From a virus (Duplodnaviria; Caudoviricetes), in IMG/VR virus record IMGVR_UViG_3300044904_000040, positions 1 through 55,955 of that record: a DNA stretch of 55,955 bases; one strand, written 5' to 3'. Below, in pieces: positions 1 through 55,955 of this stretch. Numbering within the stretch: position 1 is the stretch's first letter; every line of letters starts with the position of its first letter. The notes beneath the pieces are model-generated. The model ran no database searches, was not told the DNA's origin, and worked only from the letters and a program-made list of their open reading frames with translations. The translations under genes were made by a program, and so were the position numbers.

Positions 1-161
1 CCCGAACCTAAAGCCCCAAGTGTATTGGAACTATTAAGTATAGTTGAGCCTGCCGGAACTTGAGCGGTAGGAAGTGACCCGTTAGAATTGCAATATGCGG
101 ATATTACAAATTCCGATGAACCGGAAGTATTTATCGTTGTCGAGATGTTGCCACTTGATCC
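1..161 (+). repeat. Terminal direct repeat, copy 1 (circular assembly overlap)
   Basis: 1..161 matches 55795..55955 except at positions 33/55827 (a/c) and 35/55829 (t/c). Confidence 0.97.
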
Positions 162-542
162 GTTATTAGCGGTAGGTGCCGGCAATGCCGTTGGGTCAAG
201 GTAAAACGATGTGGCCGAATATGCTGCCCAAGCAATCGCCAAGCCTGGGTCTGTGCCGCCGGTTGAAGTTGCAGTAATAGTTGCCCCGGAAAGTGGCGCA
301 GTCAGGATCGCATAGAAAAGGGCCGTCGTTGCATTGTAGCTAGAGCCGCCTGTTATCTGCGGTCCGATCTGGGACCATGAGACTCCGCCCCCGGATATGC
401 TGAGAGTGCCGGGCGCGCTGAAGAAGTTGGTAAAACCAACTGAGACAAAGACAATATTCCCGGTTCCGGCGGTGATGGTCGCCGTAGCGGTTAAGGCTGC
501 GGCATTTCCCGAACCAGATCCGACAAGGACCGGCGCTGGCAT
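1..542 (-). CDS. 5' part of a ~550 aa tail fibre/adhesion protein that wraps the origin (542->1, then 55794->54684)
   Basis: ATG at 542 (MPAPVLVGSGSGNAAALTATATITAG...) stays open to base 1 and continues in frame from 55794 into ORF 54684..55535; Ser/Thr/Gly-rich, lower GC; missed by the ORF track. Confidence 0.8.
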   Translation of the reverse strand, partial: MPAPVLVGSGSGNAAALTATATITAGTGNIVFVSVGFTNFFSAPGTLSISGGGVSWSQIGPQITGGSSYNATTALFYAILTAPLSGATITATSTGGTDPGLAIAWAAYSATSFYLDPTALPAPTANNGSSGNISTTINTSGSSEFVISAYCNSNGSLPTAQVPAGSTILNSSNTLGALGS

Positions 543-545
543 GGC

Positions 546-1025
546 TTACGGCAATTCTTCGAGCGTCACGGTGCCGCTGGCAGTGATACCTACTCCTGGT
601 GCGAGATCAAGTGACAGCACCAGTGCGCCAGACAGCGCCGAGACCGGCGGCCGGTTGACGTTCGGGGGCACCCACAGCACGCCGTTGATCAGGTTCCACT
701 GGTCGGACCAGAGATTGATTCCCGTTCCGCTGGTCGTGGCCTGGGTCGTGTCGTTGGTGCGGGCGGTGCAGGTTGCTGCGGCATCCCCTGGGTTGAGCGG
801 CGAGATTACACCCGCAGATCCGCCGCTGCCCGCTGTGACCGTCGGCGGCAGATACCGCAGGCGCCACCGCAGCGAACCGATCGTGGCCTGCGTCACCTGC
901 GACAACTCGATGGATTGGATGGCGACGATCTTGCTCGCGCCTGCGTAGATGGCGATGAGATCCTGCACGGCAGAGATTGAAACCGCGGTGAAGCCCACGC
1001 TGTAAAGCCGGCCCGAAGCAGCCAT
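546..1025 (-). CDS. Putative virion structural protein (159 aa)
   Basis: Within the tail operon, RBS GGAGG upstream, beta-rich Thr/Ser/Gly composition. Confidence 0.7.
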   Translation of the reverse strand: MAASGRLYSVGFTAVSISAVQDLIAIYAGASKIVAIQSIELSQVTQATIGSLRWRLRYLPPTVTAGSGGSAGVISPLNPGDAAATCTARTNDTTQATTSGTGINLWSDQWNLINGVLWVPPNVNRPPVSALSGALVLSLDLAPGVGITASGTVTLEELP

Positions 1026-1034
1026 TTTAGCCTC

Positions 1035-1688
1035 CTATGCCAAGCGTTGCCCGGCGAATGTCCAGTTCAAACTGGCGAGTGTGGCGTCAGGCGACGCCGG
1101 CGCATCAACTTCGATGATATCACCGATCAGGACGATCACGGCAGCGGTGAATGTGAAGGTGCCGACGATCGCGCTGCCCGCAATATTCAACGTGCCGACG
1201 ATGGTGCCATTGTGCTTCAGGTTCATCGCCACGGGGCCGGTCGGCGCTGCGGCGCACGCCAGCTTTGAACCAGATAGGCCCACCGGCAACACGAACGGAC
1301 GATCGGCGGTGAAGCGCCAGAGCGCATACGTTGGTGCGCCGATCAGGCCGGGAACATAGACCGCCATATCGTAGGATGGGAACAGTGGGGCGGATTTCTG
1401 CATTGCCGCGGCGACTCGCTTTTGCAGGTCGGAAACCTGAAGCTGCAAGGCGACAAGCTGCGGTGATGCTGCGACGGCTGGCGCCGCTATGGCGGCAGCA
1501 ACGGTAGTCTCCAACGCTGCCAGGGCGGCCTGCGTCTCGGTCAGCGTGGCCGTAGCATTGCCGCTGCCGGTCGATACATAGAGGTTGGATAGGAAGCGGA
1601 ACCAGACGGTATCGACCTTGTGCCCCGCTTGCGTGATCTGCTGCGTAGCTGTTGGGATCGAATAGTTCTGCTGGGCGGTCTGGCTCAC
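1035..1688 (-). CDS. Tail-associated protein with coiled-coil and C-terminal beta domain
   Basis: GTG start overlaps the upstream stop (GTGA); N-terminal 'WFRFLSNL' motif is typical of the gene following gp10-like genes; heptad region. Confidence 0.65.
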   Translation of the reverse strand: MSQTAQQNYSIPTATQQITQAGHKVDTVWFRFLSNLYVSTGSGNATATLTETQAALAALETTVAAAIAAPAVAASPQLVALQLQVSDLQKRVAAAMQKSAPLFPSYDMAVYVPGLIGAPTYALWRFTADRPFVLPVGLSGSKLACAAAPTGPVAMNLKHNGTIVGTLNIAGSAIVGTFTFTAAVIVLIGDIIEVDAPASPDATLASLNWTFAGQRLA

Positions 1689-3265
1689 GGCTCGAACTCG
1701 GCGCGGATGATCGCCACCCTGAACGGATCGGTGCAGGAAAGCTCGAAGATCCGGTCCAGGCCGGTCCCGCGCCGGGTCGATCCGAGGCGCTTGAACATGA
1801 CCCGCTGCGCCGTTGCGCCAACCGGGCCGGCGGCGCGGATCATCGTGTTGGACCATGTATGGCCGCCATCGTCGCTCCACCGAAGCATCAGTTGCGGAGC
1901 AGTGCCGTCGGGCACGCCGATGCCCGTCTCGATATCAATGGTCAGGGTGCTGAACCGCTGCGGAAACACGGTAGCCGTCGGTGTTGCGCGCCATGTGCGA
2001 AGCCACTTCCGTTGTGCTCCGTTATCAAGATTCTGGTCCATGTCGAACGTGTAGATATTCCCGTTTTGGAAATCTCCCACCATGATGTTGCTCGCCGGGG
2101 CTGCGGCCTGGGCGCCGGGTGGATCCGTCGGGCTGAAAGACAAGGGGCCATTCGTTTCAACAAAGGATCCGCCATAACCATTGTTCGCCGCAAACGTGTC
2201 CGCGGTCGATGGCAGGCCGCCGCCGGTGACGGTCAGGAATACCGCCGGCTGCACGCCCAAGGCCGCAGAGCCATCACCACCGAGATACTGAGCCCGGCCG
2301 GTGGGCGTAATGAACAGGTCCAGATTGGCGGCATTGGTGAAGTCGATGAAACTCGCCGTGGCGGTGAAGAACAGATCGGCAATCCCGGCTGAGATCCCTA
2401 CGGGAAGCGGAAGCGTCGTCGCCTGGGTCGTGGCGGTGAACCCGCTGTTGCCGAACGGCCCTAGTGCCTCAACCTGAAAGTCATATTCCGTGTCCGCCAG
2501 CAGGCCGCCGACAGTGTAGGTCATGCCGGGCAGGCCGGTAATCTGCGTCCATGACGTTGTGCCGGTCTGGCGGAACTGCAGCGTGTAGCTGGTAACGGTT
2601 CCGCCGCCTGATGTCCATTGGACCTCGATCGTGCTGACGGTTTCAGCAATGGCGGTCAGGACTGGCAATCCCGCAGCAGCCGGCGTGCCGATGATCGCGG
2701 CAATGCAGATTACCGTTCCAACGCCGGTTGAATTACCGAAGTTAATATTTGCTCCGCCATTAATGGACCAATAGCATGGGTTCGGGTTTACATTAAATAA
2801 TGCTTCAGCATTACATTGAGGCCCAGACAATGTTTGAAGGCCGACATTTGAATCGGTATTTATGGTCTCCAATAAATGATTAAGAGTGCATTCAAAATAT
2901 ACCGGGGCATTTAAATTTGATCCAATTGAATTTGCAAAAGATGTAAAAGACGAATTATTCGAAATTGACAGATTGCCATTCGTCAATTGCGTTCCAGGCG
3001 CGATAGATGCGGGATTCCAAGTGTCTCCTGCTCCCCAAGGGGCAAATCCAGTCGGCACAACCCCGACAAATAGCGTTCCACCGAAATTTGCGGTGATCTT
3101 GTCGCTATCGCCAAATTCGTAGATCATTCCTCCGCCAAAGGCATAGACTGGCAAGCCCGTATAGGGAACGCTGATGCCACCAACCTGCGTCGTGGGGTCC
3201 GCTGTGGGGCTACCGTTCCATTCTCCGGCAGCGCCGACGCGCGCCCAGACCTGCATCGTTGTCAT
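1685..3265 (-). CDS. C-terminal part of the P22 gp10-like tail hub/stabilization protein, fused to SPRY-like, FN3 and lectin-like segments
   Basis: C-terminal IMVGDFQNGNIY...PQLMLRWSDDGGHTWSN...FKRLG...DRIFELSCTDP is the gp10-family C-terminus; FN3 pattern IEVQWT...YTLQFR...YTVGGLLADTEYDFQVEA. Confidence 0.8.
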   Translation of the reverse strand: MTTMQVWARVGAAGEWNGSPTADPTTQVGGISVPYTGLPVYAFGGGMIYEFGDSDKITANFGGTLFVGVVPTGFAPWGAGDTWNPASIAPGTQLTNGNLSISNNSSFTSFANSIGSNLNAPVYFECTLNHLLETINTDSNVGLQTLSGPQCNAEALFNVNPNPCYWSINGGANINFGNSTGVGTVICIAAIIGTPAAAGLPVLTAIAETVSTIEVQWTSGGGTVTSYTLQFRQTGTTSWTQITGLPGMTYTVGGLLADTEYDFQVEALGPFGNSGFTATTQATTLPLPVGISAGIADLFFTATASFIDFTNAANLDLFITPTGRAQYLGGDGSAALGVQPAVFLTVTGGGLPSTADTFAANNGYGGSFVETNGPLSFSPTDPPGAQAAAPASNIMVGDFQNGNIYTFDMDQNLDNGAQRKWLRTWRATPTATVFPQRFSTLTIDIETGIGVPDGTAPQLMLRWSDDGGHTWSNTMIRAAGPVGATAQRVMFKRLGSTRRGTGLDRIFELSCTDPFRVAIIRAEFEP

Positions 3266-5133
3266 GGTGCGCTCGCTGGGATCAGATGCCAGGGCTGAGT
3301 GGCTACCGCGGCGATCGGGTTGGTGGAGGACCAGACTTCAGTGGTGGCCGGCACCGGCGCCTGGGTGCCGCCCTGGCCCGCATAGACCTGCAGGATTTGA
3401 GTCTGCGTGTCGATCGAGATGCCAAGCCACACCCAATCCGACCAACCGGAGAAATTGAAGGTGGCTTGGACGATCGCGGTGGCGCTGGCGTCGTAGGCGT
3501 TGACGATGATCTGCGGCGTGTGGGTCAGGTCGTTGAACATTTCGATCTGCAGGCCGCCGTTGGGTGGACCCGCATCGTTCGCCTGATTCGAGAAGATCAG
3601 GCCTGCCTTGCCGGCGACATCTGGCATGTAGAGCCATGTGGTGAACACTGCCGTCGTGAACGTCGCCGGCAGGCCGGTCAAACCCGCCGGGGTGGCCAAT
3701 TCCTGCGCGGGATAGGTCGATAGTTCGACGCCCTTCGGGAAATACGTCGATCCCGACACAAGGAAGCGCGCAAAGCAATTCGAGATATGCCGGCTATATT
3801 CCCCATTCGAGTATGACGCACGTTGATGCCAGCATGGATAGCCCATTTTGGCAGATGTGGTGAGGTCAAGAACCCAAGTTGTATCCGCAGTTGGGAAAGT
3901 AAGAACATAAAAGACGTGTCCTTCTTGCTGATATGCATACGCGATAGCATCGTTCACGACTGTATACTTAGCAAGTTCCTGTTCAATCTCGTGAGTGGAC
4001 TTCCTTACGGGGGAATATCCCTCCGACATGGCGACGAACCGATCGCCGGATGAATTTTGTCCAAGCCACAACAGCACTTGCCCGGTCTTCACCAGGGAGG
4101 CGGGCGCCGCGAGCCCGGACTCGATGAACACGCCCGTCGCACGCTGGAAAGTGAATCCCGCAACGCCGGCGTTCACCCATATCTCGATGTGCGTTTCCTT
4201 CATCAGCCAGAACTCGCGGGCGAGGTCGATGATCCCCACCAGGGCGTCCGGGGTGGCATCGGCTTTCGAGAAGTTCAGGGCTTGCCAGTTGGACAGATCA
4301 TCGAGATCCGACTGATACCACGATGTTGTGTCCGCCACGCCGACAACGCCGAAGCCATCCTGATATGAGGCCATCGACGGGAACCCGGTGAATGGCAACA
4401 GGATCGGGCCAACCTTCGTGCTGGCGCCGAATGTCGGGGTGGTGATGGTGATGCCGGCGCCGCTGCCCGATGTGGTGTTCTGCGTGAACGTCGTAGGCGT
4501 GCCGCTGAACAGGCCCGGTTGCGTGACGCTGAAAGCGGTGGCCACGCCCTCATAGGTGGCAGTGGTGGTGATCCCATTGACCGTGACGGAATAGGTGATG
4601 GTCTGGACAGCGGTGATCGTGATGATCGCCGTCATCGACTGGACGCCGCCCTGCTGTTGGAGGGTTACGGTGTCGCCAACCGCGTAGAGGGTGCCGCCAG
4701 GGTAGGGTGGGGCCGCCGCAGTGGCGATCACGCCGCCGGTGAGGGGCTTGCCGCCGGCGGCCACTAGTTCGGCTGTGGTGAGGTAGCCGGCATATCCATC
4801 GAACACCGCAAGCTGCGTGCCGTTGTCGATCATGGAGACAGGGCCGGTGGACGTGCTGAGATAGCCGAGGAACGTCGCCACCAGGGCCGGGGTGATGGCC
4901 CAAAGCTGCGGGCCTGACACGGCATACATCAACTCGCCCATGACATGCAGGCCGCGCTGTGGCCCTGGGCCGCAAGTCAGAAGGCGATCGAGCCCGGGCG
5001 TCATCAGCAAGTAGCCTGGGGATTTGCCGTCCTTCGACTCGATCACTTCGAGAAAAAGGTTGATCTCCTGCGCATCGGCCGCGTTGGTCGAGCGAGATAC
5101 GCCGAACGCGCCGAGGATGGGGGATTCTGCCAT
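3262..5133 (-). CDS. N-terminal part of the P22 gp10-like tail hub/stabilization protein, with inserted domains
   Basis: TPGL, GPVSMIDNG, KSTHEIE, AYAYQQEGHVFYVLTFP...WHQRAS...RHISNC motifs of the gp10 family. Confidence 0.85.
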   Translation of the reverse strand: MAESPILGAFGVSRSTNAADAQEINLFLEVIESKDGKSPGYLLMTPGLDRLLTCGPGPQRGLHVMGELMYAVSGPQLWAITPALVATFLGYLSTSTGPVSMIDNGTQLAVFDGYAGYLTTAELVAAGGKPLTGGVIATAAAPPYPGGTLYAVGDTVTLQQQGGVQSMTAIITITAVQTITYSVTVNGITTTATYEGVATAFSVTQPGLFSGTPTTFTQNTTSGSGAGITITTPTFGASTKVGPILLPFTGFPSMASYQDGFGVVGVADTTSWYQSDLDDLSNWQALNFSKADATPDALVGIIDLAREFWLMKETHIEIWVNAGVAGFTFQRATGVFIESGLAAPASLVKTGQVLLWLGQNSSGDRFVAMSEGYSPVRKSTHEIEQELAKYTVVNDAIAYAYQQEGHVFYVLTFPTADTTWVLDLTTSAKMGYPCWHQRASYSNGEYSRHISNCFARFLVSGSTYFPKGVELSTYPAQELATPAGLTGLPATFTTAVFTTWLYMPDVAGKAGLIFSNQANDAGPPNGGLQIEMFNDLTHTPQIIVNAYDASATAIVQATFNFSGWSDWVWLGISIDTQTQILQVYAGQGGTQAPVPATTEVWSSTNPIAAVATQPWHLIPASAP

Positions 5134-5861
5134 TACCGGCGATAGCTGTCCGTGTAGATGTTATAGGTGCCGGGCGCCCTCGCCATAATCTCGGGATCGT
5201 AGCGGACGATGTTCTGGCGGATGTTGGCGCGCTTGATCGCCGCCTTGCTGTCCATGGCTTCCTTCATGATCAGCGGGTCGATTTGCGCGGACTTGAAGTA
5301 AGGCTTCAGCGACACCGCGAGGTTGCTGGTCACAGCCAACTTGTAGCCGGGCGGCAGGCTCAACGGGGTGGTGAGCGATGCGAAGTCGGAGATTTGGAGA
5401 TAGGAATCGAAATACGCGGTGTATCCGATGTTGGGGATCGGATCGAAGTTGAGGATGCCGAGAGGGAACTGCGGATCGTAGAACACCACGTCGGGGAAAT
5501 TGCTGTTGGTGTTGCGGGATCCGCGGCTGTTCCACATCGACTGCGTGATGACGTCCACGCCATATTGGTTGCCGTTCTCATCAAGGATGTAGCAGGAACC
5601 GGGGCTAGATATGAGAGAGATAGGTCGGGTGCTGTTCACCATTCCACCGGGGCCGATCGTATATTGGAACACCCCGGGCGTGAACACCACGGACTGTTCC
5701 AATATCGCGAAGCACGTCAGCGACTCGTTCGACCAAGAATCCAGCATGTCGTTCATGACCGTCAATCCGCGCGCTGCATCTGCGGCGGTGATCGGCTCGC
5801 CAGGGGCATATTCACCCAGCTTTTCGAGCGCATCTTGGATCAGGTCGAGCGCGGTCGCCAT
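5133..5861 (-). CDS. Head-to-tail adaptor, P22 gp4-like
   Basis: TALDLIQDALEKLG...GE...GLTVMNDMLDSW N-terminus and LPPGY...NLAV motif; lies just before the gp10-like gene. Confidence 0.8.
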   Translation of the reverse strand: MATALDLIQDALEKLGEYAPGEPITAADAARGLTVMNDMLDSWSNESLTCFAILEQSVVFTPGVFQYTIGPGGMVNSTRPISLISSPGSCYILDENGNQYGVDVITQSMWNSRGSRNTNSNFPDVVFYDPQFPLGILNFDPIPNIGYTAYFDSYLQISDFASLTTPLSLPPGYKLAVTSNLAVSLKPYFKSAQIDPLIMKEAMDSKAAIKRANIRQNIVRYDPEIMARAPGTYNIYTDSYRR

Positions 5862-5865
5862 GGTG

Positions 5866-6585
5866 TCAGAACTCCAAGTTCAGAGGATCGACCGCGGCTG
5901 CAGACTTCCGCTCGGCGGCTTCAGCTTCAGCCGTTGCCGAGATCAGCTTTTCCAAGCTCCACCGGCGATCGACCTTCACGCCCGCCGCCAGGGCGCGTTC
6001 CTCGTAGGACTGGAATAGGGCGTCAACGGAGGTCGGCAACTTCTCGGGCGCAATCATGGGAGGGGGCGCCGATGCCATGGCGAAGGCGAGGTCGCCAACG
6101 GACTTGGTGAGGCCTGCAACCACGGCCTGCATCGCCGCCATGTTCTTGGCCATCGCCTCCATCTGGACGTTGGTGTCGGCCGGCTTGTTGGCATCTATCT
6201 CGGCCAACCGGCGGGCTTCGGCGCGAGCGCGGGACAGTTCCTTGGCGTTCTTCTCGATCGCCGCCCGTTCCTCGTCCTCGTTTTTCACAAGGATTTCGCC
6301 AACGAATTTGGGGAACTCTTGATGGCCGTGGTGGCGCATCGGGTCAGGTGCAGCGTGCGCCTGCACGAAGGCGGCGGGGTTGCTCTTGCCGCCGGGCACG
6401 TAGCCCTGTGCCTCATGGTATTCGCGCTGCTGCTCATTCTGGACCGTCACCGGCGGGAACTTCATCGCAGTGCCGAACGTCGCCGGCGTGCCCTTGCGCG
6501 CATCTTCAGACGTGCCGAGGGTCGCGGGCTGGAAGTTGGGATGCACCATCATCATGGGAAAGTGCTGGAATTGCTGTTCGGTCAT
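5866..6585 (-). CDS. Hypothetical virion morphogenesis protein
   Basis: Start MTEQQFQHFP coupled to the upstream stop; C-terminal GVKVDRRWSLEKL helical motif common in such phage proteins. Confidence 0.65.
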   Translation of the reverse strand: MTEQQFQHFPMMMVHPNFQPATLGTSEDARKGTPATFGTAMKFPPVTVQNEQQREYHEAQGYVPGGKSNPAAFVQAHAAPDPMRHHGHQEFPKFVGEILVKNEDEERAAIEKNAKELSRARAEARRLAEIDANKPADTNVQMEAMAKNMAAMQAVVAGLTKSVGDLAFAMASAPPPMIAPEKLPTSVDALFQSYEERALAAGVKVDRRWSLEKLISATAEAEAAERKSAAAVDPLNLEF

Positions 6586-6731
6586 GCCACGGCTCCCGGC
6601 ATCGGGCGGCTGAGATATCGGTTCAGCGCGCCGCGGAAGATGCTGATTCCTGGCGTCCAAGCGGCGATCGGCATGTTGCGCGAGGTCAGCGAAGTGCTGC
6701 AAAGCAAGGCGTTGCGATAAGTCGGTTTCAT
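6582..6731 (-). CDS. Small hypothetical protein (49 aa)
   Basis: GGAG RBS before ATG 6731; ATGA overlap with the next gene. Confidence 0.45.
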   Translation of the reverse strand: MKPTYRNALLCSTSLTSRNMPIAAWTPGISIFRGALNRYLSRPMPGAVA

Positions 6732-6834
6732 GGGAATCTCCTTTGTTTGAGAAAGGTTCCCCCCGATCCGGTTGCGGGATCGCTCGGGGGGCACACGATC
6801 AAACGCGGGGAGTGACCGCCCCGCACCGGATAGG

Positions 6835-8196
6835 TTAGCTGACCAAGCCGAGCGAGATCAACGCTGCCAGCAAAGCGTTCGATACGCTGGATTTGTTGCT
6901 GACAGCAACGCTCAACTCGGCGCCGCCGCCGGCTTCAAAGTTCACGACACCATACGTCTCCGCCGACGGCACGATCGCCGCAGCGGTGTTGTTCTGATAG
7001 GTGATCGCCAGGGTGTTCGTCGCAGACACGCGAACACCAACGATTGCCAGACCGGCTTGCAGCGAGGGTTTGGACACCAGAACGGGGGTTGCCGACACGA
7101 GCCCGGTGACAGTGAACGTCTGCTCGGCCGTGGTATTCGCTGCCACCGATGCGGGCGTCAGGGCAGGAGCGTAGGCCGTGCTCGGGACCGGCGGGGTGGT
7201 GCGGTTGATCGTCACCAAGTAGATTTCGCTTCCCGTCGGCGTTACAGGAGAGGCGGTCGCGTTGACGAAGCTGATGGCCACATGGCCGGCGCTGGAAACT
7301 CGGTAGCCAACGATTCCGATGCCGGCCTGCTCGGTCGGTTTCGAGACGCCCGCAACCACGTCGCTGGCGAGGATGCCCGTCACAGCAACGATCTGTTCTG
7401 CTGTGGTATTGGCCGCAACCGCCGCCAGCGTGCCGACGTTGATGCTGAAGATCATGGTTCCGTTGGCTGCGCCAAGCCCAACCATGTTCGCAAACAGGTA
7501 GGATTCGGCCGCCGTTGGGGTGATCGGGGAAGCGGTGTTGTTGAAGAACGTCACCGCAATGAGGTTCGGCAGGATCACGCGAACGGTCGATACGCCGAGC
7601 CCGGCCTGGGCGGTCGGCTTGTTGATGGCCAACACCGATCCGACCTGCACGTCGCCAAGGGGAACAGTGAACTGCTGTTCCACCGACGTATTCGCGGGGA
7701 CGGCGGCCGGGGTCAATGGGACGCTGAACACCAGGGAATTGCCGGAAGCAAGTTCGGTGACTTCATAGACTTCCGAGGCGGTCGGCGTGATCGAGCCGCT
7801 GGTATCGTTGCTGAACGTGATCGCCAGGGTATTGGCGGCGGAAACGCGCGCACCGGCAATTCCGAGCCCTGCCTGTGCCGTTGGTTTGTTCACAATCACC
7901 AGCGATGTCGTGCCGACGAGGCCGTTCACGGTGAACGTCTGCTCGGCCGTGGTATTCGCCGCTACAGCGGAAGGCGACAAGGTAGGCGTGTAGGTATTCA
8001 GCGTGCCAATGCCGCCCGTCGATGAAAGGCCGGCGGGCTGGGCAACAGGGGCGGCGCCAAAGAACGCCAGCAAAGCGGGGTTGCCGGCCGCGTCGGTGGC
8101 GGGGTTCACCACAACGCCGGTGGTGCTGCCATTTGCAAGCTGCTGCACCTGATTGGAAATTGAAGCCGGAAGGGTAGACGGGAAAGCGCGGGGCAT
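6835..8196 (-). CDS. Putative capsid decoration protein with four tandem ~90 aa repeats
   Basis: Four copies of V(A/P)ANT(T/S)xEQ...KPxxQAG(L/I)...RV...N.T...P; two genes downstream of the coat. Confidence 0.75.
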   Translation of the reverse strand: MPRAFPSTLPASISNQVQQLANGSTTGVVVNPATDAAGNPALLAFFGAAPVAQPAGLSSTGGIGTLNTYTPTLSPSAVAANTTAEQTFTVNGLVGTTSLVIVNKPTAQAGLGIAGARVSAANTLAITFSNDTSGSITPTASEVYEVTELASGNSLVFSVPLTPAAVPANTSVEQQFTVPLGDVQVGSVLAINKPTAQAGLGVSTVRVILPNLIAVTFFNNTASPITPTAAESYLFANMVGLGAANGTMIFSINVGTLAAVAANTTAEQIVAVTGILASDVVAGVSKPTEQAGIGIVGYRVSSAGHVAISFVNATASPVTPTGSEIYLVTINRTTPPVPSTAYAPALTPASVAANTTAEQTFTVTGLVSATPVLVSKPSLQAGLAIVGVRVSATNTLAITYQNNTAAAIVPSAETYGVVNFEAGGGAELSVAVSNKSSVSNALLAALISLGLVS

Positions 8197-8212
8197 GGGG
8201 ATGTTCCTCAGT

Positions 8213-8515
8213 TCACAGGGAGATCAGGGATTCCGAAATCGTTTCCTCGCGGTGCGCGCCGACGCGATCGTTGGCTCGGTCTTCCCTGGTGAACGGCGAA
8301 CCGTGCGACAGCTTGAAAACCTTGACCAACCGCGGATTGCGCCACTGCTTTTCCTTTCCGTCGATGATGAAGCGGTTGATCTGCTCCATCAGTGGCTCAA
8401 GGAACTTCTTCAACATGCGCGGCCCGATCGGGATCTCTCGCTTTCCCAGCTTGGGATGATTGTCATCCACCCAAATCTGGTAGAGTTGCTGGTCCTGGGG
8501 ATCGGGCTGCGACAT
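8213..8515 (-). CDS. Hypothetical protein
   Basis: RBS GGAG before ATG 8515, directly after the coat gene. Confidence 0.6.
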   Translation of the reverse strand: MSQPDPQDQQLYQIWVDDNHPKLGKREIPIGPRMLKKFLEPLMEQINRFIIDGKEKQWRNPRLVKVFKLSHGSPFTREDRANDRVGAHREETISESLISL

Positions 8516-8526
8516 GTTGCTCTCCA

Positions 8527-9747
8527 TCAGTTTGTGAGGCGGACGCCAAGCTCGGGATAGAACGTCGCGGTGCCGTAAAGCAAATCGATACGGCAAGGGA
8601 GGACGTCGTTGTTGATGTCATACTGCCGCACGATGCGCAGCGACATGCCCTTCCACATCTGCCGGGCGGCGAAATCCACGCCCTGCGGAAGTTCCATCGG
8701 CACCATCACCAGACCGAAGCAATCCCGCACAAACGCGATGTTCTGCGCATAGCTGGTGCTGGCGGCGCCGCGGATCGTCAACGCTGCGCCGTTCGCCGGC
8801 GATGCGCTCACGGTCTGATAGGCGCCGGACACGGTGATGGCCGGGCTGATACCGATCGTCGAGTTGCCGCTGCCATCGCTGGATGCGGTGGCAGTCACGG
8901 TGAAGTTCTGCAGCGAGCCGGTGCTGGTCAGGTTCATCGGGTTGACGGCGAACACGCCCTGGATCGTGAACACGTCGCCCACGTTCAAGAGCCCGGCAAT
9001 GCCGGTCGCCCAACCGTTCGTCACCAGCGTCGAGCCGGTCTGGCCGGCGCCGTTGACGGAGCCAACGCCCGTGGTCAGGCCGGTGCCAGCGGTGAACGTG
9101 CCGCCGAACGCGCCTGTGGTCTGGCTCTGGATGTTCTGGTCCAGATAGATTTCGAAGTTGGCGAGGGAGGCGAGATAGCCCTTGAAGGCCGGCTCGGCCA
9201 CGCTCTTGACGTAGACGCCGGACGACAGCGCGTTGGCGATGGACCAGTTGGCGGCCGGGTTGAGGATCAGCACGCGGCCATCCTGGGGCACAGCGCCTTC
9301 ATCCATCCGCTGCCCGACCTGGGCGATGAATGAGAAGGCATTCGGCACCACGCCGGGCGTCCCAACCTGATTGTAGACCTGCTGGAAGTTGGTCAGCACG
9401 TCGAAGTCCACCTGATTGGCCAGCTTGGCGGCGGCCGGCTTCAGGTAGCGATCGGAAAATTCCTCGATTACCAGGGTCAGATCGCTGGTGCTGAACTGGA
9501 AATCGACATGCTTCTGGTTGGAAATGGTGATGGCCGTCGATGGCTCGGTCACATTCTGAATGGACAAGCCCGGGCCGCTGGTGACGGTGAATTTGTTCGG
9601 CTTGCGAACGGTGATCGTGTTGCCGATCTTGTTGAACTGGTTCTCGAACTGGCGGTTGACCTTGCCGGCGGCCACCAAGTTGTTCTCAAGGATCGCCAGG
9701 GTTTCTTTGGCGATGATGCTGGGGGTAAGCAGGCTGTTCGTTGACAT
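8527..9747 (-). CDS. Major capsid protein, P22 coat (gp5) family
   Basis: NSLLTPSIIAKETLAILENNL, KIGNTITVRKP, GDVFTIQGVFAVNP, YDINNDVLPCRIDLLYG motifs. Confidence 0.95.
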   Translation of the reverse strand: MSTNSLLTPSIIAKETLAILENNLVAAGKVNRQFENQFNKIGNTITVRKPNKFTVTSGPGLSIQNVTEPSTAITISNQKHVDFQFSTSDLTLVIEEFSDRYLKPAAAKLANQVDFDVLTNFQQVYNQVGTPGVVPNAFSFIAQVGQRMDEGAVPQDGRVLILNPAANWSIANALSSGVYVKSVAEPAFKGYLASLANFEIYLDQNIQSQTTGAFGGTFTAGTGLTTGVGSVNGAGQTGSTLVTNGWATGIAGLLNVGDVFTIQGVFAVNPMNLTSTGSLQNFTVTATASSDGSGNSTIGISPAITVSGAYQTVSASPANGAALTIRGAASTSYAQNIAFVRDCFGLVMVPMELPQGVDFAARQMWKGMSLRIVRQYDINNDVLPCRIDLLYGTATFYPELGVRLTN

Positions 9748-9896
9748 CGTGCGATCTCCTGCGAGGCAGGACGCACTTCGCGCCGGCCCGCTACGTTGTT
9801 GGGGTCATGATCTTTTCCTGTGGATGCCCAGCATTGGCCTGCTGGTGGGCGGTAGGCACGCACCCGGCTTATCCCCCGGTGGGAGGGTCGCCGGGC

Positions 9897-10958
9897 TTAT
9901 GCCCGGCTTCCCCACATTGGCGCGCGGGCGGCAGACTCTCGCTGCCGAACGCGGATGGCGACTTCCTCCATGCTTTCTTCCCGATTTGCGTCCGTAGCCG
10001 GTTCGCGCGGGCCTTGCAGTGGAGTAATTGGTGCTGGTGCATTTGATACTCTCACCGGCGGTTCACTGGCAAGTTTTGCCGAAATGGCGCCGACTTCGAA
10101 CATTTGCATTGCAGCGGACAGCTTTGATATCCGCGTGGCCTCATCGATATTCTTGCCGAGGAAATACGCGATATCCGGGCCGTTTGGTGCGGCGATCATC
10201 GCCTGCGCGGTGGGGTAGTCGATCGGCAGGCTGTCGGCTTCTGCGACGGCCTCATAATCCGAGTATTTGAGGATCGCGTCCGCCTTCTTCACTTCGTAGC
10301 TGGCCTTCATCTGCTCAAGCTGCGCGGTCTGCGATGCCTCGCGCGCCTCCTGAAGCGCAGCTTCGCGGGCCTCCGTTGCCTTTTGCACTGCCTGGGACTC
10401 GGCCTTGGTGCGCGCAACCTCCACCGCATCCGTCGCCCAAGCATCGAGCGCGGCATCGTAGGCGTCCGGGTCATTGAAGTCCGCACGCTTCGGTCGTGGC
10501 GTTTCGATCGGCTCGGGTGTGGGCTTCGGCGCCAGGGCTTTCAAGGATGCCAGGGCTTCATCCAGCCGGGTCTGCGCCGCGGTCGATGCAGCAATCGCCG
10601 CCTCGCGGGCAGTGTCGGCCTCGCGGCGCTTGTTCCGCTCCTTGGTGATCTCGGCCTTCATCCAAGGCGGGGTCTTGTCGGACTTCAGGATCGCATCGTC
10701 AGCGTTCTCGTCCGCCACCGGCTCAACAGGGGCAGTGGTTGGTTCCGGCGCGTCGGCCGGCTTCGGTGCGTCGATCTGGTCAACGCCGCTGCGAGCCCGC
10801 ACCAGGGCGGCTTGGTCGGCCGCGCTCATCTCGCCAACGCTGCCCGCAGCTTGGTCCTTCGGGTCATTGGAGGCATTGACCGGCGGTGCCGGCGGCATTG
10901 CGCCAAGCGGATCGGATCCGGTGGCGTTCAAGGCTGGTCCAGTGGTTTGCTCAGACAT
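9897..10958 (-). CDS. Scaffolding protein
   Basis: Between portal and coat; acidic, helical; NGPDIAYFLGKN and VSNAPAPITP motifs. Confidence 0.85.
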   Translation of the reverse strand: MSEQTTGPALNATGSDPLGAMPPAPPVNASNDPKDQAAGSVGEMSAADQAALVRARSGVDQIDAPKPADAPEPTTAPVEPVADENADDAILKSDKTPPWMKAEITKERNKRREADTAREAAIAASTAAQTRLDEALASLKALAPKPTPEPIETPRPKRADFNDPDAYDAALDAWATDAVEVARTKAESQAVQKATEAREAALQEAREASQTAQLEQMKASYEVKKADAILKYSDYEAVAEADSLPIDYPTAQAMIAAPNGPDIAYFLGKNIDEATRISKLSAAMQMFEVGAISAKLASEPPVRVSNAPAPITPLQGPREPATDANREESMEEVAIRVRQRESAARAPMWGSRA

Positions 10959-10967
10959 GACTCACTC

Positions 10968-13900
10968 CTATCTCGGCGGCATCGGTGCTTGAGGCGGTGC
11001 TGCCGGCTGCATCCCGGCGGACGGTGCCGGTCCCGTAGGCGTAGGCTGCTGCTGCGTCATCGGCGGGACAATCTGCGCCGACTGGTGTAGGGCGGCCAAG
11101 GCCTGCCCTGCCGCATCTTCGACCTTTCCGCTGGAAAGCTGTTTCACCAGCCCCGTCACGTTCTGGCCAAGCTCTTGGATCTGCGAGCCGACGTGCGCGT
11201 TGAAGGAAGCCTCGGCCTTCTGCACCACGCCAAGCACTTTGGCCTCGAAGTCCAGATGGATCTTTTCCAGATCCACGGCGCGATCGGCGCCCTTGTCCTT
11301 CAGCGCCATCGCCGCGGCCTGCAGCTTCATTGTCAGGTCTTTGATCTGGCCGTCCATCGACTGCAGCAAGGCGGCAACCTGCGGCGTGACATCCTTCATG
11401 TCCGGCGCCAACAGGTGAGGCGGCAGGGTCTTCGCCAAGCGGGCGGCGATCTGCTCGGCTTCCGGCCAATCCTGATTCTTCGCAATCAGGTCGGCAACCA
11501 CGGCCGCGGTCTGCGGCAGGGCGCGGACGAACGCCATCATGCTCTCGGCGGCTTCGATGCGCTTGGTGGCGAAGCTCGGCCCGATTGTGACCGTCACCCC
11601 GTAGCGGCCCATCGTGGGGTTGAAAATCTTCTGCATCTTGCCGGTCTTCGGGTCCGGCTTCTGGTCGAAGGCCTTTGGTGCGTGGGGATCCAGCATCACC
11701 TGTTCCTCGCCGCCGTCTTCGCGGAGGATCGTGATCATCCGGCGCGTGTCGATCACCTTCGGGATCAGGTCGATGAACACGTCGCCCTGGTGCTTCAGCG
11801 TGCGGCACAGGTTGTCCATGTAGTGAAAGCTACCCATGTCGCTGGTCTGGCGAAGCTCACGCAGCGCACGGCCGCTCTCGTCCGTCACGCGCTCCTGCTT
11901 GGTGCTGTCGAAGCGGATGCCCGTGGTGGCCATCATGTCCTGCGCGGCGCTCTGCTTCAGGCTCTCCCATCCGGCGCTCGGCATCGACGGCGGCTGGCGC
12001 TGCGGCGCCGGCAAGGGCTGGCCCGCAAGAGTCCGCGGCTGATATTCGAGATAGGCGTAGGACTTCGTGTTCGCGTTGTTCCACTTGTCCTCGTGGCCTT
12101 CGAACTGGCCCTCGGCGCCGACGAACGGTGCTTTCGGTGCCAGGGCGATCGTCTCCATCTCCATGGTGTTGTGCGTCGGGATCATCGAATACCCGGCGAG
12201 AAACAAGTGGGAGTCATTCCCGACCTTGATGCACTTCACCGGGACTGATGGCACGGCAGTGACAGAGACGATGCCGAATCTCTTGGTGCGCCGCCAGTGG
12301 GTCGGGCCACCGCCGGTCTGGCGTGCCTTCTTTCGAGACAGACCAAACACGCTATCGTCTGGGCCGCATGAGAAGAAGAACCGATCTACTGAAATGCATT
12401 GACATAGATTTCCGCCAGGAAAGGCGGCAAGGCGCGGGGCAATCTTCTGAATTGCGACCTTGATACCAAGCCCCCGCAACAATTCTGAGAACCCTTCGCT
12501 CAATGCAGGGATCGTCGTCGTAAAAGCGCACTGGCGAAATTTCGTCACATTGCCATCGGAATCCATCAGGCCACGCAGAAGGTCGAGCCGTTGCTGCCGT
12601 GATGCACGCTGGTAGATGGCCGGGATGTGCTTGTTTCGGATGAGCCCAAGGCGCGCGAAGTGCTTCCGAATGCCGAACGCCGACAACTTCGAAGCCTTCT
12701 CGCCATACTTCCGCGCCTCGCCAACATGAAGGCCACGGGCGATCAGGATGTCTCGAACTTCCTCAACGTCCATGTCGCCTGGAGTCAACTCGATATCGCG
12801 GCTGGTGCCGTCTCCAAGCCACCAACCGAGGAAGTAAGGATCAATCGGCAGATCGGCATCAGGCATGTCGAGTGGCTTGGGCGAGAGGATGAATTGAATT
12901 TTCGGGTTCAATTCAGCAGTCGGAACAGTCTTGGTTTTCCAATCTCGGCGTCCTTCCTTCATGTTTGTCCGCTCTTCGACCGTCCACAGATGGTCTTTGT
13001 CAGCTACGATGGAACTGCCGTCATCGAACTCCACGCGGAAGCAATCTCGGTGCAGCAGCACCGGACTGGTTCCAACCACGTCCACAACAGCGCCAGTTTC
13101 ATCGAACACCCGATCTCCGGCGGCAATGTCGAGCATAGTTGTCCAACCACTTGGGGTCGGGATTGGCGTGTCGAGCGCGAGCGGGGAGGAATAGTTGTAG
13201 GAACGCTGTGCATCCTTGGCATTGCGGATGATGCCGGACAGCTTCAGTTTGCCCTCGATGTCTATTTCATTGCCGACAACGCGGAATATCGGAATCCATT
13301 TGCCAGCCCACTCGCGGCGCTCAAGGATCTCCACGGCGGTCAGCTTATACCACATGACCGTTGGGACTTCGGCATCGCGCTCCTTCAGCACCTTCAGCTT
13401 GCCGGACTTGATCGCCGCGTCAACTTCATCGGAAAGGTCTTCGCGGAACCCGACATGGCCATTCGAAAGCTGAACAAGTTCTTTGGTCTTGTAAGTAATC
13501 AGGAAGTATTCAGCGACACGGACGTTCTTTTCGTCAATCCAGTTCTTGTATGTGTCGCCGGCCGCGCTCTCCGTCCATGACATTGGATCCGCATCAGGAT
13601 AGGTTTCTTCGAACTCGCCCCGCGGGATCAACTCGGTGATGAAAGCAAACCGCTTGTCGGAAGTGTCGGGCTCCTGGGAGGTCGGGTCCACATAGACGGA
13701 AAAGGTGTTGCGGATCCGCTTGATCACGATGGTCTGGTCCATCGAGTCCGGCGACTCATATTCCGTCACCATCCGCCAATAGCCCCAACCGATCGATGCG
13801 GCGCTGTCGAAGGCCGTGTCATAGGCCACATCGGCGTGGCTCTCGCGTTCGAAATAGCGGATCAGGCCGCGATACATCTTCGCGACTTCGGGATCTGACT

Positions 13901-14318
13901 TGTCGCCAACCGGGGACACATTGATCGCCGGCCGGTTGTTCCGCTGCTCATTCACCACCTGATTGACGAAAGTGGGGATCTTGTTGATCGTCATGCAGGG
14001 GCGGAAGTCGTTGTTCCGCTGTGCTGCGATCGTTGCTGGCCATTGGTCGCCGGCCTTGAACTTTAGGTCTTCCAGCCCGGCGGCGCGGTTCTCGCTCTCA
14101 GCGGACGCCGCGGTTTCGAAGTGCTTGCGGGCTTTTGCCAGGATCTTCTGGTCCTCCTGCTCATCCTTCTCTTGGCCGAGCATGATATCCTTGGCGTCAT
14201 CCTTGCCGCCCTTTCCCCCTTTGTCCTTCACCATGATCGGGACGCGGTTCATGCCCGCTGTCACCTTCGGCAGTTTCAATCTGCCGTTGTCCTTCGGCGC
14301 GCGGGGGTCTTGGACCAT
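10968..14318 (-). CDS. Portal protein (P22-like) containing an intein; ~777 aa after splicing
   Basis: GDQW, RPCMTINK, GWGYWR, KDAQRSYNY...ALAPKAP, GRYGVTVTIGPSFATKR motifs. Confidence 0.95.
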   Translation of the reverse strand: MVQDPRAPKDNGRLKLPKVTAGMNRVPIMVKDKGGKGGKDDAKDIMLGQEKDEQEDQKILAKARKHFETAASAESENRAAGLEDLKFKAGDQWPATIAAQRNNDFRPCMTINKIPTFVNQVVNEQRNNRPAINVSPVGDKSDPEVAKMYRGLIRYFERESHADVAYDTAFDSAASIGWGYWRMVTEYESPDSMDQTIVIKRIRNTFSVYVDPTSQEPDTSDKRFAFITELIPRGEFEETYPDADPMSWTESAAGDTYKNWIDEKNVRVAEYFLITYKTKELVQLSNGHVGFREDLSDEVDAAIKSGKLKVLKERDAEVPTVMWYKLTAVEILERREWAGKWIPIFRVVGNEIDIEGKLKLSGIIRNAKDAQRSYNYSSPLALDTPIPTPSGWTTMLDIAAGDRVFDETGAVVDVVGTSPVLLHRDCFRVEFDDGSSIVADKDHLWTVEERTNMKEGRRDWKTKTVPTAELNPKIQFILSPKPLDMPDADLPIDPYFLGWWLGDGTSRDIELTPGDMDVEEVRDILIARGLHVGEARKYGEKASKLSAFGIRKHFARLGLIRNKHIPAIYQRASRQQRLDLLRGLMDSDGNVTKFRQCAFTTTIPALSEGFSELLRGLGIKVAIQKIAPRLAAFPGGNLCQCISVDRFFFSCGPDDSVFGLSRKKARQTGGGPTHWRRTKRFGIVSVTAVPSVPVKCIKVGNDSHLFLAGYSMIPTHNTMEMETIALAPKAPFVGAEGQFEGHEDKWNNANTKSYAYLEYQPRTLAGQPLPAPQRQPPSMPSAGWESLKQSAAQDMMATTGIRFDSTKQERVTDESGRALRELRQTSDMGSFHYMDNLCRTLKHQGDVFIDLIPKVIDTRRMITILREDGGEEQVMLDPHAPKAFDQKPDPKTGKMQKIFNPTMGRYGVTVTIGPSFATKRIEAAESMMAFVRALPQTAAVVADLIAKNQDWPEAEQIAARLAKTLPPHLLAPDMKDVTPQVAALLQSMDGQIKDLTMKLQAAAMALKDKGADRAVDLEKIHLDFEAKVLGVVQKAEASFNAHVGSQIQELGQNVTGLVKQLSSGKVEDAAGQALAALHQSAQIVPPMTQQQPTPTGPAPSAGMQPAAPPQAPMPPR
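12168..13184 (-). mobile_element. Class 3 intein with LAGLIDADG-type homing endonuclease (339 aa, residues 379-717 of the portal)
   Basis: Starts PLALDTPIPTPSGWTTM; block B DHLW; PYFLGWWLGDG and LLRGLMDSDG; block F VKCI; ends PTHN with Thr at +1. Confidence 0.92.
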
Positions 14319-14338
14319 TGGTCAGGCCTTCCTATGAA

Positions 14339-14623
14339 TCATGACGCCCGCTCAAGCTCGCGGGCGGCCTCGGCAACCATGTTGTCCCACACGTCGGGAT
14401 CAACCTTCACTTCGCCGGGCTCGCCGCCGGCGTCCAGCGCATCCATCAGGCAGTCGATCGCAGCGTTGCGCTTCGCCCGATAGGATCGCCTGGGTCCGTC
14501 GTCAACAACAAGCATGAACAGTTCATGGCCATGCTCGTTGCCGACGGATATCCGAACCACATCGCAGTCATGGAATGGGCTGTAGCTCCGCAGGGCTTGG
14601 TAGCCGCTCAACTCTTTCCCCAC
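14339..14623 (-). CDS. Hypothetical protein
   Basis: ORF in the late operon just upstream of the portal. Confidence 0.6.
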   Translation of the reverse strand: MGKELSGYQALRSYSPFHDCDVVRISVGNEHGHELFMLVVDDGPRRSYRAKRNAAIDCLMDALDAGGEPGEVKVDPDVWDNMVAEAARELERAS

Positions 14624-14817
14624 TGCCCTGGCGCGCGAGTGTTGTTCGTCTCAGGGATCGGCTTGTTGATCCCGTCCGTCGCGCCCGGCTTCATGGTCGG
14701 CCTGCCGCTGGGCGTTGCGGAACTTTTCTCAATCGCAGGGCGCCGGAACACCACCTCGCCGTAGTCCGGCCCCTTGCCATTGTTGGGGTGCGGGTCATTG
14801 CCCTTGGCCATGGTCAC
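14608..14817 (-). CDS. Small hypothetical protein
   Basis: Coupled small ORF in the late operon. Confidence 0.55.
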   Translation of the reverse strand: MTMAKGNDPHPNNGKGPDYGEVVFRRPAIEKSSATPSGRPTMKPGATDGINKPIPETNNTRAPGQWGKS

Positions 14818-14951
14818 TTCCCCTTCTTCGGCTTGTGGACGTGCGGCATGGCTTTCGCCTCCTTGCCAGCCTTCGCGCCGGGCATCCCCTTCATCGGGGG
14901 CATCGGCTTCATGGCGGAAACCGGCTTGCTGTTCTTTGCGGCCATGATCAT
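14814..14951 (-). CDS. Small Lys/Met/Pro-rich protein (45 aa)
   Basis: [33 protein letters not shown]...KKGK, overlapping its neighbours on both sides. Confidence 0.55.
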
Positions 14952-15091
14952 TTTCCTTTGGGCTTGGGGCGGGACTTTCCCGCGGTGTGCAGCGCGATCG
15001 CCACGGCCTGCTTCTGTGGTTTGCCGGCCGCCATTTCCGTCTTCACGTTGGCGGAAATTGTCTTGCTCGATGAACCCTTCTTCAACGGCAT
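14948..15091 (-). CDS. Small basic phage protein (DUF6496-like)
   Basis: [34 protein letters not shown], a widespread phage peptide; GGGAG RBS. Confidence 0.75.
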
Positions 15092-15104
15092 GTCAAGAAT
15101 CTCC

Positions 15105-16694
15105 CTATGTTCCCAACCAACCAAGTTGCCCGCCACTCGGGCCGCCGCTGCGGGAATTTTCACGGGGGCGCGGACGTCGCGCACGCACCGGCTCGGCAAA
15201 GGTCAGCGCAACCGCATCCCATTCGTCCGGTGATCGGATCCCGCGCGCAACCATCTTCTCCTTCGGCTCAAGCAAAAGCTGCTGCTTCAGGTCATAGGTG
15301 AACGACGGGCCGCACGCATCCGACTGCAGGCTATCCAGATCGGGAATGTCGGCGCCACCAACCTGTGTCAGCCAGTCCCGCGACCGCGACCACATCTCAG
15401 CCCGCCGGTTCGCCGCGCCCGGCACCTTCGTCCCGTCGTCCAAGATGATCACCGGATCCTGCGGCGAGCCGCCGAAGTTCACGCCAACCACGATCGACTC
15501 ATAGGGCTCGCCCCATGAGTGCAGAATGTCGAACGTGCCAGCACCAACGCCGCCGAGGTCGATGAACACCCGGTCGGGGTTGTCGGCGTCGATCACGCGC
15601 TTGATCCAGTTGGCGCCCTCGATCGTTCCCATCTTCAGGTTGCTCTCAACCTTCTCAACCTTGCGCCCGCGCCGCCATGCCAGGGAGAAGCGATCCTTGC
15701 CCATGCGCGCCGGGTCAGCGCCGATCACCAGCGGGCCGAACGCCTCGCACGTCGCCTTGCGCGCCCAAACCACGCTCTCAGGCGTGATGAAGCTCTCATG
15801 GCCGGAAAACTGGAACATCTCCTGCGCCGTCGCCGGATACTCCTGGCGGAAAAGATTCGGGTCTTTCAACTCGGCAACCTTCGCACGCCGCCAAACCATC
15901 TGTCGCATGGTCAGCCGGTGCATCCCGGCATATTCCAGTTCCTCGGTGTCCAACACGAAATCCAGCGGCACATCCCGCGAATATTCCGGCGTCATGAACC
16001 AGGGAATGAAAATGTTGATGTAATCGCCCTCGCCAGCTTCAGCCTGCATCCACCGCTCATGGAACTCACCGCCAACGCCGGCGCCTGTCGATTCCAAGAT
16101 GATCTCCGTGTCAGGCAGATCAGGAACAGCCTGCACAACGCCGCCAAAGTGCGCCGCCGCGTTCGCCCAGAACGCTACCTCGGAACCATGCAACAACTGG
16201 ATCGTCTTCGAGCGGCCGATTGCCTTCGTGCCAGCCGTTCCGACCGCATACCCGCTGTCGAGCTTGTCGAAGAATAATTCCTTGGCGTTCGCCTTCGCCG
16301 TCGATACCCGCATCGCGTTGTGCTTGTGAAACCGCTCAACCATCCCGAACAGGTTGTCTGTCGCCGGCTGCTCATGGGTCAGGATGAACGTGTTCACCCC
16401 GCGGCGCATCGAAGTCCGATGATAAAATCGGCCGCCGATATAGGTGCTGCCGCCAGACTGCCGGCCCTTGCCCAAAATAGCGCGAACCTTGCCAGTCCGC
16501 GCCTTTTGTTCCTCAAGACGGGTGTGCAAATACACCTGGGCCAAGTTGAAATCGAACGGAACAATCGTTCCCGCTTTAGTCTTGATCTTCAAAAACTGCG
16601 CAGCAAACAACGGGTAGTTATCCAGAAGTCGCTTCATGGCCGCATCATGACGCGCCCTCGTTTCTTCGTCCGCCGTGTAATACGACGCACTCAC
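15105..16694 (-). CDS. terL: Terminase large subunit
   Basis: [12 protein letters not shown] Walker [11 protein letters not shown] Walker [27 protein letters not shown] nuclease motifs. Confidence 0.95.
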
Positions 16695-17032
16695 TTCGAA
16701 TATCCAAGCTCGGCCATGATATTTTGCTCTGCCGCATCCCCTGTGATTGCGGCCCGCAGATATTCAGCCGCCATCACCGGGAGAAGGCGAACCGGAAGGG
16801 ATGGAGCGTGGCTGTGATAGATGCAGGACCAGACCCATTCGCCATCGACCAATGAGAAAGCAATGGCTGCAACAGCCTGCGGCTGGTTTTCGAAATCATC
16901 AAAACGCCGGATCCACGATTGCAGCGCAGCCACAATTTTAGACGGCGCCTCTGGTGGTGGCAGGATATGCACATCCGCACCGCCGGCCTTCATCTTCACC
17001 CGCCCAATCCGAACCCGGGCGATCCCACTCAC
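16691..17032 (-). CDS. Hypothetical protein between TerS and TerL
   Basis: Translationally coupled on both sides. Confidence 0.6.
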   Translation of the reverse strand: MSGIARVRIGRVKMKAGGADVHILPPPEAPSKIVAALQSWIRRFDDFENQPQAVAAIAFSLVDGEWVWSCIYHSHAPSLPVRLLPVMAAEYLRAAITGDAAEQNIMAELGYSK

Positions 17033-17352
17033 AGCCGCGAAATGCGGTCCAGCATTTCCTCCAAGCCCTCGTCCGCAGAGTGCTCCATCGGCTGCGAAGC
17101 CTTCCCATACGCACGATCCAGCAATTCCTTCAACGCCGTCACCTGCGCGTTCTCGCTCCGCGCCATCTCATACGCCGGCTTCCCGGTCAGCTTCACCCGG
17201 CCACCCTCGCGGTCCAGCAACCCGCTAAGCCGCGCCAGACGCTCAAGCGCATCAGGACCGTAGACACCAGCAAGGGCGCGAACTTCCGCGGATGTCGTCT
17301 TCAGCCCACCAGGGCCACCCGCCTTCGTAACCTTCGTCGCACCCTTGCTCAT
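17029..17352 (-). CDS. Probable terminase small subunit
   Basis: ALERLARL...AQVTALKELLDRAYGKASQPM motif; upstream of terL. Confidence 0.7.
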   Translation of the reverse strand: MSKGATKVTKAGGPGGLKTTSAEVRALAGVYGPDALERLARLSGLLDREGGRVKLTGKPAYEMARSENAQVTALKELLDRAYGKASQPMEHSADEGLEEMLDRISRL

Positions 17353-17393
17353 GTCACCGTCACTCCCTGAAAACCAAACCCATCAAGATCCGC

Positions 17394-17585
17394 TTATTTC
17401 AGCGAACCGCCAGGGTCACGGCCCAACGTCTTCGGATTGACCGGCGCACTCGTCGGCGTCGAAAACTTCGAACCGCCAGGACGCGAACCGCTCCCGATCG
17501 CATAGCCGTTCGGAGAACTCGTCTGCTTCGGAGGCATAACACCACCAACGCTCGCACCAATCACACCACTCGAACCTTTTGCCAT
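17394..17585 (-). CDS. Small Gly/Ser/Pro-rich protein, first gene of the late block
   Basis: Purine-rich RBS (AAGGGGAAG) before ATG 17585. Confidence 0.5.
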   Translation of the reverse strand: MAKGSSGVIGASVGGVMPPKQTSSPNGYAIGSGSRPGGSKFSTPTSAPVNPKTLGRDPGGSLK

Positions 17586-17832
17586 CTCACTTCCCCTTGC
17601 AAAGAAAATACTTGACCAAGCCACAACCCTCTTATCACACCCCACAAACCCTTTCCATCATCCACAAAACAACCTCATAAATCCGGGAAAATAGTGGGGG
17701 AAAAGGTATTTTGGGGGGATATCCTGTGTGGGGGTTTAGAAGCCGCCCCCCCGCCGGGAGCGATCGGGGGTCGATTTGCTGGCGCTGGTCCGGCCGCGGG
17801 AGATCCTGACGCCCTGGCCTAAGCCGCTCGGC

Positions 17833-18096
17833 CTAGTCCACATCACCCTCCTCCGCCCTAGTCTCGCTCGCTCGGTGGCCACGCTGCTGTGCTGCGCGCT
17901 CACTCGCTGCGTCGGCTGCTGCGCTAGCCCTGCGGTCCCTGACGCCGAGGTCAACGCCGAGGCTAGCATGCAGCGCAGCGCGGCATCGCAGCACGCCCTT
18001 GCTCGGCTGACCACGCAGCATCAGCAGGTGCAACAGCATCTCGGCGTCGTCGCGCGACAGCGTGATATCGACCGTTGCGTAGGTTTGTTGTCCCAT
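17833..18096 (-). CDS. Hypothetical protein
   Basis: GGGAG RBS, plausible protein composition. Confidence 0.45.
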   Translation of the reverse strand: MGQQTYATVDITLSRDDAEMLLHLLMLRGQPSKGVLRCRAALHASLGVDLGVRDRRASAAADAASERAAQQRGHRASETRAEEGDVD

Positions 18097-18223
18097 GTGT
18101 TAGCCGCGCTCCCTGACTCGCACCGTTCCGTAATGGCAACTCACGCAATATCAATAACTTATCCAACTAACGAAAGTCGCGTAATGTCAATTATGGAAAG
18201 CCGTGGTGAAACAACCTTTCCAA

Positions 18224-18772
18224 TCAGCGGGTTGCGTTGTTAGCGTCGCGCGCTGCCGTGGTGATGGCATCGTGCAGGGCTCGCATGGCGCGGTGGCATC
18301 GCGGCCCACCATCAGGCAGGGCTGTCAGTGCGTGCAGCAACGCAGCGGCATCGCCAGCTTGCATCGTGGTTGTGACGGTCGGCTCGGGTCGGCGCGTGTG
18401 GCGGGCGTCGATGCGATCCCCAAGCGTAACAGCACGGCGAGGCGGTAGCGGGATCAGGTGGAGCGGCCGGCCTGCCTTCTGATTGCGTGACAGCCGGGCG
18501 GGCCGGTGGAGGATGCCGGCGCGCGTCTCGGCTTCGCGTAGGTCGATGAGGTCGGCAATACGGAACAGCATGGGCAAGCCGAACCACGACGGCTGACCGT
18601 GCTTGCGAGCGCGCACCATCGTTATATCTGTCACGCCAAACAACGCGGCTGCCTGTAGGCCACTCAAACCGCGCGCCACAATCCAGGCGTCGAGGTCGTA
18701 GCCGTCTCTCGGTCGATCGTCCGTCATTCCCACTCCCGTTCGGCGGGCGAGTTCGGCGCGGCTTATGCTCAT
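18224..18772 (-). CDS. Putative helix-turn-helix DNA-binding protein
   Basis: ISRAELARRTGV and LSGLQAAALFGVTDITMVR HTH-like segments; AGGA RBS. Confidence 0.55.
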   Translation of the reverse strand: MSISRAELARRTGVGMTDDRPRDGYDLDAWIVARGLSGLQAAALFGVTDITMVRARKHGQPSWFGLPMLFRIADLIDLREAETRAGILHRPARLSRNQKAGRPLHLIPLPPRRAVTLGDRIDARHTRRPEPTVTTTMQAGDAAALLHALTALPDGGPRCHRAMRALHDAITTAARDANNATR

Positions 18773-19461
18773 CGTTGCGTTTCCTGCTGCACGTAATTTC
18801 GTTTGACGGCGTGGCGGCGCATCATTGTTGCTACTCGGCGCGTGTCGAGCATCCATTTAGTTGCGTGGCGCGCAATAAATGCAAAGCAAACCACAGCCAG
18901 GTTTAACATAATCTTGCGCCGCGGGCGTGATCTGGCCGGCTGGCGTCGGGCTCTCGCTAGGTCAACCGGCTCGGCTGTCAGGTGGTGGCGATGGCTCGGC
19001 GCTGTCGTGCCAGGGATCGAGCGCAAGCCGGTGGCGAGGTCGGCCGCCGTGTCCTGCGTGGCTGTCGCGTGGCTCTGCATGTGCTGCGGTGTGGCGGTGT
19101 GCATGGCGCGATAATGCGGCGCCGCCGCGTGCGCTGTCGAGCGTGCCAGCTTAACCCACTGGAATTGCGCGTGATGTTCTCGTGTTCTCATTCCACAAAT
19201 CGTTCGCGGAGTATGAAAAGGGAACAAATCGCTCTGGCCGTGAGGCAGGGTAGTTGCACCGGGCCGTCTGTCACAGGCCTGTAGCGCCAAAAATCCAGGG
19301 TTAGCGTGGGCTGTGAACATCTCGATTTATTCTCGATTATTCGATATCGCACGTTTTCAAGCACTTAGCGTCCATGCGTCGCAAATTCTCTCCCCCCTCT
19401 TTCCCCTCTAAATCCGGCGATAAAATCGTGTCATTTATCTGCTGCGCTATGAATGAGTGTG

Positions 19462-19490
19462 TTGTGTCTGCGCACATATGCGCGTATATA
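19462..19490 (+). promoter_or_regulatory. Putative sigma70-type early promoter
   Basis: TTGTGT-17 nt-TATATA upstream of the first early gene; spacer holds the near-palindrome CGCACATATGCGCG. Confidence 0.5.
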
Positions 19491-19539
19491 GATGGTGCGG
19501 CCTGGGTTCCTCCGTGGCTCTGATTAGAGGGTTCTCACC

Positions 19540-19728
19540 ATGATGACGATTTCTTTGCTGGCGGTTGGGGTTGGCTTCGTTGGCTCGGCTGGTTGCGTTG
19601 GCCTGCTGGGCGTCGAGCGTTCGTGGCGGCGGGTTGGCGGGCTGCGGTTCTGGCGTGTGGGTCGGCTCGGTGGGTCTTTCTATGTGGCTGCGCGCCGTAG
19701 CGGCGCGGCTGTGAAGGGAGCGGTGTGA
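19540..19728 (+). CDS. Small early protein (hydrophobic N-terminus)
   Basis: GAGGG RBS; coupled to the next gene. Confidence 0.5.
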   Translation: MMTISLLAVGVGFVGSAGCVGLLGVERSWRRVGGLRFWRVGRLGGSFYVAARRSGAAVKGAV

Positions 19729-19907
19729 TGTCGGGGCGTTCATGGCGTGTTGTGTGTGAGGGGCTTGGGACCGGGCATCTGTGGCTTTGTGTGAGCGCGG
19801 CTCGGTCGGCTCTGCGTGATGGTTCGGTGGCGGGCGCGGATGCGGTGGTTAATGCCGTGTTCCTGGGTGTGGCGCGCGGTGTGCTGGTGCGTCGGGGGGT
19901 CGTGTGA
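19725..19907 (+). CDS. Small early protein
   Basis: GTGATG coupling, GGGAG RBS. Confidence 0.5.
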   Translation: MMSGRSWRVVCEGLGTGHLWLCVSAARSALRDGSVAGADAVVNAVFLGVARGVLVRRGVV

Positions 19908-20128
19908 TGGGTCTGTATTCCACGGCTTTGGCTTGCGAACGGGCGGAGGCGGATTTCACTGAGGCTCTGGCGCGGGTGTGGGGGGCGCGGGCTTGTGAGA
20001 TGCGCTACGCGACATTTTCGCAGATGGGCAGGGAGTGCGCCGCGCTGCTGGTGATTAAATCGGCGGCGGATGCGGAGCGGTCGCGCGTGTATTACGCGCA
20101 CATTGATGCGGTGGGGGGGCGGGTGTGA
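19904..20128 (+). CDS. Small early protein
   Basis: GTGATG coupling. Confidence 0.55.
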   Translation: MMGLYSTALACERAEADFTEALARVWGARACEMRYATFSQMGRECAALLVIKSAADAERSRVYYAHIDAVGGRV

Positions 20129-20322
20129 TGGCAACGCTGCGAATTGAAATCCAGACGGACAACGCGGTTTTTGACGATGGTGAGTGCCAGGAGGTTTCGC
20201 GCATCCTGCGGGCGCTGGCAGATGAGTATGACGCGGTGCTGCGGCTGGATCTGGTGGCGCCGCTGCTGCTGGATCTGAACGGCAATGCCGTTGGCGTGGC
20301 GCGGGTGCTGCGGGCGGCATGA
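20125..20322 (+). CDS. Conserved small phage protein
   Basis: IEIQTDNAVF...EVSRILRALAD...LDLNGNAVG pattern recalled from phage early regions. Confidence 0.7.
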   Translation: MMATLRIEIQTDNAVFDDGECQEVSRILRALADEYDAVLRLDLVAPLLLDLNGNAVGVARVLRAA

Positions 20323-20393
20323 CGGGCTTGCCAGGGTGCGCCCTGGCTTTCCTGTCCTGGCGTTGGGTCGGGGCGATTTGAGGGGGTTACACC

Positions 20394-20696
20394 ATGGGCG
20401 TTTTCACGAATTTGCGGGGGCCACACTGCGCACGGGATCGGCGCGAGTGCGTGCAAGGCTGGTCGGCTGGTCAGATTGTCGAATCCCTGCGCACGGCTCG
20501 GGAGTCGTTGGAGACTTTCGCGGCGAGCATGGAATCGGGGATGGCCGGCGAGCGTTCGCCGTGGATTTGGGCTTGGTCGGCGTCGTGGCTGGGCACGCTG
20601 CGGGCGGAACAGCGGCGGCGGGCTTGGCTGCGGGTGCGGGACGCCTGGGCGAAAGATGCGTCTGACGCGCGGCGCGAGTTCGGGGGGCGGGTGTGA
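20394..20696 (+). CDS. Small early protein
   Basis: GAGGGGG RBS after a hairpin. Confidence 0.55.
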   Translation: MGVFTNLRGPHCARDRRECVQGWSAGQIVESLRTARESLETFAASMESGMAGERSPWIWAWSASWLGTLRAEQRRRAWLRVRDAWAKDASDARREFGGRV

Positions 20697-20998
20697 TGGG
20701 GATCACTCAATCGGGGTTGGCTGCGGTTGCGGCGGCGCCGCTGTCCGGGCCGGTGGCGGATCTGGTGGCGCTGCGTGATGAGGCTGTGGCGGCGGCGCTG
20801 CGTGATGTGTGTGTAGGCGAGCGGTTCCGGGGTGCGCTGCCGCGTGCGACTGCGGCGGGTTACACGGCGGCCGATCCGGTGGCGCGGTCCTGCTTTGTCT
20901 CGCTCTATCTGAACGCTCTGGCGGTGCTGGCTCCTGACGGCGTTCGCACGGATGCCGGCGGCTACGTGGTCGGCCTGGGGCGCGCGTCTGCGGTCTGA
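20693..20998 (+). CDS. Small early protein
   Basis: GTGATG coupling. Confidence 0.55.
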   Translation: MMGITQSGLAAVAAAPLSGPVADLVALRDEAVAAALRDVCVGERFRGALPRATAAGYTAADPVARSCFVSLYLNALAVLAPDGVRTDAGGYVVGLGRASAV

Positions 20999-21077
20999 CG
21001 GTCTGGCTTGCCAGGGTTCGCGCCCTGGCTTTCCAGATGGCCGGGTTGTCTGTCCATCTTTTCGAGGGGATCGCCAC

Positions 21078-21935
21078 ATGTCGTTCATTCGTTCATCGTC
21101 TAAGCTGGGTTCCGTTGCGCTGTCTGATGATCAGCTTTTGCGGCTGGCGCCGTCGATTTTCGCGGCCGCCCGGCACGAGTCGAGGTCGGCGCGATACAGC
21201 TATATCCCGACGTCTGAGATTTTGGCCGGGATGCGCAAGGAGGGGTTTTTGCCCACTTTCGCGAAACAGGGCGGATCGCGCGTGGTCGGCAAGGCGGCCT
21301 TTACCAAGCACCTGATCAGGTTTCGGCGCGTGGATCAGATGGCCATCAAGCCGGCGCTCGGCGCGCTGTATCCCGAAGTGGTCTTGATCAATTCGCACGA
21401 TGGCACGTCGGCGTATCAGGTCAGCGCGGGCTTGATGCGGCTGGCGTGCCTGAACGGAATGATGGTGGCCGACAAGGAATTCGCGAGCGTCCGCGTGCCT
21501 CACAAAGGCGATGTGATGGGGCAGGTAATCGAGGGCAGTTTCACAGTGTTGGACGAATCGACTCGGGCATTGGATGTGGCCGAAGCCTGGGCCGGCGTCA
21601 CGCTGTCGAACGATGAGCGGCGGATCATGGCTGAGAGCGCGCACATGATCAGGTTCGCGGATTCGGAGGGCAAGATCACGACTCCGATCCAGCCGGCTCA
21701 ACTGCTGCACGCGCGGCGGACGGATGATCGCGGGTCGGACCTGTGGACCGTCAACAACGTCCTGCAAGAGAACGCGATCCGCGGCGGGCAAACTGCCTGG
21801 GGGCGTGATGCGCAGGGGCGCGGCCGTCGGGTGACGTCGCGCGAGGTCGGCGCGATTGATCAAGACGTGAAGATCAACCGGGCACTCTGGCACTTGTCCA
21901 CTGAAATGGCGAAGCTCAAAGGCGTCTACGTCTGA
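21078..21935 (+). CDS. DUF932 family protein
   Basis: APSIFA...HESRSARYSYIPT, FTKHLIRFR, LINSHDGTSAYQ, RLACLNG, QENAIRGG motifs. Confidence 0.9.
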   Translation: MSFIRSSSKLGSVALSDDQLLRLAPSIFAAARHESRSARYSYIPTSEILAGMRKEGFLPTFAKQGGSRVVGKAAFTKHLIRFRRVDQMAIKPALGALYPEVVLINSHDGTSAYQVSAGLMRLACLNGMMVADKEFASVRVPHKGDVMGQVIEGSFTVLDESTRALDVAEAWAGVTLSNDERRIMAESAHMIRFADSEGKITTPIQPAQLLHARRTDDRGSDLWTVNNVLQENAIRGGQTAWGRDAQGRGRRVTSREVGAIDQDVKINRALWHLSTEMAKLKGVYV

Positions 21936-22023
21936 CCGGGGACGGTCGGGTTTTCCGCCTGGGGCAACCTGGGCGGGCTTCCTGACCGGCAATGGCGCCG
22001 GGCTGTTAGAGGGTTTCACCACA

Positions 22024-22374
22024 ATGATCAGAACGATTCTAGAAGTCAGCACGGGGCATCTGTGCCCTGCGACGTGTAAGAAGTTGGATGCCTGGGCGGG
22101 GCGCATCGATTTTGCAAATCGTAAATCCGATAGTGCGATGTTGCCTGTGTTCATGGGTGGAACTGAGTTTGGTTGGCTGGTTCGCTGCATGAACGCAACC
22201 GGATTTACTGCGGGAGAGGGTGACAACGATATGCCGGCGGATTTGCTGGCCTGCCTGACGGTCGGGGACTGCCTGGGCGTTGATTTCGTGCTGTTCGATG
22301 CTGACGCAGATGAGTTCGCATCGATGCCGTGGGGCGGCGGTCCAAGCGGCGATAGTGTGCGGGAGGCGGTGTGA
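22024..22374 (+). CDS. Small early protein (DUF5983-like)
   Basis: LEVSTGHL...FGWLV...PADLLACL...VLFDADA pattern. Confidence 0.65.
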   Translation: MIRTILEVSTGHLCPATCKKLDAWAGRIDFANRKSDSAMLPVFMGGTEFGWLVRCMNATGFTAGEGDNDMPADLLACLTVGDCLGVDFVLFDADADEFASMPWGGGPSGDSVREAV

Positions 22375-22685
22375 TGGGCGACGTTTCCACGGCTGCGGCG
22401 GATTGGGTGGCGCTGATATCCGATCCGGCGCGAATGGTGGCGCTGGGTCTGCTGGCTGCTGCGCTCAAGGCGGGCGAGGTCAATCAGGCTGATGTGCTGA
22501 AGCTGCTCGCAATGAATGATCCGCCATTGGCGGGCGTGGTCGATCAGGCGCGCGATTTGATCAAACGGCCGCGCAATCTGGACTCGTCTGATCTGGAAAT
22601 TGACGATGAGCCAATGTGCAGCGATGCGGCGGGCGGGTGCTGGGTGTCGGCCTGGGTGTGGGTCGATGATGCCGGGGAGGGCTGA
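22371..22685 (+). CDS. Small early protein
   Basis: LEIDDEP...GCWVSAWVWV motif; GGAGG RBS. Confidence 0.65.
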   Translation: MMGDVSTAAADWVALISDPARMVALGLLAAALKAGEVNQADVLKLLAMNDPPLAGVVDQARDLIKRPRNLDSSDLEIDDEPMCSDAAGGCWVSAWVWVDDAGEG

Positions 22686-22688
22686 GAG

Positions 22689-22898
22689 ATGGCCGAGTCC
22701 AAACCGCTGGCGCGGGTCCACCGATTCCGGGGCGAAGTGGCCGTTTCTTTGCTGCTGGGGCCTACCGCGTATTTCGATCCGGCCGTTGCTCGGGTGCTGG
22801 CTGCGGCGCTGATTCAAGCTGCTACCGATTGCGAGAGGGTGGATTTTTGCGAGTCGAAATTTCAGACGGTGGCGATCATGGGGGAGGCGGGCAAATGA
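22689..22898 (+). CDS. Small early protein
   Basis: GGAGG RBS. Confidence 0.55.
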   Translation: MAESKPLARVHRFRGEVAVSLLLGPTAYFDPAVARVLAAALIQAATDCERVDFCESKFQTVAIMGEAGK

Positions 22899-23251
22899 CG
22901 GAGTTTTCGCTAAGGCAAGACAAGCTGGCCAACCGGGATTGGCTGCTCCGGGCCAGTGAGGCGCAAGTGCTGGCCAAGCTGCACAGCGCGCGGGCCACGA
23001 TGTTTCGGAACGGGTTTCTTGGGCTTGCCGCCTGGGCGTGGGCGTGGGCTGCGTCGCGCGCCGGTATGTGGCGGGCGGAAGCCATTCTTGATTCGCAATT
23101 GCGGGCTCTCGATCCGGCGCCGGTTGATCCGACACACTCGCCACCGGAAGCGCGGGTGAAGCTCGGCGGCGATCCGCGCGGGCGGTGCGCTTCGCTGCTT
23201 CTCCCTGGTGTGTTCGGTGACGGCTGGGGTGACGGGTTCTCAATTTTTTGA
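22895..23251 (+). CDS. Small early protein
   Basis: ATGA coupling, GGAGG RBS; GGDPRG motif. Confidence 0.55.
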   Translation: MTEFSLRQDKLANRDWLLRASEAQVLAKLHSARATMFRNGFLGLAAWAWAWAASRAGMWRAEAILDSQLRALDPAPVDPTHSPPEARVKLGGDPRGRCASLLLPGVFGDGWGDGFSIF

Positions 23252-23264
23252 AGGGATTGGTTCG

Positions 23265-23456
23265 ATGAACGATCGTGAAAAGTCGGCGGTGCTGGCGCTG
23301 TTCGATGCAATGGCAACCGTGGAAGCGGAAAGCGGCTCGGTGCGGGCCTATGGGCTGGATGAACTGCAAAGGCAGGTTGACGCCCGGACGCTGCGGCGAA
23401 CGGCTGCGGCAGAACGGCTGGCGCGCTGCAAGGATGATCTGCGGGCGATGCTGTAG
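23265..23456 (+). CDS. Small early protein
   Basis: AAGGGA RBS. Confidence 0.5.
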   Translation: MNDREKSAVLALFDAMATVEAESGSVRAYGLDELQRQVDARTLRRTAAAERLARCKDDLRAML

Positions 23457-23544
23457 CGGCGGCGGTGCCGTTTCCTGCCCTGGCGCAAGCTGGGGCGGGT
23501 TCCGGGATCGGCGTTGTGATCCGACACCACATGAGGGCAACACC

Positions 23545-23808
23545 ATGGCGAAGTATTCTTGTGAGGGCTTCCGATCAGTCGAAGCGCGATCGGTGAACGA
23601 TGCGGCGCGTGCATTTGCGCGGCGGGCCGCTTTTCGGGCGCTAGGTCGGCGCGGTGCGGTCTGCGTGCTGCGGCTGGCACATTGGAATAACGGCGGATCC
23701 TGGGCGGAATTTTCGGCGTTTCTCGGCAAGCCGGCGCGCGAGGGCGGCGGGATGGTGGGGCACAATGTCACGCTTTACGTGACGCGCTGCGAAGGGGGCC
23801 GAGTGTGA
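23545..23808 (+). CDS. Small early protein
   Basis: GAGGG RBS after a hairpin. Confidence 0.55.
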   Translation: MAKYSCEGFRSVEARSVNDAARAFARRAAFRALGRRGAVCVLRLAHWNNGGSWAEFSAFLGKPAREGGGMVGHNVTLYVTRCEGGRV

Positions 23809-24131
23809 TGGGCGATCGTGTTTCGATCAGTGGCGAAACCGCGCGGCGGCTGGCTCTGAAGTGGGGCGGGTGGTGGGCTGTCGTCCTCCACCACGACGAT
23901 ACGCTGGCCGTGGTCGGCGGGCGGGGCGCGTGGCTTCGCCTGGCGCGTCTGCCTGTCGTCGCGTCGTGGTGGAGCCATGAGGCCGGGGCGGTCTGTGACG
24001 GGGCTTGCAGGGTCGGCACAGATGGCCCGGCTTGGGACGATGAATTTCTGCCGAACACGGGCAACAACAGCACGGCACGGGCGCGCGTTGCGCCTGCGCA
24101 GGGCTGGGAGCGGTCAACAGCGCATTATTGA
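23805..24131 (+). CDS. Small early protein
   Basis: GTGATG coupling; 3' part uncertain. Confidence 0.4.
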   Translation: MMGDRVSISGETARRLALKWGGWWAVVLHHDDTLAVVGGRGAWLRLARLPVVASWWSHEAGAVCDGACRVGTDGPAWDDEFLPNTGNNSTARARVAPAQGWERSTAHY

Positions 24132-24144
24132 GGAGGACACCACA

Positions 24145-24258
24145 ATGACAACCGATTGGCTGATTGCGTGCATCGGCGGCTGGGCCTGGGGCTGCGTGCT
24201 GGTGATCTGGTGCATGTCGCGTGTACCCTGGCGGGATGATGGGGAGAGTAGGCCATGA
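24145..24258 (+). CDS. Small membrane peptide (37 aa)
   Basis: GAGGAGG RBS; hydrophobic Trp/Cys-rich stretch. Confidence 0.5.
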   Translation: MTTDWLIACIGGWAWGCVLVIWCMSRVPWRDDGESRP

Positions 24259-24476
24259 AATTGCACATAGTTTCGCTGACGATCAGCGATATTGAAGACG
24301 CGATCTATGCCGTGAAGGCGTATTGCAATGAAAACAGATATCATCCTGGGCTGTCGGCGCGGCAGCGGTGGCACCGGCTGTCCAACACGCTCGCAAAGCT
24401 GGAACTGGCGCGGGATATTGCGCTGTCTGAACCGCGGGAATCTTTAGACCCTCGGCCGCCAACGGTGGAAGGATGA
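24255..24476 (+). CDS. Hypothetical protein
   Basis: ATGA coupling. Confidence 0.5.
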   Translation: MKLHIVSLTISDIEDAIYAVKAYCNENRYHPGLSARQRWHRLSNTLAKLELARDIALSEPRESLDPRPPTVEG

Positions 24477-24480
24477 CACC

Positions 24481-24831
24481 ATGAGCGATCAAATTCCAGA
24501 TGCCGTGCCGCAAAAGAACAAGGGCGGGCGACCCAAAGGGTCGATAGACAAGCCGGCGTCCACACGGGAATACATCAAGCTGTTGCGCGCGGTCGGGTGG
24601 GAACCCGCGGAACTGGCGCGGCGATCGGGATATTCGATGGCCACGGTCAATCAATGGTCCGTTGGCTGGGATCACCTGGGGAAAGAATATCGGCCGCCTC
24701 CATTCATTATCGAACATTTGACACGCCATGCGGCGTGGCTGAAGGCGAATCGCTTGCCATTCCGGCGCGTTCGGGCCTACACCAAAAAATCGGCCCATTG
24801 GTCGAAAGGCGTTTCCTCCCTGGTCGAGTGA
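24481..24831 (+). CDS. HTH (XRE-like) DNA-binding protein
   Basis: LRAVGWEPAELARRSGYSMATVNQW HTH; N-terminal GGRPKGS AT-hook-like motif. Confidence 0.7.
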   Translation: MSDQIPDAVPQKNKGGRPKGSIDKPASTREYIKLLRAVGWEPAELARRSGYSMATVNQWSVGWDHLGKEYRPPPFIIEHLTRHAAWLKANRLPFRRVRAYTKKSAHWSKGVSSLVE

Positions 24832-24838
24832 CCCACTT

Positions 24839-24869
24839 CCCCCGCACCGAAACTGCGGGGGATTTTTTT
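24839..24869 (+). terminator. Rho-independent terminator of the early operon
   Basis: CCCCCGCA-ccgaaac-TGCGGGGG followed by ATTTTTTT. Confidence 0.8.
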
Positions 24870-24909
24870 GGCATATAGGCCGGATAGTTTTTCTCGGCGG
24901 CCAATTTTT

Positions 24910-25290
24910 TCAGATCGTTGCGGTGGCTGGTTTGGTTTTCCGCATCCTGGCGAGCCAGCGCGAGGCCGCGGCACGATCCAGCATGGGTTGCAGCAACGGG
25001 CGGGGCGCTGATTTTTCATGCGGCTCGAACGGCACACTTCGGCATGTCGGATTTTCTGCGATGGCGCGGACTGCGCAGGCATGAACTTTTCCGCTTATCC
25101 GGCCGGGCACGACCCATTGCAGATCGGGGCATCCGGCATCGACCAACGCACGGCAGAGCGCGAAAATGGATCCACCTACGGCCATCTCGGAAAACTCCTG
25201 GCCTTCCCAAATTGCGGAGGCGGTATGGGTGCCGCTGGGGTTCTCGTGAAGCGTCACGGTGATGATGGGGTGCGATGTGGTGTCTGACAT
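24910..25290 (-). CDS. Hypothetical protein
   Basis: AAGGAGGT RBS before ATG 25290 (MSDTTSHPII). Confidence 0.6.
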   Translation of the reverse strand: MSDTTSHPIITVTLHENPSGTHTASAIWEGQEFSEMAVGGSIFALCRALVDAGCPDLQWVVPGRISGKVHACAVRAIAENPTCRSVPFEPHEKSAPRPLLQPMLDRAAASRWLARMRKTKPATATI

Positions 25291-25364
25291 GGTGTTTTTA
25301 ACCTCCTTGCGGCTCCGCCTGGGCCGGTCTGGCATCAGGCCGGTAGGGTAGCAGCCCGCGAGGG

Positions 25365-25865
25365 CTAAGGGGCGTCTGAGGCGAGATATCGCAGAACAGC
25401 GGCGGCGCGTCGGATCTCCTTGATTTCGTCCTGCAGCAGAGCAACCACGGCGGCCGGGGATGGGAAAAAATCGAATTTCTGAGCGGCGGCGCGCTGGGTC
25501 TTGGCGTTGAAGGCGCCGGCCGGGATATCCGCCAGGGCTTGCGCGAACAGCGTCACCACGCCGGGCATGGCATCGAACGCGGGAGCGCCGCGGCAAAGTG
25601 TGAGCATTTCCAGCCAAACTTTGATCAGCGCCGGCGACGGGCCTTTCGTGGCGGCGATCGCGACCGGCAGCAGCGAGGCGGCGAGCAGCGAAATGTCAGG
25701 GGTTTTGGTCAGGCTGGCGGGCACCTTGATCGCACGGGAGCCGTCGGAAGGCGGGGCCGTCCACCGCATTTCGTAATCCTCGGACAGCCACGCATGGAGG
25801 TCGGCCGGGAATTTTTCGACGTGCAGGGAAACATTTTGCGCGGTGGTGGTGACACTGCGGGTCAT
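25365..25865 (-). CDS. Hypothetical replication-associated protein (possible helicase loader)
   Basis: Coupled downstream of the initiator; ALADIPA...FFPSPA motif typical of such loader-like proteins. Confidence 0.55.
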   Translation of the reverse strand: MTRSVTTTAQNVSLHVEKFPADLHAWLSEDYEMRWTAPPSDGSRAIKVPASLTKTPDISLLAASLLPVAIAATKGPSPALIKVWLEMLTLCRGAPAFDAMPGVVTLFAQALADIPAGAFNAKTQRAAAQKFDFFPSPAAVVALLQDEIKEIRRAAAVLRYLASDAP

Positions 25866-26773
25866 CGGCGGGCTTCCTCGAAAATCGATCCTTCGATCGT
25901 GTTGAAATCCGCCATCAGATCGGCGGGTTCCTCGTCCATCAATCCCATCGCGCCCAGCTTTTTGGCGAGATCGGTTTGATACGCTGATTTTTGCGGCTGG
26001 TGTAATTTCGTTTGCCGGGTGTCCTGCCTGGGTTCGAAAACTCCCTGCCAGCCGGCGGCGGTGGATGCGTCCAGTGCTGCGGCGACGTCGAGCCCGCGGT
26101 CATGGAAGCCCTCCAATTTCCGAATTAGGATTTTCGCTGCGATCGGCGTGAGGGGCTTACGCGATTGGCGCCTGCCTTCGACAAACTCGGACCATGAACG
26201 CAGGGGCATCCAATTGGGGAGCACAGCGACCAACGCCACGGGGGCTGGCTTCGGCGTTTTGGGGGAGGGGGGTTCTTTCTTACTTTCTTTCTTTTTTGAT
26301 TCTGAAAGGGATTCAGAAAGGGAGTCTTCCTTCTCTTTCTTCTCTATCTCTTTATGTAGTTGTAGAGAGCATTGCGTTCGCATATGCGGATCGTATGCGT
26401 TCGCATCAGGCTTGTCATTGATATCATTGGGAACAGGGGTATTTTTCTTGTTCCAACGTGAGCCCGCGGATCTCGATGCTTCCTCACATTTTTTTTGCGT
26501 TTTTGCCCGCTCTTTGTCGAGCCGACGCTGGATCAGGCCTTCAGCGATGGCGGAAAAAAAAGGCAAAACAACCCCTGAGATTTTCGTTTTCCAGCGTCCG
26601 ATTGTGCAACGGGTGATCTGCGCCAGGGACTCGTCATCGGCCGGCAGGAAGCCGCGGCGCCACTGGTGCATCAGCAGCAGCAAATAGGCGCCATGCTGTT
26701 CCGTGGTCAGGTGCGCGGTGTCTCCCAAATAATCTCCGATATAAAGTGGCATCCAATTCGAGATCGCGCTCAT
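25862..26773 (-). CDS. Replication initiator, DUF1376/YdaU family
   Basis: WMPLYIGDYLGDTAHLTTEQHGAYLLLLMHQW N-terminus; AGWQGVF C-terminal motif. Confidence 0.88.
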   Translation of the reverse strand: MSAISNWMPLYIGDYLGDTAHLTTEQHGAYLLLLMHQWRRGFLPADDESLAQITRCTIGRWKTKISGVVLPFFSAIAEGLIQRRLDKERAKTQKKCEEASRSAGSRWNKKNTPVPNDINDKPDANAYDPHMRTQCSLQLHKEIEKKEKEDSLSESLSESKKKESKKEPPSPKTPKPAPVALVAVLPNWMPLRSWSEFVEGRRQSRKPLTPIAAKILIRKLEGFHDRGLDVAAALDASTAAGWQGVFEPRQDTRQTKLHQPQKSAYQTDLAKKLGAMGLMDEEPADLMADFNTIEGSIFEEARR

Positions 26774-28167
26774 CGGGTTTCGTCCTTCGGATCATAAAAG
26801 TTGGCGGTGGGGCCGTGGAATTTGAGCGCGATCGAAGTGGTTTCCCCTTCGCGCACCTTGGCTGCAATCAATTCGGCGGTCCCCTTTGTCGCCTCTTTGA
26901 TTTTGTGGAAGTCGTTGACGCGAGCCGCGTGCTTTTCCTCGCTCTCACCTTCGCGTCGATCTGGTGGGGATTTTGGCAGGAAAGTTTCTGCCCGGTGGAC
27001 AAATAACACCATATCCGCGTCTTCCTCGATCGCACCGGCCTGCCGCAGATCGCTCATGGTCGGCCGCTTGTCGTCGCGTGCTTCGAGTGCGCGCGATAGT
27101 TGAGATAACAGGATCACGGGACAGTTGAGGGTCTTGGCCATCTTTTTGACGGTGTGCGCAATGCCGGCGGTGGCCGAGGTCGAGCCGTTTCGGAGGTCGT
27201 TCGCGTCGGGTTCCGCAATCTGCAAATGGTCGATCATGACAAGCCGCAGGCCATGCTTTTTTTGAGCGCGGCGTGCCATCTGCATCATCTCGGCTACGGT
27301 TGCCCTGCCGCCGTCTTCGATGGTCAGGGGGAGGTCCAGCAGGGCTTTGCGGGCCGCCAGCAACGCTTCGATATCCTCGGCGTGTTCGCCCTTCTTCATT
27401 TTCCAGATCGGCACGCCCGATAGAACGGACAGAGCCCGGCGGCCGAGTGCCGCGGCCGTCATTTCCATCTCGATCGCCAACACGCCATTGCCGGCTTGCG
27501 CCTGGGTGATGGCCCATTTCCATACCAGCGCGCTTTTTCCCGAACCGGGTCGGCCGCCAACGACAATCATGTCGCCATTTTCGAGCCCGCCAAGCGCGGC
27601 ATCGACGCTGGGCATCCCGGTCTTGATTCCGAGGCCGGCTTGGCCGCTGGCGACAGCATCGGCTTGCGCCAGCGCGGAATCGACGGCTTCGTTGAGGGTC
27701 TTCGGGCCGCCAATGCCGGTGCCGACGGCGCCTATCGAAACTTCCTCGATCGCGTCCTGGGCGGCCTTGAGCAAGCCGGCAATATCCTGGCCGCCGTGGA
27801 CGGCCGCGGCGAGGGAGGCGGAAAGCGTGATCAGTTCTCGCCGTGTCCATGCGTCGATCACTGCGTCGGCATACGGGCGGGCCATCATCCAGCCCGGGGA
27901 CGCCACCATCAGCTTGGCCAGATAGTCCATGCCGCCTACCGCATCGAGAAGGCCAACGCTGCCGAGTATGGTCTTCAGCGTGATCGCGTCGGGAACCGTG
28001 CCGGCGGTAAAGCTGCGCTGGATGGCGTCATAGACGATGCTGTTGATCGGATCCGCGAAGTGCTTGCCTTGCAGGTGATCTTCGATTTCCCGATAGGCCT
28101 TCGGGCTTCCCAAAAGGGCGCCAAGAAGTCCCTGTTCGGCCAATATGTTGGTCAGGTTGTCGCTCAT
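26770..28167 (-). CDS. dnaB: Replicative DNA helicase
   Basis: AEQGLLG, GGRPGSGKS Walker A, IDHLQ, LSQLSR, DLRQAGAIEEDAD motifs. Confidence 0.95.
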   Translation of the reverse strand: MSDNLTNILAEQGLLGALLGSPKAYREIEDHLQGKHFADPINSIVYDAIQRSFTAGTVPDAITLKTILGSVGLLDAVGGMDYLAKLMVASPGWMMARPYADAVIDAWTRRELITLSASLAAAVHGGQDIAGLLKAAQDAIEEVSIGAVGTGIGGPKTLNEAVDSALAQADAVASGQAGLGIKTGMPSVDAALGGLENGDMIVVGGRPGSGKSALVWKWAITQAQAGNGVLAIEMEMTAAALGRRALSVLSGVPIWKMKKGEHAEDIEALLAARKALLDLPLTIEDGGRATVAEMMQMARRAQKKHGLRLVMIDHLQIAEPDANDLRNGSTSATAGIAHTVKKMAKTLNCPVILLSQLSRALEARDDKRPTMSDLRQAGAIEEDADMVLFVHRAETFLPKSPPDRREGESEEKHAARVNDFHKIKEATKGTAELIAAKVREGETTSIALKFHGPTANFYDPKDETR

Positions 28168-28291
28168 GACAGAGCCGTCCTGGGACGCTTGCTTGTCTGA
28201 GATTGTTCAGGTATTTTAATCAAAGGCCGCCTCCAATTCATACTTGGTGTGCAGGCAAGTCCCGATGCCTAGCCCTCGCATCGGTCGGATA

Positions 28292-28327
28292 GGCGGGCGG
28301 CCCTTGTGGTGGGGGCCGCCCGTTTCC
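28292..28327 (+). terminator. GC-rich hairpin, terminator-like
   Basis: GCGGGCGGCCC-loop-GGGCCGCCCGT followed by TTCC (short U tract). Confidence 0.5.
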
Positions 28328-28359
28328 GTGTCAGGGTAGATCCGCGGTATCAGTTCTGT

Positions 28360-28593
28360 CTAGCTTTCGCGGTTTGATCGCTCAACCAAGCGCGCACCAG
28401 CGCCCGATGCTCGGGTGATCTGTGTTTGGTTGGCGCGCGCTGGTTCCCCATGCATCGGGCAATCGCCGTTAACCCAGAACGGACCCGAGCCAATCCCTTG
28501 CCGATTATCAAGAATGGGGCATTTGCACCCTATCGAAATGGCCCGCTGGCTTCCGGGGCTTGGTTGCTCGGTGGTCTGCTCGTGGGTTTTCAT
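28360..28593 (-). CDS. Small Cys/His zinc-binding phage protein
   Basis: PSPGS.RA...GCKCPILDN...FWV..DCPMHG motif. Confidence 0.65.
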   Translation of the reverse strand: MKTHEQTTEQPSPGSQRAISIGCKCPILDNRQGIGSGPFWVNGDCPMHGEPARANQTQITRASGAGARLVERSNRES

Positions 28594-28742
28594 GGCCCTA
28601 TTTCTTTCCACATTGCCTCTCGGCGGCGTTCCTCGGCTGCGCTTTGAATCATGCAGAATTCTTTGATGCACCACGGCTCGCGGCATTGGTTTTTCGTAGC
28701 CGGGCATTCCCTGTTGTCTGGGTATTTAGTGGTTTCAGTCAT
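28590..28742 (-). CDS. Small four-Cys protein (50 aa)
   Basis: MTETTKYPDNRECPATKNQCREPWCIKEFCMIQ...; ATGA overlaps on both sides; missed by the ORF track. Confidence 0.55.
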   Translation of the reverse strand: MTETTKYPDNRECPATKNQCREPWCIKEFCMIQSAAEERRREAMWKEIGP

Positions 28743-28951
28743 GATGCGAACTCCGTTTCTACGGCCTTGATGGCACGGTTCATTGCCTCGAACGCCGCCC
28801 GATGTCGCTCGCTCTCGGTGGAGGAAATCGACACCTCGTCCATCTCACCAGCCGCGGCCTTGCGCTCAGCAATATCCGCAGCGGCGTTCATTTTGCGGCG
28901 GTATTCCTCGCGGATACGGTTCAGGCTGGCGTAGAGCGTGTCGCTCATCAT
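28739..28951 (-). CDS. Small helical protein
   Basis: GAGGG RBS, coupled. Confidence 0.55.
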   Translation of the reverse strand: MMSDTLYASLNRIREEYRRKMNAAADIAERKAAAGEMDEVSISSTESERHRAAFEAMNRAIKAVETEFAS

Positions 28952-29181
28952 GGTATCTGATCCCTCTGGAAATCGTAGCCGCCGCGATTGTCGGTCAGCG
29001 GGCCGGACATAGTGACCGTGTTGCACATGCGCAGACAGTCGATGCACGGCAGATCGTCAGTGCAGCCTGGGACGCCGCTGCAATAGGAAGTCAATACCAG
29101 CACTCTCCGGGAGCGCGAGTTGTAGGCGTCGGTGCCGGGGTGCATGGCCTCGGTGGTCTGCGGCGTGGTGTTTTCAGCCAT
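28948..29181 (-). CDS. Small Cys-rich protein
   Basis: YCSGVPGCTDDLPCIDCLRMC; overlaps the resolvase stop. Confidence 0.6.
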   Translation of the reverse strand: MAENTTPQTTEAMHPGTDAYNSRSRRVLVLTSYCSGVPGCTDDLPCIDCLRMCNTVTMSGPLTDNRGGYDFQRDQIP

Positions 29182-29761
29182 TGGCCTTTTCCTTCTTCCT
29201 GAGCTTGTCCACCCGGCGGATGAACTGCGTCTTACTCATCCCCAGCGCGGCAGCACCCTTGGCGGACCCCAGGTGCATGACCTCCGAAATCTGCGCGTCG
29301 GTATATTGCTCCTTGCGGCCACCGATCCGCCCGACAGCCCGCGCGGCCTTGAGCCCCGCCGCCGTCCGCTCGTTGATCAGGTCTTTCTCCATCTCCGCGA
29401 CCGCCGCCATGATGGTGACGATCAGCCGCCCCATGGCCGTGCTAGTGTCCATGCCGGGCTGAGTGATCACCCGGACGGCCACGCCTTTGCGGGCCAGATA
29501 ATCGAACGTGGAGAGCACTTGGCGCACGCTGCGGCCGAGCCGGTCGAGCTTCCAGATCACCACGATGTCGCCGGCCCGCGCATCCTTGAGCATGGCGTCA
29601 AACTCGGGGCGCTTCACGCCCGACCCGCTCGCCTGCTCCTCATAGATGTCGCGCCGATCCACACCAGCCGCCAGCAGCGCATCAATCTGCAACTGAGGGC
29701 TTTGGTCGGACATCGACACCCGCGCGTAGCCGATCATGTGCAGTTTGGGGTCATCGTTCAC
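29174..29761 (-). CDS. Small serine recombinase (resolvase/invertase family)
   Basis: IGYARVS, VIWKLDRLGRS, ERTAAGLKAARAVGRIGGR, C-terminal HTH. Confidence 0.95.
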   Translation of the reverse strand: MNDDPKLHMIGYARVSMSDQSPQLQIDALLAAGVDRRDIYEEQASGSGVKRPEFDAMLKDARAGDIVVIWKLDRLGRSVRQVLSTFDYLARKGVAVRVITQPGMDTSTAMGRLIVTIMAAVAEMEKDLINERTAAGLKAARAVGRIGGRKEQYTDAQISEVMHLGSAKGAAALGMSKTQFIRRVDKLRKKEKANG

Positions 29762-29899
29762 TAATCATGTCCTGTCCTTCGGTCTGTCATTCGCAGGGCA
29801 TACCGTAATCTACTTTGGGAGTTTTGCAAACGTTTTCGGTTGAAATTACTAAACGGCTGTGTCATAGGATAAGGCACAAAATGAACGGAGACTTGGTCG

Positions 29900-30097
29900 A
29901 TGACGGACGAACAAAAGGTGGCATTCATCAACGCGCAAACCGCGTGCGCTCTGGCGGAAATCGCGGGAATGCAGGCCGAGAACAGCCACCGCGCGGCGAA
30001 TGGCAATTCGGTTGCCTATGGGGATGAGGCGTTCTTCGCCATCCCGGACAAATACGGCATCGGGCACAACACCGTTGTGGCGCTGTTCCAAGGCTAA
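29900..30097 (+). CDS. Small hypothetical protein
   Basis: GGAG RBS; AEIAGMQAEN...AYGDEAF motif. Confidence 0.65.
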   Translation: MTDEQKVAFINAQTACALAEIAGMQAENSHRAANGNSVAYGDEAFFAIPDKYGIGHNTVVALFQG

Positions 30098-30135
30098 GAC
30101 GTAACCCCTAACCCCAATTTATCAAGGGCTTACCA

Positions 30136-30303
30136 ATGAAGACGATTAAAACGATTGGGTTATGGCTCGGCCCGGATTGCCCGATAGGCGCAGGCTTCGG
30201 GGCAGTTGCATCAGTCATTCTGTTTATTGTCGCCATCGATTTGCTGGCGGTTCCGTTCGTCGCCTTCATGAGGTGGTGGTGGACGCTATTCCTCGGGCAG
30301 TGA
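30136..30303 (+). CDS. Small membrane protein (55 aa)
   Basis: MKTIKTIGLWLGP...VILFIVAIDLLAVPFVAF; AAGGG RBS. Confidence 0.5.
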   Translation: MKTIKTIGLWLGPDCPIGAGFGAVASVILFIVAIDLLAVPFVAFMRWWWTLFLGQ

Positions 30304-30341
30304 TCTCCTTGACTAAATTCAAACCCCGGAAGGCCGAAACC

Positions 30342-30512
30342 ATGAGAGCATTGAGGGAAATCCGCAGGGTCATGAACCGCCTGCGCCGGAAGGTAGGCAA
30401 GCCAAACGGCGTCATCCCCACCTGGGCGCTTGATATCCCGTGGGTCGATGTTCAGGCCGGGAAAGACATTAAAAGACGCCGCCGTAAGTCTATTCCTGAA
30501 CTGAAACTCTAA
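30342..30512 (+). CDS. Small basic protein (56 aa)
   Basis: MRALREIRRVMNRLRRK...; GGAAGG RBS. Confidence 0.45.
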   Translation: MRALREIRRVMNRLRRKVGKPNGVIPTWALDIPWVDVQAGKDIKRRRRKSIPELKL

Positions 30513-30538
30513 CCACAATTAACAGAAGGACTTAGCTC

Positions 30539-31003
30539 ATGGGCTGCGACATTCATTCAGTGGCGGAAAAACGAGAAAGAAATACTTGGGTCGACCTTGG
30601 TTTGGTGCCGCAGCCATTCGATTGGCGCTCCTACAGCTTGTTCGGGTTTCTTGCTGGTGTGCGCAATTACTCAGCCATTCCGTCGATTGCCGAATTTCGA
30701 GGCTTTCCCGCCGATGCAAGTGACGTAACAAAAAGCGACTATAAAAAATGGGACATGGACGCGCATTCTCCGTCATGGTTGCTCATGTCGGAGTTGCTGG
30801 AGTTTGACTATGACGCACCCATGATTGACCGTCGCGTGACCCGCCAGACCGGGCCGAATTCTTGGAGTGGCGGTGTGACCGGGACGATTGAGGAAGGCGA
30901 GAAAACGACGTTTCGAGCATTCCTTGGGGAAGGCTATTTCAGAGAATTGGATCGCCTGAAAGCCGCCGGATGCGGTCGTGTCGTGTTCTGGTTCGATAAC
31001 TAA
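30539..31003 (+). CDS. Conserved phage protein (MGCDIH family)
   Basis: MGCDIH...RSYSLFGFLAGVRN...HSPSWL...RVVFWFDN signature. Confidence 0.85.
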   Translation: MGCDIHSVAEKRERNTWVDLGLVPQPFDWRSYSLFGFLAGVRNYSAIPSIAEFRGFPADASDVTKSDYKKWDMDAHSPSWLLMSELLEFDYDAPMIDRRVTRQTGPNSWSGGVTGTIEEGEKTTFRAFLGEGYFRELDRLKAAGCGRVVFWFDN

Positions 31004-31257
31004 CCCCCAACCCCGGTTCCCAGATCATCAGACGGCACGACTGACAATAGCGACAGTGACGTGATCGGGCGTCTGGTGCCGCGCTGCCCTGGCTGGTTCT
31101 TGTGACCGGGGGCAGCGTGGGATAATCCGATATCAGCGCCGGTGGACTGCTCGCCCTACCAACGTCCAGATGAACGCTCCACCGATCAGGGCTGCATAGG
31201 CGATGCGCAGCAGCGCGAGGTCGATCAATATCATCGCCAGCCGGACCGCGGTGCGGA

Positions 31258-31578
31258 TCATGGCATTGCCTTCCCTGCGCGGATTGCTTCAGATTCCAGC
31301 CATAGTCGTTCCGCCGCCTGCAGCGGATCAATCCCCAGTGCTTGCCAGAACGCCCGCTCATCGCCGCGGGCATGCAGAGCGGTGTGGTCATCGGCGCACA
31401 TCGGCAGTGTCCAGTTGTCGCCGGCCTTTAGGCCGCGTGCTTTTGGGTCCGGCGAACAGGTCAGATGATGAACCTGAACATACTGCCACATGCAGACAAT
31501 ACACGGCTGGCTGGCCACGTAGGACATGTGCGCCTTGCTGCGGATGCGGCGCACCTTGAAGTTGGGCTGGTAGCTCAT
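31258..31578 (-). CDS. DUF968-like putative zinc-binding nuclease
   Basis: YVASQPCIVC...HHL...GLKAGDNWTLPMC..DH. Confidence 0.8.
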   Translation of the reverse strand: MSYQPNFKVRRIRSKAHMSYVASQPCIVCMWQYVQVHHLTCSPDPKARGLKAGDNWTLPMCADDHTALHARGDERAFWQALGIDPLQAAERLWLESEAIRAGKAMP

Positions 31579-32084
31579 GGCAACCATCCCAGGGTAGCCG
31601 GCTGGCCCGGCGGGGTGCGGGGAAAATTTAGCTTGGCAAATTCGCCGTGGTGAATGATGGCGAGTTCATCATATGCTGCCGCAGCTTCTTCCTCGGTCGC
31701 GTAACCGTAACTACCGAATGATTTTCGCTTGATGATTATTTGCGCCCAGAAAGTGCCGTTTCGACGGTCCGGATAGACCCCTTTATAATTCTTGTGAGCG
31801 CGCTTTTTTGATGAGTTCATCACATTCCCGGCCTGATGACATACGCGAAGATTTCTTCGGCGGTTGTCAAGTCCATCACCGTTTATGTGATCTGTCACCA
31901 TCCCCTTCGGGGTTCCTGCCACTAAGCTGTGCATGTAAACCATAGGGCCGCGCCAGCCTGACATGAATGCGCGGGCGTATTTCGTATGTCTTCCTGAATT
32001 GAGCCACCACCTAAAGCCAGAAACAAGATATTCATCTTCGGCATCAATTTGCACAACTGCGCCGCAGAACAGAATGATGTTCAT
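31575..32084 (-). CDS. HNH-AP2 homing endonuclease
   Basis: TDHINGDGLDNRRRNLR, YKGVY, EEEAAAAYD...HGEFAKLNF; lower GC than flanks. Confidence 0.92.
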   Translation of the reverse strand: MNIILFCGAVVQIDAEDEYLVSGFRWWLNSGRHTKYARAFMSGWRGPMVYMHSLVAGTPKGMVTDHINGDGLDNRRRNLRVCHQAGNVMNSSKKRAHKNYKGVYPDRRNGTFWAQIIIKRKSFGSYGYATEEEAAAAYDELAIIHHGEFAKLNFPRTPPGQPATLGWLP

Positions 32085-32665
32085 TTAAGCCATCCTAATG
32101 TGGGGAATTGACCGTCAGGTGTTCTTCGCCACACCAGCCAACAGTAGGCTATGCTGCCATTCTGCGCTGGCACATCGGTGCCGCCGGGCGGCATCGACAC
32201 GCGACTTGAGTGAACCCAGATGTGAGACAGTCCCGTATTTTGGAAAAAAGTGCGCCTTTTCTGGCCCTCAAGCCACGCGAGGCGCTGCAAAACGATGACT
32301 TTGCCGGGCACCACGTCGAGCGCGCGCTCCACGAATTGCTGCGCGAGGGAGAACGGCGGGTTGAACACGCAATTCGTGATACCCTTCAGCCTCTCGCGCA
32401 CATTCTCGATCGGTCCCAGGAAGTCCATCACTTCATAGCGGTCGGCGCGCTGGCGCAGGTCGGATCCGTAGCAGGTCAGCCCGGCCGCCTGGAACCGGCG
32501 CGGAATGTTGCCGCCACCGCACGCCGGGTCGTGGCTGCGGCCCACGATCGGCTCCGCGGCAAGCATTGCGTCCACGCAGGCGGCGCTCTCCACATACCAA
32601 CCGTCGTCGGCCTTCTCATAGCCGGATGATCTTGCATTGCCTTTGCTCAAAACATGGGCTCCCAT
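32081..32665 (-). CDS. Putative N6-adenine DNA methyltransferase
   Basis: DPACGGG SAM-binding motif and NPPF catalytic motif. Confidence 0.85.
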   Translation of the reverse strand: MGAHVLSKGNARSSGYEKADDGWYVESAACVDAMLAAEPIVGRSHDPACGGGNIPRRFQAAGLTCYGSDLRQRADRYEVMDFLGPIENVRERLKGITNCVFNPPFSLAQQFVERALDVVPGKVIVLQRLAWLEGQKRRTFFQNTGLSHIWVHSSRVSMPPGGTDVPAQNGSIAYCWLVWRRTPDGQFPTLGWLK

Positions 32666-33216
32666 TTTTTCTTCGGATCGTTGACGATTTGCTGTGCGAA
32701 GCGCAGCAGCACCAGCGCATCGCCAACGTCATGCGTGAGCGGGTCGTAGCCTTGCTCATGGCACCAACCCATCACCGCCAGCTTTGCGTTCTTGCTGCCG
32801 TCCAGCCACATTTTCTCGGGCCTCTTGCCGTCAATCGTTTTGCCCGGATACCGTGGATTTCGGATTGCAAAAGTTGACCGGCCCAGCACAGCTTTTCGGG
32901 CTTGCATTTCGTTCGCCACCATGACCGGCACGTTCATGTCATAGGCGACAAGCTCAGTGATGGTCTGCACGCCGCCCAACGCCCTGGCGGCTGTTTGCGC
33001 ATCTCGGAACAACGCCATGCAAAAGACGATCAGTTCCGGGTCGTGGTCTTCGATCTTTTTTTCGACTGCATTGCGGCAGGCTGCATAGAGCATCCCAAGG
33101 TCTTTCATGCCCGGGAATGCCATCAGCCCGTAAGCTGGAATGGGCGTGCCATTGCTGCACGCCCATCCCACATCCCGCGTCGAAAGATCGAGAGTCATGA
33201 TTCTCGATATCGACAT
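32647..33216 (-). CDS. RuvC-like Holliday junction resolvase
   Basis: IMTLDLST...GWA, AK..VM.W, HDVGDAL motifs. Confidence 0.7.
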   Translation of the reverse strand: MSISRIMTLDLSTRDVGWACSNGTPIPAYGLMAFPGMKDLGMLYAACRNAVEKKIEDHDPELIVFCMALFRDAQTAARALGGVQTITELVAYDMNVPVMVANEMQARKAVLGRSTFAIRNPRYPGKTIDGKRPEKMWLDGSKNAKLAVMGWCHEQGYDPLTHDVGDALVLLRFAQQIVNDPKKKWEPMF

Positions 33217-33228
33217 TGGATCAGACCC

Positions 33229-33990
33229 TTAGTTGTTCCAACCCGGCGCCGTGTCGGGGAAATGCACGACGTCTGCAGTCGGGATCGCCTCGGCCACCGG
33301 GATGGCTTCGGCCGCGTCGTCAGCGGCGATCGTCGCGCGCACGGTTTCGGGGCGGGTTTCGATCAGCGCCGCCGGGATCTTCTTCGGGCGCCCGCGGGGG
33401 CGGGGTTCCTGAACCACTTCCTGTTCCTGCTTCGGGCGTCCGCGGCCACGGCGCTCGGTGCTGGCCAGTTCCACCTTCGGCGGCTTCGCCTTGATCTCGG
33501 TGTCGATCATCAGCCAGGAGTTTGCCCAAGTCTGGTGATCGCGCGTGCCCGGCGTGTGCGGATTGGAGTCGACGGCCGAACCATGGCGACGGCTGTTGGC
33601 GGCGTCGGCGCTCACCCGGGCGTCCTGCAGATTTTCGGCCGCCTTCATCGCCTCGGGATCGTCCGCGAACAGCAAGCCCTGCGGCACGCCTTCGGTCGGC
33701 AGCACCCACAGTTTCACGCCTTCCCAATCGGCGTATTTGTTGACGTTTTCGAGCAGGTGATTGCGTTCGTCGTCCTCCATCTTGGCCAGGGCGCGGAGAT
33801 GCTTGATGGCTTCGACGTCGGCGCCGGCGTTCTTGGCGCGGCGATAGATGCCGGCCTGCACGCCGCGGGCTGCAGCAAGCTCGGCGGTCGCCGCCTGGAC
33901 CTCGCGTTGGCTGCGGATCAGATCAGCGATGATATTGAGATATTCCTTCGGCTGCACGGTGTTCGACCGTGCATCGATTTTTGGTGCCAC
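33229..33990 (-). CDS. GapR/DUF2312-like nucleoid protein with C-terminal extension
   Basis: IYRRAKNAGADVEAIKHLRALAKMEDDER resembles GapR; NPH.PGT...W...W motif and RGRP AT-hooks; GTG start with GAGG RBS. Confidence 0.6.
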   Translation of the reverse strand: MAPKIDARSNTVQPKEYLNIIADLIRSQREVQAATAELAAARGVQAGIYRRAKNAGADVEAIKHLRALAKMEDDERNHLLENVNKYADWEGVKLWVLPTEGVPQGLLFADDPEAMKAAENLQDARVSADAANSRRHGSAVDSNPHTPGTRDHQTWANSWLMIDTEIKAKPPKVELASTERRGRGRPKQEQEVVQEPRPRGRPKKIPAALIETRPETVRATIAADDAAEAIPVAEAIPTADVVHFPDTAPGWNN

Positions 33991-34143
33991 GTTGATTTTC
34001 CTCATGTGAAAGTGGTGCCCGGCGTTTGTCCGCGCGTGCAGCATACCAATTAAACGGAAAAGAATCTATTTTCCTGATCGAATGGGGTTGTGCTCGCTTG
34101 TGCGCAAATGATATATGTAAAGGTGCGGATAAGGAGCCACCAC

Positions 34144-34488
34144 ATGAACCGACGCGACGAAGCTCCGCGGGCCGTCGATAAGCCTGAAGCTGGGTATTTT
34201 TCCATGAGACTCGTCAAAAACGGCCCGCAGGTTGCGGCCGAAATTCGGTTCGATCCCGCCGTTGGATGGTCCGCCATCATCAACGGGGTCCAATGCGGGC
34301 CGCCTGCTGAAGATCCCGTTCACGCTGAAGGGGTATTCCGCATTTGGCTGGGTGCCACGCGCTGCTCTGAGACTGAACACCGCTACCTGAAGCGCATCGC
34401 AGCCTGGGCGAACAAATACTCGAAGGGCGATCCGGCGGCCAATCCTTCCAAGCCTATCGATCTGCGCAACCTGCCACCAATTTTTTAG
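34144..34488 (+). CDS. Conserved phage hypothetical protein
   Basis: PEAGYFSMRLVKNGP...PAANPSKPIDL; AAGGAG RBS. Confidence 0.75.
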   Translation: MNRRDEAPRAVDKPEAGYFSMRLVKNGPQVAAEIRFDPAVGWSAIINGVQCGPPAEDPVHAEGVFRIWLGATRCSETEHRYLKRIAAWANKYSKGDPAANPSKPIDLRNLPPIF

Positions 34489-34497
34489 GATTCTCAA

Positions 34498-35337
34498 ATG
34501 CCAACCATAGGCGACAACCATCCGCCAAGCCCGATCGTGGATCTGGCGGTAACGCTTCACCCTGACATTCTACAGGCGTCGATCGCCGCGGACTTCATTG
34601 TGGAGCAACAGCGCGCTGATGCTCTGATTGCGGCAATGGGCCGCTTCAACGTCGCGCTGAAGCCGACGGACGGCGAGATCCGCACGGCCGATATCGCCAA
34701 GAAAGCGGCGGATTTCGTCCTGCAGGTGCGCGACACGGTGAAGGATCTGGAAGCCAAGCGGGAGGCCTACAAGCGGCCGGTGCTGCTCGCCGGCCGGACG
34801 ATCGATGCGGCTTTCAAAAATCCGATGATCGCTCCGCTGGAAAAGATCCAGCGAGATGTGATGTATGAGATCAACGGATATCAGGCCCGGGAGCGCAAGG
34901 CGGAAGCTCTGCGGCTGCAGCAGGTTGCCGAAGCGGAGGCGTTGGAGCGCCGCAAGGCCGCGGATGCTGAAGCGGCGCGGCTGGCCGAGGAAGCTGCGGC
35001 GGCCGAGAAGGCTGGCGATATCGAGTCGGCTCTTGAGATCGAGAGCGTAGCTGAACAGGTGCGCGAGGTCGCCAAGGTTGAGGCGCGGCCGGTCTACACG
35101 CCACCGGCGGCCGAGGTTCGCCTTGCCGTGCAGAAAAGCGATCTCGGGTCGAGCGTGGGAACGCGCGTCACCTGGGATTTCGAACTGACGGATATCGCGT
35201 TGGTGCCGAAGATGTTTGTTTCGCTCAACGCCGACATGGTGAAGGCCATGCTCAAATCGGACAAGTCGATCAAGGATGGAGCGCAACCGATTCCTGGAGT
35301 GCGGTTCTTCAGCAAGCAGTCGGCCAACGTCCGATGA
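34498..35337 (+). CDS. Coiled-coil phage protein of the recombination module
   Basis: IGDNHPP, K.P.L...R.IDA.F, IPGVRF motifs. Confidence 0.75.
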   Translation: MPTIGDNHPPSPIVDLAVTLHPDILQASIAADFIVEQQRADALIAAMGRFNVALKPTDGEIRTADIAKKAADFVLQVRDTVKDLEAKREAYKRPVLLAGRTIDAAFKNPMIAPLEKIQRDVMYEINGYQARERKAEALRLQQVAEAEALERRKAADAEAARLAEEAAAAEKAGDIESALEIESVAEQVREVAKVEARPVYTPPAAEVRLAVQKSDLGSSVGTRVTWDFELTDIALVPKMFVSLNADMVKAMLKSDKSIKDGAQPIPGVRFFSKQSANVR

Positions 35338-35537
35338 AATGGCTGGATAGACTTCCGCCGAGGTCGAGCACCTGGGCAGATGCCTTGGATAACTGCCTCT
35401 GCGAAGTCGAGATCGATCTTATCCATTGGCATGTGTATTTCGATATTGGGATAGATCCGGCCAATATCGACTGTCAACTGGCTTGGTTTCTTCTCCACAT
35501 CGGCCCACTTCGTATTGCCCTGGCGATCGGGCACTGA
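35334..35537 (+). CDS. Hypothetical protein
   Basis: ATGA coupling. Confidence 0.45.
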   Translation: MKWLDRLPPRSSTWADALDNCLCEVEIDLIHWHVYFDIGIDPANIDCQLAWFLLHIGPLRIALAIGH

Positions 35538-35548
35538 AAGGTAAATTA

Positions 35549-35836
35549 ATGGCTTATGGTGTAATGGCTTCGCAGGCAATGCCGATCGATTCCCGCGAGC
35601 GCGTGGAAGGCGCGATCATCAAATCGGCACAAAGCCGGGTCGAACAGGCGCTTGAGATCTCATCTCGGCTGAAGCGTATTCTCGATGCTCTGCGGCCGGC
35701 ACCGCCTGAGCCTGCCGAGGGAGGCTTCGACAAGTTGCTATCGTCGAGGACATTGATGGAACTCATGGAAAGTATTCAGAGCCATCACGATCGGTCGGTG
35801 GCCATGCTGTCCGAGATCGAAAGCCTTATCGGCTAA
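35549..35836 (+). CDS. Hypothetical protein
   Basis: AAGG RBS; helical. Confidence 0.55.
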   Translation: MAYGVMASQAMPIDSRERVEGAIIKSAQSRVEQALEISSRLKRILDALRPAPPEPAEGGFDKLLSSRTLMELMESIQSHHDRSVAMLSEIESLIG

Positions 35837-35853
35837 ATAAAAAGGGATTTGAA

Positions 35854-36129
35854 ATGCTGCTGCCAGATGAACTGAACCCGGAATTGATGGAAATTCTGGG
35901 TCGCCCAAACTTCACTTGCGCTGGGCTCGCCAGCGTCTTGCGTGTCGATGGCGTCGATATCGCCCGGCGGGCTGAGCATGAGCAGGCTCAAGTCTTGTTC
36001 AAGCTGCTCGGCTTCTATGCCGCGCATGGTGATGGCTGGAAGAAAGCCGCGGCCGAGTGGATCGATAGCGTGCAGATCCGGGCCGGCGGCCTGGATGTAG
36101 CCGTGGGGGTGCTTTCCGATGGATCTTGA
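35854..36129 (+). CDS. Conserved phage hypothetical protein
   Basis: ILGRPNFTCA...I.RRAEHEQAQV motif. Confidence 0.65.
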   Translation: MLLPDELNPELMEILGRPNFTCAGLASVLRVDGVDIARRAEHEQAQVLFKLLGFYAAHGDGWKKAAAEWIDSVQIRAGGLDVAVGVLSDGS

Positions 36130-36280
36130 CGAAAAGAAGCTGCAATCCGCGGCGATGGCCATTCTCAACCATGTCCGCGGTGAACAGGGAAAGAACCTGA
36201 TTTCCGACTGGTCGGTGGTGGAAAACCCCGAGGTCTGGCTGGCGATGGCCAAGATTGCGATCGAAACCTATCTCGCGTAA
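36119..36280 (+). CDS. Small hypothetical protein (53 aa)
   Basis: MDLDEKKLQSAAMAIL..., fills the gap in the operon. Confidence 0.5.
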   Translation: MDLDEKKLQSAAMAILNHVRGEQGKNLISDWSVVENPEVWLAMAKIAIETYLA

Positions 36281-36297
36281 ATCACAAGGAAATTCCT

Positions 36298-38004
36298 ATG
36301 CAACAGCCTCGCCCCACCCGCGACACGATCAATATGTCGCAAACTGCTGACGGCACGTTCGATCAAGATGCCTATGCCGTCATGAACATGCGCGACAACG
36401 CGCTGATCGAATCAGAGATCCTGTATGGCCAGGGCAGCAGCAAGTTCGTCTATCAGTTCAGCATCGGTGGCAGCGGCACCGTCTCTGGCATCAGCGTGGT
36501 GGGCGCGCGTCATCTGGCCGCTCATTACGGCGGGATGCGTCACAAGCTGATTGGCTCCATGCAAAAGCAGGGCAGCTTGTTCACTTTCACCAGCTTTCCG
36601 CAGGCCGGCGTTCCGATGGCGGTGTCCTGTCAGGTGGTGCCGGAACTAGCCGATGAAGACGATTTCTATGGCGCGATCGTGGAAGTCACCGATACGCGAA
36701 CCGGCAATATGATTCAGGTGGAAAAGCGCGAAAACCGCTTCGAGAAAAAGAGGGATGGATCCTACTTCGAGCGTCCGCATTTCGCCATCATCGCGCAATC
36801 GAAGGCCTACCGGAACGCCGTGCTAACCTTGATCCCGCAGGACATTCAGGTCGAGTGGCGCGAGAATATGCTCAAGCTGGCCAAAACGGACGTAATCACC
36901 ACCAGCATCTTGGATGAGAAGCGGGCCGGCGTGCTGCGCTTTGCCACATCGAAGGGCTTGGCGATCAATCGTCTGGGCGTGGACAAGCTGACGATGGATC
37001 AGATCGCCGGCCTTTCGGATGCAGCGCGCGAAGGTGTGGCGTCCTTCAAGGTGGCGGCGCTGTCGTGTGGGATCCTGCGTGGCGGCTCCTTTGTCCAACT
37101 GCCGTCCGCCGGCACGGCTTCGGCCGCCACCAGCGGTCCTGCGCCAACCGTGGCCCCAACACCACTGCCAACGCCGACGCCGGCCCCTATCGATGCACCG
37201 CGGCATACGCCTTCGCCAACATCCGCGCCGACGCCGGCTCCTACTTTGGCACCAGTCGCATCAGCCCGGGCCTTTGCGGAATACATGGCCGATGAGGTCG
37301 GTGAGATGATCATGGATGGCGAAGATGCCATGGTGTTCACCGATCCGGTGGCGTTTGCCAATTGCCTGTCTAATTTGATGGTGTCGGCGGATCCGGCGGC
37401 GCGCAAGATGCTGTTCGAAAACAATCAGGAAGGCATCTGGCAGGCCATCGAGATCAGCGACGAAGCCAGATCGATCTTGGATACATGGCGGGCCGTTTCG
37501 CCGCTGCCAAAATCTGCGGCCGCGTCTGATCCTGTCGCCTTGGTGATCCCGATGAAGGGCGATCGGCAGGACTTCATCGCCTTTGGCAAGACGGTGAAGG
37601 CGGCGCTGGCGGCGATTACGTCGATGGTGGATATCGACGGGTGGATCGAAACGAATGGCCCCACGATCGCCAAAATGCCGTCGGTTGCTCGCCGGCAGAT
37701 TGAGAAAGCCATCCTTGAGCGGCAGGCCGAGATCCAGCCGCGTGATGAAGCCCATCGCAACACGCCGACGGCGGCCCCTACGCCAGCGCCGACGGACGCG
37801 CCAGTTGAAACCGTCGATCGAGATGCGGCGACGTGCCAGGGGTTCCTGGCTGAGATCGCAGCCTGCCGCACGTTCGATGACATTCTGTTCTGGTCGAAAC
37901 AGGCCATTCCCAAAGCGGTGGTGCGTCGCTGGGTCGATGAGCGGCCGGATCTTTTCAAGCTGATTGATGATGCGGTCGTGGCGCGCAAGCCCGCGGAGGG
38001 TTGA
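36298..38004 (+). CDS. Putative single-strand annealing recombinase-like protein with Pro/Thr linkers and extra domains
   Basis: GISVVGA...IAQSKAYRNA N-terminal domain; position in the recombination module; function inferred. Confidence 0.5.
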   Translation: MQQPRPTRDTINMSQTADGTFDQDAYAVMNMRDNALIESEILYGQGSSKFVYQFSIGGSGTVSGISVVGARHLAAHYGGMRHKLIGSMQKQGSLFTFTSFPQAGVPMAVSCQVVPELADEDDFYGAIVEVTDTRTGNMIQVEKRENRFEKKRDGSYFERPHFAIIAQSKAYRNAVLTLIPQDIQVEWRENMLKLAKTDVITTSILDEKRAGVLRFATSKGLAINRLGVDKLTMDQIAGLSDAAREGVASFKVAALSCGILRGGSFVQLPSAGTASAATSGPAPTVAPTPLPTPTPAPIDAPRHTPSPTSAPTPAPTLAPVASARAFAEYMADEVGEMIMDGEDAMVFTDPVAFANCLSNLMVSADPAARKMLFENNQEGIWQAIEISDEARSILDTWRAVSPLPKSAAASDPVALVIPMKGDRQDFIAFGKTVKAALAAITSMVDIDGWIETNGPTIAKMPSVARRQIEKAILERQAEIQPRDEAHRNTPTAAPTPAPTDAPVETVDRDAATCQGFLAEIAACRTFDDILFWSKQAIPKAVVRRWVDERPDLFKLIDDAVVARKPAEG

Positions 38005-38007
38005 TCT

Positions 38008-38361
38008 ATGGCTCTGCCAACCGAAGTCGCGGCGGCCCTTTACGGGGCTGGCCGCATCCTCACCGCCAGCATCAAGCTGGGGTTGATCGACAAAATGACG
38101 GCGCGGCAAGTTGCCGTGCTGCTGGCGATCCCGCGGGTCCGAAAGGACTCGCTGGGCGCTACGCTGGTCGAAGACCTGGGTATCCCGCTGGGCTCTGTCT
38201 CACGGATCATTGATTCGCTGGTCGATCTTCGTCTGTTGGAAAAGTCCACCAATCCCGAAGATGCCCGGCGCATGGTTGTCGATTTCACGCCGGCCGGGGT
38301 GGACATGATGACAAAGATGGCCGCCACGAATTACCGTTTTCGAAAGGGAGACGTCGCATGA
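38008..38361 (+). CDS. MarR-family winged-helix regulator
   Basis: GSVSRIIDSLVDLRLL...NPEDARR..V.FTPAG. Confidence 0.85.
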   Translation: MALPTEVAAALYGAGRILTASIKLGLIDKMTARQVAVLLAIPRVRKDSLGATLVEDLGIPLGSVSRIIDSLVDLRLLEKSTNPEDARRMVVDFTPAGVDMMTKMAATNYRFRKGDVA

Positions 38362-38942
38362 CCGGCGCCCGCGGCAAGTGGAAGGAACGCAAGCCGCCCT
38401 TCGTGTGGGATGCTGCTGCCGATGAAAAGCTGAAGGCTCTGTGGCCGGACCCGAAAAACACGGTCAACAAGATCGGCGCGGTGTTCGGTGTCAGCAAGGC
38501 GGCTGTCTGCGGACGCGCTCGGCGGCTGCGGCTTGAACCGAAAGGGAGTGACAAGTTAAACCGGCTCTCCATGGCACAATGCGCCGATATCCTGGCGGCG
38601 AAACAGGGGAAAGATCCGCTGCCATTGACGCCGGCGCAAAGCCAGGAATTTGTCGATGTCGTGTTCAGCACCGCAGAGCCATGCCCAGCATTGCAAGAGG
38701 CGGCAGATCGATATGTCGAGCAATCGGCTGCGTCGCGCGTGTCGCTGATGGAGGCGATCAGCAAGGTTCTGCTGCGGCCGGTCAAGGCCTGCCAGTTCCC
38801 AATCAACAGGTCCAGGCCTTACCTGTTCTGCGAAGCGATGGCGCGAGACGGGTTTCCATACTGTCAGCACCATTGCGAGATTGCCTACATGTCTTTCGTG
38901 GCCAGGAATGGTGATGGCAAACAGGAGAGGGTTTCGGCATGA
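38358..38942 (+). CDS. gcrA: GcrA-family cell-cycle regulator homolog
   Basis: W...EKLKALW...IG..FGVSKAAVCGRARRLRL N-terminus; CQFP...FC...PYCQHH...AY C-terminus. Confidence 0.85.
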   Translation: MTGARGKWKERKPPFVWDAAADEKLKALWPDPKNTVNKIGAVFGVSKAAVCGRARRLRLEPKGSDKLNRLSMAQCADILAAKQGKDPLPLTPAQSQEFVDVVFSTAEPCPALQEAADRYVEQSAASRVSLMEAISKVLLRPVKACQFPINRSRPYLFCEAMARDGFPYCQHHCEIAYMSFVARNGDGKQERVSA

Positions 38943-39102
38943 CGAATCTCGAAACTGCATATTTCATCATGGGCTTTGGCGGCGGTGGCTTCCTGGCGAC
39001 AGCGCTGCTGCGTTGGAAGTGGCGCGTGCTGAAGGAATGGCAGGATACCCTGGAAAACCGCGAGAAATGCTTGACGAAAAAAATAACCGAAGGGGGCTGG
39101 CT

Positions 39103-39480
39103 GTGAGCGAAATCACCACTTTGCTGAACAATATGCGCAATCTGCTGGAACCTTCGATAAAGGTCGATGCGGAAATCTGGCGAATTTTCGAAGCCGAACT
39201 GCGGGATGAGGTCGGCGGGATTCCTGAGAATATCCCGGTGCCGGCCTTCACGCGCTCCGTCGATTATGCGCTGCTGTTGATGCCAGATGAATGCTGGTGG
39301 ACCGTCAATAGCCAATGCAGCGGTGCGCTGGGGGTAAAATCAGCGCGCGATACGGAGCCGCTGTTTTTTATTAACGGCGCAGGGAATGTAGCGATTGCCC
39401 TGGCTATCATGGGGATCGAGATCCGTCGCCAAGCTCGGGGGCTGTTGGAACGCATAGGTTCCGACACGGTGAAACACTGA
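39103..39480 (+). CDS. Hypothetical protein
   Basis: DAEI...PAFTRSVDYAL.L.P motif; GTG start coupled to a small upstream ORF. Confidence 0.6.
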   Translation: MSEITTLLNNMRNLLEPSIKVDAEIWRIFEAELRDEVGGIPENIPVPAFTRSVDYALLLMPDECWWTVNSQCSGALGVKSARDTEPLFFINGAGNVAIALAIMGIEIRRQARGLLERIGSDTVKH

Positions 39481-39625
39481 TGCCGTCCATTCGCCGCCGG
39501 CGGGGGTGGACTCGCTTCTGGTTGAAGATCCGGCCGGTGGCGACAGTGGTGTCAGTTCCGTTGGCGATCGGTCTGGCGCTGTTCGGATATTGGCTGGTTC
39601 TCAAATCGATCGGGGATCTCACAAG

Positions 39626-39835
39626 ATGAAAATCGAAGCCGGTCAGCTTTGGTTGCCGATGCGTCCGAAGGAACTGAAGCTGGCCCGGTTCGTCTGCGAG
39701 GTTCGCATAAGCTGGGTCGGCTATCGCTTCGGGAAGCCTCTCACGGTGGAGGAATCGGACAACCTGTTGTGGGTCCGCGATACGGTGTTCCTGTCCTGGC
39801 TGTCGGACTGCGGCGCCGTGAGACTGCCAACATGA
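39626..39835 (+). CDS. Hypothetical protein
   Basis: Coupled small ORF. Confidence 0.45.
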   Translation: MKIEAGQLWLPMRPKELKLARFVCEVRISWVGYRFGKPLTVEESDNLLWVRDTVFLSWLSDCGAVRLPT

Positions 39836-40074
39836 GCGTGGAATACACTCGGGACGTGATGAGCTCGGCATTGACCGTGGCCATCGCTGAACTGCCCGAA
39901 GATTTTGCCGTTGTCCTGCTGGTTTTCCGACGGGACGGTGAAAAAGATCAAGTGAACTACATCGCCAACTGCGAGCGGCTGACCGTTCGTGACGCCATGA
40001 AAACGGTGTTGGATCGCTGGGCGCGGCGCGATGAAACAATCAAGGGGATATTGGATAATGGTCATGGAAAGTAA
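39832..40074 (+). CDS. Conserved small phage protein
   Basis: FAVVLLVF...NYIANCER motif. Confidence 0.6.
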   Translation: MSVEYTRDVMSSALTVAIAELPEDFAVVLLVFRRDGEKDQVNYIANCERLTVRDAMKTVLDRWARRDETIKGILDNGHGK

Positions 40075-40381
40075 GCCCGCGCCGGAACTTGTCGTCATCG
40101 TCGATGCGGTCAACGCGGTCAACGCGGTGGTGGAAACCAGCCTTGCATATCGGCGGAAGCTGAAAATGGATCAGGCAGTCGATAGCAGGGCTGAAGGGGA
40201 GGCTTGGCGGAAGGCGACGGACGCCTTGGCGGATCTCCGCAAGCCGAAAGATCCGCTGGCCGTGGCCCGGGTGGCTTTGGAGAAGCTGGCGTGCCTGGGA
40301 AATGAGCCTTACGTCGGGAACAGAGCCAGCATCATGATCGCTCGCCGGGCGCTTGATGAAATGGACGGAATCGGGAAATGA
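40064..40381 (+). CDS. Hypothetical protein
   Basis: Last ORF before the convergent terminator. Confidence 0.55.
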   Translation: MESKPAPELVVIVDAVNAVNAVVETSLAYRRKLKMDQAVDSRAEGEAWRKATDALADLRKPKDPLAVARVALEKLACLGNEPYVGNRASIMIARRALDEMDGIGK

Positions 40382-40415
40382 AAAGGGCGCCCTGTGATGG
40401 GGCGCCCTTTCTTTT
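40381..40415. terminator. Bidirectional rho-independent terminator
   Basis: AAAAGGGCGCCC-tgtgatg-GGGCGCCCTTTCTTTT between convergent operons. Confidence 0.85.
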
Positions 40416-40417
40416 GT

Positions 40418-40960
40418 CTACAGGATGAAGCGCACCAGCAACGCGCCGGCGGCACCGCCGAACAGCAAGGCGGCGATCCCGATCACCCACTTCGGCAAGA
40501 CGATGCCGGTCAACGACTTCACTTCAGCATCGGCCGAAGTTTCCAGCTTGCCAATCTCGGCGCCGATCGCGCTCACCACGATGCGGGCTTCGCTGGGCGG
40601 CGCGGCCGCGGCCATGGCGGACGTCACCGCCTGCGTGTGGATGGCGACGGCGCTTTCCAGTGCGCCTTCAATCGTAGCCAGGATGGACGACGCCCGGGCC
40701 GCTGGGGCGGCGTGGACGTGTGCCGTCACCAGTCGCGCCAGGGCGGTCATGGCGGTGGCTGGCATGGGCAGGGGATCGACTGCAGCGGTCACTGCTGGGG
40801 CGGCAGCGGCTTGGCTGGCGGGCTGCGCGGCATTGGCCGCGGCGTTGGCCGGCGCCTGCGCGGGGGTGGCCTGGGCGGCGGCTGCAGCTACCAGGGCAGC
40901 GTCAACGGAGGTCGGCGGGAAGGCGGATGCGGACGGCAACAGGGATACAGTTTCGGACAT
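40418..40960 (-). CDS. Ala-rich protein with C-terminal transmembrane helix
   Basis: AAGGAG RBS; last gene of the lysis cluster. Confidence 0.6.
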   Translation of the reverse strand: MSETVSLLPSASAFPPTSVDAALVAAAAAQATPAQAPANAAANAAQPASQAAAAPAVTAAVDPLPMPATAMTALARLVTAHVHAAPAARASSILATIEGALESAVAIHTQAVTSAMAAAAPPSEARIVVSAIGAEIGKLETSADAEVKSLTGIVLPKWVIGIAALLFGGAAGALLVRFIL

Positions 40961-40961
40961 G

Positions 40962-41444
40962 TCAGGCTCCTTGGTTTGTGGTGGGGTCGCCGCCGGACAG
41001 CATGAGGTCGCGCTCGGCGGCGCGGCGGCGGGTCAGGCCGGCAAGCATCTGTCCGCCGGCGTGGTTCCATAGCATCAGATCGTCGGCGGCGCCGTGGAAG
41101 TTGCCGGCGTTGAGGTAGCGCAGGATCCGCGAGCCCGCGAAATTGCCGGATCCGAGGTTGTAGACGAAATCTGCCAGGGCGGCTTCTTCCTCCGTCGTCA
41201 TCGGAACCTTCACGTCGGCCTCCACGGTCTGCAGGGCTGACCGCATCTCGTTCTCGGCCCATGTCTTCGCCGTCGCCTCGTCGATCGGCGGGCTGTCCGC
41301 GGTGATCCGGTTGCCGTCCGCATCACGGATCGAGCCATAGCCGATCGTCCAGATGCCAACGGGGTCTTGGTAGGGCGGGGATGAAAACCCCTCGAAGGGT
41401 ATGGCCAGATCGGCGGCCTTTTCCAGTGCGTCCTCGTTCATCAC
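40962..41444 (-). CDS. Endolysin, GH24 phage lysozyme
   Basis: FEG...Y.D.VGIWTIGYG, FVYNLG, GLTRRRAAE motifs. Confidence 0.95.
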   Translation of the reverse strand: MMNEDALEKAADLAIPFEGFSSPPYQDPVGIWTIGYGSIRDADGNRITADSPPIDEATAKTWAENEMRSALQTVEADVKVPMTTEEEAALADFVYNLGSGNFAGSRILRYLNAGNFHGAADDLMLWNHAGGQMLAGLTRRRAAERDLMLSGGDPTTNQGA

Positions 41445-41719
41445 TCAAATTCCCTTGCAGGAGTATCTGTCTGCACTTCGACGGGCGAAAAATCGGCGTA
41501 GTATTCGGCGCCGAGTTTGAAGTGTCGCGCGTGTTCTTCCTTCACCAGCGACAGTTCAATGCCGCCCGATGGGGTAGACGCATGGAAGTCCGGGTCGTAG
41601 GAAACGGACATTTTGATCGTCCGCATCTCGGCTGCGCTGCTCTTTCTGGTTTCGGGGTCGTAGGTGTGGCCGAGAGAGCGCGTGATGCTATCGACGCGAA
41701 ATTTGCAACGGATGTTCAT
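41441..41719 (-). CDS. Conserved phage hypothetical protein
   Basis: IRCKFRV...F..STPSG.IEL...F.LG.EYY.DF motif. Confidence 0.7.
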   Translation of the reverse strand: MNIRCKFRVDSITRSLGHTYDPETRKSSAAEMRTIKMSVSYDPDFHASTPSGGIELSLVKEEHARHFKLGAEYYADFSPVEVQTDTPAREFE

Positions 41720-41735
41720 GATTCTTTTCCTGGCT

Positions 41736-42266
41736 TCATTGTTTCGTGCTGACGGCACGCGCGTAATCCTGGCAGGCACCAAGCTGTGCCTTATACCGAT
41801 CGGCCCTGGCCGCTATGGCGACAAGAGCTTCTGCAGTTCCTCTGTCGATGATGGCCCGGCCGGCGGTGGATCCATGACCCACGCCGCCGGTGGAGGCGGC
41901 AGGGGGCACGCGACTGCCACCGCTTGCATTGGTGGCGACTGAGATTGACAACTGGCGAGTGCCAGCAACAACAGAGGCACGCAGATCGTCATTGGCCACC
42001 TGGGCATCGGTCAACTCCTTGAAATGTTCGGCATCGGATTGTGCAAGCTGGGCCTGCAGCTTTTGCTCCGTCGCAATGTGTTCGGCCTCGGCCACTGCGG
42101 CGGCATCAGACACGGCCTTCAGGTCGCGCTGGTGGGCGGCAATCTCGGTCTGCAGCGCCACTTCCTGCCAGTGATAGGTGGTGTATCCGCCCGTCCCGGC
42201 GCCGATCAGGAAGGCGCCAAGCGCGATCCAAAGGGTTGACATGCCGCCTGAAAGAAATGAAAGCAT
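41736..42266 (-). CDS. Inner-membrane spanin (Rz-like)
   Basis: N-terminal TM, coiled coil, LRASVVAGTRQL, C-terminal L.ACQ.Y. Confidence 0.85.
   Translation of the reverse strand: MLSFLSGGMSTLWIALGAFLIGAGTGGYTTYHWQEVALQTEIAAHQRDLKAVSDAAAVAEAEHIATEQKLQAQLAQSDAEHFKELTDAQVANDDLRASVVAGTRQLSISVATNASGGSRVPPAASTGGVGHGSTAGRAIIDRGTAEALVAIAARADRYKAQLGACQDYARAVSTKQ
41813..42007 (-). CDS. Outer-membrane spanin lipoprotein (Rz1-like), embedded in Rz
   Basis: LLLLALASC lipobox, Pro-rich CPLPPPPAAW; alternate frame inside Rz. Confidence 0.85.
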   Translation of the reverse strand: MPRWPMTICVPLLLLALASCQSQSPPMQAVAVACPLPPPPAAWVMDPPPAGPSSTEELQKLLSP

Positions 42267-42592
42267 CAGCTTGGTCCCCTATCTGCATCCTGTCGCGGAG
42301 GCACGTCGGCATAGGGTCTGGCGTCCGGTTCAGTCCGGCCCTTCAGGCCCAAGGCCGCGCCGGCTCCGGTAATCAGCAACGCCGCGCCCTGGCAAAATGC
42401 CAATCCGTCAAATGGTCGGCCTTTGCATAGCACAGAATAGATGCTGAGGAACATGAACACCGCGCCGGACAGCGCGAAGAATATCCTTACAATATCGAGT
42501 GTAATGTTGTCCTTTCCAGTGATGGCGCCAATCAACTTGGTCTTTCCATCCGGGGATACCCTGGCCGGACAATCAATGCAGGGTTCAGCCAT
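42266..42592 (-). CDS. Putative holin (2 TM)
   Basis: Two hydrophobic helices; lysis cluster. Confidence 0.6.
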   Translation of the reverse strand: MAEPCIDCPARVSPDGKTKLIGAITGKDNITLDIVRIFFALSGAVFMFLSIYSVLCKGRPFDGLAFCQGAALLITGAGAALGLKGRTEPDARPYADVPPRQDADRGPS

Positions 42593-42926
42593 GCCTCAAT
42601 GCCAACACTGCGATAACGCAACTGGCTATTCCGCACAAAATTGCACAGATCGATACCCATCGAGACAATATATCCTTGTCTTCGTTTCTGCTGGCGTGAG
42701 ATGCAGCGTTCTGAGAAGCCGTCGAAATTTCAAGATTGTGAACGGCAACAAGAACAACCTTCAGGTCTGTCCTGATATCATCTAGCCACTTTCGTGTTTC
42801 TCTTACCTCGGCTTCCATTTTGTGAACGCCTGATAAAGCAATTTTTAGGTCGCTCCTAAATTCTTCATGGACATGTCTTATCTCTTTAATCTCAGCTTCG
42901 AGAAGCGATACGCGTGTCTCCATCAT
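42585..42926 (-). CDS. Coiled-coil protein with C-terminal TM (holin/antiholin-like)
   Basis: Heptad repeats then hydrophobic tail; lower GC. Confidence 0.55.
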   Translation of the reverse strand: MMETRVSLLEAEIKEIRHVHEEFRSDLKIALSGVHKMEAEVRETRKWLDDIRTDLKVVLVAVHNLEISTASQNAASHASRNEDKDILSRWVSICAILCGIASCVIAVLALRHG

Positions 42927-42932
42927 CCCATC

Positions 42933-44063
42933 CTAGCCTGGAACCCACGTTATCGTAGGTGCGGTGCCAGTATAGGTTATAGTTACGGTATCAGTCTGCA
43001 AAAGCCTTACGCCACCAGACACGATCCCGGTGTTGATGGTGGTGCTGGCTCGGGTGAAGTCGATTTGCGACACGGTGCCGCCGGTCACATAGAGCGTGCC
43101 CTGGGCGCCGGCGACGTAGGCGAACGGGGAGCCGGTGGGGGTGACGGCCACCATGGCTGAGCCCGGGCCGGACGGGCCGTTGATGGTCATGTTGGGGCCG
43201 GTCCAGATGATCCAGTTATCAAACTCGGTCGGCTGGATGTTCTGCTGGTTGCCGGTCAAGTTGCTGGTAACGGTGATCCCGGTTTCAGCCGGCTCTGTGT
43301 TCAGTGTGCCGCCGGTGCCGCCGTTTGGGACGTGGAAAGAGTTGTAGCCGCCAAAGCCGAAATCAAATCCGGTTACAATGCCGTGCATGTGGCCAGCATC
43401 AGCAACGGTGAGGGTGTCAGTTTGCGCAAGTTCACTGCCGCCGGATACGCCCAACGTGGCGGCTATGCCGATGCTGGCAGTGGTGACGCGATTGGCGGCC
43501 GTGCCGCCCATGTTGTCCGCGCCCGCGGATACCCGGCCGCGCTTATCGGGGAGGTTGAATGTGGTGCTGCCGTCGCCGGCGCCGTAGGCCGTCTGGATGA
43601 CGGCGAATAGCGTGGCATAGGTGCTGCGGGAGACAGGCGCACCAGTGCAGAGCAACCAGCCTGGGGGAATGGCAGATGCCGGTCCTGAATAGGCCTTCTG
43701 CTCGCCGGTCAGCACCGCAACGCCGCTGGCCAAGCCTTGTCCGCCTGTGGTAGCGGAAATATCGCCAATGCCGGTGATGCCGTTTTCCGTCCAATATGGA
43801 TTGGTCGGCGGGTCGCTATCGGTCGGCGGCGACAGGACGAATGTGTAAGCATTGCCCTGGATCAGCCAGATATCGCACTGGCCGTTCGAGTCGAGAATGA
43901 TCGGGTTCGTGTTCGGTGTGCTGCCGGTGTATTCGGTATAAGTCTTCAGCTTGGTCGTGGTGCCGGACAGATAGGTGAACAGCTTGCCGCCGGAAAGCGG
44001 GGCGCCGTTCTGATTGAACTGGAACTTGGGAAGCGGAGCCTGGAATACGGGGGTTGCCATCAC
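42933..44063 (-). CDS. Tail fibre protein with head-binding-like N-terminus and tail collar domain
   Basis: NGAPLSGGKLFTY...NTNPIILDSNG; PPGWLLCTG..VSR.TY..LF...YGAGDGSTTFNLPD.RGR collar motif. Confidence 0.88.
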   Translation of the reverse strand: MMATPVFQAPLPKFQFNQNGAPLSGGKLFTYLSGTTTKLKTYTEYTGSTPNTNPIILDSNGQCDIWLIQGNAYTFVLSPPTDSDPPTNPYWTENGITGIGDISATTGGQGLASGVAVLTGEQKAYSGPASAIPPGWLLCTGAPVSRSTYATLFAVIQTAYGAGDGSTTFNLPDKRGRVSAGADNMGGTAANRVTTASIGIAATLGVSGGSELAQTDTLTVADAGHMHGIVTGFDFGFGGYNSFHVPNGGTGGTLNTEPAETGITVTSNLTGNQQNIQPTEFDNWIIWTGPNMTINGPSGPGSAMVAVTPTGSPFAYVAGAQGTLYVTGGTVSQIDFTRASTTINTGIVSGGVRLLQTDTVTITYTGTAPTITWVPG

Positions 44064-45409
44064 TCACCTTCCATTTCGAGCGCGTAGCCAAAGCTGTGCA
44101 ATTCTGGCAAACTTTTGATCACTTTGTCACCAATATCGGTTCGATACATTTTATTGGGGAAGTGGATCTTCTTTATCGCTCCATACACTTTTTTCTGCGC
44201 CTGGGCGACGGTTTTACCAAGGCCGCTTGTTACCAGAACGTATTCGCCAGTGGTCTGGTGGCCGAGTCCTTCAACAACCTTTCCGTCTTTCATCATCGGG
44301 CCTTTCCCCATCATGACGCAGGCCGGGTGGACCTGACGCCAAACCGAGTCCAGCCCGGTGATCGGGTTGCCTTCGACCATCTCGGGGGTGCTGGCGTTGT
44401 AGGGGTAGCGCGGCTGGGCCATCACCACGCCGATCGCCACGTCATTCGACACGCGAAGGCTGTCTTTGCCGTCCAACAGATCCCGCATCCATTGCGCAGG
44501 ATCTCCGCGGTGCGATGCCACCTGAATATAGAACGCCGGCCAGCCGCAACGCACGGTGAACTCGAACGGCCACGCCTTGCCCTTGTTGTCGATGCCAACG
44601 CCGACGGCAAAGTCGCCGCGGTGGCCGAGCGCAGCCAGGGCCGGCGCCATCGGCTTCAGGCACTCGTCCGCGAGCTTGTCAGCTTCGACATACTGACAGA
44701 CCGAGCCCTGCTCGCCGCAGTTCGGCCCGATGTCGCCGTTCATCAGGGGTTTGTGTTCGAAGCAAATCTGCCAGCGTTCGGGGAGAAAGCCGTCGGGTCC
44801 GAACCAGCCGGACACGCCGAATTCACAGGCCATGTCGATCTTCTCCTGTAGCATACATTGCCCCTTGAGGGTCGCGCCGCAGGCGATCTGGCGTTGGATC
44901 CAGCCAACCATGTCAGCCGGGTCTTTGCCCACATAGGTCAGGGATTTGTCGTCGGTGTCGCCCATCGGTTTGAACACCCATGCGCGATCTGACTTCCGGG
45001 CGAAGGCCTCGGCATCCTTCATCGAATTGAACATTTGATAGGGCGGCAACTCCATGCCAGCCGCCTTCATCGAGTCCATGCCAGCCGATCGGTTGATCTC
45101 AAGGTTGGCGCTGGCCACCGTCGGGGCAAAAATCTTGTATCCAAAATCTGACCTGTAGCGGTCGAAATCGTGGAGGAACTTGAAGTTGCCGCTAGTCCAG
45201 ATCAGGCCGTCTTTGGCCCAAGCCATGTGCGGCTTCCAATCATCCACGATCGTGATGCCCTTGAACCCCTCGCCGTCGCGTAGGGACTTTCCCGGCTTCG
45301 TCCATCGGAACCAGCGAACTTCGTGGCCGGCGGCGGCGCACCGCAGCGCGAAGTCCAGGCCAAGCGCCTCGGTATCGACCAGCAAGATTCTCACTTCGGT
45401 TCCTCCCAA
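44060..45409 (-). CDS. Divergent PurD (GAR synthetase)-fold ATP-grasp ligase; probable start GTG 45394
   Basis: VFKP, LQEKI, EHK.L..GD.GPN.GE.G, EFTVRCGWP, VVMAQPRYP, YRTDIG align with PurD motifs. Confidence 0.8.
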   Translation of the reverse strand: MGGTEVRILLVDTEALGLDFALRCAAAGHEVRWFRWTKPGKSLRDGEGFKGITIVDDWKPHMAWAKDGLIWTSGNFKFLHDFDRYRSDFGYKIFAPTVASANLEINRSAGMDSMKAAGMELPPYQMFNSMKDAEAFARKSDRAWVFKPMGDTDDKSLTYVGKDPADMVGWIQRQIACGATLKGQCMLQEKIDMACEFGVSGWFGPDGFLPERWQICFEHKPLMNGDIGPNCGEQGSVCQYVEADKLADECLKPMAPALAALGHRGDFAVGVGIDNKGKAWPFEFTVRCGWPAFYIQVASHRGDPAQWMRDLLDGKDSLRVSNDVAIGVVMAQPRYPYNASTPEMVEGNPITGLDSVWRQVHPACVMMGKGPMMKDGKVVEGLGHQTTGEYVLVTSGLGKTVAQAQKKVYGAIKKIHFPNKMYRTDIGDKVIKSLPELHSFGYALEMEGE

Positions 45410-45750
45410 TCGACCGTGCCGTATCGGTCGATTCCCATCTCATGAGCGATCATGTGGTCGATCAGGGCGGCGAAGCGATGCTGACGGATATAGGGGGCGC
45501 CGGGTGCGTCTCCTGGCTCGCCGTCGCCGGTGAAGGCCATGTCGAAGTCGTCAACGGCCTGCTGCGTGACGCCGGCGCTCTCGCAAAGCTTCATCTCGAT
45601 CAATTCGTGAATGGCGATCAAGAACTGGTCGTGCTGCGGCATTTCCTCGTTGATCTGGATCATGATCACGCCGTCGGGGGTGGTGAACCAGTCGCCGTCC
45701 GTCCGGTAGCGCATCTCGTCGGCCGGCAAAGTCTCGATCACGATTCTCAT
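45391..45750 (-). CDS. Small HExxE putative metal-binding protein
   Basis: RY.T.GDW...LIAIHELIE...GEPGD.P.APY..QH.FA. Confidence 0.7.
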   Translation of the reverse strand: MRIVIETLPADEMRYRTDGDWFTTPDGVIMIQINEEMPQHDQFLIAIHELIEMKLCESAGVTQQAVDDFDMAFTGDGEPGDAPGAPYIRQHRFAALIDHMIAHEMGIDRYGTVDWEEPK

Positions 45751-48506
45751 TGCTGCTGTCCTTTGTCGCCCATGATCATCTGCAGCCCTGGGTAAAGCAC
45801 GAATGGGGAAAGCGCGCCGCTGGGTTGTGCTAGGGATGGCTTCACAATCCCCACCATCTGCTGCTGAAAGCCTTTGTTCATCACGGCCGCGCGCGCCAGC
45901 GGGCGGATGCCGGCGGCGGCCATGAAGGCCGCGGCCTCGCCGTAGTCGCCTTTGATCAGCGATCGTGCGGCGGCCATTCCAGCGAAGGACACATCCAGCA
46001 CGCTCAAGCTCTCCACGGCGCCAAATTTCGTCGGAGTCTGGAAGGATCTTTCGAAATTGTTGGCGGCATCAGCGATCACCTTTAGGTTGCCGCCTAATGG
46101 CTTGCCGCGGTTCTGCAGGGCGGCCAGCCGGCGGGCACTCACTTGATGCGTGGCATCATTCAGAGCCGTCTCGATGTCGTAAGACTTGGCAATATTCACC
46201 CTGGCAGTGCGAACGTCATCCAACAGATGTCCCTGATTGGTCTTGGCGAGATTTCGTTCAATCAGTTCTTCCATAGCCTGTGCTGCGCCGCGTTGGGCTG
46301 TTCCGAGGGACAGGTCTTTGTAGGCCACCTGTTTGCCGCCGGGCGCGGATAGATTGGATACCGAATCCTGCCGCAGAGCCTTGATCCGTTCGATCATAGC
46401 GGTTGGACTGTAGGATGGCTTGGCCACCAGGTCCTTGAGCATCGCCTCCAATTCGGGGCTTTTCATCTGGCTGTATTCGGAGCCAGCAATTCGGGCCTCG
46501 CGTGCCAGCTTCGAAATATCGTCTTGGAATGTCTGGTCGATGGAGAAGGGCTGCTGGATGGACTTCAGCCGGCCATAGGCCAACCCTTGCATGTCGCGGT
46601 AATGCTGCAACATGTCCTTGTCGATCAAAGTCTTCTCGGGGAAGCCAAGCTCTCGGGCCGCAAGGCCATCGGTTACGGCCTGATTCTTCGCGCTGGCGAA
46701 CTGCTCCATTTTAATCTTGCCGCCAGCGCCGGCCATGATGTTTGGCAGGCTCACCTTGGCGATACTGCCTTCAGTGGCCTCGGCCGGGGGCAGGACATAT
46801 CCCACGCCGATCGCATCCTTGGCCGCTTGGCTGGGATTGATCTTGATGGCGTTGTAGAACATTCGCGGTCCGGCAAATGGCAGGACCGATGCGAGCGCGC
46901 CGGCAGTGAACTGCACCCATGGCGGGGCGCCCGATTCCTTGGCGATCGTGGAGGCTGTTGCTGAGAGGCCGCCGGCCACCATCTGCACATTGGGTTTTTC
47001 GGAAAGCGATACGGCAACGGCCTTCACCAGCGGATTGATGGCGGTTTCTGCCAGTGCTTTCGCTGCGGCTGCGCCGCTGAGTGCGTTGCCGACGCCTGCG
47101 CCTGCTGCCTGGGCTACACGCTCCGTCGCTGTCTGGGGGCGCGGTAGGCCAAGATGGTCGAGCGCCATGTCGGTGATCGTGCCAAGGGTGGCGCTCTGCG
47201 GCAGGCCAACATGGGGGGCGATCGCGTTGTAAGCTGTGGTGCCAAGGTCGGTTGCGCCGGCGAGCGCCAGTCCAGCCAAAGCGCCTGGGGGCCCAGCCAA
47301 CGCGCCACCGATGCCGCCGGCTGTCGCATAGGGAGCAAGCCCGCGCCCCAACGATCCGGCCACGCGGGCGGCGGTGGTGCGGCCGACATCTTCCGGGGCG
47401 CCCTCGGTTATGCCGCCCGGCGTTATTGGTGGGGCTGTGGGCATAGGCTCGGGGACGCCCATGATGAACTGGTCGCTGGGCGGGACTTCGGCCGCCTGGG
47501 CGCCTGGGATCAACGCATTGCCAACGGACGATGCGATCCGGCCCATCAAGGATCCGCCCTCGCCGGGCTGCGGCTGCACGTCGGATGCGGGAATGAATTT
47601 GTGGGGCACGACCTTGCCAGTGGTGCCGACAATCTCGGTGGGGTTGCCTTCGCCCTCTTTGCGGATCGCCACGGGGATCATGTCCACGCCGGCTTCCTGC
47701 GCCAGCAATGCGCGGTGGCGGCCGTCTTGATCTGTGACCTGGGCGGTGCTGCCATCCACCTTCAGGTTGAGGGAGGGGATTTCTTCCACCTTATCGCCGC
47801 GGGCAACCGATTTGGCGATCGAGCGGCCAGCCGGGGTTTGGAAGGCGTCTTTGCCGAGCGGGGGGGTCAGCGCAAGATAGTCCTCCGGTGGCATATAAAC
47901 GACGTCGGTTCCTTCGTCGGCCTCATGCTCCCGCAGTGCGTAATCGCTGAACTGATATTTGTCGGTGCCGATCCGCGGGCCGCCGCCGGCCTTGCCCTGC
48001 CACATCACCGACGCCGGCCGTTCGAATACCCGCTTAAACGAGTCCTCGGCCTCCGACACCGGCACATTTTCGTCTGTGAGGCGCTTGCGGAGCGAGGGAT
48101 ACTGTTCGCGCAATTCCTTGTCGGCAAAGGCGAACTGCGCGTCGGGACTGTTCGGGTCCAGGCCTTCCTTCTTCGCGAAGGCCTGCAGTTGATCCCATCG
48201 CTCGTTGTGGTGCTGGAACAGGCCGTGGCTGGTGCCATTGTCGCCGGTGTCCAGCGGGTTGCCGCCCGATTCCCGCATCACATTCTGCGCAACGCCGGCG
48301 GCGCCGTTGGGCGAATATCCAAGAGCGATCCCCTTCTGAACAAGCTGGTCGTAATCCAGCTTCATCGGTTTGGCCGGCGCGGCGGGACGGGGGGCCGGTG
48401 TGGGGGCGGGTGTCTGCGATGGCGGCCGGACGGTCACAGTCGGCGCCGAGAACATGACCGGGGCGGTCGGCATCGGCTCGGGCTCGCCAAGAATGAACTC
48501 GCTCAT
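45747..48506 (-). CDS. Internal virion/ejection protein with muramidase (phage tail lysozyme-like) and ParB-like domains
   Basis: AAGVAQNVMRESG...GDNGTSHGLFQ; DQDGRHRALLA...IPV; Gly/Ala-rich membrane-active segment. Confidence 0.75.
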   Translation of the reverse strand: MSEFILGEPEPMPTAPVMFSAPTVTVRPPSQTPAPTPAPRPAAPAKPMKLDYDQLVQKGIALGYSPNGAAGVAQNVMRESGGNPLDTGDNGTSHGLFQHHNERWDQLQAFAKKEGLDPNSPDAQFAFADKELREQYPSLRKRLTDENVPVSEAEDSFKRVFERPASVMWQGKAGGGPRIGTDKYQFSDYALREHEADEGTDVVYMPPEDYLALTPPLGKDAFQTPAGRSIAKSVARGDKVEEIPSLNLKVDGSTAQVTDQDGRHRALLAQEAGVDMIPVAIRKEGEGNPTEIVGTTGKVVPHKFIPASDVQPQPGEGGSLMGRIASSVGNALIPGAQAAEVPPSDQFIMGVPEPMPTAPPITPGGITEGAPEDVGRTTAARVAGSLGRGLAPYATAGGIGGALAGPPGALAGLALAGATDLGTTAYNAIAPHVGLPQSATLGTITDMALDHLGLPRPQTATERVAQAAGAGVGNALSGAAAAKALAETAINPLVKAVAVSLSEKPNVQMVAGGLSATASTIAKESGAPPWVQFTAGALASVLPFAGPRMFYNAIKINPSQAAKDAIGVGYVLPPAEATEGSIAKVSLPNIMAGAGGKIKMEQFASAKNQAVTDGLAARELGFPEKTLIDKDMLQHYRDMQGLAYGRLKSIQQPFSIDQTFQDDISKLAREARIAGSEYSQMKSPELEAMLKDLVAKPSYSPTAMIERIKALRQDSVSNLSAPGGKQVAYKDLSLGTAQRGAAQAMEELIERNLAKTNQGHLLDDVRTARVNIAKSYDIETALNDATHQVSARRLAALQNRGKPLGGNLKVIADAANNFERSFQTPTKFGAVESLSVLDVSFAGMAAARSLIKGDYGEAAAFMAAAGIRPLARAAVMNKGFQQQMVGIVKPSLAQPSGALSPFVLYPGLQMIMGDKGQQQ

Positions 48507-50842
48507 TGCTTCACCATGTTTTTCAAGCTGTTGATCGGCTTCGGGTCATTGAATCCTTGATCCAATGCCTCCCGGAACGCCGCCTTGGCATTCGGAAATT
48601 CGACATGTCCGCTCGGGCCGTCTTTGTCGAAATAAGTCATCCGCCATTTGCCAGGGGTATCAAGGTCTTTTGATACCAGAACGGCGCGTTCTGTACCTGG
48701 CTTGCTGAATTTCAGCGGAGCGCCTTCTTCGGCCCATTTTTCAGCCAAGGCTGTTTTTCGTGCAATGTTGGCCTGAGCGGCCTCAAGCAGTTTTAGAAAT
48801 TCTTCATCAGTCGTGCCTTTGATGGCCGCCGCTGTCTCTGATGTCTCCTTCGGCTCGCCCGCCTTCGCAAACATATCCCTTTCAGGTTTGGTGGCTGGTT
48901 TGGCGAACAGGCCTTCATCCGGCTTCGCCTGCTCTGCCTTCGCGGTCAGCCCGCCGCGGCCGGCTTGATCTCTGGCCGCCTGGGCCTGCTTTGCTGACGG
49001 CTCCATGCCGGGCATGGCGATCTGGTTCGGGTCGTTGACGATCGTCGGCTCGGGGGCGGCCGGCGCGGCTTTCTCCACCGGCATTTCACCGAACAGGTCG
49101 GCGCCGGTGGGGCGCGGCGGCTCGGGCGTCTCGCTGAGATCCGTCGACTCCGAATGATCCCACTTGCCTTCGTTCTGCGCGCTGATATCGGCCAGGGCAT
49201 TGACCGGCTTCGGGGCGGGCGGGGCTTCCTCGGCATTGGCCGGCAACTTCTTCGCGGCGGCGACGAACGCCTTGGTGACGGAGGCCATGCTCTTGCCGGC
49301 GGTGAGGTCTTTGGCCGCCTGGGTCAGAAGATCCGACATGCCGCCGCGTTTGGTGGCCTCGGCTTCCAACCGGGCAATCAGCATTTCGTTCTCGGCGCGG
49401 GCCTTGATGTTGCCTTCGGTCGCCAGCTTGTTCCCGGCTTCGGTCAATGCTTCTTCGCCAGTGACGGCCGCCTTGAACACGTTCTTCTGTGCCCGCAAGC
49501 TGCGCAGCGTGTTGTCCAGCACGCGGGCACGGGGCACGAACAGCGGGACTGCCTTAGCCGTGCTGCCAGTGCCGAACAGGTTGCCCTGGCCTTCATCGCC
49601 CGGGCCGGCCTGAAGGAACCCGGATCCCTGAATGTCATCGATCAACAGCTTGGTCTGCTGGTCGGTGAGCGACTCGGTCTTCTGCAGCACCTTCATGATC
49701 GCGGTTTGCTGGGCCGGATCCTTCACCATCTTGCCGACAAGGATCCCCTGCTCGGGACTCACGGCGCCGGTCTTCACCATTGACCACGCATCGTCGCCAA
49801 GGGACGCCAGGGCGCGGCCTTTCTGCACCATCGGCTCGTTCGGGGGCAGTTGGGGCAGCTTCAGATTGGGGCCGAACTCTTTGGCCGAACGCAGGATGTT
49901 CGCGGCATCCATTGGCGTGCCGCTGCCTTCGGTGATGTTCTGGTAGGCGCCAAGCGCCTTCACGTAGTCGGCCGGGTATCCGTCGGCTTCCTTGAAAACC
50001 TTGGCGTGAAGCTCAATCCCCTCCTGGCCACTGGCCTCGGCGCGCTTGGCGAGGTCAGTTCGCTGGTGGCCGTTCACCACGATGTTCTCACCGGCCTTGT
50101 TCTGCCAAACTACGATCGGAGAGGCGAGGTTCGGTTCGAACACGGTAGACGCGCTCAAGCGGCCGGTGACGCCGCGGGCGTCGGACGCCTTGTATTGCAT
50201 GAGGTCCGGGCGAAGGGTCAATTGATCGGGCCGGAACTTCACGATATCAGCGGCCGGCGGTGGCTCGGCTGGGGCCGCGGGCGCTGGCTCTGTAGGGGCT
50301 GCGGCCGGGCCCGGGGTGGTTGGTGCGGCTTCAGTCGCCGGGGCTGCTGGCGTGGCCAGACGCGGGGCCGCAGGGGGCGGTGCGGCGGGCTCGGCCGGGG
50401 TGAAAGTCAACTCGCGTGGCGGCGGTGCTGCAAGGGCTGGTTGGCCGGGCTGTGGCGGGCGATTGAACTGCGGCGGGACGTTGCCGACTCGTTCGGCCTC
50501 TACCAGCGGCGGCAGCACAGTGGGTCGGCCGAGGGACTTTACCGCACCGGGGAACAGAGAGATCGCCGCTTGGAGGTCTTGGACGTGCTGGGGGTTGTTG
50601 GGGTCGAACTGGTCGATCGGCCGGGTCCAACCGCGGATTGGTCCGCGAAGGATCTCTGGCAACGCCAATCCCATCTCGCCGGTCTTCACGTCCCGGCTGA
50701 TTGGCAGGATTTGTCCATACTCGGTGCCGGGCTTGTCCTCCAACAGCGGACGCTGCTCGGGCGTGAAGGTCAACGGCGCGGCTGTGAAGGTCAACGGCGG
50801 CGGGGCGCTCGGGGCGGGCGTGAAGGTGAGTGCATCGGCCAT
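48503..50842 (-). CDS. Internal virion/ejection protein with ParB-like domain (polyvalent-protein type)
   Basis: P..MQYK...PIVVW...IVVNGHQR..LAKR...NITEGSG..DAA. Confidence 0.7.
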   Translation of the reverse strand: MADALTFTPAPSAPPPLTFTAAPLTFTPEQRPLLEDKPGTEYGQILPISRDVKTGEMGLALPEILRGPIRGWTRPIDQFDPNNPQHVQDLQAAISLFPGAVKSLGRPTVLPPLVEAERVGNVPPQFNRPPQPGQPALAAPPPRELTFTPAEPAAPPPAAPRLATPAAPATEAAPTTPGPAAAPTEPAPAAPAEPPPAADIVKFRPDQLTLRPDLMQYKASDARGVTGRLSASTVFEPNLASPIVVWQNKAGENIVVNGHQRTDLAKRAEASGQEGIELHAKVFKEADGYPADYVKALGAYQNITEGSGTPMDAANILRSAKEFGPNLKLPQLPPNEPMVQKGRALASLGDDAWSMVKTGAVSPEQGILVGKMVKDPAQQTAIMKVLQKTESLTDQQTKLLIDDIQGSGFLQAGPGDEGQGNLFGTGSTAKAVPLFVPRARVLDNTLRSLRAQKNVFKAAVTGEEALTEAGNKLATEGNIKARAENEMLIARLEAEATKRGGMSDLLTQAAKDLTAGKSMASVTKAFVAAAKKLPANAEEAPPAPKPVNALADISAQNEGKWDHSESTDLSETPEPPRPTGADLFGEMPVEKAAPAAPEPTIVNDPNQIAMPGMEPSAKQAQAARDQAGRGGLTAKAEQAKPDEGLFAKPATKPERDMFAKAGEPKETSETAAAIKGTTDEEFLKLLEAAQANIARKTALAEKWAEEGAPLKFSKPGTERAVLVSKDLDTPGKWRMTYFDKDGPSGHVEFPNAKAAFREALDQGFNDPKPINSLKNMVKQ

Positions 50843-52689
50843 CAGGCGGCCGGGGCGTTATACGTCGCCGCTGGGACAAGCTGGTTGCCGCGCTTCATCC
50901 ATTTGCTGCCGTCGCTGGCGTTGAACACACGGCCGTCCGGGTCGCCTTCGTGACCTGGGGGCACCGGGTAAGCTGTCGGCGCCGCCGATGCCGCCGGCGC
51001 CGATGGTGCTGCCGGTTGCGTTCCGGCCGCCGGCGCGGTGGGGGGCGCCGGCTGCGTGCCGCTGCGCATCAACGGGATAAATGTGTTGTTCGGGCCGGGC
51101 ACACCAACGCGGCCGTCTGGCGCCTGGATTGCATTTGGATGCGCGGCTTTGGCAGCGGCCAGATCATCGCCGCCTCTCATCGGCACCGGCCCGGTTGGGG
51201 CAGTCGGCTTGTCCGGACCGTGGGTTTGAACTCCGGGGGGAGTGCCGTGGACGTCCTTTTTGATAGCATCCACTTCCTCGTTGTAGCCCTTGATCTTCAA
51301 CCCCATGTCGGCTTTGAGCGTGTCCACGATGGCGGGGATCTGGTCCGCTGTGGTGCCTGGGGGGATCAATGACAACGCGAGGTTTCGGGCGCTGTCAGTC
51401 GATGCTTGGGCGCCAGTTGAACCGCTCAACACCTTCGCATATTGGTCGAGCGCCGTGATCAACTGCGCCTCGTATGGCAGCACGTCAGTTCCGCCGGTCG
51501 CAGTCGAACCAGTCCGCGCCCATTTGGTGAAAAACGGCATGTGTAGCGGCTCGGGCGTCTTCGGGATCATCGTCACCATCTTGTCCAGCGCAGCGATCGT
51601 GCCCTTCTCGTAGCCTTCGGCCGCATTGCGAATGGCAGTGACCTTTCCAAGCGACGCGGTATCAGCCTTCAGCGTTGCCCGGCCTTCGATATAATCGTTC
51701 ACATCATGGCCGTTCGGGTGATCGGCATCGACATCGGCTTTGGCAAGTTTGGTCGCTTCCTCCAACACTTGATCGATCATGTATTGGTTGCGGGTGCCGC
51801 CGGGCATCTGGCCCGTGCGCAGATAGGTCCGTGCGCTAAAGTCCGCGGCATCTGGCGACAACACGGCTGCGGCCTTCTTAACTCCCTCTTTTGCCTGTGC
51901 GACGCCGCCGGCGCTGGCCGCTGCATCACGGTTGGTGACGTCACGACGGATCTGCGCACGCTGGGCCGGTGAAACCGGATACCCTTGCTTGGCTTCCTCA
52001 TCGGCCACTTGCTCAGATGTCAGCGTTTCGATATCGCGCGCCTTATCGCTAGCCATGGTTTCGGCCGGGGTTTTCGGTGGTTTTGCCGCCCGGGCCTCGG
52101 CGTCGGCCGTCCTCAATTCAGCGTTCTTCTCCTGCCAGGACAGATTCGCACGCGCCCTGGCGGGGTCGAACTTCGGGGACATCTGCGAATGGAAATCTGG
52201 ACCGGCAACACCTGATGCCTGGAATGCATCAAGCTGGTCCGTGTAATAGGCTTGGGCCTGCTGCTGCGCCTCATCAGGGGAATGTCCATCGTGAATCGCT
52301 TGGTCGTAAAGCGAGAGAGAGGTTCGGCCAATCTCCATTGCTTCCTTGGTCGCGGCTGACAGCAATTTCGATTTTTGGGCGAATTGCTTATCCTGCATAC
52401 CCTGGAGCTGCACGCTCTGATTCACACCAGCCTGCATGAGCGCCATCCCGGCCTGCGGATTGATGGCCAGGATCTCCTTCATGGCGTTGGTGGTTGGCTG
52501 TCCCGTGGCAGGATCGACAGCGCCCGGCTTTTTCAGAATGTCGTTCAGCGCATTTGTCCGGGCGGCCACGTCCTTCTGCTGCTGCAGTTGCATGGCGTCT
52601 TGCTGGATGGCCATCATCTTCTGCGGATCGGGGCCGATCTGCATCTGCGTGTTGGTAGACATCGGGATTTGGGCGAAAACACCGCTCAT
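50842..52689 (-). CDS. Internal virion/DNA ejection protein
   Basis: Gln/Ala-rich helical protein directly after the gp7-like gene. Confidence 0.7.
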   Translation of the reverse strand: MSGVFAQIPMSTNTQMQIGPDPQKMMAIQQDAMQLQQQKDVAARTNALNDILKKPGAVDPATGQPTTNAMKEILAINPQAGMALMQAGVNQSVQLQGMQDKQFAQKSKLLSAATKEAMEIGRTSLSLYDQAIHDGHSPDEAQQQAQAYYTDQLDAFQASGVAGPDFHSQMSPKFDPARARANLSWQEKNAELRTADAEARAAKPPKTPAETMASDKARDIETLTSEQVADEEAKQGYPVSPAQRAQIRRDVTNRDAAASAGGVAQAKEGVKKAAAVLSPDAADFSARTYLRTGQMPGGTRNQYMIDQVLEEATKLAKADVDADHPNGHDVNDYIEGRATLKADTASLGKVTAIRNAAEGYEKGTIAALDKMVTMIPKTPEPLHMPFFTKWARTGSTATGGTDVLPYEAQLITALDQYAKVLSGSTGAQASTDSARNLALSLIPPGTTADQIPAIVDTLKADMGLKIKGYNEEVDAIKKDVHGTPPGVQTHGPDKPTAPTGPVPMRGGDDLAAAKAAHPNAIQAPDGRVGVPGPNNTFIPLMRSGTQPAPPTAPAAGTQPAAPSAPAASAAPTAYPVPPGHEGDPDGRVFNASDGSKWMKRGNQLVPAATYNAPAA

Positions 52690-52690
52690 A

Positions 52691-53425
52691 TCAGAACATC
52701 CCTGCAAGGCTAGACATACCGCCAGCGCCGCCGCCGCCTCCGAACAATCCAGACAACATGCTCATCAGGCCATTGCCTCCGCCGGCTGCGCCAGCACCTG
52801 CCGCGGAAGTGCCCTGCTGCTGCTGCTGGGCACCTGTGAGATTGTTCAGCGCCGAGGACATGATATTGCCCTGCGCCATCGAATTGCCTGCCGCAGCCAG
52901 TCCCGAATTAATCGTGTTCTGGCCAACCTGATTGGCCATGTTGGCGCCAAACGAGCCGAGACTGTTGGCTGCGGTCTGGCCGCTACTCGCAACGCCGCCG
53001 AGATTGCCGAGATAACTCTGCCATCCCTGGTTTGCGAGCCCGCTGCCATAGGATTGAAGCGCCTTCAAGGCATTTCCGCCGCCGACGCCGCCGGTGTTTG
53101 CAGTGGCGTTCTGGACGCTGTTCAAGCCCTGCTGAAGCTGGAATTGATAGCCTGGGGATGCCTGGAATGATGCGGGGTTGATGGACCCGGCGCCGCCGCT
53201 TGTTCCAATGCCAAGCGCCGATTGAAGGGCGCTGAAAGCGTTCTGCCCTCCGGTGATGTAGGGTTGCAGGTTCCCAGCGGTTTGATTGTATTGATTTTGC
53301 TCAATATTTGAGGCGTTCAGAAGGGCGCCTTGCTCATCCTTCGCAGCGCCTTTGGCTGCATTTGAACTGATAAGAGCGCTGCCGACTGTGCCAAGCGCCA
53401 TCGCGCCCATTGTGAAAAACGGCAT
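52691..53425 (-). CDS. DNA transfer (ejection) protein, P22 gp7-like
   Basis: LQPY...G, PGYQFQLQQG, G.ALKALQ.YG.GLA.Q motifs; Gly/Ala/Gln-rich. Confidence 0.8.
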   Translation of the reverse strand: MPFFTMGAMALGTVGSALISSNAAKGAAKDEQGALLNASNIEQNQYNQTAGNLQPYITGGQNAFSALQSALGIGTSGGAGSINPASFQASPGYQFQLQQGLNSVQNATANTGGVGGGNALKALQSYGSGLANQGWQSYLGNLGGVASSGQTAANSLGSFGANMANQVGQNTINSGLAAAGNSMAQGNIMSSALNNLTGAQQQQQGTSAAGAGAAGGGNGLMSMLSGLFGGGGGAGGMSSLAGMF

Positions 53426-53531
53426 TGTTCAATCCCCCGGCCATGCCGGTCAAAGGTGTTGAAGATGCCCGCACAAGGAGTCGGTGGTGACGTCTATATC
53501 ACAATCGGCAGTTGACAATCCAGCGGGCGGG

Positions 53532-54113
53532 TTAAACCGCCACTAGCCTCGACGCCATCTCATCATCTATGTAGCCGGACAGGTCGCCGCCGCGGGCCTG
53601 CACCGCTTTCCATACCCGGACCATGTCAGCCTGGATGTTCAACCGCTGCATGATCTCGATCTGCGGCAGGCTAATTCGCGCGCCGGGCATTAGGTGTTCC
53701 AAGCAACCAGCGACGACGTGATTGTTGGTGAGGTCTGCGAAGTTCACGCGCATAACGCCATCGGCCGCACTTACGGCGCCCAAGCGTTCGTGCATCAGGT
53801 CACAGATGTTGGACCGGCGGATACCGATGCCTTCGAGCGAGGTTAGGACTTCGCCGGCGGGGCGTTCGATGATCAAAACCTGGGGGTGCCATTGGTCGAT
53901 AATCTCGCGGATCTTGAAGCTGAACCCGGAGTCCGAAATGCCGCACCATTTCTGCCGCGCCGAATCCCAAAGCGATGCGGCGGCCTGCCATGTCCGATAA
54001 TCTGAGGACGGTTCATGGTAGCAGATCGAGCCGTCTACCGTGCTGCACATCGCTGCAAACCAAGCCGTCCGCGAGCGCGGCAGGCCGGTGATCAGGTAAG
54101 GAAGCGCCATCAC
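53532..54113 (-). CDS. Sulfotransferase-like / P-loop protein
   Basis: YLITGLPRSRTAW...CYHEP resembles the PAPS 5'-phosphosulfate-binding loop. Confidence 0.7.
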   Translation of the reverse strand: MMALPYLITGLPRSRTAWFAAMCSTVDGSICYHEPSSDYRTWQAAASLWDSARQKWCGISDSGFSFKIREIIDQWHPQVLIIERPAGEVLTSLEGIGIRRSNICDLMHERLGAVSAADGVMRVNFADLTNNHVVAGCLEHLMPGARISLPQIEIMQRLNIQADMVRVWKAVQARGGDLSGYIDDEMASRLVAV

Positions 54114-54451
54114 GACACCAAAGTTCCGGCAAGGGGTGAAACGGTCACGACGCCCGTCGTGTCCGCGAGGAATTGATAGGTGCCGCCGGCGCCCAACACC
54201 GGCAAGGCGACGTCTTGATGGGTGTTGGGGGCGATGGGCTCGGCGTTCATGAAGCAGTTGCCGACGCCAGGACTTCCGGCGGACGGAACCGCATAGGCGG
54301 TCACTGCATGGCCAGCGACGTCGGTGTTCGTCATTCGCACCACGCCGCCGCTGAGAATGATGGTGGCGGGAGTGCCCGGCACGGTGAGCAACGATACCGC
54401 ACCGGCGGTCAACTGCGTGGGATTGAAAAGCGTGGCGGTTTGCACGGGCAT
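54110..54451 (-). CDS. Small virion structural protein
   Basis: Beta-rich 113 aa protein; GAAGGA RBS. Confidence 0.7.
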   Translation of the reverse strand: MPVQTATLFNPTQLTAGAVSLLTVPGTPATIILSGGVVRMTNTDVAGHAVTAYAVPSAGSPGVGNCFMNAEPIAPNTHQDVALPVLGAGGTYQFLADTTGVVTVSPLAGTLVS

Positions 54452-54473
54452 AATGCCGATCCTTCGGTAGTGG

Positions 54474-54683
54474 TCAGCCGATGATCATGGTTATGACATA
54501 TCGAACGGAAATAATCAGGGGGGTTTTCGGATTGAGCCGTGTGCGTCTTTGCGATTCCTCGTCATCAACAGCCGACGCCTGCATCTGCAAAACCCGACGC
54601 CAGGGTGAGATGAACGTGGTGAACGCCTGCGATGGCGGAAGGCCCGAGATCGGCGCACCCGAAAGGGGATAGGACCCGAGCAT
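54474..54683 (-). CDS. Small tail-associated protein
   Basis: MLGSYPLSGAPIS N-terminal motif typical of phage tail-fibre-associated genes. Confidence 0.55.
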   Translation of the reverse strand: MLGSYPLSGAPISGLPPSQAFTTFISPWRRVLQMQASAVDDEESQRRTRLNPKTPLIISVRYVITMIIG

Positions 54684-55794
54684 TTACGAACCGTATTCTG
54701 GTGCGATATTTTGAATTACTGATTGAATATCTGAATAGCTATTCGCTGAAACGTAAAGAGTCCAGTTTCCAGATGTCAAATCGAAGTTTGTATTTGCCGT
54801 ATCGGCCGCCACGCAAGTATCTTTATTCACCCACATAATGTTGTTTGATGTTCCGGCTATTGAAATAAACCAACGCATAAGGCTAGTGCTTGCAAAATTA
54901 GTCCGAGCGCCATATCCAGGCGAATTATTTGCCGCACTAATCAATGCAGTTCCGCTTCCAATATTGTAATATTGAACCAAATTACCATCATTTTGCGATG
55001 TCGCCAAATAGCCCTGAGAACCACCATTTTTTGATAATCCCAAGCTGAGTCCAACCGTGGTCGCTGACCGCCTAAGTCGTCCAACAAACGCGGTAAGCTG
55101 ACCTGCATTGAATGTGAAGGTGCCAACGCTCGGATACCAATTAGCTGCAGCCCCACCAAGAGTAATTGAAACCGGGGTGCTAGATATTGCGATTGGAACG
55201 ATTTGACTGAATGGTGGAGGCGTTGGTGCTGTGATCTGAACCTTCGCCGCCGGCACATCGCACCATATCGTTGACACGCCTGCCAACGATATCGCCGCGC
55301 CACCATTGCTGGATGACAGCACCGTGGTGCGCGCGATACCGCTCGGATTGAGTTGCGTGATGGTGCCGATGCCGGTTTCCCAATTCACACCATCCCCTGA
55401 GATGATCGCATACCATGTCGTGTTGCCGGCGCCGATCGCGGAGAACGATTGATATTGCGCAACCGGGCCGGTGCAGATCACGGTGCCGGTGCCGGTGGTG
55501 TTGGTTTTCTCCATCGCCCGATCGGCCAACACCAACGCGCTTGCCCCGATCAGTGGGATCCTGCGATTGCGCAGTGCCAGCGAGCGAATGCCGGCAATCG
55601 TGTCCTCGTCGGCAGCCTGGGCGCGAAGTAGCGCAAGCTGCGGGGGAATTTCTGGGGAAGGGGCGGGCGTCGGTGGTGCCGCACCGATAAATGCAGCGGC
55701 GATAAGAGCGCAGGTAGTTCCGCTCGCGGTGACGCCAATAGGGAGAGATGTTTGTGGAGACGTATAATATGGCGATATCGTTAGAATAAGATAC
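54684..55794 (-). CDS. 3' part of the origin-spanning tail fibre/adhesion protein
   Basis: In frame with 542->1; contains LVLADR..E.T.TTGTG...WETGIGT fibre domain and an AT-rich C-terminal domain. Confidence 0.8.
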
Positions 55795-55955
55795 CCCGAA
55801 CCTAAAGCCCCAAGTGTATTGGAACTCTCAAGTATAGTTGAGCCTGCCGGAACTTGAGCGGTAGGAAGTGACCCGTTAGAATTGCAATATGCGGATATTA
55901 CAAATTCCGATGAACCGGAAGTATTTATCGTTGTCGAGATGTTGCCACTTGATCC
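55795..55955 (+). repeat. Terminal direct repeat, copy 2
   Basis: Matches 1..161 with two mismatches. Confidence 0.97.

Follow-up and report, generated by a model that had tools for sequence, protein, structure and literature searches.

Amide-forming ATP-grasp ligases are known to be paired with hydrolases, as tubulin tyrosine ligase is with the metallo-carboxypeptidase MATCAP and glutathionylspermidine synthetase is with its amidase, and some ATP-grasp ligases take cell-wall precursors as substrates. In phages, a cassette of ATP-grasp, amidoligase and glutamine amidotransferase (GATase) genes lies among the early and replication genes of LUZ24-like phages; its ATP-grasp protein is 291 aa long, and its neighbours are of amidoligase, GATase and GGCT-like type (gene table of PMC3890496). 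PurD, the glycinamide ribonucleotide (GAR) synthetase (EC 6.3.4.13; TIGR00877; PDB 2YW2, 1GSO, 2QK4 and 5VEV), has the same four-domain fold as the ligase described here.

Here we describe a PurD-like ATP-grasp ligase gene and an adjacent gene for a 119 aa HExxE protein in a 55,955 nucleotide stretch of viral DNA, which as a whole we call the window. Unlike PurD, the ligase is encoded in a viral late operon and not among pur genes. With the LUZ24-like cassette the locus shares a phage ATP-grasp enzyme for which a novel metabolite or peptide modification is proposed. However, the amidoligase, GATase and GGCT-like neighbours are missing here, ejection proteins, a fibre and lysis genes stand in their place, and of the two families only the present one has PurD-type domains. 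The PurD-type fold also sets the ligase apart from the RiPP-type ATP-grasp ligases of graspetides. The tubulin and glutathionylspermidine systems resemble the locus in that an ATP-grasp amide former is paired genetically or functionally with a hydrolase, both activities being predicted in our case, but ligase homology to them is at the superfamily level only and the pairing here is facultative. Since the enzyme is PurD-shaped, has no PurD substrate sites and has a putative small metal-binding partner, we regard the two proteins as an uncharacterised enzyme pair and not as a purine gene.

The ligase gene lies in a predicted late operon between ejection and fibre genes

Both reading frames of the original prediction, of 449 aa and 119 aa, were present in the window. 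The genes of this region are as follows.

42933..44063, minus strand: Collar-domain tail fibre of 376 aa, whose first codon overlaps the stop of the ligase
44060..45409, minus strand: PurD-fold ATP-grasp ligase gene; mechanical ORF of 449 aa from TTG 45409
45394-45392, minus strand: GTG, the likely real start of the ligase, giving 444 aa (MRILLV...), with GGAGG at 45406-45402
45391..45750, minus strand: HExxE (HELIE) protein of 119 aa; predicted small beta-sheet and three-helix fold, possibly zincin-like
45747..48506, minus strand: internal/ejection protein of 919 aa; the N-terminal domain is a phage tail lysozyme (Phage_lysozyme2)
48503..50842, minus strand: virion-module protein of 779 aa with a ParB-like/phrog_10691 region, within the upstream ejection block
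50842..52707, minus strand: 621 aa protein, homologue of the conserved second ejection-block gene (cluster 1 of the related loci)
52691..53425, minus strand: DNA-ejection protein of 244 aa (phrog_598), with whose gene the conserved block opens

We found that the ligase and HExxE genes each overlap their neighbours by 4 nt within one putative late operon. The stop of the 919 aa gene overlaps the HExxE start (caATGAga), the HExxE stop overlaps the GTG at 45394 (GGGAGGAaccgaaGTGAga) and the ligase stop overlaps the fibre start (gaGTGATGg), so that translational coupling, claimed for the ligase with the HExxE and fibre genes, is confirmed at all three junctions. The claimed length of 449 aa holds for the mechanical ORF only. 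Because homologues begin MRILLV, the true start is most likely GTG 45394 and not TTG 45409, which gives a protein of 444 aa. A promoter and terminator scan of positions 40000-55955 returned chance-level counts (6 versus 4.6 expected, and 14 versus 16.3) and therefore neither supports nor breaks the operon reading. When the window ends were joined as a circle, no continuous frame was seen by simple inspection.

The ligase has the PurD fold and fails the PurD family cut-off

The PurD motif order that had been reported was found in full in the translation (VFKPMGD, LQEKID, FEHKPLMNGDIGPNCGEQG, EFTVRCGWP and YRTDIG), and the likeness to PurD is far above chance. Pfam matched GARS_C (4.1e-14, above the cut-off) and GARS_A (4.6e-4, below the cut-off), and gave no match to GARS_N. 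When the ligase sequence was compared with the PDB all 10 of 10 matches were PurD, the best being 5vev (7.6e-21). The AF2 model (pLDDT 96.0) has the four-domain N-B-A-C PurD fold over its full length. Searching with this model, Foldseek placed GAR synthetases at all of ranks 1-15 (E 3.3e-30 to 4.6e-25, TM 0.68-0.76, about 450 aligned columns); the next fold class began at 4.4e-17, with biotin carboxylase and PurK coming after PurD. The ligase and PurD have in common LE..K/R, K147, E196, E/D-H-K, E283, R287 and YRxDIG.

Against the TIGR00877 equivalog, however, the ligase scored 78.6 bits versus a cut-off of 288 and thus failed it, and Salmonella PurD, run as a control, scored 627.2. PHROGs held no family for the ligase or the HExxE protein, and no PADLOC model for defence or anti-defence matched either of them. 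BFVD contained no PurD-like viral structure for the ligase (best TM 0.44). As had been claimed, no other purine-pathway families were matched in PHROG and Pfam scans of the window ORFs.

PurD substrate residues are lost and catalytic residues are kept

Residues were counted in a 59-row alignment (A2) of the ligase family and mapped through alignments to four real PurDs and to PDB PurDs, with the roles of PurD/GARS residues taken from the available text of PMC8880213 and PMC2978367. We found the ATP-binding lysines in place, together with the Glu that binds Mg and the Arg that is catalytic in the E-x-N/T-x-R motif. Thus E104 (Mg; Aquifex E100) is kept in 59/59 sequences, R107 (K103) in 56/59, K147 (K143) and Q188 in 58/59, E196 (E192) and E218 (D212) in 57/59, K220 (K214) in 55/59, and E283 and R287 (R287) in 57/59. 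The Thr of the (E/D)xTxR motif is kept even in a ligase subtype that is only 15% identical.

The substrate-binding side is different. In human GARS, R13 and E14 of the GGREH loop serve the sulfate/phosphate site and the ribose of phosphoribosylamine (PRA), and the B-loop GLAAGK is stated to be conserved in all GARS (available text of PMC2978367). In the ligase the GGREH loop is gone, with D-T-E-A-L-G-L-D in its place, the N domain is also without the PGN and GPE motifs, and the B-loop is replaced by G-D-T-D-D-K in the window and by the consensus G-D-x-x-D-K in the family. The Asp of GDPE, which binds the PRA amine and acts as general base, and the Glu, a glycine ligand (available text of PMC2978367 and PMC8880213), are both lost: W or Y takes the place of the Asp in 53/59 sequences, and A, T, L or S that of the Glu. 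The SGGR Arg of the C domain, a candidate PRA phosphate site, is Tyr in 47/59. The Mg-binding Asn, N285, is T in 55/59, so that PurD EFN reads EFT, and a new Glu, E233, is present in 54/59. The alignments to real and PDB PurDs therefore agree with the original prediction on both the missing GxGGREH loop and the change from EFN to EFT. Compared with PurD, the C domain has an extra insertion and the C-terminus is extended by LPELHxxGYAxxMEY.

Judged from these residues the ligase is not a GAR synthetase. The structural comparison with PurD pairs a GARS fold with substrate residues lost in the alignment. The view that the gene does not belong among purine auxiliary genes has good support in the failed purD cut-off, the loss of PRA and in part glycine residues, and the lack of pur neighbours.

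Some homologues of the ligase are longer, and 18 of 18 long forms examined are split after GPN (before T), after GE(Q/M)G (before T) or after EF(T/S). All three of these intein sites lie within catalytic loops, and LAGLIDADG_3 was found in 4/4 long homologues scanned. P0195 was rejected as a genuine long form; its N-terminal 395 aa are rich in Gly, Ala and Ser and match no neighbour cluster, its C-terminus is garbled, and we treat it as a miscalled or frameshifted ORF.

The ligase has a fixed slot in a large lineage of uncultured phages

The ligase family is large and mostly viral, with at least 577 loci in IMG/VR and only one record among deposited phage genomes. We analysed 80 of the at least 577 ligase loci and 80 of the at least 270 HExxE loci in IMG/VR, and counted synteny over 81 distinct loci. 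The phrog_598 ejection gene was present in 45/81 and a gene of about 489 aa in 46/81. Directly upstream of the ligase, 37/81 loci have the large internal protein of cluster 3; other large clusters occur in other loci, one of them with transglycosylase/internal-virion PHROGs. Homologues of the 919 aa protein were likewise found upstream of the ligase in related loci. On the other side the fibre of cluster 0 was present in 44/81 loci, at position +1 in 42 of those 44. Nearly always the ligase comes after three ejection/internal-protein genes and before the fibre gene, and its proposed linkage to both kinds of gene is strongly confirmed. The ligase is 58-67% identical to that of the window, against 30-55% for the neighbouring proteins.

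The nearest cultured relative, Xanthomonas phage PBR31, encodes internal proteins A, B and C and then the tail spike, without a ligase. The N-terminal ~100 aa of the 376 aa fibre are common to the downstream fibres of related loci and to this tail spike. Since the PBR31 order is the same without it, the ligase is dispensable for basic virion assembly and fibre attachment. Its slot is presumably the one in which P22 keeps accessory genes.

Among cellular genomes one MAG locus carries a ligase copy, and the same MAG has a second, PurD-level match elsewhere. No further copy was found at E<=1e-70 in 400 sampled genomes of the phylum of this MAG. We also compared small neighbours with Pfam, using 69 of 81 cluster representatives (the remainder being the HExxE cluster and 11 singletons, mostly below ~110 aa or cut by the locus end). 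No decarboxylase family was matched, the hits being limited to lysis genes, DUF5675, Tlde1 and a K1-lyase C domain.

The HExxE protein is a one-sided, facultative partner of PurD-like ligases

The IHELIEMK motif reported for the 119 aa protein is present in its translation. Across 66/66 HExxE sequences G19, H48, E49, E52, D70, G80, P86, Y87 and H91 are invariant. The motif is H48-E49-x-x-E52 and not HExxH, the second zinc ligand of HExxH being Glu here, and the invariant H91 and D70 are candidate metal ligands. Pfam gave no match to the protein, and with the model Foldseek found nothing at E<=1e-3 (best E 0.12). In VIA the best match was PprI (8SLN) at Z 5.7, a range that the tool warns can reflect a common arrangement, and MATCAP was among the weak matches (Z 4.1). 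Structure neighbours in the Atlas were ImmA/IrrE (TM 0.62) and SprT-like proteins (TM 0.56).

We compared the model with the minimal zincins ImmA/IrrE (Peptidase_M78, PprI 8SLN), CapP (7T5T), SprT/Wss1, selecase and the YbeY/AQ_1354 fold. It resembles them in a three-stranded sheet, a long helix bearing H-E-x-x-(ligand) and a later helix with His (best VIA Z 5.7, 5.3 and 5.2). It differs in having HExxE in place of HExxH and, at 119 aa, in being smaller than most. The nearest named folds are protein-cleaving zincins. The protein may therefore be zincin-like, and its label as a hydrolase is a tentative one, drawn from a weak fold match (Z 5.7) and the invariant H-E-x-x-E...D...H set, with no family assignment. 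Eight longer HExxE proteins of 268-336 aa were found, three with an HNH domain and one with a resolvase domain; none was fused to an ATP-grasp domain, which is weak evidence.

Viewed from the HExxE side, a PurD-like ATP-grasp gene lies no more than 3.5 kb away for 47/65 distinct HExxE genes and directly next to 37 of these 47, a proximity that spans three ligase subtypes and both gene orders. Viewed from the ligase side, of the 74 loci in which the upstream sequence extends for 1.5 kb or more, 16 have a HExxE gene and 58 do not, and 15 of the 16 fall in one subclade of a quick IQ-TREE tree with SH-aLRT support. HExxE is thus a one-sided, facultative partner of the ligases. Of the ligase/metallo-hydrolase pair in the original prediction, the linkage stood from the HExxE side but not from that of the ligase, and the second half of the name is weak. 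Complex prediction for the two proteins (score 0.00, mark 0.32) speaks neither for nor against binding.

A proposed role for the ligase, and alternatives

We propose, with a probability of about 0.45, that the gene encodes a PurD-derived ATP-grasp carboxylate-amine ligase that no longer makes glycinamide ribonucleotide and acts on a virion-bound target with the HExxE protein as partner. The 444/449 aa product would be catalytically competent. It would bind ATP and Mg2+ as PurD does and activate a carboxylate as an acyl-phosphate, and an amine other than phosphoribosylamine would then attack to give an amide. Two arginines for phosphate binding and the general-base Asp appear to be missing from the pocket, which has gained conserved Glu, Trp/Tyr and Tyr; D12, H29, W58, E233, W290 and Y390 are the candidate residues of this rebuilt pocket. 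The changes would make a cationic or neutral amine more likely, and candidates are lysine side chains, protein N-termini, polyamine-like amines and amino sugars. The ligase is probably made late, its translation being coupled to that of the tail fibre and the ejection/internal proteins. Across a large lineage of uncultured P22-coat podoviruses it seems to be a constant member of the ejection block. For these reasons we take its target to be a component of the virion or ejection apparatus, most likely a protein. The HExxE protein, as a putative small zincin-like metal binder, would most likely hydrolyse or trim, either preparing the acceptor or reversing or editing the amide. Counting against the proposal are the absence of the ligase from PBR31, the use of this slot for accessory genes in P22, the 58/74 ligase loci that lack HExxE and the weakness of the zincin-like match. 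A narrower form of the proposal is doubtful; in it the ligase writes amides on a protein that is ejected or belongs to the virion, or else travels as capsid cargo, and the HExxE protein processes or erases the modification.

The ligase could instead act late in infection on small molecules, linking a small acid to a free cationic amine such as a polyamine or agmatine, with HExxE as the matching amidase and a product that is packaged with the DNA or reprograms the host. The glutathionylspermidine synthetase/amidase logic would parallel this, PurD's own substrates are small molecules, the pocket has shifted from Arg-rich to Glu/Trp/Tyr-rich, and the related cultured phage PBR31 does without the ligase. 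Yet no amine-making enzyme was found nearby in this clade (0/69 small-neighbour representatives matched decarboxylase families), the fixed slot between ejection and fibre genes is left unexplained, and the zincins nearest to HExxE cleave proteins; we consider this a real possibility that falls short of likely. Packaging of the ligase, with or without HExxE, in the capsid alongside the ejection proteins to modify a host target early in infection would fit a gene that is the last of the ejection/internal-protein block and coupled to it, as the internal proteins of the block bear enzyme domains (lysozyme, transglycosylase). We think it unlikely, since gene position by itself is weak evidence and the model shows a compact, fully folded enzyme of 50 kDa that lacks any disordered tail for targeting (pLDDT 98 through the C-terminus). 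It is more improbable still that precursors of peptidoglycan or of a surface polymer receive an extra residue from the ligase, for superinfection exclusion or as an aid to lysis or entry. Other ATP-grasp ligases do act on wall precursors, and the gene has an ejection protein with a lysozyme domain on one side and the fibre and lysis genes on the other. But the ligase is nearest to PurD and not to Ddl/Mur-type enzymes, its next folds being biotin carboxylase and PurK, and no further wall-precursor enzymes are linked to it.

A true PurD serving as an auxiliary metabolic gene that boosts purine supply would explain the overall fold and the label "phosphoribosylamine--glycine ligase" that relatives carry in their sources, and viromics papers count purD among phage auxiliary metabolic genes (available text of PMC11097641 and bioRxiv 10.1101/2024.07.12.603268). 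Set against this, the ligase falls far below the TIGR00877 cut-off, the GGREH loop, the B-loop, the GDPE Asp and Glu and the SGGR Arg are all lost, the window has no other pur genes, and the MAG that bears a ligase copy has a separate PurD-level match; such a role is very improbable. Equally improbable is a catalytically dead PurD-fold protein retained as a structural or assembly part. Thr at the Mg-binding Asn position and the replaced glycine-rich B-loop would suit it, but the residues for ATP, Mg and the acyl-phosphate persist in 55-59/59 sequences, the (E/D)xTxR Thr is itself conserved, in the 15%-identical subtype too, and inteins target catalytic loops.

Implications

In hundreds of uncultured podoviruses the ejection block ends with this predicted ATP-dependent amide ligase, which has inteins in its catalytic loops and often a dedicated, putative small metal protein beside it. 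This points to uncharacterised chemistry at the virion or infection-initiation stage. If the ligase and HExxE protein were indeed a writer and an eraser, they would form a widespread phage-specific post-translational system of the ejection apparatus; we know of no such system described for tailed phages. Since the two proteins are small and predicted with high confidence, direct biochemical substrate screening is feasible.

The literature searches found no description of this PurD-like phage ligase family. Public pipelines annotate the family, very large and mostly viral as it is, as phosphoribosylamine--glycine ligase. If the viromics purD calls are of this family, viral purine metabolism has been overstated, because the PurD substrate sites are lost.

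A PurD-shaped ligase that is not PurD

We found that the ligase is PurD-shaped. It matched GARS_C above the Pfam cut-off and GARS_A under it, with no Pfam match to GARS_N. All 10 of its PDB sequence matches were PurD, and a profile of 59 family members (full-length intein-free sequences picked from about 270 listed matches) matched 11 PurD entries over their full length (best 2.2e-53). The AlphaFold model made from this 59-row alignment had a mean pLDDT of 96.0, and its best 15 Foldseek matches in the PDB were all GAR synthetases (E 3.3e-30 to 4.6e-25, TM 0.68-0.76), followed by biotin carboxylase and PurK from 4.4e-17.

The ligase is not PurD. Against the NCBIfam purD equivalog it scored 78.6 bits, under the cut-off of 288, while a control, Salmonella PurD, scored 627. 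With the PurD substrate motifs gone as well, this upholds the original prediction that it is not a purine gene. Residues were mapped by an HMM alignment of the family to Aquifex PurD 2YW2, and 16 family members were aligned with four real PurDs (from annotated or bacterial-contaminant records). Passages of PMC8880213 give K103, K143, E185, E192 and K214 as the ATP contacts of PurD, D212, R287 and E292 as its glycine contacts and E100 as its Mg contact. Passages of PMC2978367 place R13/E14 of the GGREH loop and R385 in the GARS substrate site, name D295 as the base for the phosphoribosylamine (PRA) amine, and describe the B-loop GLAAGK as common to all GARS.

In the 59-row alignment the family retains the ATP/Mg/acyl-phosphate set (window ligase numbering): E104 (59/59), R107 (56/59), K147 (58/59), Q188 (58/59), E196 (57/59), E218 (57/59), K220 (55/59), E283 (57/59) and R287 (57/59). 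The absence of the GGREH loop, predicted from the window ligase, holds for the family, which also lacks the N-domain PGN and GPE motifs. The predicted EFT in place of EFN likewise recurs, the Mg-binding Asn being Thr in 55/59. The GDPE Asp is Trp or Tyr in 53/59 rows and the GDPE Glu is gone, the SGGR Arg is Tyr in 47/59, and GLAAGK is replaced by G-D-x-x-D-K. New in the family are E233, a Glu conserved in 54/59 rows, an insertion in the C domain and an extension at the C-terminus. Since the surroundings of the amine site have lost two arginines and gained acidic and aromatic residues relative to PurD, we infer that the enzyme would take a cationic or neutral amine and not a sugar phosphate.

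All 18 long homologues examined were interrupted by insertions at one of three points (GPN|T, GE(Q/M)G|T or EF(T/S)|x), and LAGLIDADG_3 was present in all four that were scanned. Because inteins persist where imprecise loss is not tolerable, this argues for strongly constrained catalytic loops and for an enzyme that is probably active and needed.

At E<=1e-3 a word-indexed search with the ligase returned 788 proteins. Identity was 62-96% throughout the best 120, several of which were labelled "phosphoribosylamine--glycine ligase" at source. An exhaustive search of 50% representatives gave 1817 matches at E<=1e-3, of which 645 reached <=1e-10 and 141 reached <=1e-30. IMG/VR holds at least 577 relatives (577 of 600 among the pattern matches listed), and ESM Atlas clusters of the family, one with 1171 members, were 79-87% viral. 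Among 50,697 deposited phage records the sole family-level match was MW202796.1, unannotated and 40% identical; 12 further matches were 23-29% identical, and those annotated were bacterial purD. One MAG contained a ligase copy at 580 bits and, separately, a match at 159 bits that is presumably its own PurD. In a sample of 400 further genomes from its phylum, no ligase match reached E<=1e-70.

The ligase belongs to the virion module

The original prediction had located both open reading frames correctly, and the junction sequences agree with its proposed translational coupling, with start/stop overlaps of 4 nt on either side of the ligase and of the HExxE gene.

44060-45409 (-): ligase, 449 aa, or 444 aa from the GTG at 45394
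45391-45750 (-): HExxE protein, 119 aa, motif HELIE

The GTG at 45394 is likely the real ligase start, since it forms a GTGA overlap, has GGAGG 7 nt upstream, and homologues start MRILLV. At the right end of the window the order is hydrolase, phrog_598 DNA-ejection protein, 621-aa, 779-aa and 919-aa (Phage_lysozyme2) proteins, then HExxE and ligase; a Collar-domain fibre and then lysis genes lie 3' of the ligase.

The predicted linkage to ejection and fibre genes was borne out across 81 analysable IMG/VR loci (108 fetched, with 86 distinct ligase sequences). Upstream we found a fixed series of phrog_598 ejection protein (45 loci), a protein of about 489 aa (46 loci) and a third protein that is large and variable. 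The last belonged to one protein cluster in 37/81 loci; elsewhere its slot was taken by other clusters, one with transglycosylase/internal-virion PHROGs. A fibre sharing the N-terminal 100 or so aa lay downstream in 44/81 loci and occupied position +1 in 42; elsewhere other fibre-like genes took this slot. In the closer loci the ligase was 58-67% identical to that of the window, versus 30-55% for neighbouring virion proteins.

Judged by coat protein, Xanthomonas phage PBR31 (42.7%) is the closest relative in culture. There internal proteins A, B and C are followed directly by the tail spike, whose N-terminus is 44% identical to that of the window fibre, and the ligase is absent. Since PBR31 keeps the module order and the spike N-terminus without a ligase, the ligase is an extra that its lineage has added to a conserved module, rather than an assembly factor required universally.

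The HExxE protein and its pairing with the ligase

The HExxE protein had no match in Pfam, PHROG, NCBIfam or PADLOC. Its model (27 sequences, pLDDT 92.8) has three strands, a long helix bearing H48-E49-x-x-E52, and two further helices. Foldseek returned nothing at E<=1e-3, with SPRTN and PprI/IrrE in the top rows at E about 0.1. VIA-align against 48,161 chains ranked PprI (Z 5.7, the best), AQ_1354 (5.3) and CapP (5.2) at the top, values under 8, which can reflect a common arrangement; YbeY, selecase, SprT/Wss1 and MATCAP came next. The named ESM Atlas structure neighbours were ImmA/IrrE (TM 0.62) and SprT-like (TM 0.56). G19, H48, E49, E52, D70, G80, P86, Y87 and H91 were invariant across 66 distinct sequences. 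We read the model as a zincin-like metal site in which Glu replaces the second His, and the protein would accordingly be a putative metal-binding hydrolase. Four searched-out HExxE proteins (P0288, P0289, P0292 and P0294) are longer, at 268-326 aa, with HNH in three and a resolvase in one, and could represent either fusions to homing endonucleases or ORF calls run together.

IMG/VR yielded 270 HExxE relatives among 335 pattern matches, of which 80 loci with 3.5-kb flanks (65 distinct sequences) were analysed. A PurD-like ATP-grasp gene was present in 60/80 loci, or 47/65 distinct sequences, and lay within 60 nt of the HExxE gene for 37 of the 47. Among 82 ligase family rows, 16 had the HExxE gene, 58 with at least 1.5 kb upstream lacked it and 8 were uninformative; 15 of the 16 fell in one 18-row clade of a quick tree (SH-aLRT 99). 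Thus the proposed pair largely stands from the HExxE side and fails from the ligase side, where 58 of 74 informative rows have no HExxE gene. The 18 HExxE genes that lack a ligase neighbour have Hc3, terminase or primase genes nearby.

The partner ligases are of three kinds. Those of the window type are mostly directly downstream of the HExxE gene, and those of an intermediate type mostly directly upstream, reversing the order. The third kind is very divergent (about 425 aa, no Pfam match), and was found in these fetched loci, among others:

L135:3878-5161, divergent ligase beside HExxE gene
L141:3570-4871, the same
L151:3893-5152, the same
L163:3890-5170, the same

This subtype aligned to the family by hhalign with probability 99.9 (E 2e-33, 15% identity). 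It keeps LE..R, the Lys, E-x-K and (D)-x-T-x-R-x-G-x-P without the GPNTGEMG loop, and its pairs likewise lie among virion or packaging genes. Because the linkage outlasts strong ligase divergence and gene-order change, it indicates that ligase and HExxE protein form a functional module.

Possible function

We favor, with a probability of about 0.45, an active amide ligase. It would form an amide on an amine other than PRA, probably a cationic one, and would act late, its target being bound for the virion or for the ejection apparatus; the HExxE protein would be a facultative hydrolytic partner. The main rival, a ligase acting on small molecules, we consider less likely; Pfam found no decarboxylase among 69 cluster representatives of small neighbours in the ligase clade. 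In the literature searched, PurD-like ligases were not described from the virion modules of phages; passages of PMC11097641 and bioRxiv 10.1101/2024.07.12.603268 count purD with the metabolic genes of viruses or with protein clusters of purine metabolism. A gene table in PMC3890496 puts the LUZ24-type ATP-grasp cassette among early genes; it is a system distinct from the ligase here, which lies among virion genes.

Other features of the phage record

In the record (55,955 bases, class linear, completeness about 71% in IMG/VR) nearly every gene is encoded on the minus strand. Its layout in the PHROG and Pfam scans was that of a P22-type podovirus, with large terminase, intein-bearing P22_portal, scaffold, P22-like coat protein and Hc3-like tail proteins.

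10968-14318 (-): portal gene, 1116 aa, P22_portal match in two parts around a LAGLIDADG_3 and terminase-like (Hint-type) insert
38008-38942 (+) and 32081-32665 (-): MarR-type regulator, GcrA cell-cycle regulator homologue and DNA methyltransferase (phrog_799)
48503-50842 (-): 779-aa virion-module protein, phrog_10691 (2e-31), C-terminal part of phrog_21, weak ParB-like match
3-542 (-) and 54684-55955 (-): end genes, each truncated by the record end

The portal is predicted to bear an intein because the insert interrupts its P22_portal match. The GcrA homologue suggests an alphaproteobacterial host, and the 779-aa protein of the ejection block may have a nuclease-like domain. Neither of two large ORFs, 21093-23771 (-, 892 aa) and 36298-38004 (+, 568 aa), matched Pfam or PHROG at the thresholds used. 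The order of the genes points to record ends that adjoin in the phage; since the frames of the end genes give no direct join, some sequence may be missing between them. Ahead of the first ejection gene a small enzyme-like gene is present in both phages: 53532-54113 (-) in the window, a phrog_10855 "hydrolase", and 16846-17217 in PBR31, annotated as an acetyltransferase.
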